Assembly (NCBI RefSeq): GCF_964194025.1 | Contig: NC_134468.1 | Location: 29,760,001-29,824,000, forward strand | From: Convolutriloba macropyga | Lineage: Eukaryota | DNA length: 64,000 nucleotides | Direction: 5' to 3' | Translations under genes and position numbers: made by a program | The notes under the pieces: model-generated | Told to the model about the DNA's origin: nothing | The model's input: the letters and a program-made list of their open reading frames with translations, nothing else | The model's database searches: none | Shown: one piece after another, positions 1 to 64,000 of the stretch | Numbering within the stretch: position 1 is the stretch's first letter | Layout: every line of letters begins with the position of its first letter

Positions 1-3000
1 TCACTGCACAAATAAATGGAATGTGTTCAAACTTTGAGTGCGATAAAAGAGAAAAAGTAATCTTTTTATTAGTCCGCAAAAACCCTTGTGCAATCTGCAA
101 AATTTTTATCAACATTAAAAAGCTTGCCCAATAAATTTCTAAAGTAAAGGAAAAGCTGCATCGAAAAAGTCCAGCCAAAAGTGAAATGTTGAGCAAATCT
201 TTTATTCTTGTTTGTTTGTTTGTTTATTTGTTTGTGTAGCATGCCATGCGGATGATAAAATTTGCGGCAAGAAGAATTGAGGGACGTAATGACAAGAATT
301 AAGATGCGGAAATATTGGTAAGCTGGCTGTGAAAATGTCTATTGATACTCCTCTTATACTGCAGTAATCTAGAGAACACCACCTGATCTAGTTGTGTATT
401 ATCATGGATATACCGCAACAATGAACAAACAAACAAACAAACAAGCCGCTCAACCGAAGAGCGTACGCTCAAGCAGCTAAAATTTAACCGATGCGTCAAA
501 TTCTGTAACTGCAATCGGTGCATAAAGTTTCTTGAGAAAATTATTCTTAAAGGGAAGCACTAAATTTTTTAGTACTTTTAAGAAAACTTTTTGAAAAAAT
601 GCTTGCTCACAGCATATTTTTCCTGGAATCTATTAAAAAACGTCCTATTATTAACTATTTTTTAAAAAAAAAACCTTTTTAGGAACATAGCGATTCCGGC
701 AATAAAATTCCACTTTTTCAAGTATAAATGCATGAGTGGTGAAGACAAAAAACCTTCGAAAAACAGATTACACGATTTAAAAAAGTCTTATTTTTTGCTG
801 CACCAAAGATCTGGTTTTTGTCTGGAATCACTTTCGGTTTAGTGAGCGAAAGTGTTGGCATAGACTAAAAATGGTTTATTGGCCATTGGAGCGTATCGAC
901 ATAATCTCCACTCTACTGCCTTTGAGAGAGTAAAAAAGTGTACTGCGTGTATTATTACAGTGTACTATGATGATACACGGCATTAAGAGGCCTCTCCAAA
1001 TCGAAAATGGATCACTTCTGAATAAATTACAGCCTCAAGGGGACCGCGCACCTTTTGTCAAGGGAGGGTGGGAGCGGTGGCAGGGGTGTCTGCTTCTGCC
1101 TCTAGTTTTTGTGGGGTGAGCTAATGACAATTTACAACAAGGGCGCCGAACGTAATTGTGTTCTAAGATTAACTCTAAGCGAGCAAGCGTGTTATCACCC
1201 CCCCCCCCCCCTCCCCGACTTCCCCTCACTTTCATTCGGTGCCAGGTCCGTCATATTTGTATAAAAAGGCAAATATAGAGGTTAGGGGTCTGTACGTGCA
1301 TGTATAGTGAGGTACTTAATGTAGATGGTTTAAAAACTGCTCAAGCGAGGGAGGGAATATATTTTTCACTTTTCATACCCCCTGTATATTTAATTATTTT
1401 TTCCTGTTATCTCGCCATTCTCCCGAAATAGACTGGGGATAATTTTGCCCTAATTTTGCAAATAGAATATGCTTTGGAGTTTCGTATGTCCACAAACCGA
1501 TTGGATTAAACAGATAAAATAGTGTTTAACTAAGTTTAAAAAAAGGTTTTTAAAAGACCCAAATAGAAACCCTTTTGACCAACTTGAGACATTTCATCAC
1601 TTCCGTGAATGTAGGGGGTAATTAAACTGAAAAACAGCGCTTCCACTCTTATTAAGCGCCATTAGAACACCAAAGAGGGTAATTAAATAAAGGCACCAAA
1701 ATAATCACCGAGAAAAAAACATGAAATCACCTTCAAACGTTTTACCTTGTTTCAATGTTATCAACCTTTACACGGTTTATTTAAATGAATACGAATGTAT
1801 AAGAAAGCTCAACGAATCAAAACTAGGTCAGATATGAACAACGCAAACGTTTGAGTTGTACAAATTTTCCATAAACTGCGGTAACAAATTGAATAAGTAG
1901 ATGAAAAGAAGATCAAATGCTCATTTCAGGAGCACTTCTGAATTGAGTAATTGAATAAAAACGTTTTGCATAATAATCATAGCAGAAAACAGGAGTTACT
2001 TACATTGCTAAGTTAATCTGTGTTGTTGTTTTTAGCCATACGAAAACGTGCACAAATTGTTTTTTTCCTGATCACCCATCATACAATTTTCCTTGATATC
2101 ATACAAGGTCATATATGATGCTTGCTAATCATGCAGGGTCGTATTTGATTATTACGATTTTCTGGTTGTCATACAAAAAATCATGTACAATTATACAAGG
2201 AATGATGATCTCCTTGGTTTCACAAAACGATCATACTAACATAAAAGTATGGACTGTATGAAATCACATATGATTCTTGCATGAAATCAAAGAAAATAAC
2301 TGGATCTGAGTTAGCTACAAAAATAGATTGCAAATCCAACCCACCCGTTTTCTCACGAAGTTAATGAAAAATTGTTCTCATTGCATCAAAAAGACAGGTT
2401 ACAGCTAAGATTACAGCTAAGATTGCAGCATCAAAAAGCTTCCAAAAACAAAGCTTAAAAATTTAAGCAGAAAGTCTCCAGTTTTTTATTGTCTAAAATG
2501 TATTTAGGTTGCAATAGAATTTAGTCAATTATTTTAATTATATTTAATAAATCTTCTGAAAAATTAATAAACCCTCAAAAACCCAATTAGAAAAACAACA
2601 AAATAAACTCGTATAAAAATACCGCTGACAAAATAGAGAAACCTAGGAGATCTAAACAAATTGTTGCACTAAACATAAACTCCGTTGAAAACTGAATATC
2701 AGTTTCATCATTTTATAAGTTGATTTCTTTAACTATAGCCACTCTTGTTTTTAGTTTCTTTTTCAGTATTGGCACGCAACGAATCGCTTGTAAAGTTTTA
2801 TTTCTTACCAACTTCAGAAAATGAAGAAATGATTGAATTAATCTTAGAAAAAGATGAAACCCAGAAACACTCAAAAACATTTAATCAGTTTGTGTTCAAG
2901 GACTAATTACAGGCACAACAGAACACGGAAAGAAAAAGATAGAAAAATAGAAAAAAATACGAAAGACAACTAAATAAATTTAAACTAATTTTCTTCACAA

Positions 3001-6000
3001 ACAGATCACGAAGTTTTAAAATTGGCCTTTAAGATAAAAAGAAGTAATCGTTTTTGATATCCAGAGTTTATTAGAAGAAAAATTTGAAAGAGAAAACAAG
3101 AAAAATTTCCATAAAAATAGAAAATATTTTAAGTGATAGAAACAATATAATTTTAGAAACTAAAAAGTAAAAATCTCAAAAAACAATTCCAGACAAAATT
3201 CTGCTGGTCTAAAACTTGCTAACATAGTCCTCAAATGCAAAAAAAACACCGTCAATTATTAACATCCGTTATTAAAACTCAAATTGCAGAAGAAAGCAAA
3301 CGTTGATATCACATACCATGCTTCAACTACATTGCATGAGTATGAAAAATAAACGATTGCTGTATTTCATTCACAAACTATTCGAGCATTCTTACAGAAT
3401 TTGTTTTCCAACAAAATAATGTTAATCCTGTCTGATTTTTTGTATTTACACCTCGAAAAACCCAAAGAATCACATGCTAATTTTCACACCACAATCATCC
3501 AGGACAATGAACGATCAACGGCGAATTGATAGAAAATGCCTGTGCTGATTCCCCTGACCTTGCGTGGAATCTGAATTTCAACTGAGATCATAGATGCTTG
3601 AAAAATTTTCGAAATTTCAATTAAATTTACGTTTTCTTATCACAAAGAAAAGTAATTAAGTCTGAAGTTCTCAATAGTTTTAGGTTTTCAGCAGCGACAT
3701 GAAGTGTTACTTTATTGGCGGTATAAAATTTTTTTCCTCATAGAAATGTTTTCCCAATTTGCTCATTTCCAAAACCAAGAAGATAATTTTTTGCCTTCAT
3801 CTCATGAAGTAGTGGATAAGAAACAATATAGCAACTGTCAAAGTTCCCTGTGACTTTTCTTTCTGTTTCCCAATTTACTGCCAAATCGCTTACCAATCGG
3901 TTTTTTAGAAATAATTTTAAAATCAGCGGTCAGGGGAGCAATATTTATCTGTCAGGCAAAGATTTTATGAACAGAGACATTTTTGCACAGAAAAAAGTTT
4001 GGGGTGTATTGTACTCATCTTGCACAGAAACGCAGAAGGTAAAAAACCTTTGCATGTTTTTGCGAGACAAATTAGATTCAACCTTTTGAAAGAGGAAGCC
4101 AGCAATCCAATCTATCAATTATCAAGTAACCTCAAAAATTTTGAACTTTAGATTTAAACAGTTTTTTAAGCTGATATTTTTGGTAAAACAGCATTGCTAA
4201 AGCCACGATGCTGTTTTCTGATCAACCCCTAGACAATTGCAATTGGAATAGACATAAATGACGGTAGCTGAAATCTCTCAACCTCTACTGCAGTTAAGCA
4301 TTTTCCGTCAATTTTTATTACCGGGTTCCTTTACAGATCACTTTGATCTCATTGGGCGGAGTTCCATTTTTCTTTTTACTCTAATAAAGTAGTTCAGAGA
4401 TAAAATCATTAAGCAAGAAACAATTCAGATTTACGGAATTGGCACAAAATATAAGAGAAAAAAATAAAAACGATTTAGAGACTTATCCATATGCATATCT
4501 TCCCTTACTTAACAGTTCTCGCAAATGTCAGGTTATAAAAAAGCATATATATCTTTCTATAATAATCTTTCTGACCTTTTAAGTTTTTTATGAACATGCA
4601 ATTAATTTCACGTATAATAAATTTGGAATGACAAATATTCAACTTTCAAATTTGTGATAACTAAGACTTTTTTTGCTCGTTGTCCTACTTCAATTTCGGT
4701 CACGGCCGTCGAGCTTCGACGAATACAAAAAACAAAAATAATAGTAATAACGAGTCTCTTTATTTCTTAAGAAGACACAAGAAACGTTTTAATGCTGCCT
4801 GATTTTATTAAAACTTTTTTCCGCAAGACTTTTCAGCAAACGTTTTTTCATTTAATTTATTTTACTGTGATAACAAAAATGGTTTTGGAAAATATTTATG
4901 AGCTAACAAAAAATAGAGGCAGGCGATCACATATAAGCTCAAGTTAGGCACATTAGCCTGAACATTTATACTGGTGCATAATTATGTTCAATGAATAAAT
5001 CAATATACGCTTTTTTGATAACCAAACTACCTCTTTTCAGTTTTTTCAAATTGATTGCTTGGTGTGCGAACGCATATTTCCAATATTCGTTCTGATTTTG
5101 TCATCACGAATGCCAAAAAGTACTAGAAATACGTTTTACTTTAAAGAAAGAACGGGAGCAGAGAAGCAGAAATTATAGAAGAACAGAAGAATCCTGCACG
5201 TCATGAAGAACTCATATGGAATCTATAGTCTGCCTCCGCCCCCAAGTTTATTAAATGACCTCCACTTACAAATCATGTGTTGTGTATATAGCACGTTACT
5301 ATTTTAAATATGTGCATTTGGGAGGGGGTGGGGTTGGGGAAGTAAAAGTTATATGCCAATTAACCGGGGGGGGGGGGGGGGACAATCCTTCAACTGACCT
5401 TTTCTCCTTGCAGGAACAGGCGATGGCTCCTCTTCATCAGATGATGAAACGTAGCTTTCAAATAGATACTCCATGTCCGGACAACACTTTCTCCTTTTTC
5501 ACTTCAGGGGGTTGTTGCAGACTTCTTCTTCTGTCACAGCAAGCTAATTAGTGGCATAAAGTTTACAAACAGTGAAACTGCATTCTTAAAAAATCTCTGT
5601 TGTATATTTATCTCAGTGTTTCATTAATATATCATGAAATGTTTAATTAAAAATTGCCACGAATCCGACGCGAAATAGATAAACTTAGACGACGATCTAA
5701 ATTTTCTAGCACCATCTATTTGTCAAGATAGTTTCTTCATATAATTTTCAACCATAGTGTTGCACGAAGTGGTAGAAAAATTTTCCTAATTATTTCTTTC
5801 CCCTCAGAATAACAAAATCTCTTCGGAAATGGTCAACAACAAAAAGTTATTCTTCTGATTATAGCCGATGGCAATAACAATCGCATTAATTGAAAACCGA
5901 ATTGAAATAAAATCATACAAGGCGGAGCTGCGAGCTGTTTAGTTTTTCATGAAGATCATGGAATTAGGCTCTTATCTACTCGAAGAATTCGTCATAATAC

Positions 6001-7289
6001 AGAATTAGCCGACGGATTGATAACGCCACAAAGTAAACCTAAATGCATATTTGGTCCAGCAGATCTCAGTTACCTTAGGTAGTTTGAGAATCTAAATCCT
6101 AAAAAAATATATATATGCCATTCGTTAATTGGCGCCGTGATCAGTTATGCGCTCGGTCATTATTGACAATAGCAATTTGCGGTCATACCTTTTGCGGTAT
6201 TAAGATGAACGAATCTGTTACTCGTAATTTAACGCAATAAAACTAAGTAATATTGAAAAAAAAGCAACGAAAGATCGAAAAAAATTTGATTTATCAAACT
6301 TTCATACACTGGTAACATGACAGCAAAAACCTTTGTTTATGTTGTATATTTTTAAACTGAACGCAGTTCCTCTGTTTTTTTTGTCAGCAAACAAATTTGG
6401 CTCACTGTTTACTTGACTCCGTTCCCCAAATTTAAATTCCGAAATTTAAAAAAAAAACAACAAGTAAACAAAGTTTGCACAAGTATGAAGCACTCCACTT
6501 TGAAGTGTGAAGGAATAAAACAGCGTGTTGGTTTTTGTTAAATATTCCACATACACTTAAAACTGGTGATATCGTAATATAGTTTAGTTATGTTCTTTAG
6601 TTCTTTTGTAGTAGTTTCCACGCATTAAGTAAAAAGGAGAGGAGGAATAGACGCAATATGTGTTTGAGAATTCCAAGTGAACTAAAGTCAGCAGGAAAAA
6701 GTGAAACTCAGTTTCCACATCCACACAAAACAGTCTGTCAAAATCTGTGACAAAGTGGAGCTGCAGTTCAGAGACAAAACAAAACAAAAGAAATCAAAGA
6801 CAAGTTTCGTGAATTTGTAGCAAAACAAAAACCAAGTTAGAAAGAACTTCAATTTGAGCCTCGATCGAAGTACCAAGTATTCTTTCTAGTAAATGCCGAT
6901 CTTCAAAAATACGTTTAGTTGTGCTTCAAAACACGAGATAAGTGCCTTTACTCGGTTTGATACTCTTTGAACACATTGTCAACTTTCATTTGTGTTTTGC
7001 AGTTAAATACCTACCAAAACAAATTTTATATTATTAACATCATCGAGTGCGCGTCGATCATTAGCCACAAGTTTTCAAAAACTTCTAAGCTAGATGAAAA
7101 CAAAGAGGCTCGTTAATATGCGTTTGCACATGATGTTCCGGACCCGCGCTCATCTACATTTTTGACTTAACTGTCTTTTGACATAAATTTTTGACAAAGA
7201 GACAATCAAAAAGAGATGTTTGAGTTTAAAAAAATCGTTACAAAATCAAAATAATAATTGACTAAAATAATGCCATGCCTCATTACAAC

Positions 7290-10200
7290 AAGATCAGCCA
7301 TTAAAAAGACTACGAAAAACAACAACAACAGCAAAAAGTAAAAACAAATATTTCACGGCAAAAACTCAATATCTTAATTTAAAAGCACTTAGTAACAACT
7401 TCAAATTACAATCAGAAAAAACCCTAAATACACAAATTTATTTTTCGCTAATTACGCATCAGATGGGATTTTTTTTAATGAGACTAGGTAACAAGTCGAC
7501 AAAAAGAAGAAATAATGAAGGGAAATTCAAAAATCTATCAACAATTTCAAAACCAAGTAATTTCAAGTCTTAAAAATAATTAGCTTTTAACAAAACAATT
7601 TTCCATAAATTTACTAAAAAGTCACAATGAAACCAATATGACCTGTCTCTGATTAGACTAAGCTATCGAAACGGACTAAAACTGCAGAAAAACTCAAAAA
7701 ATTACAAAAAAAGAAAAATCAAAAACATAGCAAAAACACAAAATTAGTGAAGCCATTAAAATCATTAGCTATTATCTGATTTTTATGCATTTTTATTTCA
7801 AATTCTTTTCATACTAATTCAACTGAAATTATACTGAGTGAATAAAGTTCATATGGGTCTCATTTGGAATTCATTCATTGGGATCTGCTATTACGCGATT
7901 TTTTCTTAAAGGACGGGAAAAAGAAACGAAAATACAGCACTCACGTAACTTTTTATGAAAACGCATTTTATCCAAGCAAAACATCAGTTACGTCATAAAA
8001 TCAGAAAACATGTTAATTTTTAAAAGACAAGAAATTGTATGGGACCTTAAAATCATTAAAAATCATTAAAAATCATTAAAAATCTTAAAATTGTATAATA
8101 TCATTATCTTTAAGACCACTCGCAACAAACTGACTGCTTCGGGTAACATCACTCATTCAACCATTATTTACAAGCTTATGGGACAAAAAAATGTCGAAGC
8201 CATTAAAAAACGAACTTTTCAGTACAATCTGTTCTACTGTCAATTAATTTTTTTAACAGCAATGGGTTTTTATTAACAATTTGACTCCAATAAATCAACA
8301 AACACGAACAAATACATCAATTAACCCTGCAACTTTTGAGAAAACCCGCAGTATCAACGCCATTAAATTCAACAGATTCAACGGCAGCTATTAAATACCC
8401 TAATTAAGCCCTGATGAGACAACAGGGATGTTTTTCATTCAGAAGTCAACAATAAAACATTGCAAAAAGTCATTGACTAAGGAAACGACAACAAATATAG
8501 GCAAAATCCAGAAAGAAAGTAGAAAAATGCGACAGGAAAATGTCGAAGCCATTTAAACCACAAGTTGTTCTCCGAGAATTTTATGTATGATCTATTGAGC
8601 GTCATCTAGGAGCCATTGCAACTATCAGTATTAGTATAATGGGTTAAGATTCCACAAGGAACAAAAAAACAAAAAAAATTACAAAAATTAAAAAAAAAAT
8701 ATGAAACCTAGTGCATCGAAGTTATATCACCAATAGTTAGAAAATAAAACCCTTAATTAGATTAATTTTTGTTTGAAATAGAAATGAAGGGTCGAGTTCC
8801 TCACTGAGACTGACTTACAGTTCACGAAAAACAAAACTAAAATTAAGATCGGTCAATTTACAAAAAAAAAATTCAAAAAATTATTATTAAAGTTTTAACA
8901 GCCATTAAATTCAAAAGCTTTCAACGGAAGTCAATAAGTACGCTTATATGGCGCGTAAGTTTCGATTTGAAAACAAGAGTCTTTGTCATTTATGGGTAAT
9001 CAATAAGACACCACACTGAGTGTTATAAATATCGAACAAGGAATAAAGGCAAAAACCAAAAACTCAGTAGACAATTGCGAGAGGAAAGTGTCGAAGCCAA
9101 CTAAACCATAAGTTTTTTCTGAATGCTTTATCCATGATTCACTGAACGTCTTCTCTATGCCAGAAAGATTTATTAATCTCAGGATAATGTGATGAGAATT
9201 CAAGAGGAAACAATAATAATAAAATATCACAACAAATTTTTAAAAAAAATTTGATTTCTTGTGGCTTTGATGTCGTATAACAAATAGCTATAGGATAAAA
9301 ATGCTATCCGGATTTTTTTTGGTTGCAGACGAATGAGAGGGGAACTTAAATTACTGAGACTTCAACTTTGGAAAATAAGTTAATAATCAGTTAATGTCAA
9401 CAAAACTTTCTCGAAAAATCAATTTTAAAGCCTTAACAGCCATTAGTTGTTCATTGAAAGCTCTAGATAGGTTCACTTAATGTTCATTATGAAATTGCAC
9501 GTTTAGTCAACGAGACTATGCCGTAGGACTCCAAAAAATTTGTGAAACCTCAAAAAAAATATCAAAACTATATTTAAAATTACAAATTCTCAGAGTCGAA
9601 GCCAAAAAAAACAAGCGATTACTTGAAGAGGAATGTTTTCTTCATTGGGCTTCAATCCCGTTGGTCACTAACGGAACCTAGAAGTGAAAAGTGACTAGTA
9701 TCTAGGTGACCCAAGAAAACAAAAAAAAATAGAAGTTTGATTTAAAAAAAAGAGCTCTCGAGTAGAATTGGATTTTTTTTATTGTAAATTCCCCTATGAG
9801 ACAGATCTAGTTATTAAATCGTTTTTCGTTTATTTTAGGACTCAAAATTAATTCATTTTTTGGCATGAAATGTAATTCATGCCAAAAAATGAATTAATGG
9901 AAAAATTTAATAAAAAGTATGTTTTTTTGATGAAAATTTGCACTAAAAGTGAACAAAATCATGCAAAATATTCCATTTTCACACAAAACTTCAATCCTCA
10001 ATATCTCCTCAAAAAAACAAAATGAAAAAAAAGCTTTTTAGTTTTGAATTCTACGCTGGACGAGCTTTTAAATGATACCACTCACATTTCTCTACGGTGA
10101 ATATATCGATCGGCCAAAACTGGCTTAGAGCTCACGAAAAACGAAAATAAACTTAAGATCGGTTGATTTTCAAAAGAAAATTTTCGTAAAAACTACTTTT

Positions 10201-10440
10201 AAAGTTTTAACAGCCATTAAACTCAAAAGCTTTCAACAGAAGTCAAAAAACACGCTTATATGGAGCGTAGGTTTTGATTGGAGGACAAGAGTATTCGTCA
10301 TGCATAGGTAATCAATAAGAAACCACACTGAGTCTTATAACTATCGGAACAACAACAAGTACAGGCAAAAACAATCAAAAACTCAGTAGACAAGTGCGAG
10401 AGGAGAGTGTCGAAGCCAATTAAATCATAAGTTTCTGAAT
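7290..10440. repeat. Decayed tandem repeat (~540-bp period) with recurring GTCGAAGCCA and CAGCCATTAAA motifs
   Basis: GCCATTA-type motifs at ~8357, 8897, 9435 and 10209; GTCGAAGCCA at ~8193, 8542, 9090, 9595 and 10409; segment ~8820-9120 recurs at ~10130-10440. Confidence 0.55.
9847..9898. repeat. Perfect 23-bp inverted repeat with 6-nt loop
   Basis: ATTAATTCATTTTTTGGCATGAA-atgtaa-TTCATGCCAAAAAATGAATTAAT read directly. Confidence 0.9.
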
Positions 10441-12848
10441 ACGTTGATTTTTTTTCACATTTTGACTAAAACTTCGCCAGTTTTGCTGAAATTTGATATA
10501 AATTTTTTTAAGAAAGTCTTGTTGATTTCATTTGTAAAGACAAACAATTATTGCCGGCTATTTTTATTAAATTCATTTGTCCAAAATTCTGGCTAAATAT
10601 TTCAAAATTAAGACTTTTTCATCAAAGATTACGAAATAAGCTTCTTTAGTCCACTTTGATTAAAATTACAGGAAGTACACACTCAAACACCACTTACACC
10701 ACCTTTTCAGACTCAAAAGGGGGCAATTTCTACTTCAAGTTCCGTTGACAGTGCTCTGTAAATAAAACGTTGCCGTTTTTTCATAATTTTCTATGTCGAT
10801 TATCAAAAATGCAGCAACTGTTTTTGATTTTTATCTAACAAAATATCTACATCTATAGACTTTGAATATTTAAGCGTTCTTAATGGACAAACATTATCAA
10901 CAGGGCTAGTTTTGGACCAATCCTGGACTGGTATAATCGAAAAATAGTTCGGATTGTAATCAGTCTTTTTACGAAAAAATCTCGATTTTTTTTAATTGAA
11001 TACCAGAACATTTCAAACCAAAGCTCACTAATGATAGGCCCAATTGGCTTCATATTCAACTCCCCACTGTTGTATCTAATATAAAACTTGTAGGCTTAAG
11101 GCTTTTAAAAGTATTTGATTTTTAAATGAAAAATGGCTTATTGAAATTTGCCTCCATTTTTCTCTTAATTTGGTCAACTTGTAGCTTATTGTCAGCAATG
11201 AAAGAAAGCTTCTTCAGTTTGCTTTCAGAGTGCTTGCAGTCTTAGGCCTCACTTTGTGGTTTTGTGGTAATTTTAGGTTTTTGCCCATTTTTCACGTTTT
11301 CCAGTTTTGTCACCTTATCACGTTATTGACGGTTTATATATCACATTATTGGCATTCAAAATCAAGCACAATGTATAATTTCAATTTTTTTAAGATATAG
11401 ATTATGTCGAATATAGATTATTATCTCGAAGAATTTAATTGAATTTTTTAAATTTTTATTTGACTGTCGTTATTACTTTGTCTTTTAAGTCGTAGGAAAT
11501 TTCCTGTACATTGACCCGGTTTCATTTTCCTTTTCACCAAAAAGTACAAGAGCCGATAGTCTGATATTAGTAGATAGCTGATGGCTTTCATGACTCTGAA
11601 AACATTTGTTTTCCAAAATAGACAAAAACACTTGTTGGCTTTGCAATTTTGTTCCTTTTATTGTCTGTTTGTTATCTAGTCTCGTTCATTATAGGCCAAA
11701 TATGACATTTTTGTGGTCAAAAGAGGGTGTCAAAAAGGATAGGCGTCACAAAATGTATTGTTTTCAAAGAATTCGTTATGACTTTACTGGCTTCGACCCG
11801 GAAAAGGAAGTAAATTAAATTTTGATTTTTGTCATGTTTGATGTTCTTTTTGTAGACGTAAGACATATTCTTGACAATTGCGATTTTTAAGGGCTCCGTT
11901 TGAAAGAATAAACAAACCTATTTTATCAATTCATCTTGTAGTTAATGGCTTTTATGTCTTTGGAACTAATTCTTTTCGAAAAAACAATTACTTAATTACT
12001 TAATTTTGATTTTTTTATCTTTTTTGCCTGCTTGTTACCTAGTTTCATTAATGAGAGGTCACATAATATATTATCGGGGTTCACAGAAAGTGCAATTTAA
12101 CATAGTTGGGAGGACCAAAGTATGGCTTTACGGCTTCGAAAGCGTTTTCTGCCAAGTTTTAATTGATGTTTTGTTTGTTGTCCTTTTTTTAATTGCATAA
12201 AAAATTGAATACCGACAGTTCTTAATTCCTTCTATAAAAGCATTGGTAATCGTACACCTATGGTATAGTTTATTTGATTTCTAACGGTTTTCTTTAATTT
12301 GAAATTAATTGTTTTGAAAAAAATACGCGAATTTTTCAACTTTATTGTTTTTGTTCTCTATTGTCTAATTGTTCACAAGCCCTATTATGGGCTAGTCCCA
12401 TATCTCTTCTGGTGAATAATAAGTTATTTTGTTTAGTTTTAGTTTTATCTGACGCTGTTTTGACTTCGTTATTAAGCTTTGTTTTTAAAACGGACATGAA
12501 GTTTTTGATGTAATTAATGTTTGTTGTTGCTGTTTGATTTTGCTGTTCTTCTTGACTCGCTTTCTTAAAATTGGCAAGTCTTATCAATCTAATGCACCAT
12601 TTTACTATCCACCACTGAATTATTTGCTTCGGAGGCCATCTTTTTGTTATTTCACCTTTTTTTTGAAAATTACTTGAATTTTTGGGTTTTTCTATCTGTT
12701 CCTAATTTGGTAGTCAATCATGCCAAAATTGTGGATGAGCGGGGTCGGAAATTTATGTGCGATCGCACATTACAGAGTATCCTTGTTTCAATTCAAAATT
12801 GCTATTCAGGATAGCAGTTTCCAAATGAATTCTCAAATGAACAACCCC

Positions 12849-13263
12849 TGTCGTACTCAAAGAAAGTAGCTTAAAAGACGCTGTAGTTCGCGGCGTAATT
12901 TTGTGATTCGTGGCGTCGTAGTATTGTTAAATTTTTAACTATATTCGCCATAAAATTTTAAAAAAAATGTTTACATGTAGCAACAGCTTGCAAATCATAA
13001 ACTATGTAATTCTCAATGCAAAACGGGGAATTACAAGCGTCAATCAACTAATGATTTTTAAGTTAAATTACAGCAAAATGAAGTTCAACAAAGTAGCTAT
13101 CCAGACATTATGAACAGTGTTCGATCAATTCATAATTGTTTATAACTTCCAACATGAAACAATAAATACTTCAAAAATCAAAATTCGTGAAGTGGAATGA
13201 TAACAGAGGTTGCTATGAACATAAACAAATTACTAAATCAGTACTCTTAGATAATATACCAGA
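12849..13263 (-). mobile_element. Candidate 3' LTR of the old Gypsy/Mag relic
   Basis: Starts TGTCGTACTCAAAG (the young LTR starts TGTCGTACGCAAG); length ~415 bp versus 419; followed by TTTCCCCACCTT, a polypurine tract on the minus strand, in the expected position downstream of the integrase relic. Confidence 0.45.
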
Positions 13264-13580
13264 TTTCCCCACCTTACAGAAAGTAATATTTGCTTACTTC
13301 AATGTTTTTTTTTGTTTTAAAATATTGACAGGAAATTAGCATTAATATGCATTAGTTATGTGAAATAGTAGGTTTAGGTGCCCCATAAGATAGTTACAGC
13401 AGGTACTGGTTAGCAGAACTAATAGGTAAAATATGAATTTTGCTTTTTGAGTTTCTTCGCTCTTCGATTAATTGGCTTTTTCTTCAAGTACTGTGCAAAA
13501 TTGCACGTCAAGATTAGGCATCAGATACGTTTGCAACACTGGTGCATTGTGTAGTTAGCACGATCCAACTTCGGGTATAT

Positions 13581-14029
13581 TTAAGTTAATTGCTCAATTT
13601 TTATCCCGTGTTGCAATTGTTTGTAATGCTCTTTTGGATGGCATTTGGACTTGCAGGTTCTCGAAAATTTTGATTTTATTGACGATATGCAACGGATATC
13701 ATCTGGCAGAATACAGTAATTGATTTTTTCCACCCTCGTTTTTGCGGCGCCGATAGTTTGGCTGTTCTTGCACTTGCTCCGCCGTTGTTTTGTTCGACGG
13801 AGTGTTTGATCTTCGATTACCATAACATAAATGCTGTCAAGGCTATCTTTTTCGACTTCACCTCCGAATACGGCCATGTCAAATTTTCGTACAGTTGCAG
13901 GAAATTTTAGAAGTTCCTCAATCTTGAATGTTTCGTCTTCCCAACACTTCATAGAATCTTTATAAATCCTTCTCCGAGCTTTTATAAGGCTAGCTTTGTT
14001 TTTGCAATTTGTAGGTAGAGGGACACTTC
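13581..14029 (-). pseudogene. C-terminal integrase extension of an old Gypsy/Mag retrotransposon, left of the Maverick insertion
   Basis: TVRKFDMAVFGGEVEK aligns with TVRNSDIAKFGTREER of the young element; FYEVLG aligns with LYEVLA; SLYLQIAK aligns with AVQLNIAR. Confidence 0.75.
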
Positions 14030-15380
14030 AGTAGTATAGAGTCCTACAGTGCACGCAACGGGGAGGGGGACATTTGTGTAACCCAGGGTTTGCAACGGGG
14101 GGGGGACACAAACAAATTTTTCAAAATTTACCTTGGCGTCTTGGCAACAGCGGTGCAAGACGCCAAAAAATAGCAAAATTTTGAAAATTTCTATGTGTCC
14201 CCCCCGTTACAAACCCTGGCTTACACAAATGTCCCCCCGCGTTGGTACATTTTTGGTAAATTTTTGTCAGTTTTCGACGTTTTTGATGGGTATGGTTTCT
14301 TTTGGATGTTATTTGGGAAGTAGCACCTCTGTTTTAGTGGTTGTCATTTTGTAATCAGCCAAGGTGAGCCTCATCAGTGAAAAAACAAATTGCAAAATCA
14401 AAAATTTCGAAGTTTTAAAATCGCTTGAAATGAATTTTCGCTGGGTTTCAGGTCTCAAAAACGATTTTTTGTTGACCTCATCTTGACTGGTGAGCCTCAT
14501 CACCGAAAAAAACTTAAAAAAAATTTCGGAAAAAATTAAAATTTTTGAAGTACTAAAATTTTGTGAATTACATTTTGCGCTGGGCGTTAGGAGTCAAAAA
14601 AGATTTTTCTTGACCTCATCTTGCCTGGTGAGCCTCATCATCGAAGAAAGCGGTAAAAAAATTTAGTGGAAAAATTGAAAACTTTGAAGTGATAAAATTG
14701 AGCGTAATGAATTTTGCACCGGGTTTCAGGTCTGAAAATATACTTTTGTAGACATCATTTTACCTAGTATTAAATTTATATAAAATGTTTTATCATCAAA
14801 CATTGTCATCAATCACGGCTTACCAACTAGTTGAAAAAAAATTTTTTCAGCTTTCGTGATATTCTTTATCTGTGTTGCTATCAGTCAGTCGCTCATATCA
14901 TCTTTTAACCTTTTGTTTGATCATGCATGAGAGCGAAATATGGTAACATATAAGGAGGTGAGTGGTTGTTGCTGTGCTGGTGTTAGAACTACCTGACTCA
15001 GTAATCTATTTTTAGAGTTGAATATATACTTTGATAAACAATTATAGTCACTGCCGAGAGTCATTTTACACGAGTCATTGCACGACCAATAGAATTAGAG
15101 TGTCAATGATTTATTTCTGAATAAGTTTACATTTTCAACAGTCTGCATTGGGTTGTTTTGTTATTATAGTTTAACACAGTACTTGTATAGCAAAAAAGCA
15201 GATTTATACGAATTTGTTTGAAATTCAGTTAGAGTTTGCCTTGTAAACAAACTATGTCAGTGGTTGGCGATTGTTCCTTTTGTGACTTTTTTCACGGTAT
15301 TACCTGTACAGGAAAACGTTACGCAGTGGCCTGTGTAAAATTCTACGACTCTACTGCAACATACATAACGATAAAACTTT
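14030..15380 (+). repeat. Left terminal region/TIR of the Maverick, with sub-terminal hairpin and GGTGAGCCTCATCA repeats
   Basis: Reverse complement matches the right end (~32250-33394) with substitutions; hairpin at 14065-14237; GGTGAGCCTCATCA at ~14363, 14489 and 14627. Confidence 0.85.
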
Positions 15381-15385
15381 TCAAA

Positions 15386-16400
15386 ATGGATAAATTCCGT
15401 GATTAACTCCAAGACAACAAAAACAAATTTTAAAGTGATGGTTTCAAGTTCAACCAGAGAATTATTACATCTTCAGCTGAATTTGAACATTAAACTCAAA
15501 GCTACAATTCACTCTGTGAAAAGCTAAAGATTGATTGGACAATCAGAAGAATCTATCAAGAAAGAACGCAATAATAAAACTGGAACAAAACGACGTTAAC
15601 ATCTGGTGTTCTCATCGGTGACGAATAGCGTTCAATCAACTCAGTTTGCTGATGGAACAAAGAAGAAAATGAAGAAAAGTTCTGAGAGCGATACATCGTA
15701 TCTGTAACGGTTGAGTTTAAGTTTGAACGAACACCTGAGTTTCAAAACAAATTTCAAAACAACTTTCGGCAGTTTCAAAACAAATTTCTCTATTTAATCT
15801 GCAGAAGTGAGCCAACATTTGATAATAAATGAGTCAACAACAGTTTTGCTCACAGTTTGCATGAGAATGACAATTTTTGTAGAAGAAAAGAACAATATTA
15901 TCATGTTATTGCAGCTTTGGATCACGTAACAGAGGCTTCAATGAAAAATTCTACAAAACCCCATTAAATTCCTTGCCTATACACAGGCTTCAGACTCCTA
16001 CTCCACACAACACAATCTGTCAACATCACTCTTCACGGTGAAATTTTCGAGAAACTGGAGCAAGCAGTCATTAATAATCACCAACATCAGCTAGATTTAT
16101 ATAGCTCCAAAATAAGATTTCCAAATATCGTTGAACTGTAGACTGTAAAGAAAATGATAATGTTCAAACTAATTCATAACAGATTGTGCTTTTAACTGAT
16201 TTTTATGCGTTTATCAGAACATTTTTACTTTAAAAAAATTGTTATTATTGACAGTGGATATAGCTCCTTGAATGTTGATAATGAGAATGTTAAAATTAAC
16301 TTCCGAATTGAATTTAAAAAATTATTCCCATTTCAACAAAATCCGAGCCATCTAGCTTCAATGGAAAAATGCTACTAATTTATCCAACCAATTGATACTA
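15386..16400 (+). pseudogene. Degenerate Maverick accessory ORF(s) of unknown function, convergent on the capsid block
   Basis: ATG-initiated, stop-interrupted coding-like tracts (MDKFRD..., MSQQQFCSQF...YYHVIAALD...), also present in the diverged arm at ~28070-29100. Confidence 0.4.
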
Positions 16401-16479
16401 AAAAAATCAATCGATTGATTTGTCGTACAACATATGCTTAGAAAATCGTAGTAAATCATCATTTATTGCAATTGTAATA

Positions 16480-17774
16480 ACAGGATATGTAATAATCGAG
16501 TTCATTGTAAGTTTTTGTTTAGAGTTGACGTAAAAAGTGGAACATTGATCTCCTAGGAATAAAAGTTCAACGTTGTCACCTAAAGGTGTTGCAAAAGTGA
16601 GCTCCACTGAAATTGAACAATTTGTTAATTCACGATGAAGGAAATCGCATGAAGTTTCCTGTCTTTAATTAAGGTCGAAGGTCAAAAGAAAAGATTTGGA
16701 TAATGGGCTAGGGGAATGCCATGACCACCTTTATCAAGAAAATCTAGAGCTTCCAGCGTGTTGATGTAGACACGTTGATCTGAATTGTTGTAACAAGCGT
16801 TCCAACAACCAGTAGTCCAATTCAATAAATCACTTTCATTCAAAATTGAATTCTATCAATGGAAAAGTTTCGTTCCCAAAATCGACTGATTTGTTGACAA
16901 TGCAATAATCATTCTCCGAACGGGTTCTTTCAAGAAGATATCCTCTTGACTTCAACTGCGGATGCCAGTTGTCGCAAGAAAAATTCTGGACAACACCCTT
17001 GTGTACCGATAGACAGCTGGTGTTTTACGCAAAGTTTTTTCAATCTCAGACAACACATTAACAGCCACGGTCATTTTGCGCACGTAAAGATTTTCCTCAA
17101 CAACTTTTACTCTGTAATAATTATTAGATTCGGATATGAGATTAAAATCGTTTGGAGACCTGCTCGAGTAGATGCGTAGGGTAAAACCACAGATAAGATG
17201 TTTGTCACAGGTCAATATACCACTGGGCGGTTTTCCAAGGAGAAAACATTCCAGAGTGGGCAACTAATGTTTTTCGTGCAGCAACATCAGTAGCTAAGTT
17301 GTCAACTCCATCAATTTTAGCCGGTTCGACTTCATAATAATAGCCTTGACAAACTAACCAAGTGTTCTTGGCTGTTCTTTCGGAAAACTCTGTTTGTATG
17401 AAAGCTTTGTGTTCGTAGTTGCCGTTTGTATTTGGCAATTTAACGCCATTTGCCGAGACTGTACACTCTGAAAACAGAGTGCAGTGTGTTACTACACAAA
17501 TACGGCAAATCTGTGTGTGCTGCATCAGAAACAGTTCTCAAATCGGAATCATTGGTTCTCGTAATTTTGAAATTGATTTCAAGCAGAAAATTTTGCAAAT
17601 CATTGAAATTGTTCCTGTCGCCAACAACTTCGAATTCGAGCATTGGACCATGCGTTGAATATGATGGACCAACTTTTTGTGTAAAAGCATTGTCAAAGGT
17701 GATAAGGAGAGGCTGCTTTTCGAACAGGTATGAGTGGTGTGTGTTGCCTCTGCTAGCAATACGTTAGTATTCAT
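16480..17774 (-). pseudogene. Maverick major capsid protein (double jelly-roll/hexon-like), copy A1, frameshifted
   Basis: Motifs GPMLEFEVVGDRNNFNDLQNFLLEINFKI, NTLHS, NGNYEHKAFIQTEF...AKNTWLVCQGYY, ELTFATPLGDNVELLFLGD match the Maverick MCP pattern across several frames. Confidence 0.8.
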
Positions 17775-18187
17775 TTTTTCACTTTGGAAAAAAAATCTGA
17801 CTGACTTCTTGGTAACGGTTGTTTTCTCTGAATGGACTTTCACGATTTGATAAGATCGTTCAGTTTCTGATTTTTTATGAATTTTGCCACAACGAACACC
17901 TCCAATTTGAGCTTTTGAGCCGCCAACTTTTTTATTTAACCTTTCTCGAACTGTTGATTTGAGAGATTCTTTAGGACTCTTTCTTTGGTGACAACTTCAA
18001 CAATCTCTGGTGCCAGCTGTAAAAACATTTCTCTTCCAAATCTTTTATCAGGCCACTAATACTTTTTAGCTACCGGCATGGCCCCTCTACCCATCCCAGC
18101 TGCTAAAGCCCCGAACCCACTACCTCGTTCAGGATAGTGTGCTGCAAATTAGGGTGAAACTGATTGTTGTTGATAGTGCGCTTCCAT
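17771..18187 (-). pseudogene. Small Gly/basic-rich Maverick core-like protein, copy A1
   Basis: MEAHYQQQ...RGSGFGALAAGMGRGAMPVAKK...RSQSDFFSKVKK; lies between the minor and major capsid genes with abutting or overlapping start/stop codons. Confidence 0.6.
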
Positions 18188-19042
18188 TTAATTAAATTTA
18201 CTCAAATTTAAAGTCAGAATAATTTTTCCTGTTCCCTTAAATGAAACAAATTTGCCAGTTTCGGTTCCGAACTGAACCTCAATACACTGAAAAAAGTTTG
18301 ACAACATTTTCTTTTATTCCAAATTGCTAAAAAATTATTATATGCATAGGTTCAATATCACAAAGATTACCATTTTTCAGGCGTTGTTTTGAATCAATGA
18401 CCCGAATCAGCGGAGTTTTTGTGTCTCCAATGTGTTGATACTTAATATGTTGCTGTATACAAGTATCAAGTGTTTTCCTGCAAGCAGAACAAAAGGGCAA
18501 TCAGTGACAAAAGCATTCGCTTTTGCGTCACTCATTTCCATATTGTCAAAAAATCTATGATTTTATAACCAATATGAGTGTCAGGGCCAACTTAGATTCC
18601 TCCAAAGACCAGGATAATTGGTATTTTTTTGTCAGGAAATGTAATTCCTTAATCTTTGCCAAAGAGCAAGACCAAAACGCCTGTGATTTTATTCTAATGA
18701 TGACTGAATTTAGTTAGACTGTCTTGATGGCTTCTATCAGGTGTTCAGAGTTCCCATAGCTTCCAGCCTTGATCACGACTGTCTCCCCTTAGTATGTTTA
18801 CGAGACAGCACCAGATGGATTACTACTCTGTTGGTTTTTTGATCATCAGAGGAATACTTTCTGATTCGAGTGCTATTAACCAGATTGATTCTGGATGAGA
18901 ACATAATTCCACTGGAAGCTACTCTCCAATCACCTTCCAGGCTGATTTCTTCATTAAAAACGTTTTTGAAGATAGCCAATGTATTCTCTGGGAAGATGCT
19001 CATGGAAGCTGACAAAACTAAATGTATGGTAAACTCATTCAT
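18188..19042 (-). pseudogene. Maverick minor capsid protein (penton-like), copy A1
   Basis: N-terminus MNEFTIHLVLSASMSIFPENTLAIFKNVFNEEISLEGDWRVA; C-terminus DTKTPLIRVID...IEVQFGTETGKFVSFKGTGKIILTL. Confidence 0.75.
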
Positions 19043-19074
19043 GTTTTGTGAACGCTCTACTATTGTCAGCAACT

Positions 19075-19628
19075 TTCAATATTTCCAACTGATAGAATTT
19101 ACCCCTGATTGGATCCTGATTCGAATCAATTAGGCTCTATGTTGGAGGGTTTATTGTTGGAATATTATAAACTTCAAACACTTCGTTGGTAAATAGCTGT
19201 TTAAAATATTTCGGAAGTGTAAATCAATTTCTGATATTCTAACAAAATCACCAATTCGAAACTTTGGTCGACTAATCAATTTCTCGGACGCAATTTATTG
19301 ATAAGAGATAAGGAACGTCCCTTTTGGTGACTTTGTTTGGAGCAATTTCTGTAACACAAATTATGCATGAGTTTGTTGTTTGCACAAAGTTTTTCAACTG
19401 AAAGATTCATGATTTAGTCCATTTTTCTTCCAGATACTTGAAAATAATCTTCTTTAAAGAACGGATGTTCCTTTCAACAAAAGTAGACTTCTTTTTGGCG
19501 AAAGTTTGATAAGTTTCAAAGTTTCTCTTTTGGCCAAGTATTTTGAAAGGTCCCTTAAACTCTGTTCCATCGTCCACTCAAACTTTTTCAGCTGTTTATG
19601 CTTAATCATTTGTTTGAAGGCTTCAGCA
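19075..19628 (-). pseudogene. Maverick retroviral-like (rve) integrase, C-terminal part, copy A1
   Basis: AEAFKQMIKHKQ...VDDGTEFKG, VERNIRSLKKIIFKYL, PKFRIGDFVRIS; 5'-truncated at a junction with a TIR copy. Confidence 0.8.
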
Positions 19629-22600
19629 CGCAACGGGGAGGGGGACATTTGTGTAACCCAGGGTTTGCAACGGGGGGGGACACAAACAAATTTTTCAAAA
19701 TTTATCTTGGCGTCTTGGCAACAGCGGTGCAAGACGCCAAAAAATAGCAAAATTTTGAAAATTTCTATGTGTCCCCCCCGTTACAAACCCTGGCTTACAC
19801 AAATGTCCCCCCGCGTTGGTACATTTTTGGTAAATTTTTGTCAGTTTTCGACGTTTTTGATGGGTATGTTTCTTTTGGATGTTATTTGGGAAGTAGCACC
19901 TCTGTTTTAGTGGTTGTCATTTTGTAATCAGCCAAGGTGAGCCTCATCAGTGAAAAAACAAATTGCAAAATCAAAAATTTCGAAGTTTTAAAATCGCTTG
20001 AAATGAATTTTCGCTGGGTTTCAGGTCTCAAAAACGATTTTTTGTTGACCTCATCTTGACTGGTGAGCCTCATCACCGAAAAAAACTTAAAAAAAATTTC
20101 GGAAAAAATTAAAATTTTTGAAGTACTAAAATTTTGTGAATTACATTTTGCGCTGGGCGTTAGGAGTCAAAAAAGATTTTTCTTGACCTCATCTTGCCTG
20201 GTGAGCCTCATCATCGAAGAAAGCGGTAAAAAAATTTAGTGGAAAAATTGAAAACTTTGAAGTGATAAAATTGAGCGTAATGAATTTTGCACCGGGTTTC
20301 AGGTCTGAAAATATACTTTTGTAGACATCATTTTACCTAGTATTAAATTTATATAAAATGTTTTATCATCAAACATTGTCATCAATCACGGCTTACCAAC
20401 TAGTTGAAAAAAAATTTTTTCAGCTTTCGTGATATTCTTTATCTGTGTTGCTATCAGTCAGTCGCTCATATCATCTTTTAACCTTTTGTTTGATCATGCA
20501 TGAGAGCGAAATATGGTAACATATAAGGAGGTGAGTGGTTGTTGCTGTGCTGGTGTTAGAACTACCTGACTCAGTAATCTATTTTTAGAGTTGAATATAT
20601 ACTTTGATAAACAATTATAGTCACTGCCGAGAGTCATTTTACACGAGTCATTGCACGACCAATAGAATTAGAGTGTCAATGATTTATTTCTGAATAAGTT
20701 TACATTTTCAACAGTCTGCATTGGGTTGTTTTGTTATTATAGTTTAACACAGTACTTGTATAGCAAAAAAGCAGATTTATACGAATTTGTTTGAAATTCA
20801 GTTAGAGTTTGCCTTGTAAACAAACTATGTCAGTGGTTGGCGATTGTTCCTTTTGTGACTTTTTTCACGGTATTACCTGTACAGGAAAACGTTACGCAGT
20901 GGCCTGTGTAAAATTCTACGACTCTACTGCAACATACATAACGATAAAACTTTTCAAAATGGATAAATTCCGTGATTAACTCCAAGACAACAAAAACAAA
21001 TTTTAAAGTGATGGTTTCAAGTTCAACCAGAGAATTATTACATCTTCAGCTGAATTTGAACATTAAACTCAAAGCTACAATTCACTCTGTGAAAAGCTAA
21101 AGATTGATTGGACAATCAGAAGAATCTATCAAGAAAGAACGCAATAATAAAACTGGAACAAAACGACGTTAACATCTGGTGTTCTCATCGGTGACGAATA
21201 GCGTTCAATCAACTCAGTTTGCTGATGGAACAAAGAAGAAAATGAAGAAAAGTTCTGAGAGCGATACATCGTATCTGTAACGGTTGAGTTTAAGTTTGAA
21301 CGAACACCTGAGTTTCAAAACAAATTTCAAAACAACTTTCGGCAGTTTCAAAACAAATTTCTCTATTTAATCTGCAGAAGTGAGCCAACATTTGATACTA
21401 AATGAGTCAACAACAGTTTTGCTCACAGTTTGCATGAGAATGACAATTTTTGTAGAAGAAAAGAACAATATTATCATGTTATTGCAGCTTTGGATCACGT
21501 AACAGAGGCTTCAATGAAAAATTCTACAAAACCCCATTAAATTCCTTGCCTATACACAGGCTTCAGACTCCTACTCCACACAACACAATCTGTCAACATC
21601 ACTCTTCACGGTGAAATTTTCGAGAAACTGGAGCAAGCAGTCATTAATAATCACCAACATCAGCTAGATTTATATAGCTCCAAAATAAGATTTCCAAATA
21701 TCGTTGAACTGTAGACTGTAAAGAAAATGATAATGTTCAAACTAATTCATAACAGATTGTGCTTTTAACTGATTTTTATGCGTTTATCAGAACATTTTTA
21801 CTTTAAAAAAATTGTTATTATTGACAGTGGATATAGCTCCTTGAATGTTGATAATGAGAATGTTAAAATTAACTTCCGAATTGAATTTAAAAAATTATTC
21901 CCATTTCAACAAAATCCGAGCCATCTAGCTTCAATGGAAAAATGCTACTAATTTATCCAACCAATTGATACTAAAAAAATCAATCGATTGATTTGTCGTA
22001 CAACATATGCTTAGAAAATCGTAGTAAATCATCATTTATTGCAATTGTAATAACAGGATATGTAATAATCGAGTTCATTGTAACTTTTTGTTTAGAGTTG
22101 ACGTAAAAAGTGGAACATTGATCTCCTAGGAATAAAAGTTCAACGTTGTCACCTAAAGGTGTTGCAAAAGTGAGCTCCACTGAAATTGAACAATTTGTTA
22201 ATTCACGATGAAGGAAATCGCATGAAGTTTCCTGTCTTTAATTAAGGTCGAAGGTCAAAAGAAAAGATTTGGATAATGGGCTAGGGGAATGCCATGACCA
22301 CCTTTATCAAGAAAATCTAGAGCTTCCAGCGTGTTGATGTAGACACGTTGATCTGAATTGTTGTAACAAGCGTTCCAACAACCAGTAGTCCAATTCAATA
22401 AATCACTTTCATTCAAAATTGAATTCTATCAATGGAAAAGTTTCGTTCCCAAAATCGACTGATTTGTTGACAATGCAATAATCATTCTCCGAACGGGTTC
22501 TTTCAAGAAGATATCCTCTTGACTTCAACTGCGGATGCCAGTTGTCGCAAGAAAAATTCTGGACAACACCCTTGTGTACCGATAGACAGCTGGTGTTTTA

Positions 22601-25200
22601 CGCAAAGTTTTTTCAATCTCAGACAACACATTAACAGCCACGGTCATTTTGCGCACGTAAAGATTTTCCTCAACAACTTTTACTCTGTAATAATTATTAG
22701 ATTCGGATATGAGATTAAAATCGTTTGGAGACCTGCTCGAGTAGATGCGTAGGGTAAAACCACAGATAAGATGTTTGTCACAGGTCAATATACCACTGGG
22801 CGGTTTTCCAAGGAGAAAACATTCCAGAGTGGGCAACTAATGTTTTTCGTGCAGCAACATCAGTAGCTAAGTTGTCAACTCCATCAATTTTAGCCGGTTC
22901 GACTTCATAATAATAGCCTTGACAAACTAACCAAGTGTTCTTGGCTGTTCTTTCGGAAAACTCTGTTTGTATGAAAGCTTTGTGTTCGTAGTTGCCGTTT
23001 GTATTTGGCAATTTAACGCCATTTGCCGAGACTGTACACTCTGAAAACAGAGTGCAGTGTGTTACTACACAAATACGGCAAATCTGTGTGTGCTGCATCA
23101 GAAACAGTTCTCAAATCGGAATCATTGGTTCTCGTAATTTTGAAATTGATTTCAAGCAGAAAATTTTGCAAATCATTGAAATTGTTCCTGTCGCCAACAA
23201 CTTCGAATTCGAGCATTGGACCATGCGTTGAATATGATGGACCAACTTTTTGTGTAAAAGCATTGTCAAAGGTGATAAGGAGAGGCTGCTTTTCGAACAG
23301 GTATGAGTGGTGTGTGTTGCCTCTGCTAGCAATACGTTAGTATTCATTTTTTCACTTTGGAAAAAAAATCTGACTGACTTCTTGGTAACGGTTGTTTTCT
23401 CTGAATGGACTTTCACGATTTGATAAGATCGTTCAGTTTCTGATTTTTTATGAACTTTGCCACAACGAACACCTCCAATTTGAGCTTTTGAGCCGCCAAC
23501 TTTTTTATTTAACCTTTCTCGAACTGTTGATTTGAGAGATTCTTTAGGACTCTTTCTTTGGTGACAACTTCAACAATCTCTGGTGCCAGCTGTAAAAACA
23601 TTTCTCTTCCAAATCTTTTATCAGGCCACTAATACTTTTTAGCTACCGGCATGGCCCCTCTACCCATCCCAGCTGCTAAAGCCCCGAACCCACTACCTCG
23701 TTCAGGATAGTGTGCTGCAAATTAGGGTGAAACTGATTGTTGTTGATAGTGCGCTTCCATTTAATTAAATTTACTCAAATTTAAAGTCAGAATAATTTTT
23801 CCTGTTCCGTTAAATGAAACAAATTTGCCAGTTTCGGTTCCCAACTGAACCTCAATACACTGAAAAAAGTTTGACAACATTTTCTTTTATTCCAAATTGC
23901 TAAAAAATTATTATATGCATAGGTTCAATATCACAAAGATTACCATTTTTCAGGCGTTGTTTTGAATCAATGACCCGAATCAGCGGAGTTTTTGTGTCTC
24001 CAATGTGTTGATACTTAATATGTTGCTGTATACAAGTATCAAGTGTTTTCCTGCAAGCAGAACAAAAGGGCAATCAGTGACAAAAGCATTCGCTTTTGCG
24101 TCACTCATTGCCATATTGTCAAAAAATCTATGATTTTATAACCAATATGAGTGTCAGGGCCAACTTAGATTCCTCCAAAGACCAGGATAATTGGTATTTT
24201 TTTGTCAGGAAATGTAATTCCTTAATCTTTGCCAAAGAGCAAGACCAAAACGCCTGTGATTTTATTCTAATGATGACTGAATTTAGTTAGACTGTCTTGA
24301 TGGCTTCTATCAGGTGTTCAGAGTTCCCATAGCTTCCAGCCTTGATCACGACTGTCTCCCCTTAGTATGTTTACGAGACAGCACCAGATGGATTACTACT
24401 CTGTTGGTTTTTTGATCATCAGAGGAATACTTTCTGATTCGAGTGCTATTAACCAGATTGATTCTGGATGAGAACATAATTCCACTGGAAGCTACTCTCC
24501 AATCACCTTCCAGGCTGATTTCTTCATTAAAAACGTTTTTGAAGATAGCCAATGTATTCTCTGGGAAGATGCTCATGGAAGCTGACAAAACTAAATGTAT
24601 GGTAAACTCATTCATGTTTTGTGAACGCTCTACTATTGTCAGCAACTTTCAATATTTCCAACTGATAGAATTTACCCCTGATTGGATCCTGATTCGAATC
24701 AATTAGGCTCTATGTTGGAGGGTTTATTGTTGGAATATTATAAACTTCAAACACTTCGTTGGTAAATAGCTGTTTAAAATATTTCGGAAGTGTAAATCAA
24801 TTTCTGATATTCTAACAAAATCACCAATTCGAAACTTTGGTCGACTAATCAATTTCTCGGACGCAATTTATTGATAAGAGATAAGGAACGTCCCTTTTGG
24901 TGACTTTGTTTGGAGCAATTTCTGTAACACAAATTATGCATGAGTTTGTTGTTTGCACAAAGTTTTTCAACTGAAAGATTCATGATTTAGTCCATTTTTC
25001 TTCCAGATACTTGAAAATAATCTTCTTTAAAGAACGGATGTTCCTTTCAACAAAAGTAGACTTCTTTTTGGCGAAAGTTTGATAAGTTTCAAAGTTTCTC
25101 TTTTGGCCAAGTATTTTGAAAGGTCCCTTAAACTCTGTTCCATCGTCCACTCAAACTTTTTCAGCTGTTTATGCTTAATCATTTGTTTGAAGGCTTCAGC
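19626..25200 (+). repeat. Near-identical direct duplication (A2) of 14051-19625 (offset 5573-5575 bp), including MCP, core, penton and integrase pseudogenes
   Basis: ORF track repeats at +5573 (16407 to 21980; 18773 to 24346); only about ten differences seen by eye. Confidence 0.97.
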
Positions 25201-25264
25201 TGTTGACTGTCTTTTACGCTATCTACGTGTTGAACTATTCAAAACAAAATATGCAACAACAACA
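25198..25264 (+). pseudogene. Integrase core fragment AVDCLLRYLRVELFKTKYATTT marking the fold-back centre
   Basis: Corresponds to the VIDVFSKY...PLKTK segment that precedes AEAFKQ in Maverick integrases; opposite orientation to the adjacent A2 integrase; continues logically at 26323. Confidence 0.7.
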
Positions 25265-26322
25265 AAATCATTGACACTCTAATTCTATTGGTCGTGCAAT
25301 GACTCGTGTAAAATGACTCTCGGCAGTGACTATAATTGTTTATCAAAGTATATATTCAACTCTAAAAATAGATTACTGAGTCAGGTAGTTCTAACACCAG
25401 CACAGCAACAACCACTCACCTCCTTATATGTTACCATATTTCGCTCTCATGCATGATCAAACAAAAGGTTAAAAGATGATATGAGCGACTGACTGATAGC
25501 AACACAGATAAAGAATATCACGAAAGCTGAAAAAATTTTTTTTCAACTAGTTGGTAAGCCGTGATTGATGACAATGTTTGATGATAAAACATTTTATATA
25601 AATTTAATACTAGGTAAAATGATGTCTACAAAAGTATATTTTCAGACCTGAAACCCGGTGCAAAATTCATTACGCTCAATTTTATCACTTCAAAGTTTTC
25701 AATTTTTCCACTAAATTTTTTTACCGCTTTCTTCGATGATGAGGCTCACCAGGCAAGATGAGGTCAAGAAAAATCTTTTTTGACTCCTAACGCCCAGCGC
25801 AAAATGTAATTCACAAAATTTTAGTACTTCAAAAATTTTAATTTTTTCCGAAATTTTTTTTAAGTTTTTTTCGGTGATGAGGCTCACCAGTCAAGATGAG
25901 GTCAACAAAAAATCGTTTTTGAGACCTGAAACCCAGCGAAAATTCATTTCAAGCGATTTTAAAACTTCGAAATTTTTGATTTTGCAATTTGTTTTTTCAC
26001 TGATGAGGCTCACCTTGGCTGATTACAAAATGACAACCACTAAAACAGAGGTGCTACTTCCCAAATAACATCCAAAAGAAACATACCCATCAAAAACGTC
26101 GAAAACTGACAAAAATTTACCAAAAATGTACCAACGCGGGGGGACATTTGTGTAAGCCAGGGTTTGTAACGGGGGGGACACATAGAAATTTTCAAAATTT
26201 TGCTATTTTTTGGCGTCTTGCACCGCTGTTGCCAAGACGCCAAGATAAATTTTGAAAAATTTGTTTGTGTCCCCCCCCGTTGCAAACCCTGGGTTACACA
26301 AATGTCCCCCTCCCCGTTGCGT
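25265..26322 (-). repeat. Inverted copy of the left terminal region (reverse complement of ~19626-20690)
   Basis: ORFs 19882-20076(-) and 25874-26068(+) give identical translations; the same TIR/integrase junction is reproduced at ~26320. Confidence 0.95.
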
Positions 26323-26755
26323 GCTGAAGCCTTCAAACAAATGATTAAGCACAAACAGCCGAAAAATGTTTGGGTGTTTGCTGGAACAGAGTTTAAGGGA
26401 AAACTCAAAACCAGAGGAGAAACATTGAAACTGATCAAAATTTCAGCAAAAAGAAGTTGAACTTTTTAAAGATCTTTATTTACAAGTATCTGGAAGAAAA
26501 ATGGACAAATTCATACATCTGTTGAAAAAATTTGTGCAAACAATAAACTCACACATCAACCGTTCAACAAAAGTTGCTCCGAACAAAGTCACCAAAAAAG
26601 ACGTTCCTCATCTTTTATCATTCAACGCAATTGCGTCCGAGAAATTAGTTAGGCGTCCAAAATTTCGTATTGGTGGTTTTGTTAGAATATCAGCTGACTT
26701 ACGCTTCCGAAAAGTCAAAAACAGACATTTACCAACGAAATGTTTGAAGTTCATG
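26323..26755 (+). pseudogene. Maverick integrase, diverged arm B
   Basis: AEAFKQMIKHKQPKNVWVFAGTEFKG; FVQTINSHINRSTKVAPNKVTKKDVP; RPKFRIGGFVRIS. Confidence 0.8.
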
Positions 26756-27646
26756 AACGCTCGAAAAGGCTTTCTTAGAAACAGAGTTTTCATCCAGAAG
26801 AACAGCCAAGAACTCTTGGTTAATTTGTCAAGGCTATTATTATGAAGACGAAACGGCTAAAATTGATGGAGCTGACAACAGAGCTACTGATGTTGCTGCA
26901 CGAAAAAATTTAGTTGCTGACTCCCTGGACTGATTTCTCCTTGGAAAACCGCCCAGTGATATATTGACTGGTGACAAACATCTTACTTTTGGTTTTACCC
27001 TAAGCACCTCCTCCAGAAGGTCTCCATACATTTTTACCTTCTTTTCCGAATCTAATAAACATTACAGAGTAAAAATTGTTGAGGAAAATCGTTACGTGCG
27101 CAAAATGACCGTGGCTGTTAGTGTGTTGTCTGCGATTGAAAAACTTTGCTTAAAACACCAGCTGTCTATCGGAACACGGAGATGTTGCCCAGAACTTTTC
27201 TTGCCATTAGTCAAGAAGACACTCGTCAAGAAGACTAACAGAACAAACCCTTTTTATTAAAAGAAATTAAGTTTGAATGAAATATTGATTTGTCGAAATG
27301 GACTACCGGTTGTTGGAAAGCCTATTTCAACAACCTCAAATCGACCTGTCTCCTTCAACATGCTTGAAGCTCTAGATTTTCTTGACAACGGTAGTCATGG
27401 CATTTACCTAGCCGATTATCCATATCACTTTATTTTGATCTGGGACCTTACTTCAAACGATTTCACACGATTTCATTCACATTGAATTAACAAATTGTTC
27501 AATTTAAGTGGAGCTCGCTTTTGGAACAACTTTGGTTGACAACATTAAAATATTTTTTCCAACGGGAACGAAATTCAGTTTTTTACGTAAACTCTGAACG
27601 AAAGGTTAAAAGCAACTCGGTTGCTACATATCTCTTTGATGGATAA
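26756..27646 (+). pseudogene. Maverick major capsid protein, C-terminal part, diverged arm B
   Basis: KAFLETEF, QGYYYEDE and KHYRVKIVEENRYVRKMTVAVSVLSAIEK are homologous to copy A1; fused to the integrase by a deletion. Confidence 0.78.
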
Positions 27647-28069
27647 TTTTGAGATAAATTATCTACTAGGTAAAAGTGTTCATCTGAAGTACCAGTTTTG
27701 CGGAGTTTTTGCAGCTGCTAATTTTCTAAAACTGCCAGATGATTGCTCTAATGCGGTCAGTGCCCCAATGTCAACATCATTGGGAAGTAATTAGCTAATG
27801 ATTTTGAATTATAACAAACAATTTACTTTAGTGATCCACTTGGGCAAGCACTGGATTGCTACCATTTTGAATACATTTACCTGCTGCAAATCTGCTTCGT
27901 AGAAGAAGTTGTTCAATTTCTTAGTTTCCAACCATTTCAGATCCCAATGTCAAAATTGTTTGGACTCTTTTGTATTTATTTTGCTCATATTTTTTTCACA
28001 TATAGCTATCCATATGCACATTACTTGAATAATGATGATTTACTACGATTTGCTAAGCATATGATGTAG
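27639..28069 (+). pseudogene. Adenain-type cysteine protease (Maverick PRO), inactivated
   Basis: FCGVFAAANF, GSN* (expected GxHW), FSDPLG and MSKLFGLFCIYF (expected SxxCGxFCxYF); immediately follows the MCP. Confidence 0.72.
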
Positions 28070-29099
28070 GACAAATCAATCGATTGTTTTTTTAGTAATA
28101 ATTGTTTTGATAAGTTAGTAGCATTTTTCCTTTGAGGCTAGATGGCTCGGATTTTGTTGAAAAATATGGGAATAATTTATTAACTCAAATCGGAAGTTAA
28201 TTTTTCTATTCTCTTTATCAACATTCAGGGAGCTTTATCCGAAAAAAGTAATATCAATTTGTGTAAAATTAAAACATAAGAAATGTTCTGATAAGTACAT
28301 AAAAATCGGTTAAAAGTAAAAGCTGATATGAAATCATTTTGAACATTATCATTCTCTTTGACAGTCTCCAGTTCAATGGCATTTGGAAATCTTATTTTGG
28401 AGCCATATAAATCTAGCTGATGATGGTGATTATAAATGACTGCTTGCTCCAGTTTCTCAAAATTTTTACCCTGAAAAGTGTTGCTGACAGATTGCGTTTT
28501 AAGGAGTAGATGTCTGAAGCCTGTGTATAGGCAAGGAATTTAATAGCGTTTTAAAAAATTTTATTTAAAGCTTCTGTTACTTGATCCAAAGCTGCAATAA
28601 CATGATAATATTGTTCTTTTCTTCTACAAAAATTGTCAATCTCATGCAAACTGTGAGCAAAACTGTTGTTGACTCATTTAGTATCAAAGGTTGGCTCACT
28701 TCTGCAGATAAAAAAAAGAAATTTTTTTTGAAACTGCCTAAAGAATTCGGGTGTTCGTTCAAACTTAGCCTCACCCATTACTAATACGGTGTTTCGCTCT
28801 CAGAACTTTTCTTCACTTTCTTCTTTGTTCCATCAGCAAACTGATTTGATTTAACGCTATTCGTCTCCGATGAGAACGCGAGATGTTAACGTCGTTTTCT
28901 TCCCGTTGTTTTTTTGCGTTTTTCTTGATAGATTCTTCTGATTGTTCAGTCTTTAGCTTTTCACAGGTGAATTGTAGTTTTGAATTAATTGTTCAAACTC
29001 AGCTAAAGAGAGTGTAATTCTCTGGTTGAACTTAGACCAGCACTATTGCAATGATTTTTGTTGTCTTAGAGTTGATCACGGAATTTATCCTTTTTGAAA

Positions 29100-32000
29100 A
29101 GTTTTACCGTTATGACGGTTGCAGTGGATTTGTAAATTTTTACACAGGCCACTGCATAACGTTTTTCTATACAGGTAAAATTGTGAGAAAAGTCACAAAA
29201 GGAACAATCGCCAACCACTGACATAGTTTGTTTACAAGGCAAACTCTAACTGAATTTCAAACCAATTCGTATAAGTCTTTTTTTTTGCTATACAAGTACT
29301 GTGTTAAACTATAATAACAAAACAACCCAATGCAGACAGTTGAACATGTAAACTTATTCAGAAATAAATCATTGACACTCTAATTCTATTGGTCGTGCAA
29401 TGACTCGTGTAAAATGACTCTCGGCAGTGACTATAATTGTTTATCAAAGTATATATTCAACTCTAAAAATAGATTACTGAGTCAGGTAGTTCTAACACCA
29501 GCACAGCAACAACCACTCACCTCCTTATATGTTACCATATTTCGCTCTCATGCATGATCAAACAAAAGGTTAAAAGATGATATGAGCGACTGACTGATAG
29601 CAACACAGATAAAGAATATCACGAAAGCTGAAAAAATTTTTTTTCAACTAGTTGGTAAGCCGTGATTGATGACAATGTTTGATGATAAAACATTTTATAT
29701 AAATTTAATACTAGGTAAAATGATGTCTACAAAAGTATATTTTCAGACCTGAAACCCGGTGCAAAATTCATTACGCTCAATTTTATCACTTCAAAGTTTT
29801 CAATTTTTCCACTAAATTTTTTTACCGCTTTCTTCGATGATGAGGCTCACCAGGCAAGATGAGGTCAAGAAAAATCTTTTTTGACTCCTAACGCCCAGCG
29901 CAAAATGTAATTCACAAAATTTTAGTACTTCAAAAATTTTAATTTTTTCCGAAATTTTTTTTAAGTTTTTTTCGGTGATGAGGCTCACCAGTCAATTGAG
30001 GTAAATAAAATCGTCTTTGAGATCTCAAACCCGGCGCAAAATGCATATCATGCAATTTTAAAATTTCGAAAAGATCGATTTTTTTCAAAATTTCCAAAAA
30101 CTTTTTGGTTCGATGATGAGGCTAACCTGGACCGATTACAAAATGACAACCATTAAAACAGCAATGCTACTTCCAAACTAAGATCCAAAACAAACCATAC
30201 CCATCAAAAACTGACAACAGAAACTGACTAACGTCGTTTTCTTCCCGTTGTTTTATTGCGTTTTTCTTGATAGATTCTTCTGATTGTTCAGTCTTTAGCT
30301 TTTCACAGGTGAATTGTAGCTTTGAATTAATGTTCAAATTCAGCTGAAGATACAATAATTCTCTGGTTGAACTTGAAACCATCACTTTAAAATTTGTTTT
30401 TGTTGTCTTGGAGTTAATCACGGAATTTATCCATTTTGAAAAGTTTTATCGTTATGTATGTTGCAGTAGAGTCGTAGAATTTTACACAGGCCACTGCGTA
30501 ACGTTTTCCTGTACAGGTAATACCGTGAAAAAAGTCACAAAAGGAACAATCGCCAACCACTGACATAGTTTGTTTACAAGGCAAACTCTAACTGAATTTC
30601 AAACCAATTCGTATAAGTCTTTTTTTTGCTATACAAGTACTGTGTTAAACTATAATAACAAAACAACCCAATGCAGACAGTTGAACATGTGAAATTATTC
30701 AGAAATAATTCATTGACACTCTAGTTCCATTGGTCGTCCAATCAAAATCGAATACAATTACTCGTTTAAAATGACTTTCGGCAGTTACTATAATTGTTTA
30801 TCATAGTATATATTCAACTCTAAAAATAGGTCGGTGTCTCAGATAGTTCTAACAACAGCACAGCAAGAACCACTCACCTCCTTATCTATTACTATAATTT
30901 GTTCCCATGAATGATCAAATAAAGGGTTAAAAGATGATTTGAGTGGACTGACTGATAGCAACAGACATAAAGAATACCACTAACACTCAATAGTTTTTAT
31001 CAACTAGTTGATGAGCAGTTATTGATGACAATGTTTGATGATAAAACAATTGATATAAATTTAGTGCCAGGTTAAAATGATGTCCACAAAAAGTTAACTT
31101 TCAGACCTGAAACTCGGTGCAAAATGAATTTCACACAATTTTAACACTTCAAAATTTTTGCATTGTCCGCAAAATTTTTCTTTTTTTTTCGATGATGAGG
31201 CTCACCAGTCAATTGAGGTAAATAAAATCGTCTTTGAGATCTCAAACCCGGCGCAAAATGCATATCATGCAATTTTAAAATTTCGAAAAGATCGATTTTT
31301 TTCAAAATTTCCAAAAACTTTTTGGTTCGATGATGAGGCTAACCTGGACCGATTACAAAATGACAACCATTAAAACAGCAATGCTACTTCCAAACTAAGA
31401 TCCAAAACAAACCATACCCATCAAAAACTGACAACAGAAACTGACTAACGTCGTTTTCTTCCCGTTGTTTTATTGCGTTTTTCTTGATAGATTCTTCTGA
31501 TTGTTCAGTCTTTAGCTTTTCACAGGTGAATTGTAGCTTTGAATTAATGTTCAAATTCAGCTGAAGATACAATAATTCTCTGGTTGAACTTGAAACCATC
31601 ACTTTAAAATTTGTTTTTGTTGTCTTGGAGTTAATCACGGAATTTATCCATTTTGAAAAGTTTTATCGTTATGTATGTTGCAGTAGAGTCGTAGAATTTT
31701 ACACAGGCCACTGCGTAACGTTTTCCTGTACAGGTAATACCGTGAAAAAAGTCACAAAAGGAACAATCGCCAACCACTGACATAGTTTGTTTACAAGGCA
31801 AACTCTAACTGAATTTCAAACAAATTCGTATAAATCTGCTTTTTTGCTATACAAGTACTGTGTTAAACTATAATAACAAAACAACCCAATGCAGACTGTT
31901 GAAAATGTAAACTTATTCAGAAATAAATCATTGACACTCTAATTCTATTGGTCGTGCAATGACTCGTGTAAAATGACTCTCGGCAGTGACTATAATTGTT

Positions 32001-33394
32001 TATCAAAGTATATATTCAACTCTAAAAATAGATTACTGAGTCAGGTAGTTCTAACACCAGCACAGCAACAACCACTCACCTCCTTATATGTTACCATATT
32101 TCGCTCTCATGCATGATCAAACAAAAGGTTAAAAGATGATATGAGCGACTGACTGATAGCAACACAGATAAAGAATATCACGAAAGCTGAAAAAATTTTT
32201 TTTCAACTAGTTGGTAAGCCGTGATTGATGACAATGTTTGATGATAAAAGTCACAAAAGGAACAATCGCCAACCACTGACATAGTTTGTTTACAAGGCAA
32301 ACTCTAACTAAATTTCAAATCAATTCGTATAAGTCTTTTTTTTGCTATACAAGTACTGTGTTAAACTATAATAACAAAACAACCAAATGCAGACAGTTGA
32401 ACATGTGAAATTATTCAGAAACAATTCATTGACACTCTAGTTCCATTGGTCGTCCAATCAAAATCGAATACAATTACTCGTTTAAAATGACTTTCGGCAG
32501 TGACTATAATTGTTTATCATAGTATATTTTCAACTATAAAAATAGGTTGGTGTCTCAGATAGTTCTAACAACAGCACAGCAAGAACCACTCACCTCCTTA
32601 TCTATTACTATAATTTGTTCTCATGAATGATCAAATAAAGGGTTAAAAGATGATTTGAGCGGACTGACCGATAGCAACAGACATAAAGAGTACCACTAAC
32701 ACTCAATAGTTTTTTATCAACTAGTTGATAAGCAGTTATTGATGACAATGTTTGATGATAAAACATTTGATACAAATTTAGTACCAGGTTAAAATGATGT
32801 CCACAAAAAGTTAACTTTCAGACCTGAAACTCGGTGCAAAATGAATTTCGCACAATTTTAACACTTCAAAATTTTTGCATTGTCCGCAAAATTTTTCTTA
32901 TTTTTCGATGATGAGGCTCACCAGTCAAATTGAGGTAAATAAAATCGTCTTTGAGATCTGAAACCCGGCGCAAAATGCATTTTATGCAATTTTAAAATTT
33001 CGAAATGATCGACTTTTTTCAAAATTTACAAAAACATTTTTTTTCACTGATGAGGCTCACCTGGACTGATTACAAAACGACAACCACTAAAACAGCAGTG
33101 CTACTTCCAAACTAACATCCAAAACAAACCATACCCATCAAAAACTGACAAAATTTACCAAAAATGTGTCTTCCTGGGCACGCAACGGGGGGGGGGGGTT
33201 GTCTAATCCAGGGTTTGCAACGGGGGGACACAAAAAAGTTTTCAAAATTTTGGTTTTTTTTGGCGTCTTGCACCGCTTTTGCCAAGAAGCCAAATACCAA
33301 AATTTTGAAAATTTTTTGTCCCCCCCGTTGCAAACCCTGGGTTACACAAATGCCCCCATCCCTCGTTGCGTGCCCTGTAAGACACTATACTACT
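29100..33394 (-). repeat. Tandemly reiterated sub-terminal/TIR segments (including a 1217-bp direct repeat) ending in the right TIR
   Basis: ORFs 30167 and 31384 are identical (offset 1217); the terminal block recurs at ~29.2-30.2, 30.5-31.4, 31.7-32.25 and 32.25-33.39 kb in two sequence variants. Confidence 0.9.
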
Positions 33395-34493
33395 CACTTC
33401 CGATCGAGGGACGGGTAGGCTTTGGACTTCACTCCTTGTCAGTCGTGATTCGCCCCGATTGTGGTCCTTACATTTGATTCGCCTCGATTGTGGTCCTTAC
33501 ATTTGATTCGCCTCTTGAATCATTTTTATTTCTGTTGGTTTACAATTCGTTTTCATCGCGACTCCTTTCATGCCAGGCGATTTCGGTAACAAGGAATTTC
33601 CAGCCAACTGTCCATTTCTAAATATTTATTAACATGACTTTTGTATCAGTTTTTGAATTAGGTTGGAGTTTATTTAATTCCCGCCTAAATTAGGCTTCGA
33701 AACAGAAATAAGTCAGAGTTGTTGGTTTGTTTTAGAGTTCAAACAAAGATCTCAAATTGAATTTTCCTATGGCTGCCTCATTTATACTTGCTTCGCGACT
33801 TATTATTTGTTTTCTACCAGCCTTATGACTAATCCAATAGCGCTCCACTTTTTATCTGGCTCTTCACCTATGTCTTTATTGTTTTTCTCACAGAAAGTAG
33901 TGATTCGTCGGCAAATCTGATATCATGCTGGATCGAATCTAATGGTGCGTGGTACGTGGTGCTTCAGAATCTAAATTTTGTAAAATAATGGGATGAAAAC
34001 TTTGAAAAGCAATCAATAAATGCAGAGAAATATAATTCCTGCACTTTTCCGTTGAATATTGGTCCCTCGTAAGTATTCTGATTTCTTCATTTGGTTATTT
34101 GCACTTTTTAGTCCTTTGCAATTGCATTTGTTAGATAAGACTATGTGATTCAATTGTTGTAAACCAATTTTGATGCTCGGGTTGCATTTCGACGTTTTCG
34201 CGATTATAAGCTCTTTCATTTAGGGTCACCAGCCCGTAGGGATCCCGCCTAAGTAAGTAGGACAAAATCTGATCGCATTGCTTGGTTGTCGGCCAGTTTG
34301 CAATATTTCACTTCTTTCAGTTCTCAACCTTTGGTTGTGAGGATTGCAACTAGTGTTTTCATAAAAAATCTTTGACAATGCAAAGTTGAAGGCATTTTTC
34401 TGAGGTACAGATCATTTGAGATGTTTCAGGTGGATTTTTTTGAATCTCAGTGATGGTTTTTTAGGGGTCATAGAGTACTGTGATAATTGACGT
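33395..34493 (-). pseudogene. Integrase of the old Gypsy/Mag relic, right of the Maverick
   Basis: KTLVAILTTKG*ELKEVKYC aligns with KGLIASLTSKDAVLKEVRDC; HVPRTIRFDPA with HGVPRSLRIDQA; AIGLVIRL with AIGLVERL; ESRLTRSEVQSLPVP with ESRFLRTTQAHLPLP. Confidence 0.78.
33447..33514. repeat. 29-bp tandem duplication
   Basis: GATTCGCC(C/T)CGATTGTGGTCCTTACATTT, about 2.3 copies. Confidence 0.9.
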
Positions 34494-34912
34494 TGTCGTA
34501 CGCAAGTGAGATTGCGTACTTGATCTTGAGTCGCGAGTTGCGTTTATGTTTTATGTCCTACTTGCGCGGCGAGTGCGCTTTACACAATTTCTAAATGAAT
34601 CCGCTTAGCGAATCGCTTGATGATTATTCGTTTACTTTACTCGATTCGTAAAGACAGTTAATGAAGAATAAGTTAAATTGAGCAACTGTACGCGAAGTGC
34701 AAAACTAAGAGAATGAAAATTAAGGCAACTGGTATTCCAGAAGTCATAACAAACGTGAACAATAATTTCCCGCTATGGGAGATGGGAACAACAGACTAGC
34801 ATGTGAAAAAACATTGACTTGTACACATGCCCCTCAGGAATAAGTACACTAAATAAATTAAGTACATCGTATAATAAATTTACTGCACTGAATTAATTTA
34901 TGATGTATGACA
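34494..34912 (-). repeat. 3' LTR
   Basis: TGTCGTAC...GTATGACA; about 4 substitutions versus 44463-44881. Confidence 0.97.
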
Positions 34913-34925
34913 TTTCTCCCGCTTC
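34913..34925 (-). promoter_or_regulatory. Polypurine tract
   Basis: GAAGCGGGAGAAA on the minus strand, abutting the 3' LTR. Confidence 0.85.
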
Positions 34926-35078
34926 AATGAAAATTAAAATTGCATAAAGTAAAATTTTAATAACAATATGAATAATAGTAACACTTATTCACCGGTTAAA
35001 TAGTATCAACACTATATTTACTGGTTATCATAGCTAGTCATAAATAATAATTTATCAAGTTTTAGTTAATCAGAGTTT

Positions 35079-35873
35079 TCACATGTCTTCTTCATCAATG
35101 ATTAGCTCATTTGAAGTACTGTGATCTGCTGGTCGTATACGGGGGTTCGTCGGTGACACCTGTCCTATGATAGGCGAGGGAAAGTCGTTTGCGATAGGTT
35201 CAACCCGCGTAGCTGTATCAACAATTGTTTGTACAACCGAAGGTTGTATCGGTTCAATGTCTCCTACGCGTCGTTTCCTACGAGGTGGAGCAAAGTTCAG
35301 GGGACACGAATTAGTGGAGTCACCAGATGAGTCTTCTTTATCATATCCATAATATTTAGGACTTTTTCTAGTCCGTTTTGTTGCTCTTGTCAGTGTATGT
35401 GGTAATGTTGTTGTTGGAACCGAAGGAGATGATAAGAGTACTTCTGGTTGATTATTTGTAGGAGGGGGTGCAATTAAAACTTCTCCAGTTATAATTTGCT
35501 GTTCGGGAGCAGCCTCTGGAATTTCGGGTATTGCTTGGGGAGCGAAATTGTCCGGTACTTTAGGCATGCGTACTCGCATTGCGCGAGCAATGTTTGATTT
35601 GTTTGAGGATACACCGCTACCAGTTTCTCGTTTGCGATGCTTCATTTTTCGGTCTCCTTTTTGTATGCGGTTACACTCTTTGATTGCGGTTACACTGCGG
35701 GGTCCACGACGGTTAATGTATTCGGTTAATTTGGTTTTTCGTTCTTCCCGAGTACCAAATTTCGCAATATCACTATTGCGCACTGTTACTTCCATCTTCC
35801 CCGGCTCGCGAATGACAGAAGTGTATTGATCGGTATTTTGTACTACCGATTCTGGGGCCAACACCTCATACAA
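35079..35873 (-). pseudogene. Integrase C-terminal extension (Pro/Ser/basic-rich), frameshifted from the integrase ORF
   Basis: 264-aa ORF overlapping the end of the integrase ORF; homologous to the old relic at 13581-14029. Confidence 0.7.
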
Positions 35874-37645
35874 AGCATCCAGATTTTTCTTGGATTTTTA
35901 TGAAGATGTTTCTTTCGGGCAATGTTTAACTGTACGGCGTGTTCTTTCAGAGGAAGTGGAAGATGCGCTTGCGTGGTGCGAAGGAAACGGGATTCATTAT
36001 CGGTTGCTAGCCGTTCGCGAGTGGTGGCGTCCTTTGTCGCTTTACACATATTGCGTTCAATTTCGTCGTCACTCTGGCTGTTTCCCCAGTGTTCCTCAGG
36101 CAGCAATTCATTAGGGGTTACAGTTTCTTCATCTAAATAATGATTCAGAATTTTTTCATAACTTAGATCAGATGATTTTGGTTGAGTACTTATATTACTA
36201 AGTGGTGTATTGGCTTTACGCCCAAAGTGAGATTCGAATGGCGAAAGCTTAGTTGTTTTATGTTTACATATGCGAAGCTGGTATATAATTAATTTTAATG
36301 CTGCTTTAATGGTGAACGAATTTAATTCTTTATTTGCTTCTTTTATACATGCCAAGCGTTGTTTAATAGTACCAATAAGTCTTTCAACTAAACCTATTGC
36401 ACGATGGCCGTTTGCCGGAGCTGGTATTAGTGTGATATTATTTTTTGTACAAAAAATTTTTACTTGGTTACCTACAAGACAACGAGCTTGGTCTATTCTT
36501 AAGGAACGAGGAACTCCATGAATTTGTATATAATTATCTAAAAACTTTATGACATTCGAGGAATTTGCATTATCAACCAATTCTGCAGAAGGATATTTTG
36601 ATAATCTATCAATACATGTTAAAATGTATATTTCATGTTCTTTTTCGTTATTAATGGGCCCTGCAAAATCTATTTGTATTTCTTGGTTCGGAACTATACA
36701 TGGTGTATGTGCTTTAAATTGTTTTGCGGGAATGAGAGATTTTAAATTTTTACCGATAGCAGTGCAAGATTTGCACTCTATTGCTTTGACAAGCAAATTA
36801 CGATTCATGTATTGCCACCAGCAGTGCTGAGCCATACATACCATCCCCCAGCTACCTGGGTGACTCGCATGCAAATCGTCAATGAGGGCATCTTTGAGTG
36901 CATTCGGAATGGCCACCTTCTCGTCCATACAAACACACCCGCCAGTCACATGAAGGTCCCGCCAATAGCTATGGAGATACGGGTTGAGGGCCTTTGGTCG
37001 TTCTTCATCTCTCCGTGTTATACAGTCCCGAACCTCTTTCAGAACTGCGTCCTTGCTTGTGAGTGATGCTATTAGACCTTTGCTGAACACTTTTCCCACC
37101 ACTCTCTCAAAAGACATTACTTGGGGGCTATCCGTTAGTGGGGTGCTCAGATTTGAATGCGAGGAGGATCTGCGTGGAGTACTTGTGGTTGCATTGTCTG
37201 TAAACGATACGCGGGGCGAAGCTCTTGTTGTTTGGGAGGAGATTGATTTTCCCTTGAGAGATGAAGCTTGTTGACTCATTGTTGATGAGAGTTCAGTTTT
37301 TTCAATTAAGTTAATTGACAAGGAGGAAGACAAGTGAATTTCAGGTTGAGTTTGGGCAAAAAGCACTTGTTTGTTGTTTGTTAATTGAGCACGTGAGTTA
37401 TTTAAAGTATTTGAGTGTGGTTTACTAAAAAAGGTAGGAATTTGAGGCTGATTTTTGATTGACAAGTGAGAGTGACATATTGGAGCAAATTTGGAAGTAT
37501 TTTGGTAAGCGAGTGACGCTTTTCTTGTTTTTACAAGCATTTGAGGCTCAATTTGTACAAGATTAGTTGTAAATGGTAGACTATGCGACGCAAATTTAGA
37601 ATGAATTGGGTATTTAGTAACTTGCTTTGCATCTGAGGAATGCAT
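35843..37645 (-). pseudogene. pol: Pol: Ser/Thr-rich linker plus integrase
   Basis: HASHPG...CKSC zinc-binding motif; IQIDFAGP, RIDQA and GLVER (DDE core); SPFESHFGRK. Confidence 0.93.
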
Positions 37646-37975
37646 TCTAGTCTTTTGAGTAAATAATAAAGTATTATGCCTGGCGGGTGTTAATTTGTTA
37701 AAAGAAAAGCGTACTCGCGATGCGAGATCGGAGGTGGTATTAATTAATTTAGAAGTGTTGACTTTTGAAGTAGGATATGTATGTGCGAATACGGAATCAT
37801 TTTGAGTTGAATGTACTCGCTGATCATGTGCACTAGTACAATTAATACTATTAGTGGAATGAAGAAATGAGTTATGTTTTTGATCCGCGAATGATTTAGT
37901 ATTATCGGTTAAGTGTACGCGCGGGGCGTGTGTACTATACTGATGATTGAATTTAAGGGACGTTACTTTAGAGTT

Positions 37976-38944
37976 TTAAATTCGCGCCGCGAGATTGGAA
38001 CTAACATTTGTTAAGCGTACACGCTGGGCGGAATTTATGTCTAAATTAGAAGTTTGTTTTGAACAGAATTTGGAACTATTGTTTCGCGGGGCGAGTAAAT
38101 CATGAATTTTTGTTTGAGGATTTGGTGTTACATAATCTATAGTTAAAACTTGTTCTGTATTAGTGGTGGAATTTTTATTTTCACCATCAATATCAATATA
38201 TAATTTATGAAGTGAATGAGCTAAGAGGTTGTGTTTTCGTTGAAGTAATTGAGCGTCAGAATGTATGCTTGATAACGTTGCAACTAAAAATTCCTCATCA
38301 TATTTGGAAATACTTTTTGCTGGTTGATATGGATTTCGAGATATGTAATCAACTAGTCCCATTTTCGCGCCAGGTAGATGCTCTATTGAGAATGGATAAG
38401 GCAAAAGACGATCAACCCATCGTGATAACCTACTATTGTAACTTTTATTTGATCGATGTTCTTTTAAAATGGAAAGTAATGCGCGGTGATCAGTGATAAC
38501 AGTGAATTCTTTACCATACAAATAATTTTTAAAATATTCTATGGACCATACTACCCCAAGAAGTTCTAATTCATTAATACTATAACGTTCTTCACTACTG
38601 TTTAAAAATCTTGATGCTTCAAACCGGCTACCAATCGGCTTCCAACCGACAACTGTTAGTTGTTCTAGTGCTGCTCCCAATCCGGAGCGAGAAGCATCAC
38701 ATTTGATTCGCGTTTCGAGTTGGGGGTTATAGTGAATGTTTTCTGTATGATTTGCTATGCGAGTTTTAATGGCATTAAAATGTAGCGTATGAGCGTCAGT
38801 CCAAATGTATTTAGCGGACTTACGAAGTAGAGGTCTTAAAGGATGGCAGAGCTGAGCTAGATTGGGAATAAATTTACTAATATAGTGGACTGAACCGAAA
38901 AATGAGCGTAATTTTTTAAGTGTATTAGGTGGTTGCAATGACAT
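37976..38944 (-). pseudogene. pol: Pol: RT connection and RNase H (duplicate copy 2)
   Basis: LRSFFGSVHY, KCDASRSGLGAALEQ, YSINELELLGVVW, ITDHRAL, DYISR. Confidence 0.93.
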
Positions 38945-40468
38945 AATAGAGGATGTTTTAGATTCGAGTGGCGATATCCCAGATTGAGTTATATTATATC
39001 CTAACCCGGAAATTTGTTGTTTCGCAAAAAGGCATTTAGGAAGGTTAATTCGAAGATTATCTGCGTCCAGTTTTTTAAGACAATCTAATACAAGTTGGAA
39101 GTGATCATTTTCAGAACCTTTACTAACAATTTAGATGTCGTCTAGGAAACAAAATGTATTTTTAAGACCAATCAAGGTGTAATCCATTGCCTTCTGAAAC
39201 TCGGCAGGCATGCCTAAGACCGTAAAATCCCGTCTTGAATCGATATGTGCCTGTCATGTCACCACTTACAATATTAAAATTACAGTGATTAGCAGTTTCA
39301 GGGTGTAAGTTTAGTTGGCTGTATGCATATTTAAGATCTATAGTAGAGAAATATATTTGTTCCGCTGGTTCTGTTTTGTAGTTTGTTATTATTTGTGATA
39401 TGGAATCCATAACTGTTTCAATATTTGGCATCTGATATTTGTTCTTATGTATTGCTTTGTTAAGAGTTTTAGAATCTAATGCTAACTTTATGGTTTGATC
39501 TCGTTTGACTGTGATTACAATAGGTGAAATAAAGTATTGGTCAGGACAGTTATTCAGTTTTTCTATATGTCCCTCTTCAAGAAGTTTTTTAATTTCATTA
39601 TTTACTCGTTCTTGTAAATTATTGGGTACTCTTCTACCCTTTTGGTGTTTTGGCTGAAAATTTCGATGGAATTTAGATTTAACAATGTGTATTTTTGAGC
39701 GACCAATACGTGTAATAAGTTGGGGAAATTGTTTTGCAATACGTGTTTTAAATGGACATTGAGATGTGATAGTGTTGACCATACTACCTTCATTTTTTGG
39801 GATTTGAGTTACTGAGATTCCGAGAGCGTCAAATAGATCTCTACCCACTAGTGGTTTTAGCCCGTCACGGACTACTACAAATTCAGCTTCTTTAAGTCGC
39901 CATCCATTGCTCGCAATTGGTGCCTGTATCATACCCTTCACGTTTATGGGTTCGTTTGAAAATGTTTTGAGTTCCTGGGGAGGCGCTATCATCAGCCAAC
40001 GAGCAAGGGGAGAATTTTCCACAATCTCCGAAGCAAGAGACTCGGGTAAAATACTGCATACACTGCCTGAATCAATGAGAAGTCCAACATAGGTATTACC
40101 AATTTGTAAGATGGTTTTCTTTGGTTCGATCTGTATTGCGTTACTTGCGATGCTAGCGACCATATTGTCATCTGAGCTATCGTAGTCTGATTCGCATTGC
40201 GGGTTATAATTCATATTTTGTATAGCGTTTACAGTTTGGTCAGTTGGAGTTTCTTCAACAGAGTTAACATTAGATCGGGTGGGTTTATTTGATGATGACT
40301 TCGGTTTCCTGCACACTCGCGAAAAATGGTTTTGGAGACCACAATTATTGCAAGTCTTGCCTCTCGCAATACACTTGACTTTATGATTAGCTGACCAAGT
40401 TAAACCACAGTTCCTGCAGAGTTGATTTGGTGATCGAGTAAAACTAGATGTAGTCGGCCGTTGATTCG
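38945..40468 (-). pseudogene. pol: Zinc knuckle, aspartic protease and reverse transcriptase (duplicate copy 2)
   Basis: CNNCGLQNHFSRVC, LIDSGS, IDLKYAYSQL, FLDDI followed by a stop; frameshift after GFYGL. Confidence 0.93.
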
Positions 40469-41155
40469 ACAAGTAATTAATTGACAAGGAGGATTGACAA
40501 GGAGGAAGACAAGTGAATTTCAGGTTGAATTTGGGCAAAAAGCACCTGTTTGTTGTTTGTTAATTGAGCACGTGAGTTATTTAAAGTATTTGAGTGTGGT
40601 TTACTAAAAAAAGGTAGGAATTTGAGGCTGATTTTTGATTGACAAGTGAGAGTGACATATTGGAGCAAATTTGGAAGTATTTTGGTAAGCGAGTGACGCT
40701 TTTCTTGTTTTTACAAGCATTTGAGGCTCAATTTGTACAAGATTAGTTGTAAATGGTAGACTATGCGACGCAAATTTAGAATGAATTGGGTATTTAGTAA
40801 CTTGCTTTGCATCTGAGGAAAGCATTCTAGTCTTTTGAGTAAATAATAAAGTATTATGCCTGGCGGGTGTTAATTTGTTAAAAGAAAAGCGTACTCGCGA
40901 TGCGAGATCGGAGGTGGTATTAATTAATTTAGAAGTGTTGACTTTTGAAGTAGGATATGTATGTGCGAATACGGAATCATTTTGAGTTGAATGTACTCGC
41001 TGATCATGTGCACTAGTACAATTAATACTATTAGTGGAATGAAGAAATGAGTTATGTTTTTGATCCGCGAATGAATTAGTATTATCGGTTAAGTGTACGC
41101 GCGGGGCGTGTGTACTATACTGATGATTGAATTTAAGGGAGGTTACTTTAGAGTT

Positions 41156-42124
41156 TTAAATTCGCGCCGCGAGATTGGAACTAACATTTGTTAAACGTAC
41201 ACGCTGGGCGGAATTTATGTCTAAATTAGAAGTTTGTTTTGAACAGAATTTTGAACTATTGTTTCGCGGGGCGAGTAAATCATGAATTTTTGTTTGAGGA
41301 TTTGGTGTTACATAATCTATAGTTAAAACTTGTTCTGTATTAGTGGTGGAATTTTTATTTTCACCATCAATATCAATATATAATTTATGAAGTGAATGAG
41401 CTAAGAGGTTGTGTTTTCGTTGAAGTAATTGAGCGTCAGAATGTATGCTTGATAACGTTGCAACTAAAAATTCCTCATCATATTTGGAAATACTTTTTGC
41501 TGGTTGATATGGATTTCGAGATATGTAATCAACTAGTCCCATTTTCGCGCCAGGTAGATGCTCTATTGAGAATGGATAAGGCAAAAGACGATCAACCCAT
41601 CGTGATAACCTACTATTGTAACTTTTATTTGATCGATGTTCTTTTAAAATGGAAAGTAATGCGCGGTGATCAGTGATAACAGTGAATTCTTTACCATACA
41701 AATAATTTTTAAAATATTCTATGGACCATACTACCCCAAGAAGTTCTAATTCATTAATACTATAACGTTCTTCACTACTGTTTAAAAATCTTGATGCTTC
41801 AAACCGGCTACCAATCGGCTTCCAACCGACAACTGTTAGTTGTTCTAGTGCTGCTCCCAATCCGGAGCGAGAAGCATCACATTTGATTCGCGTTTCGAGT
41901 TGGGGGTTATAGTGAATGTTTTCTGTATGATTTGCTATGCGAGTTTTAATGGCATTAAAATGTAGCGTATGAGCGTCAGTCCAAATGTATTTAGCGGACT
42001 TACGAAGTAGAGGTCTTAAAGGATGGCAGAGCTGAGCTAGATTGGGAATAAATTTACTAATATAGTGGACTGAACCGAAAAATGAGCGTAATTTTTTAAG
42101 TGTATTAGGTGGTTGCAATGACAT
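41156..42124 (-). pseudogene. pol: Pol: RT connection and RNase H (copy 1)
   Basis: Same translation as 37976-38944, offset 3180. Confidence 0.93.
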
Positions 42125-43650
42125 AATAGAGGATGTTTTAGATTCGAGTGGCGATATCCCAGATTGAGTTATATTATATCCTAACCAGGAAATTTGTTGT
42201 CTCGCAAAAAGGCATTTAGGAAGGTTAATTCGAAGATTATCTGCGTCCAGTTTTTTAAGACAATCTAATACAAGTTGGAAGTGATCCTTTTCAGAACCAT
42301 TACTAACAATTTAGATGTCGTCTAGGAAACAAAATGTATTTTTAAGACCAATCAAGGTGTAATCCATTGCCTTCTGAAACTCGGCAGGCATGCCTAAGAC
42401 CGTAAAATCCCGTCTTGAATCGATATGTGCCTGTCATGTCACCACTTACAATATTAAAATTACAGTGACTAGCAGTTTCAGGGTGTAAGTTTAGTTGGCT
42501 GTATGCATATTTAAGATCTATAGTAGAGAAATATATTTGTTCCGCTGGTTCTGTTTTGTAGTTTGTTATTATTTGTGATATGGAATCCATAAGTGTTTCA
42601 ATATTTGGCATCCGATATTTGTTCTTATGTATTGCTTTGTTAAGAGTTTTAGAATCTAATGCTAACTTTATGGTTTGATCTCGTTTGACTGTGATTACAA
42701 TAGGTGAAATAAAGTATTGGTCAGGACAGTTATTCAGTTTTTCTATATGTCCCTCTTCAAGAAGTTTTTTAATTTCATTATTTACTCGTTCTTGTAAATT
42801 AATGGGTACTCTTCTACCCTTTTGGTGTTTTGGCTGAAAATTTCGATGGAATTTAGATTTAACAATGTGTATTTTCGAGCGACCAATACGTGTAATAAGT
42901 TGGGGAAATTGTTTTGCAATACGTGTTTTAAATGGACATTGAGATGTGATAGTGTTGACCATACTACCTTCATTTTTTGGGATTTGAGTTACTGAGATTC
43001 CGAGAGCGTGAAATAGATCTCTACCCACTAGTGGTTTTAGCCCGTCACGGACTACTACAAATTCAGCTTCTTTAAGTCGCCATCCATTGCTCGCAATTGG
43101 TGCCTGTATCATACCCTTCACGTTTATGGGTTCGTTTGAAAATGTTTTGAGTTCCTTGGGAGGCGCTATCATCAGCCAACGAGCAAGGGGAGAATTTTCC
43201 ACAATCTCCGAAGCAAGAGACTCGGGTAAAATACTGCATACACTGCCTGAATCAATGAGAAGTCCAACATAGGTATTACCAATTTGTAAGATGGTTTTCT
43301 TTGGTTCGATCTGTATTGCGTTACTTGCGATGCTAGCGACCATATTGTCATCTGAGCTATCGTAGTCTGATTCGCATTGCGGGTTATAATTCATATTTTG
43401 TATAGCGTTTACAGTTTGGTCAGTTGGAGTTTCTTCAACAGAGTTAACATTAGATCGGGTGGGTTTATTTGATGATGACTTCGGTTTCCTGCACACTCGC
43501 GAAAAATGGTTTTGGAGACCACAATTATTGCAAGTCTTGCCTCTCGCAATACACTTGACTTTATGATTAGCTGACCAAGTTAAACCACAGTTCCTGCAGA
43601 GTTGATTTGGTGATCGAGTAAAACTAGATGTAGTCGGCCGTTGATTCGGT
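42125..43650 (-). pseudogene. pol: Zinc knuckle, protease and reverse transcriptase (copy 1)
   Basis: Same motifs and same lesions as copy 2. Confidence 0.93.
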
Positions 43651-43652
43651 GG

Positions 43653-44463
43653 TCAAAAAGATCGTTGAGGAATTATTGCATTAACTTGCGGAGCAAATTG
43701 CGAGTTTGTAATTTGTAGTTGGTTTCTTTGACCTAATTCCATATTTATGGCCAAACGTAACGCTTGGGCTGGTTCTAGAGTTTCTCGCGATAATTCCCGT
43801 TGAATTTCCGGATCTAACATATTTGCAATGAATAAGTCTCTGATAAGAGTATCTTCTTGACTCATGAGCTCACAATTTTCAGAAAGTTCTTTTAATTTTC
43901 CAAAGAAATGTTCGATGGACTCTCCTCTTGTCTGTTTTGTGGTGAGAAGTACGTACCTATCAAATGTGATATTGCGCTGACGAATAAATGCTGCTTCCAT
44001 GATTGTCCAAAGTTCTGCTGTTGAGAGACTGTCCATCTTGAGGTGTGGGTTTTGGCTACAAACAATTCGACGTCCTTCAGTGCCCAAACTGAGGTATAGC
44101 ATTGACAGTCTTTCGATCGGCCTGTGCCTATGGTTTGTCTCCGCACATTATTCCTATCTCCAGTTGTCTCTGACACCGATTTTCCCAGTTCATTTTTGAT
44201 TGAGCGTTCCTCGCCAATCTTTCCCTCTCCGATTGTGCCGATGATCCTGTTATCGGATCCTCATAGATCGGTTCAAGTGGTAGTTGCACTGTTTCGGGTT
44301 TTGGTTCTAACAAAGTGTCTATTGTAATATTTTCCTTCGCAAGAAGAGCTAACTTGGCCTGCATCTGCCACTTTTCCCATTTCAGCGGAGGGTCTACACT
44401 AGGTTTATCCCAAAATGGCTCAATGCCAAGTGGGGCCCGCTTCTGAGCTGCTGACTGCGCCAT
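43653..44463 (-). pseudogene. gag: Gag (Mag-like), frameshifted near 44110-44130
   Basis: WEKWQMQAKLAL, LYLSLGTEGRRI, KQTRGESIEHFFGKLKELSENCE, LIRDLFIANM. Confidence 0.88.
44448..44462 (-). promoter_or_regulatory. Primer binding site, probably tRNA-Ser
   Basis: TGGCGCAGTCAGCAG directly after the 5' LTR; complementary to the ...CUGCUGACUGCGCCA 3' end I recall for invertebrate tRNA-Ser. Confidence 0.75.
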
Positions 44464-44881
44464 GTCGTACGCAAGTGAGATTGCGTACTTGATCTTGAGT
44501 CGCGAGTTGCGTTTATGTTTTATGTCCTACTTGCGCGGCGAGTGCGCTTTACACAATTTCTAAATGCATCCGCTTAGCGAATCGCTTGATGATTATTCGT
44601 TTACTTTACTCGATTCGTAAAGACAGTTAATGAAGAATAAGTTAAATTGAGCAACTGTACGCGAAGTGCAAAACTAAGAGAATGAAAATTAAGGCAACTG
44701 GTATTCCAGAAGTCATAACAAACGTGAACAATAATTTGCCGCTCTGGGAGATGGGAACAACAGACTAGCATGTGAAATAACATTGACTTGTACACATGCC
44801 CCTCAGGAATAAGTACACTAAATAAATTAAGTACATCGTATAATAAATTTACTGCACTGAATTAATTTATGATGTATGACA
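44463..44881 (-). repeat. 5' LTR
   Basis: 419 bp, matches 34494-34912. Confidence 0.97.
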
Positions 44882-44886
44882 GACGT

Positions 44887-45290
44887 CGCGGGTGTATCAT
44901 TAAATACTATTTTTTTTGGTGTTGATTGCTTTGCTTTTATGACCATTTAATTAAATTGATGAAATGCTATTTCCATGTTGACTGATATAGTCAGTTCTCA
45001 TTCTGGGTCTATTGTGTCGTCCAAGAACAATTCACATTGTATTTCTTCATCGCATTTTCAAAACAAAAATTGTAACTTTCAGACAGCACTAACAAGGTAC
45101 TATAAAACTATGCGGCACTTTTTAACTGTTTTTGACAATAACCAAACACAGCTGAGATGTTATACTTTGATTAAGAATCTGTATGTTTGTATTAGTTTCT
45201 GCTGCCTCTACTAACTGCTCTCATATAACCTTCATTTAGAGTGACACACATTCACTTGACCTTATCTCTTTGAACTTCAGTCAATTTCAA
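44887..45290 (-). pseudogene. Possible RNase H remnant of the old Gypsy relic
   Basis: Only short motifs survive (MRTDYISQH versus MGLVDYISRN; RFL..KYNI versus RFLN..RYSI), in the expected order upstream of the relic integrase. Confidence 0.35.
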
Positions 45291-46850
45291 ACGGAGGAAG
45301 TCATTTTTTAGAGTGAGGTAAGTCACATGTGACCAAAAAACTAATCAGGCGAATGAACAAAAAAATCGCTCCACTAAGAGAAAAAAATGACGTCATGCAA
45401 TCACTTCAGTTGAAATTGCATGAACGAATGAACAAAAAGTGGTTGTGGCGTCATATGGTCGTAACAAAAATATTGACGACGAAATAAAAAACATAGTAGG
45501 ACAAGACCTGAGGTACAATTCAAAAATTTTCCGTTGACTAAACAAAAAACTAGAGCTAGAACGGACTATGAAAGAATTCGGAAAACCATTTCTAAAAAAA
45601 TCAGACGAACAAAAAAAAACCAGGCCTAGAATGAACTATGAATGGATTGGAAAACCAATTAGAAAGAAAATCCGATCCAAAAAATTGAAAAAACAGTAAA
45701 AACCAAAGTGAAATTGCAGCATGTGAACAAAAAAACCAACTAGCGAAATTTTATTCAAAGACTGGTTTCTCACTCTACTTTAAAATTAGAGCAAAAAAAT
45801 TCACGCCGCAAAACTACTCGCTTTTTGCTCAATTTCCTGTTTCGGAGTGACCAAAAGCACTGTTCCAATTTGACTTCAAAAATCATGAAAATGTTTGATC
45901 TTAACATAGCCGAAAGAATTCCGGAAACGACTCGGAGAAAATTTGAATTGTAAAAGAAAAACCAAGAGAAGCCCAATAGTAGCCCCAGCAATCGCTGTGG
46001 GGCTATTAAAAACAAAATGTTCGACTACTATTTTATTGGATATCGTATTTTTTTCCCAACGTTGTAATGGTTATTTTCTCATTCTTTTCCCACAAGACTT
46101 TAATGCATTGGGGCGTATTTCGCAATTCTCGGTTGGCTAGGTGTGCCATGTACTTGCTCTAAATGTCACACATTCTACTTCAGGGCTCAATAAAAAACTC
46201 CAATTAAAAATCAAATTAAATACAATTTACGCAATATCCACTTCATCTAAAACAAATATCAAGCCAAATCAAAAATCAAATCACGCAAAACTGAAGTCCA
46301 TGTATTTAGAATCAAATAATATGTACAAGCAGTAGCACAAGTGTAGCAGCACTATCGCCTCAAGAAATGTCAATATATTGAATATCATCAATCCAACTTT
46401 CAAAGTTCGGCTAAAGACGTCCAACCATCCTCTCGAGTCACAAAACAGTTAAATTCACCGTACATCATTAAAAATATATAATATACGACAAACAGGATGG
46501 CTGAGGTCCCTTCTGGTATATCCGACAAACTGATTAGATACATCTTAACTTTATAGCTCTCCATTAATTTTCTTTTTATTAACCACACAACTTTATGCAA
46601 TGATTTTGCTAGGTGAATTTAATCGAATCGATCGATTTATTTCCGCAAAATAAGATGTAATTAGCTTTCTACATCAAGCTTCTCTTGTAACCAAAATAAA
46701 TGTTTGCTATAATATTTGCACTCAAAGTTCGTGTTATCACCCATATTCAACTTAAACCGAAAAGAAGCTCCAGTATCTGCTTAAAAACCAGTTTAACACA
46801 TTTCGTTGAGAACACTTCTGTCAAAATATTAGTATTTTTCTGCGCTTCTG

Positions 46851-47117
46851 TTATGACACGGACGCGTCGTCCATCTTAGAATGGGAGCCATCATCACATT
46901 TGCTTTCGTTGTCGCATTTAGGACTGTGTCTTGTTGTTCTGTGACTTCCACTACCATGTGATGCATTTTGATGTTCAGGCGGTTTATAATTGGCTAGTAT
47001 CCAGGGGTCCTGCTGCACTTGGGCCAATGGGGTGCGCTGCTTGGGATCAAACTTGAGCAGGCCACCGATGAATCTTCTGGCATCAGCAGAAATTGATTCA
47101 GGCCAAATGATGTCCAC
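46851..47117 (-). CDS. AURK: Aurora-family Ser/Thr kinase, terminal coding exon
   Basis: TAG acceptor at 47120-47118; VDIIWPESISADARRFIGGLLKFDPKQRTPLAQVQQDPWILAN matches Aurora subdomains X-XI; TAA stop. Confidence 0.88.
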   Translation of the reverse strand: MDIIWPESISADARRFIGGLLKFDPKQRTPLAQVQQDPWILANYKPPEHQNASHGSGSHRTTRHSPKCDNESKCDDGSHSKMDDASVS

Positions 47118-47653
47118 CTACGGAACCACCATTATTTGAATGAAACACATTCTACTCTAATGCACGATTTAAATAAACCTATAATAAACCTATCATGCAA
47201 AATCAGCATCAGTTAGCTTTGATTTAAATCTACAAATCGAAGGCTACTTGTTCAATAACTAATCTGTTTCTAATAGTTTGTCAATAAATTCAAGAAGAAA
47301 AGGAGACCAAAACTGTCTCCCTACAAATTCCTCTGATAAAGAAGTTGCGTCGGTAAATAATTTAAAATAGATAAATTTATTTGTATAACTGATGTCTATA
47401 CACTACGTTTGTATTCTATATGTTTCGGGAAATCAAGTCATTCAAAAGTTCACGTAGAGGCAAATGGAAACATGCAATTTTCTGCAAAAATAACGCATCA
47501 TACGTAATTTAATTCCCATTGTAGCCCGGAACAATGTAGACCCCGAAAACCATTCACTGCAGCATAGTAGCAAATGAAAGTCACGCGCAATCCAGATAAG
47601 ACGTAGAACTAACTACTGAATAGAGCTAAAGCTCACCTAAAAATGTGGCTCAC

Positions 47654-47775
47654 CTTTTTGATTCTCTCGTATGTCTCGGCAATTGTGGATGTCTCGAAAG
47701 GTGGTTTCCCGTGGAGAAATTCGTAGCACAACACACCCATACTCCAAATGTCCACTGCTACACTGTACTCTTGGC
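47654..47775 (-). CDS. AURK: Aurora-family kinase, penultimate coding exon (122 nt)
   Basis: AG acceptor at 47777-47776, GTGAG donor at 47653; (G)QEYSVAVDIWSMGVLCYEFLHGKPPFETSTIAETYERIKK splices in frame to the last exon. Confidence 0.92.
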
Positions 47776-48089
47776 CTACAAGACGAAAACATAACCGACT
47801 AACGTCGGGCGAATTGCTCTCAAACGACCAGCGAGCGGTTGGCTTCGTCAGCAGCTAGCCAGGGTTTAGTGACCTCTGGTCGCTACCACTTTATCCCGTT
47901 TCTGAAGATTCTACAGGATTAATACAATTGCTAAAAATTGCTTTTGAGAGTAATTAACAATGATTTGCTAAAAAAGCGCCTGTTCGATCATTTATGATAA
48001 AAAACATTTCTACTTTAACTCATTGTTAATGATTATCAGAGATGATGACATTACGCCACATAACATCAGCTGAAGTGCGGCATCAACAA

Positions 48090-48092
<3 letters not shown>

Positions 48093-48121
<29 letters not shown>
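48093..48121. repeat. (GA)n microsatellite
   Basis: Direct read. Confidence 0.95.
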
Positions 48122-48126
<5 letters not shown>

Positions 48127-48599
48127 TAAAAAGTGAACGAGAAAGAAAAAGAAAGGAACGCTAACCGACAATGAGAGAAAAAGAGACAGCAACATTTTCC
48201 ATGATTGGATTCGACTCTGCAACTTCTAGTTTTCTAGCCTTGTCAATAAATAAATCATATAGAAAAAAACTGAAAAAGGCCAAATCCAAAAAAAATTCAA
48301 ATGCGCGGTAAAAGTTGGAAACCATTTTTGTCTCAAAAGTTCTGTGAAATAACCCATCTCCTAGACATGAAAAGTCTCGTTGGCCAGTCCAGTAATGTTC
48401 GTTAAACTCAGAAAAGGACAAAAAACATTGATAAATTTTGCAAATCGCAAATTTTAACAAAATCTTGCTAAAATTCAAGATATTAATATCTTGAGAGCCA
48501 TTTCATTGTCTCAAGAGACCATCTGGAATCCCTGTTTCAAGCCTGAAATAGTTTCACAGGCTCATAAAGATCCATACACTTGAAAAAAAAATTGAAGAG

Positions 48600-49600
48600 C
48601 TTAAATTTTATCCAAAAATTACTGAAACTGGAGTCACAAAAAAAGGTTGATCACCATCCCATTAACTCTGCACCAGCTTATTATCAAATCTTGGAGGAGG
48701 CCCCAGGGCCTCTGGCGCCTGAAAAAAATTGAAAAATGAAAAAAAGCAACTATTTAAAAAAAAATTGCATAAACTCGTGATATTAAAATCTTGGAGAAGA
48801 TTCGATTACATCTATAAACTATGCAGCAAAATATTATTAAACCCTAGAGGAAGTTCCGTGGCCTTGAGGCTAGAGAAACCTACAAAATGACAAACTCTCA
48901 AAAAAACTTAAAAAAATTGCAAGTCTTATATAAAAAAATATTGCTAAAACTTGTGATATATTAAAAAGTTGAAAGTTAATCCATGAGCAACAAAAATTTT
49001 CCAGTAACTCATTATCAAACTTCAACGGAGGTTTTCTGACCCTTGAGGTTCAAAAAACCTGAAAAAAGACTAACTGTCAAAAAAGTTCAAAAGGAAATTC
49101 CAAAAATTGTCAAAAATATGCTGAAATTCGTCATGTTTAAATCTTGCAAGACATTCCATTTCACCTAAAAATTAAACAGTGACCTATTTTCAAACTATAG
49201 AGAGTATTCCTTGGCTCTTAAGGCTGAAAAATCTAAAAAAACGACAAAAAAACTTCAAAAAAACTTGAAAAAAGCAAGTTTTATCAAAAATTTGCTGAAA
49301 TTTGAGACATTAAAGAGTTGCAAAACTATTGCATGGCCAATAAAAATTTGTCAGTAACTTATCAAACCACTTAGGATGTTTTCTGGCCCCTGGGACTGCA
49401 AAGACCTGAATCAGGAAAAATAATTGTAAAAAAATTTGAAAAAATTGCACATTTTGTCAAAAAAATTGCTTAAAATCGTGACGTTAAAATGTTGAAACCT
49501 TTCCAATACCAATAGAAATTATGCAGTAACCTATTAGTAAAACCTAGAGGACTGATAAAAATAAAGGTGAAAAATTTTCAAAAAGCTTGAAAAAAATTGC
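48600..49600. repeat. Degenerate ~176-bp tandem repeat
   Basis: AAAYTYGTGAYATTAAA-like anchor at ~48771, 48948, 49125, 49297 and 49473. Confidence 0.7.
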
Positions 49601-50060
49601 AAAATATTATAAACATTTGGAGGGGGGGGGGGGGGGGTTTGGTGTTGGGGGGGCAATAGTGGGGAGGGGGTCAACAGTGGGGGTGTCTTCAACCTCTGAG
49701 AACCACCCTTCACACCATAAGTATAAGTATAAGTCTCCCAAAGAGCTGAAACCGAGCTCAAAGGCTCTAAGAGCACTTAATGCCCGCTGTGCGCTGCCTG
49801 TTTATCCGCTTTTTGAGGACGAAAAGTCAAAAGCGTCAGACGAAAAATCGGTCAAGCAAAAAATCGCATTAAAAAAGACCGACAAGACTAATAAAAATTG
49901 TTCACATTGTTAGCATACGCTAACATAAGCTAACCTTTCGAATCGCAGTAGAACTTCAAATTCAAAACTATATGAAGAAAAATGGAATTTGGGATACCTG
50001 AAAATATAGCTCACCAATTGTCCAAGGATAGCTGTACTGGATTTCCAGGCCAGCAGGCTC

Positions 50061-53000
50061 CAAAGGCATATAAAAAACATGAAAACTTCTAGTCCCTCAA
50101 ATAACCTCTAATTAGATCGAGATATAATTGTATCAAGTCTTGGAACTAAAGAAGCAAAGGTAATTTTGATTGAGCGAAAGTCATATTGACAAAGATATAA
50201 GTCATTTGTGATACGAGAAGTTATTGATGCGCATCAAAAACAGACTCACTCTAATAAAAGTAAAAGAAGTCACAAAAAAATGCACGAATAAATGCGCAAA
50301 AGCTGATTTAAAGCGAGCTTGAGTCAAGTCACAGGTCGTACAAAAATCTAGCCCAAACAAAAATTATACAGCACAACAAGTCATGAAATACAAACATAAG
50401 CCAACAAACGTTGGATGAACTGCTCTCAAACGACAGGCAGGTTAAACTAAATTAGTGGATGGTGGTTAGAAATGTTTTATGGGTGTTCAAACTCCTCCCA
50501 CAGGGTTGCCAAATATGGACTTCCAGGATGCCACTCCAGCCTTGTCCCCACTGAGCTACAATGAAATTGATTTTTATCTCTCAGAGTCGCTTTTATATTA
50601 GCAACAAACATTATTTCAGAAATAGTAACCTAGATCAATCAAAAATGAAGTAACTCGAGAAGTCAACGAAAGGTCTCCAACAAAAGGGCCAAAACGGTCA
50701 AGTTTACTTAGCAACCATAAAAATAAAAGCTCTAAACTTCGTGCGAGACCAATTATTTAGTCTTCAAAAGCATAAAAAACAAAAACTTGATGTAGTCCCT
50801 CAAATAACCCCTATATAGATCGAGATATAATCCTATCAACTATTCGAAGTAAAGAAGCAAGGGTAATTTTGATTGAGCAAAAGTCAATTTGGCAAGGAGT
50901 TAAGTCATATGTGACATGTGATAAGAGAAGTTACTAAAGCGCATCAAAAACAGACTCACTCTGATAAAAGAAAAAGAAAGGCACACGAAAAATTGCACGA
51001 TTAATTGCGCAAAAGCTGATTTAAAGAGAGCGTGAGTCAAGTTACAGGTCGTACAAAGTTCTTGGCCAAACAAAAATTAAATAGCAAAATCTGAAATACA
51101 AACAAGCCAAACAACGTCGGATGAACTGCTCTCAAACAACAGGCAGGGTAAACTAAATGATAGTGGATGGAGCTTAGATATGTTTTATGGGTGTCAAAAC
51201 TACTCCCACAGGGTTGACAAACCTGGAATTCCAGGATGCCACTCCAGCCTTGTCCCCACTGAGCTACAATGAAGTTGATTTTTTATCTCTCAGAGTCGCT
51301 TTTATATGAGCAACAAACATTATTTCAGAAAGACTAACTTAGATCACTCAAAAACGAAGTAACCCGAGAAGTCAAAGAATGTTCTACATCAAAAACGCAA
51401 AAACGGTCAAGTTTGCGTAGCAACACTAAAAATAAATGCTCTAAACTTTGTTCGAGAGCAATTATTCAGCCTTCAAAAGCACAAAAAACATGAAAACTTG
51501 CTGTAGTCCCTCAGAAAACACCAATTAGATTACGGCATTATTGTATCACCTCTTCGAATTAAAGAAGCAAGGCTAATTTTGATTGAGCAAAATTCATTTC
51601 GACAAGGAGTTGAGTCATGTGATAAGAGAAGTTATTAATGCGTATCAAAAACAGACTCACTCTAATAAAAGAAAAAGAAAGGCACACGAAAAATTGCACT
51701 AATAAATGCGCAAAAGCTGATTTAAAGCGAGCGTTAGTCAAGTGAGAGGTCGTACAACATTATTGGGAAAACAAAAACTATATAGCACAACAAGTCCTGA
51801 AGTACAAACATTGTCCAACCAACGTCGGATGAACTGCTCTCAAACGACAGACAGGGGAAATTTAATTTATAGTGGATGTAGTTTAGATATGTTTTATGGG
51901 TGTCAAAATTACTCCAACAGGGTTGCGAAACCTGGAATTCCAGGATGCAACTCTAGCCTCGGCCCTACTGAGGTACAACAACGTTGATTTTTTATCTCTC
52001 CGAGTGGCCTATATATCAGCAACAAACATTATTTCAGAAAGAGTGACCTAGATCACTCAAAAACTACAGTTACTCGAGAAGTCAAAGAATGTTCTACAAA
52101 AAAGCGGGAAAAAGTTCGAGTTTGCATAGTCAAAATTACAAACAATTGCTCTAGACTTCGTTCGAGAGCAATTATTTAGTCTTCAAAAAGCGTGAAAACT
52201 TGCTGTACTCCCTCAAACAACCCTTAACTAGATCGAGATATAATCCTATCAACTCTTCGAAGTAAAGAAGCAAGGGTAATTTAGATTGAACATGTCATTT
52301 TGACAAGGAGATAAGTTATATATGATAAGAGAAGTCATTAATGCGCATCAAAAACAGACCCACTCTACGAGTGAAAGAACGTCACACAAAAAATTGTACG
52401 ACGAGCAAATGCGCAGAAGCTGATTTAAAGTCACCGTCAGTCACGTCACAGGTCGTACAAAACTTTTGGCAACATAAAAACTCTATAACCCGAAATTTCC
52501 TGAACTACAAACATAACTCAACCAACGTCGGATGAACTGCTCTCAAACGACAGTCAGGAGAAAATAATTTATAGCGGATGTAGCTTAGAAACGGTTTATG
52601 GGTGCCAAAACCCCTTTCACACGGTTGCGAAACTTTGAACTCCAGGTTGCGACTCCACCCTTGGCCCCACTGACCTACAACGACGTTGATTTTTCTCTCC
52701 GAGTCGCTTTTATGTTAGCAACAAACATAATTTCGAAAGAGTAGCTTAGATCACTCAAAAAAGAAAGTTACTCGAGAAGTCAAAGAACGTTCTACAAAAA
52801 AGGTCAAGTTTACATAAATATTACAAACGAGAGCAATTATTTAGTCTTCAAAAGTATATAAAAAAACATGAGAACTTGCTGTACTCCCTCAAATAACCCT
52901 TAACTAGATCAAGATAAAATCCTATCAACTATTCGCAGTAAAGAAGCAAGGGTAATTTTGATTCAGCAACCTTGACAAGGAGGTAAGTCATATGTGATAA

Positions 53001-56000
53001 GAGAAATTATTAACGCGAATCAAAAACAGACTCCCTCTAAGAACAAAAACAAGTCACACGAAAGATTGCACGAATTACGCAAAAGCTGATTTAAAGTCAG
53101 TTTGAGTCACGTCACATGTCGTACAGAATTCTTGACAACATAAAAATATATAAAACGGCAAGTCCTGAAACACAAACAAAGTCGGATGAACTGCTCTCAA
53201 ACGACAGGCAGAAATTAATTTATAGTAAAAGTAGCATAGATACGTTTTATGGGTGTCAACAAAAAAATACACGAAAAATTGCACGAAAGCTGATTTAAAG
53301 CGAGCTTGAGTCAAGTCACAGGTCGTACAAAAATCTAGCTCAAACAAAAATTATACAATACTAATAAATGCGCAAAAGCTGATTTAAAGCGAGCGTTAGT
53401 CAAGCGACTGGTCGTACAACATTATTGGGAAAAGAAAAACTATATAGCACAACAAGTCAAGAAATACAAACATAAGCCAACAAACGTTGGATGAACTGCT
53501 CTCAAACGACAGGCAGGTTAAACTAAATTAGTGGATGGTGGTTAGAAATGTTTTATGGGTGTTCAAACTCCTCCCACAGGGTTGCCAAATATGGACTTCC
53601 AGGATGCCACTCCAGCCTTGTCCCCACTGAGCTACAATGAAATTGATTTTTATCTCTCAGAGTCGCTTTTATATTAGCAACAAACATTATTTCAGAAATA
53701 GTAACCTAGATCAATCAAAAATGAAGTAACTCGAGAAGTCAACGAAAGGTCTCCAACAAAAGGGCCAAAACGGTCAAGTTTACTTAGCAACCATAAGAAT
53801 AAAAGCTCTAAACTTCGTGCGAGACCAATTATTTAGTCTTCAAAAGCATAAAAAACAAAAACTTGATGTAGTCCCTCAAATAACCCCTATATAGATCGAG
53901 ATATAATCCTATCAACTCTTCGAAGTAAAGAAGCAAGGGTAATTTTGATTGAGCAAAAGTCAATTTGGCAAGGAGTTAAGTCATATGTGACATGTGATAA
54001 GAGAAGTTACTAAAGCGCATCAAAAACAGACTCACTCTGATAAAAGAAAAAGAAAGGCACACGAAAAATTGCACGATTAATTGCGCAAAAGCTGATTTAA
54101 AGAGAGCGTGAGTCAAGTTACAGGTCGTACAAAGTTCTTGGCCAAACAAAAATTAAATAGCAAAATCTGAAATACAAACAAGCCAAACAACGTCGGATGA
54201 ACTGCTCTCAAACAACAGGCAGGGTAAACTAAATGATAGTGGATGGAGCTTAGATATGTTTTATGGGTGTCAAAACTACTCCCACAGGGTTGACAAACCT
54301 GGAATTCCAGGATGCCACTCCAGCCTTGTCCCCACTGAGCTACAATGAAGTTGATTTTTTATCTCTCAGAGTCGCTTTTATATGAGCAACAAACATTATT
54401 TCAGAAAGACTAACTTAGATCACTCAAAAACGAAGTAACCCGAGAAGTCAAAGAATGTTCTACATCAAAAACGCAAAAACGGTCAAGTTTGCGTAGCAAC
54501 ACTAAAAATAAATGCTCTAAACTTTGTTCGAGAGCAATTATTCAGCCTTCAAAAGCACAAAAAACATGAAAACTTGCTGTAGTCCCTCAGAAAACACCAA
54601 TTAGATTACGACATTATTGTATCACCTCTTCGAATTAAAGAAGCAAGGGTAATTTTGATAGAGCAAAATTCATTTCGACAAGGAGTTGAGTCATGTGATA
54701 AGAGAAGTTATTAATGCGTATCAAAAACAGACTCACTCTAATAAAAGAAAAAGAAAGGCACACGAAAAATTGCACTAATAAATGCGCAAAAGCTGATTTA
54801 AAGCGAGCGTTAGTCAAGTGAGAGGTCGTACAACATTATTGGGAAAACAAAAACTATATAGCACAACAAGTCCTGAAGTACAAACATTGTCCAACCAACG
54901 TCGGATGAACTGCTCTCAAACGACAGACAGGGGAAATTTAATTTATAGTGGATGTAGTTTAGATATGTTTTATGGGTGTCAAAATTCCTCCCACAGGGTT
55001 GCGAAACCTGGAATTCCAGGATGCAACTCTAGCCTCGGCCCTACTGAGGTACAACAACGTTGATTTTTTATCTCTCCGAGTGGCTTATATATCAGCAACA
55101 AACATTATTTCAGAAAGAGTGACCTAGATCACTCAAAAACTACAGTTACTCGAGAAGTCAAAGAATGTTCTACAAAAAAGCGGGAAAAAGTTCGAGTTTG
55201 CATAGTCAAAATTACAAAAAATTGCTCTAGACTTCGTTCGAGAGCAATTATTTAGTCTTCAAAAAGCGTGAAAACTTGCTGTACTCCCTCAAACAACCCT
55301 TAACTAGATCGAGATATAATCCTATCAACTCTTCGAAGTAAAGAAGCAAGGGTAATTTAGATTGAACAAGTCATTTTGACAAGGAGATAAGTTATATATG
55401 ATAAGAGAAGTCATTAATGCGCATCAAAAACAGACCCACTCTACGAGTGAAAGAACGTCACACAAAAAATTGTACGACGAGCAAATGCGCAGAAGCTGAT
55501 TTAAAGTCACCGTCAGTCACGTCACAGGTCGTACAAAACTTTTGGCAACATAAAAACTCTATAACTCGAAATTTCCTGAAATACAAACATAACTCAACCA
55601 ACGTCGGATGAACTGCTCTCAAACGACAGTCAGGAGAAAATAATTTATATCGGATGTAGCTTAGAAACGGTTTATGGGTGCCAAAACTCCTTTCACACGG
55701 TTGCGAAACTTTGAACTCCAGGTTGCGACTCCACCCTTGGCCCCACTGACCTACAACGACGTTGATTTTTCTCTCCGAGTCGCTTTTATGTTAGCAACAA
55801 ACATAATTTCGAAAGAGTAGCTTAGATCACTCAAAAAAGAAAGTTACTCGAGAAGTCAAAGAACGTTCTACAAAAAAGGTCAAGTTTACATAAATATTAC
55901 AAACGAGAGCAATTATTTAGTCTTCAAAAGTATATAAAAAAACATGAGAACTTGCTGTACTCCCTCAAATAACCCTTAACTAGATCAAGATAAAATCCTA

Positions 56001-59000
56001 TCAACTATTCGCAGTAAAAGAAGCAAGGGTAATTTTGATTCAGCAACCTTGACAAGGAGGTAAGTCATATGTGATAAGAGAAATTATTAACGCGAATCAA
56101 AAACAGACTCCCTCTAAGAGCAAAAACAAGTCACACGAAAGATTGCACGAATTACGCAAAAGCTGATTTAAAGTCAGTTTGAGTCACGTCACATGTCGTA
56201 CAGAATTCTTGACAACATAAAAATATATAAAACGGCAAGTCCTGAAACACAAACAAAGTCGGATGAACTGCTCTCAAACGACAGGCAGAAATTAATTTAT
56301 AGTAAATGTAGCTTAGATACGTTTTATGGGTGTCAACACGCCTCCCACAGGGTTGCGAAACCTTGACCTCCAGGACGACACTCCAGCTTCGGCCCCACTG
56401 AGCTCTACAACAACGTTGACTTTTTATCTCTAACATTTCTAACATTATTTTAGAAAGAGTAACTTAGATCACTTAAAAATGAAGTAACCCCAGAAGTCAG
56501 AAATTGTTCTACAACAAAAGCGCAAAAACGGTCAAGTTTGCGTAGCAACACTAAAAATAAATGCTCCAAACTTTTTTCGAGAGCAATTATTCAGCCTTCA
56601 AAAGCACAAAAAACAAGAAAACTTGCTGTAGTCCCTCAGAAAACCCCAATTAGATTACGACATTATTGTATCACCTCTTCGAATTAGAGAAGCAAGGGTA
56701 ATTTTGATTGAGCAAAATTCATTTCGACAAGGAGTTGAGTCATGTGAAAAGAGAAGTTATTAATGCGCATCAAAAACAGACTCACTCTAATAAAAGTAAA
56801 AGAAGCCACAATAAAAATTGCACGAATAAATGCGCAAAAGCTGATTTAAAGAGAGCGTGAGTCAAGTTACAGGTCGTACAAAGTTCTTGGCCAAACAAAA
56901 ATTAAATAGCAAAATCTGAAATACAAACAAGCCAAACAACGTCGGATGAACTGCTCTCAAACAACAGGCAGGGTAAACTAAATGATAGTGGATGGAGCTT
57001 AGATATGTTTTATGGGTGTCAAAACTACTCCCACAGGGTTGACAAACCTGGAATTCCAGGATGCCACTCCAGCCTTGTCCCCACTGAGCTACAATGAAGT
57101 TGATTTTTTATCTCTCAGAGTCGCTTTTATATGAGCAACAAACATTATTTCAGAAAGACTAACTTAGATCACTCAAAAACGAAGTAACCCGAGAAGTCAA
57201 AGAATGTTCTACATCAAAAACGCAAAAACGGTCAAGTTTGCGTAGCAACACTAAAAATAAATGCTCTAAACGTTGTTCGAGAGCAATTATTCAGCCTTCA
57301 AAAGCACAAAAAACATGAAAACTTGCTGTAGTCCCTCAGAAAACCCCAATTAGATTACGACATTATTGTATCACCTCTTCGAATTAAAGAAGCAAGGGTA
57401 ATTTTGATTGAGCAAAATTCATTTCGACAAGGAGTTGAGTCATGTGATAAGAGAAGTTATTAATGCGTATCAAAAACAGACTCACTCTAATAAAAGTAAA
57501 AGAAGTCACAATAAAAATTGCACGAATAAATGCGCAAAAGCTGATTTAAAGAGAGCGTGAGTCAAGTTACAGGTCGTACAAAGTTCTTGGCCAAACAAAA
57601 ATTAAATAGCACAAAACCTGAAATACAAACACAAGCCAAACAACGTCGGATGAAATACTCTCAAACAACAGGCAGGGTAAACTAAATGATAGTGGATGGA
57701 GCTTAGATATGTTTTATGGGTGTCAAAACTCCTCACACAGGGTTCCCAAACTGGAATTCCAGGATGCCACTCCAGCCTTGTCCCCACTTAGCTACAATGA
57801 AGCTGATTTCTTTATCTCTCAGAGTCGCTTTTATATGAGCAACAAACATTATTTCAGAAAGACTAACTTAGATCACTCAAAAATAAAGTAACCCGCGAAG
57901 TCAAAGAAAGTTCTACATCAAAAGCGCAAAAACGGTCAAGTTTCCGTAGCAACACTAAAAACAAAGGCTCTAAACTTTGTTCGAGAGCAATTATTCAGTC
58001 TTCAAAAGCACAAAAAACATGAAAACTTGCTGTAGTCTCTCAGAAAACCCCAATTAGATGTCGACATTATTTTATCAACTCTTCGAATTAAAGAAGCAAG
58101 GGTTATTTTTGATTGAGCAAAATTCATTTCGACAAGGAATTGAGTCATGTGATAAGAGAAGTTATTAATGCGTACCAAAAACAGACTCACTCTAATAAAA
58201 GTAAAAGAAGTCACAAAAAAATTGCCCTAATAAATGCGTAAAAGATGATTTAAAGAGAGCGCGAGTCAAGTTACAGGTCGTACAAAGTTCTTGGCAAAAC
58301 AAAAATTAAAAAGCACAAAACCTGAAATACAAACACAAGCAAAAAAACGTCGGATGAAATGCTCTCAAACAACAGGCAGGGTAAACTAAATGATAGTGGA
58401 TGGAGCTTAGATATGTTTTATGGGTGTCAAAACTCCTCACACAGGGTTGCCAAACCTGGAATTCCAGGATGCCACTCCAGCCTTGTCCCCCTTGAGCTAC
58501 AATGAAGTTGATTTTTTTTATCTCTCAGAGTCGCTTTTAGATGAGCAACAAACATTATTTCAGAAAGACAAATTTAGATCACTCAAAAATGAAGTAACCC
58601 GCGAAGTCAAAGAATGTTCTACATCAGAAGCGCAAAAACAGTCAAGTTTCCGTAGCAACACTAAAAATAAATGCTCTAAACTTTGTTCGAGAGCAATTAT
58701 TCAGTCTTCAAAAGCACAAAAAACATGAAAACTTGCTGTAGTTCCTCAGAAAACCCCAATTAGATGTCGACATTATTGTATCAACTCTTCGAATTAAAGA
58801 AGCAAGGGTTATTTTTGATTGAGCAAAATTCATTTCGACAAGGAATTGAGTCATGTGATAAGAGAAGTTATTAATGCGTACCAAAAACAGACTCCGTCTA
58901 ATAAAAGTAAAAGAAGTCACAAAAAAATTGCCCTAATAAATGCGCAAAAGATGATTTAAAGAGAGCGTGAGTCAAGTTACAGGTCGTACAAAGTTCTTGG

Positions 59001-62000
59001 CAAAACAAAAATTAAAAAGCACAAAACCTGAAATACAAACACAAGCAAAAAAACGTCGGATGAAATGCTCTCAAACAACAGGCAGGGTAAACTAAATGAT
59101 AGTGGATGGAGCTTAGATATGTTTTATGGGTGTCAAAACTCCTCACACAGGGTTCCCAAACTGGAATTCCAGGATGCCACTCCAGCCTTGTCCCCACTTA
59201 GCTACAATGAAGCTGATTTCTTTATCTCTCAGAGTCGCTTTTATATGAGCAACAAACATTATTTCAGAAAGACTAACTTAGATCACTCAAAAATAAAGTA
59301 ACCCGCGAAGTCAAAGAAAGTTCTACATCAAAAGCGCAAAAACGGTCAAGTTTCCGTAGCAACACTAAAAACAAAGGCTCTAAACTTTGTTCGAGAGCAA
59401 TTATTCAGTCTTCAAAAGCACAAAAAACATGAAAACTTGCTGTAGTCTCTCAGAAAACCCCAATTAGATGTCGACATTATTTTATCAACTCTTCGAATTA
59501 AAGAAGCAAGGGTTATTTTTGATTGAGCAAAATTCATTTCGACAAGGAATTGAGTCATGTGATAAGAGAAGTTATTAATGCGTACCAAAAACAGACTCAC
59601 TCTAATAAAAGTAAAAGAAGTCACAAAAAAATTGCCCTAATAAATGCGTAAAAGATGATTTAAAGAGAGCGCGAGTCAAGTTACAGGTCGTACAAAGTTC
59701 TTGGCAAAACAAAAATTAAAAAGCACAAAACCTGAAATACAAACACAAGCAAAAAAACGTCGGATGAAATGCTCTCAAACAACAGGCAGGGTAAACTAAA
59801 TGATAGTGGATGGAGCTTAGATATGTTTTATGGGTGTCAAAACTCCTCACACAGGGTTGCCAAACCTGGAATTCCAGGATGCCACTCCAGCCTTGTCCCC
59901 CTTGAGCTACAATGAAGTTGATTTTTTTTATCTCTCAGAGTCGCTTTTAGATGAGCAACAAACATTATTTCAGAAAGACAAATTTAGATCACTCAAAAAT
60001 GAAGTAACCCGCGAAGTCAAAGAATGTTCTACATCAGAAGCGCAAAAACAGTCAAGTTTCCGTAGCAACACTAAAAATAAATGCTCTAAACTTTGTTCGA
60101 GAGCAATTATTCAGTCTTCAAAAGCACAAAAAACACGAAAACTTGCTGTAGTTCCTCAGAAAACCCCAATTAGATGTCGACATTATTGTATCAACTCTTC
60201 GAATTAAAGAAGCAAGGGTTATTTTTGATTGAGCAAAATTCATTTCGACAAGGAATTGAGTCATGTGATAAGAGAAGTTATTAATGCGTACCAAAAACAG
60301 ACTCCGTCTAATAAAAGTAAAAGAAGTCACAAAAAAATTGCCCTAATAAATGCGCAAAAGATGATTTAAAGAGAGCGTGAGTCAAGTTACAGGTCGTACA
60401 AAGTTCTTGGCAAAACAAAAATTAAAAAGCACAAAACCTGAAATACAAACACAAGCAAAAAAACGTCGGATGAAATGCTCTCAAACAACAGGCAGGGTAA
60501 ACTAAATGATAGTGGATGGAGCTTAGATATGTTTTATGGGTGTCAAAACTCCTCACACAGGGTTGCCAAACCTGGAATTCCAGGATGCCACTCCAGCCTT
60601 GTCCCCCTTGAGCTACAATGAAGTTGATTTTTTTTATCTCTCAGAGTCGCTTTTAGATGAGCAACAAACATTATTTCAGAAAGACAAATTTAGATCACTC
60701 AAAAATGAAGTAACCCGCGAAGTCAAAGAATGTTCTACATCAAAAGCGCAAAAACAGTCAAGTTTCCGTAGCAACACTAAAAATAAATGCTCTAAACTTT
60801 GTTCGAGAGCAATTATTCAGTCTTCAAAAGCACAAAAAACATGAAAACTTGCTGTAGTTCCTCAGAAAACCCCAATTAGATGTCGACATTATTGTATCAA
60901 CTCTTCGAATTAAAGAAGCAAGGGTTATTTTTGATTGAGCAAAATTCATTTCGACATGGAATTGAGTCATGTGATAAGAGAAGTTATTAATGCGTACCAA
61001 AAACAGACTCACTCTAATAAAAGTAAAAGAAGTCACAAAAAATTGCCCTAATAAATGCGCAAAAGATGATTTAAAGAGAGCGTGAGTCAAGTTACAGGTC
61101 GTACAAAGTTCTTGGCCAAACGAAAATTAAATAGCAGAAAACCTGAAATACAAACACAAGCAAAAAAACGTCGGATGAAATGCTCTCAAACAACAGGCAG
61201 GGTAAACTAAATGATAGTGGATGGAGCTTAGATATGTTTTATGGGTGTCAAAACTCCTCACACAGGGTTGCCAAACCTGGAATTCCAGGATGCCACTCCA
61301 GCCTTGTCCCCATTGAGCTACAATGAAGTTGATTTTTTTTATCTCTCAGAGTCGCTTTTAGATGAGCAACAAACATTATTTCAGAAAGACAAACTTAGAT
61401 CACTCAAAAATGAAGTAACCCGCAAAGTCAAAGAATGTTCTACATCAAAAGCGCAAAAACGGTCAAGATTCCGTAGCAACACTAAAAATAAATGCTCTAA
61501 ACTTTGTTCGAGAGCGATTATTCAGTCTTCAAAAACAAAAAAACATGAAAACTTGCTGTAGTCCCTCAGAAAACCCCAATTAGATGACATTATTGTATCA
61601 CCTCTTCGAATTAAAGAGCAAGTGTATTTTTGATTGAGCAAAATTCATTTCGACAAGGAGCTAAGTCATATGTGATAAGAGAAATTATTAATGCGTATCA
61701 AAAACAGACTCACTCTAAGAAAAGTAAAAGAAGTCACAAAAAAAATTGCACGAATAAATGCGCAAAACCTGATTTAAAGAGAGCGTGAGTCAAGTTATAG
61801 GTCGAACAAAGTTCTTGGCCAAACAAAAATTAAATAGCACAAAACCTGAAATACAAACCCAAGCCAACCAACGTCAGATGAACTGCTCTCAAACAACAGG
61901 CAGGGTAAACTAAATTATAGTGGATGGAGCTTAGATATGTTTTATGGGTGTCAAAACTCCTCACACAAGTTTGCCAAACCTGGAATTCCAGGATGCCACT

Positions 62001-64000
62001 CCAGCCTTGTCCCCACTGAGCTACGATGAAGTTGATTTTTTTTTATCTCTCAGAGTCGCTTTTATATGAGCAACAAACATTATTTCAGAAAGACTAACTT
62101 AGATCACTCAAAAATGAAGTAACCCGCGAAGTCAAAGAATGTTCTACATCAAAAGCGCAAAAACGGTCAAGTTTGCGTAGCAACACTAAAAATAAATGCT
62201 CTAAACTTTGTTCGAGAGCAATTATTCAGTCTTCAAAAGCACAAAAAACATGAAAACTTGCTGTAGTTCCTCAGAAAACCCAAATTAGATGACGACATTA
62301 TTGTATCAACTCTTCAAATTAAAGAAGCAAGGGTTATTTTTGATTGACCAAAATTCATTTCGACAAGGAGTTAAGTCATATGTGATAAGAGAAGTTATTA
62401 ATGCGTATCAAAAACAGACTCACTCTAATAAAAGTAAAAGAAGTCACAAAAAAATGCACGAATAAATGCGCAAAAGCTGATTTAAAGAGAGCGTGAGTCA
62501 AGTTATAGGTTGTACAAAGTTCTTGGCCAAACAAAAATTAAATAGCACAAAACCTGAAATACAAACCAAAGCCAACCAACGTCAGATGAACTGCTCTCAA
62601 ACAACAGGCAGGGTAAACTAAATTATAGTGGATGGAGCTTAGATATGTTTTATGGGTGTCAAAACTCCTCACACAGGTTTGTCAAACCTGGCCTTCCAGG
62701 ATGCCACTCCAGCCTTGTCAACACTGAGCTACAATAAGTTGATTTTTTTATCTCCAAGAGTCGCTTTTATATGAGCAACATTATTTCAGAAAGACTAGCT
62801 TAGATCACTCAAAAAAGTTACTCGAGAAGTGAAAGAACGTTCAAAGAAGTTTCTACATCAAAAGCGCAAAAACGGTCAAGTTTGCGTAGCAACACTAAAA
62901 ATAAATGCTCTAAACTTTGTTCGAGAGCAATTATTCAGCCTTCAAAAGCAGAAAAAACATGAAAACTTGCTGTAGTCCCTCAGAAAACCCCAATTAGATG
63001 ACGACATTATTGTATCACCTCTTCGAATTAAACAGGCAAGGGTAATTTTGATTGAGCAAAATTCATTTCGACAAGGAGTTAAGTCATATGTGATAAGAGA
63101 AGTTAATAATGCGCATCACAAACAGACTCACTCTAATAAATTTAAAAGAAGAAGTCACACAAAAAATTGCACGAATAAATGCGCAAAAGCTGATTTAAAG
63201 CGAGCTTGAGTCAAGTCACAGGTCGTATAAAATTCTAGGCCAAACAAAAATTATAGAGCACAACAAGTCCTGAAATACAAACACAGGCCAACCAACGTCG
63301 GATGAACTGCTCTCAAACGACAGGCAGGTTAAACTAAATTATAGTGGATGGCGATTAGAAATGTTTTATGGGTGTCAAAACTCCTCCCACAGGGTTGCCA
63401 AATATGGAATTCCAGGATACCACTCCAGCCTTGTCCCCACTGAGCTACAATGAAATTGATTTTTATCTCTCAGAGTCGCTTTTATATTAGCAACAAACAT
63501 TATTTCAGAAATAGTAACCTAGATCAATCAAAAATGAAGTAACTCGAGAAGTCAACGACAGGTCTCCAACAAAAGGGCCAAAACGGTCAAGTTTACGTAG
63601 CAACCATAAGTATAAAAGCTCTAAACTTCGTGCGAGACCAATTATTTAGTCTTCAAAAGCATAAAAAACAAAAACTTGCTGTAGTCCCTCAAATAACCCC
63701 TAATTAGATCAAGATATAATCCTATCAACTCTCCGAAGTAAAGAAGCAAGGGTAATTTTGATTGAGCAAAATTCATTTCGACAAGGAGTTGAGTCATGTG
63801 ATAAGAGAAGCTACTAAAGCGCATCAAAAACACTGTCTAATAAAAAAAGAAAGGCACACGAAAAATTGCACTAATAAATGCGCAAAAGCTGATTTAAAGC
63901 GAGCGTTAGTCAAGTGACTGGTCGTACAACATTATTGGGAAAAGAAAAACTATATAGCACAACAAGTCCTGAAATACAAACACAGGCCAACCAACGTCGG
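50061..64000. repeat. ~705-bp satellite array (~20 monomers, runs off the window) with 3076-bp and 1410-bp higher-order repeats
   Basis: Recurrent ORF offsets of 705-706 (59830, 60536, 61241), 1410 (58002 to 59412) and 3076 (51559 to 54635); conserved GATGAACTGCTCTCAAAC and CCTGGAATTCCAGG. Confidence 0.97.

Follow-up and report, generated by a model that had tools for sequence, protein, structure and literature searches.

A palindromic Maverick with decayed genes

The window, a stretch of 64,000 nucleotides from Convolutriloba macropyga, contains an element at 14030..33394 that begins with AGTAGT (14030), ends with ACTACT (33394) and has CACTTC on both sides. Its terminal inverted repeats (TIRs) have ends of the AGTAGT type and a 6-bp target-site duplication (TSD) flanks it; both features mark it as a Maverick/Polinton, and the intact ends and TSD reported in an earlier note on this DNA are confirmed. 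The TSD had also been read as evidence of integration. It is present, but it cannot discriminate between origins, because a chromosomal fold-back resolved via the other TIR also keeps it.

Two inverted arms make up the element (Table 1). As the earlier note said, both arms carry one gene block, with arm A on the minus strand and arm B on the plus strand, but gene content is unequal: arm A has lost most of the protease gene (~400 bp), and arm B ~1.8 kb containing the minor capsid gene and the 5' part of the major capsid gene. The simple snap-back palindrome first described is right as to its two inverted arms, but is complicated by a tandem duplicate, an inverted insertion and mosaic arm tracts.

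Table 1. Features of the element and its immediate flanks, in window coordinates
Feature	Position	Strand	Remark
Left TSD, CACTTC	14024..14029		Flank single-copy in assembly
Arm A, first unit: terminus/TIR region, accessory ORF remnant, protease remnant, major capsid, minor capsid, 3' integrase	14030..19627	-	All decayed
Left TIR region	14030..15350 (end approximate)		Terminal ~240 bp palindromic; natural TIRs in relatives 1.2-1.5 kb
Remnant of unnamed accessory ORF (o207)	15689..16318	+	Common to relatives and helpers
Adenain-like protease, C-terminal remnant	16407..16478	-	~400 bp deleted at 16462/16479
Major capsid gene	16479..17800 (end approximate)	-	Stops and frameshifts; intact natural relative matches DJR-like clusters
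Presumed minor capsid gene, so labelled from gene order	18191..19075	-	Broken; no family match
rve integrase, 3' part, reaching fold point	19038..19627	-	Relative matches PF00665 above cut-off
Recent tandem duplicate of 14051-19627 (99.84%)	19626..25200	-	2-bp GC microhomology; breakpoint at fold-back stem
Fold-back junction, left stem	25199..25205		7-bp inverted microhomology natural to integrase gene
Single-copy loop, 54 nt	25206..25259	+	Integrase sequence directly upstream of fold point in relatives
Recent inverted insertion, identical to 19626-20685	25265..26324	-	Inside junction's right stem; junction unitig in run X2
Arm B (parental orientation): 3' integrase, 3' major capsid, protease, accessory ORF, subterminal mosaic, right terminus	26323..33394	+
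Arm B deletion, ~1.8 kb	26751/26766
Adenain-like protease remnant, arm B	27609..28066	+	Weak PF00770 match, E 0.11
Subterminal tandem duplications	28887..33151		Arm-B-native DNA mosaic with exact arm-A tracts
Exact arm-A tracts on B side	29188-29262, 29346-29995, 30354-30604, 31571-32245, 32246-32309
Right TSD, CACTTC	33395..33400

Gene labels were taken from intact natural relatives, the genes in the window being too broken for Pfam, with which 18 window ORFs gave nothing above the cut-off. The major capsid protein (MCP) has no Pfam match and a PDB sequence search returned none, but in relatives it matches Atlas clusters at 0.98, one of them with PF21738 in 24% of its members, with a recognition score under the bar. 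The protease of an intact relative matches PF00770 (E 3.8e-7) and adenain (1avp). Thus, the element carries a DJR major capsid and an adenain-like protease as decayed remnants. A retrovirus-like integrase is also present, its 3' part occurring, broken, in both arms; that of an intact relative scores 38 bits against PF00665 (cut-off 32.6). The ATPase of a relative matches PF04665 above the cut-off. Neither the packaging ATPase, protein-primed polymerase B (pPolB) nor other genes of the missing half were found in the element by tblastn (E<=0.01) or blastn. The polymerase is given as a defining gene of Mavericks/Polintons in PMC5499653.

The fold-back junction and the divergence of the arms

Within the integrase gene, a natural 7-bp inverted repeat is the site of the fold-back, which has a 54-nt loop. 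Both arms stop at one base within this repeat, the loop is contiguous, and the repeat is intact in 12 of 15 family copies examined. Arms A and B are sisters in all six segment trees (support 74-100), and the best genome match of arm A outside its own duplicate is arm B (84%, versus <=82% for others; 40 of 111 matches scored). The element is thus a near-whole palindrome that derives from a single template and has its joint at a short inverted repeat, which supports a single-template fold-back of half an element. Before later duplications its size is estimated at ~12.1 kb, near the 12.8 kb of its parent, which agrees with the ~12-kb fold-back of half a virus proposed earlier.

The same junction was found at no other locus, although old copies could be missed; of 270 candidates 40 were scored, and at all 38 other scored loci the junction query matches in two adjacent opposite-strand pieces. 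The expectation of this junction at further loci with different TSDs therefore failed. With no second locus found, nothing points to amplification or interference, and the description as a defective-interfering genome is not upheld; trans amplification as a lineage is likewise not seen, within the same limit on old copies.

Divergence between the arms was measured in arm-B-native DNA with bins summed. It is 121/1035 (11.7%) in the TIR (14030-15230) and 131/1163 (11.3%) outside it (15250-16450), and 12-21% in coding blocks. There is no step at the TIR, and no older outer TIR segment. A lower distance of 6.7% for 14279-15600 was not used for dating, because an exact arm-A tract skews it. The earlier claims that arm and TIR divergence are about equal, and that the palindrome is as old as the insertion, therefore stand, the latter within resolution.

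Across 398 codons, the arms have 92 and 90 private changes, versus 25 shared changes unseen in relatives. The private changes are neutral in type (150 nonsynonymous or stop to 32 synonymous), and indels in four blocks number 14 and 11 private versus none shared. However, shared changes have a nonsynonymous-to-synonymous ratio of 16:9, compared with 8:35 between active clades (p=0.0002), and include one stop. This excess points to a degree of decay ahead of the duplication, to old conversion or to parallel mutation. An age close to that of the insertion is supported, and the fold-back likely happened just before or soon after it. The palindrome structure is produced under both viral-replication and chromosomal models.

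The element is long dead. About 7 kb of it is recent chromosomal remodelling: the 5.6-kb tandem duplicate (9 differences), the 1.06-kb inverted insertion and exact arm-to-arm tracts. Five exact arm-A tracts on the B side (64-675 bp) make arm identity a mosaic. Template switching in the chromosome is clearly active here and at G000:C9:26605204-26621076, where an inverted tract measures 939 bp at 99.9%. The unitig depth of the duplicate is ~2x that of single-copy sequence. A joint in run X2 (depth 24.9) that skips the insertion may represent a second allele; other high-depth joints that skip it proved to be ordinary family integrases.

Parent family, candidate helpers and the origin of the palindrome

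Members of the parent family are 12.8 kb long and encode capsid proteins, a protease, an ATPase and an integrase. The ATPase is present in 18 of 19 copies, and pPolB in none of these 19 (16 with both ends) or of the three copies of a second lineage. Hence the fold-back cost only the ATPase half, pPolB already being missing in the parent family. The earlier note was correct that the element lacks both genes, but the missing pPolB characterises the whole family and did not result from the fold-back.

The earlier note called for a search for full-length helpers with the same TIRs, and candidates exist: the family terminus has 221 matches, pPolB is carried by 5 of 10 examined elements sharing it, and these candidate helpers are ~19 kb long. 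Family termini are 92-96% identical to the matching helper type, versus 82-87% to the other type. In contrast, MCP DNA is 66-69% identical between family and helpers, so that termini are matched and genes are not. (The MCP tree omits three helpers with no blastn match of 150 bp.) Mavericks with pPolB found with PF03175 (77 matches, 7 examined) are unrelated, with integrase identity of 27-35% and no DNA match. A bipartite arrangement with a separate polymerase-only segment was also rejected, because all 10 examined loci of the second polymerase type adjoin capsid genes.

Another Maverick family in this genome, gene-less and palindromic, occupies five loci, and the 6-bp TSDs at four of these differ from one another. 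Palindromes are therefore mobile in this genome. The same centre is seen in four, and arms are sisters within copies in a comparison comprising all arms except one (C15).

We favor, at a probability of roughly 0.55, a polymerase-less Maverick fold-back that likely formed in helper-driven extrachromosomal replication, likely integrated once in trans through the integrase of a helper, decayed, and was recently remodelled in place. From a 12.8-kb parent whose termini match those of 19-kb pPolB Mavericks, a strand begun at the protease-side end would have overrun the fold point in the integrase gene by ~60 nt before halting. Pairing at the 7-bp inverted repeat, its 3' end would have served as a primer for synthesis running back to the end where the strand began, leaving the junction anatomy observed. 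The ~12-kb product, a palindrome that has both valid ends but lacks a complete integrase, would have been inserted in trans, giving the 6-bp TSD. Both arms then decayed neutrally and independently. Recent breaks at the hairpin tip and arm-to-arm template switching may have produced the duplicate, the insertion and the exact tracts. Replication and integration in trans by a helper, as first proposed, fits with the helpers that share these termini and with palindromes that move, but sits less well with a single junction locus.

A serious possibility, at odds clearly short of even, is that an inserted 12.8-kb copy broke in its ATPase half, whereupon the broken end, once resected, formed a fold at the 7-bp repeat, was extended by copying back as far as the TIR and then annealed with the TIR on the other side, so that ends and TSD were kept. 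The uniqueness of the junction, the shared nonsynonymous excess with its one stop, and frequent in-place rearrangement among family copies all fit such an event, which has a precedent in yeast (PMC7467729). Resolution by homology would presumably be easiest with TIRs still identical. However, with <=25 shared versus ~90 private changes per arm, it would belong to roughly the first fifth of decay, and the lack of shared indels and of an older outer TIR segment, together with the demonstrated mobility of palindromes, weighs against it.

That two different family members inserted close together in opposite orientation and were joined by deletion is very improbable and largely refuted. In two of the coding trees the internal branches are short (0.008 and 0.009; support 74 and 86), possibly through long-branch attraction, but a single TSD encloses both arms, which end at one base around a contiguous loop and are sisters in every tree. 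An assembly artefact from chimeric fold-back reads or mis-phased repeats, whose typical products include exact duplicates and tracts, is scarcely credible, given an arm difference of 11-21% beyond any read artefact, exact X2 unitigs of 47 bp across the junction (23 and 17 letters past the stem, below a 31-letter bridge rule) and 102 bp spanning the loop and insertion joint, and X1 unitig depths (43, 77, 95, 136, 202) that scale with assembly copy number; the loop has no unitig in runs X1, X3 and X4, but such gaps prove nothing and were given no weight.

Several observations count against a pre-integration origin: the single junction locus, the shared nonsynonymous excess and active chromosomal template switching. 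Read support consists of short unitigs from one study.

Significance and comparison with known systems

Animal Mavericks might have a satellite ecosystem, a proposal to which we give slightly less than even odds, comparable to that of free viruses, in which polymerase-less capsid lineages capture the replication termini of helpers in the same genome and snap-back genomes are replicated as well as integrated in trans, with this locus a founder of such palindromes. If so, the founder has been caught in the act, base-mapped within a viral gene, of molecules that elsewhere have grown into multi-copy gene-less palindromic families. The locus illustrates how the mirror-image Mavericks that spread in this genome, likely via helper enzymes, could arise.

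To our knowledge, Maverick replication has never been watched in animals. The base-mapped fold-back, the helper-matched termini of polymerase-less families and the mobile palindromes provide testable traces of trans-complementation and of a replication intermediate that is single-stranded and starts from an end, and they point to the terminal ~240 bp as a likely cis-acting origin. Even at 12% divergence, this palindrome still promotes copying between its arms, which undermines dating from TIR or arm identity alone. Maverick particles have not been observed, as far as the account in PMC8097293 goes. A search of titles and abstract openings found no snap-back Mavericks, which is weak evidence, as original Polinton papers, Repbase reports and supplements lay outside it.

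The element resembles autonomous Mavericks/Polintons, as outlined in PMC8097293, PMC10748475 and PMC6431247, in its AGTAGT ends, long TIRs, 6-bp TSD and remnants of an rve integrase, adenain-like protease and DJR-like capsid. It differs in lacking pPolB and ATPase, in the loss of the 5' integrase, and in being wholly palindromic with decayed genes. With snap-back or copy-back defective viral genomes (PMC13506859; for AAV, PMC10924063) it shares a mirrored end, a small loop and the need for a helper. However, it is an integrated germ-line fossil in one copy, with nothing to indicate that it multiplied as a lineage or interfered with a helper, and copy-back forms are described mainly in negative-strand RNA viruses (PMC13506859).

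Yeast chromosomal foldback inversions, described as resolved via oppositely oriented homology (PMC7467729), likewise start from a looped hairpin at a short inverted repeat, then switch to inverted homology and give the same end structure; here, however, it is the element's own TIR that would supply the homology, and the event is dated near insertion. Butterfly polintons (bioRxiv 10.1101/2025.02.07.637071) also have capsid and protease genes in inverted terminal arms and include polB-less insertions. Their ~2-kb arms are described as surrounding a unique core and polB as missing in those variants that have LINE cargo or a gypsy element, whereas here ~6-kb arms meet at a 54-nt loop and the whole parent family lacks pPolB.

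Structure of the element and its fold-back junction

The element begins with AGTAGT at 14030 and ends with ACTACT at 33394, and sequence inspection confirms the earlier note's 6-bp TSD, CACTTC, on both sides. DNA of the left flank occurs just once in the assembly (1 of 1 candidate). Each end of the element is an imperfect palindrome over its outermost ~240 bp (14036-14237 and 33166-33385), as in the helpers, and this is a candidate origin structure. The earlier description of a palindrome of two halves holds for the inverted arms, but self-alignment reveals more than two arms, with extra tandem and inverted copies (see table).

None of 18 window ORFs scored above the Pfam cut-off. Because they are too broken for Pfam, gene names were taken from natural relatives elsewhere in this genome (G000), in which integrase (PF00665) and ATPase (PF04665) exceed the cut-off and the protease matches PF00770 and adenain. 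The relatives' major capsid matches DJR-like Atlas clusters, a lead only by the tool's own bar, and the minor-capsid gene is presumably that, judging by gene order. As previously noted, neither pPolB nor packaging ATPase is recognizable within the element, nor were other genes of the missing half detected there.

A 175-bp query spanning the element's centre matches whole at its own locus; all 38 other loci scored match it as two adjacent opposite-strand pieces (40 of 270 candidates were scored). Thus, the short central segment is integrase sequence just upstream of the fold point. At that point, a 7-bp inverted repeat (GCTGTTG ... CAACAGC) flanking 54 nt occurs naturally in the relatives and is intact in 12 of 15 copies compared. 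In the element, a later insertion interrupts the right stem, and the innermost 29 bases of the two arms are still identical. This anatomy is that of a 3' end folding on itself and priming synthesis: the end would pair with its own strand at the 7-bp repeat and prime copying back. The parental orientation is arm B plus the loop.

Features of the element (window positions) and gene-less palindromes elsewhere in G000 (C, contig; L, fetched locus)
Feature	Position	Detail	Source
Tandem head-to-tail repeat of 14051-19627	19626-25200	9 differences	self-alignment
Left stem of junction	25199-25205		
Loop of junction	25206-25259		
Inverted copy	25265-26324	identical to 19626-20685	self-alignment
Arm B	26323-33394	bears subterminal duplications	self-alignment
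Gene-less palindrome loci	G000:C3:66923122-66935303, C15:22990311-23003558, C6:16520144-16537499, C2:7236355-7251139, C4:44971187-44985816		L137, L139-L140, L145-L150, L165-L166

Age and origin of the fold-back

A single template for both arms is supported by all six segment trees, each with 12-21 relative sequences, which place the arms as sisters (support 74-100), and by arm B being arm A's best match outside its own duplicate. Between arm A and arm-B-native DNA, divergence is 11.7% within the TIR region and 11.3% past it, so arm and TIR divergence are similar, as had been proposed. Coding blocks of the arms differ by 12-21%, and TIR pairs of relatives by 1.6-7.9% (best blocks). Across 398 codons, ~90 changes are private to each arm and neutral in kind (150 non-synonymous or stop, 32 synonymous), whereas 25 changes are common to both arms and unseen in relatives; four blocks contain no shared indel versus 14 and 11 private ones. 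This imbalance places the duplication in about the first fifth of the element's decay.

We favor a pre-integration snap-back of one Maverick half, at a probability of about 0.55. A clean origin of this kind is at odds with the shared changes, which are 16:9 non-synonymous to synonymous (one stop included) compared with 8:35 for clade-fixed differences (p = 0.0002). With 13 sites at which both arms differ, parallel mutation is estimated to explain up to about ten of the shared changes; early decay or ancient conversion may account for the rest.

A less probable but serious competitor is an early fold-back within the chromosome, for which resolution through the TIR at the other end yields identical ends and TSD. 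PMC7467729 describes yeast foldbacks resolved by oppositely oriented homology, a part that the opposite TIR would play here. The absence of a second junction locus also favors this competitor. An exact pattern with 3 mismatches allowed gives one match in the genome (control, 1), and a degenerate pattern gives one perfect match plus 14 three-mismatch matches, six of which are ordinary integrase loci. The junction, sought at other loci at the earlier note's suggestion, was therefore found only here; with no amplification either, the term "defective-interfering" is not supported.

That two separate elements were joined has little probability, because all six trees pair the arms with each other. 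An assembly artefact is similarly improbable, because in sequencing run X2 one exact unitig (47 bp, depth 54.5) spans the junction and another (102 bp, depth 24) spans the loop together with the insertion joint. Logan unitigs of run X1 agree with the assembly as well: their depth climbs with copy number, from 43 for single-copy DNA to 77, 95, 136 and 202. A further X2 joint, at depth 24.9, skips the insertion and is possibly an older allele. The four runs, X1-X4, all derive from a single study, and the source of the assembly may be among them.

The fold-back stem contains the breakpoint of the tandem duplicate as well as the insertion, with 2-bp microhomology, and five exact arm-A tracts (64-675 bp) interrupt arm-B DNA that is ~85% alike. 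This remodelling is recent and probably arose within the chromosome, through breaks at the hairpin tip combined with switches of template. Other parts of the window hold additional tandem duplications of recent date (99.4%, 98.8%), along with a ~705-bp satellite array (37314-43648, 50284-56338, 50055-64000), and 419-bp direct repeats (99%; 34494-34912 and 44463-44881), likely the LTRs of a young retrotransposon.

Parent family, candidate helpers and other palindromes

pPolB is absent from all 19 fetched parent-family copies (16 with both ends), and ATPase is kept in 18. Both-ended copies are mostly 11.4-13.5 kb, the majority with their own 6-bp TSD. Clade differences are mainly synonymous (35:8), so the family has been evolving under selective constraint while lacking a polymerase. 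A search with its terminal 30-mer gives 221 matches in the genome, and five of ten further fetched elements with this terminus are pPolB-bearing Mavericks of 19-21 kb. These provide the full-length helper with the same termini that the earlier note sought, their helper role being presumptive: in a 240-bp comparison, polymerase-less copies share 92-96% identity with the same-terminus helper type, versus 82-87% (three values 79-82%) with the other. MCP DNA is 66-69% identical to that of helpers (three helpers dropped from the comparison). Arm B groups with the TATAG type (88%). The family probably depends on helpers and may have captured their termini.

Two polymerase-less, capsid-encoding lineages with long TIRs occur among L001-L038, L059-L078 and L114-L132. 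In the first, termini match specific autonomous families but genes do not; in the second, genes match in the core block only. The second (3 copies, ~2-kb TIRs) has termini and an 86-93% core in common with 17.4-kb autonomous elements. Parent-family copies at C3:51683896-51710218, C4:49463000-49485238 and C1:80345132-80362847 show tandem duplication in place, in the form of a head-to-tail dimer, six copies of a left end along with its flank, and doubled internal blocks. The helper-clade pPolB at L079-L080 (C5:42.32 Mb; 1235-aa frame) carries a C2H2 zinc finger at its N terminus and gives a weak match of endonuclease-VII-like type (E 0.0013, below cut-off).

A second palindromic derivative of the parent family lies at C1:85624904-85630912 (L113; TSD ATAATC), and a similar junction recurs at C16:5.96 Mb (C16:5966415-~5971212, L134-L135). 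These two hybrids, with different terminus types, join 1.8 kb of the family's protease-side end to DNA of a gene-less palindromic family. The latter occupies five loci, each a near-whole palindrome of 12-17 kb bounded by Maverick ends. TSDs are distinct at four of these loci (CCTATC, GGTGTA, GGCACT, GGTGCG), and an identical centre is seen in four of the palindromes; thus, repeated insertion of palindromic Maverick-ended molecules has taken place. Their arms differ by 2.5-4.6%, versus 3.0-5.8% between copies. Their terminus (89 matches) also occurs on pPolB Mavericks, including 16.8-kb ones. Ten fetched elements with it comprise seven complete, one internally deleted, one palindrome, and one with an end swapped for an inverted copy of the other. 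At C9:26605204-26621076 (L163-L164), the pPolB end is the one copied in inverted form (1858 bp at 95.5% and 939 bp at 99.9%), and TSD CTCCTA is intact.

Comparison with known systems

Non-autonomous Polintons are known, and the element is a Maverick derivative lacking two membership features, pPolB and ATPase. A literature search of limited coverage found no report of snap-back Mavericks. Helper-matched polymerase-less families matter as much as the element's own locus. The element is built like the snap-back genomes described in PMC13506859 and PMC10924063, and butterfly polintons have previously been noted to include long TIRs that bear genes, as well as variants lacking polB (bioRxiv 10.1101/2025.02.07.637071).
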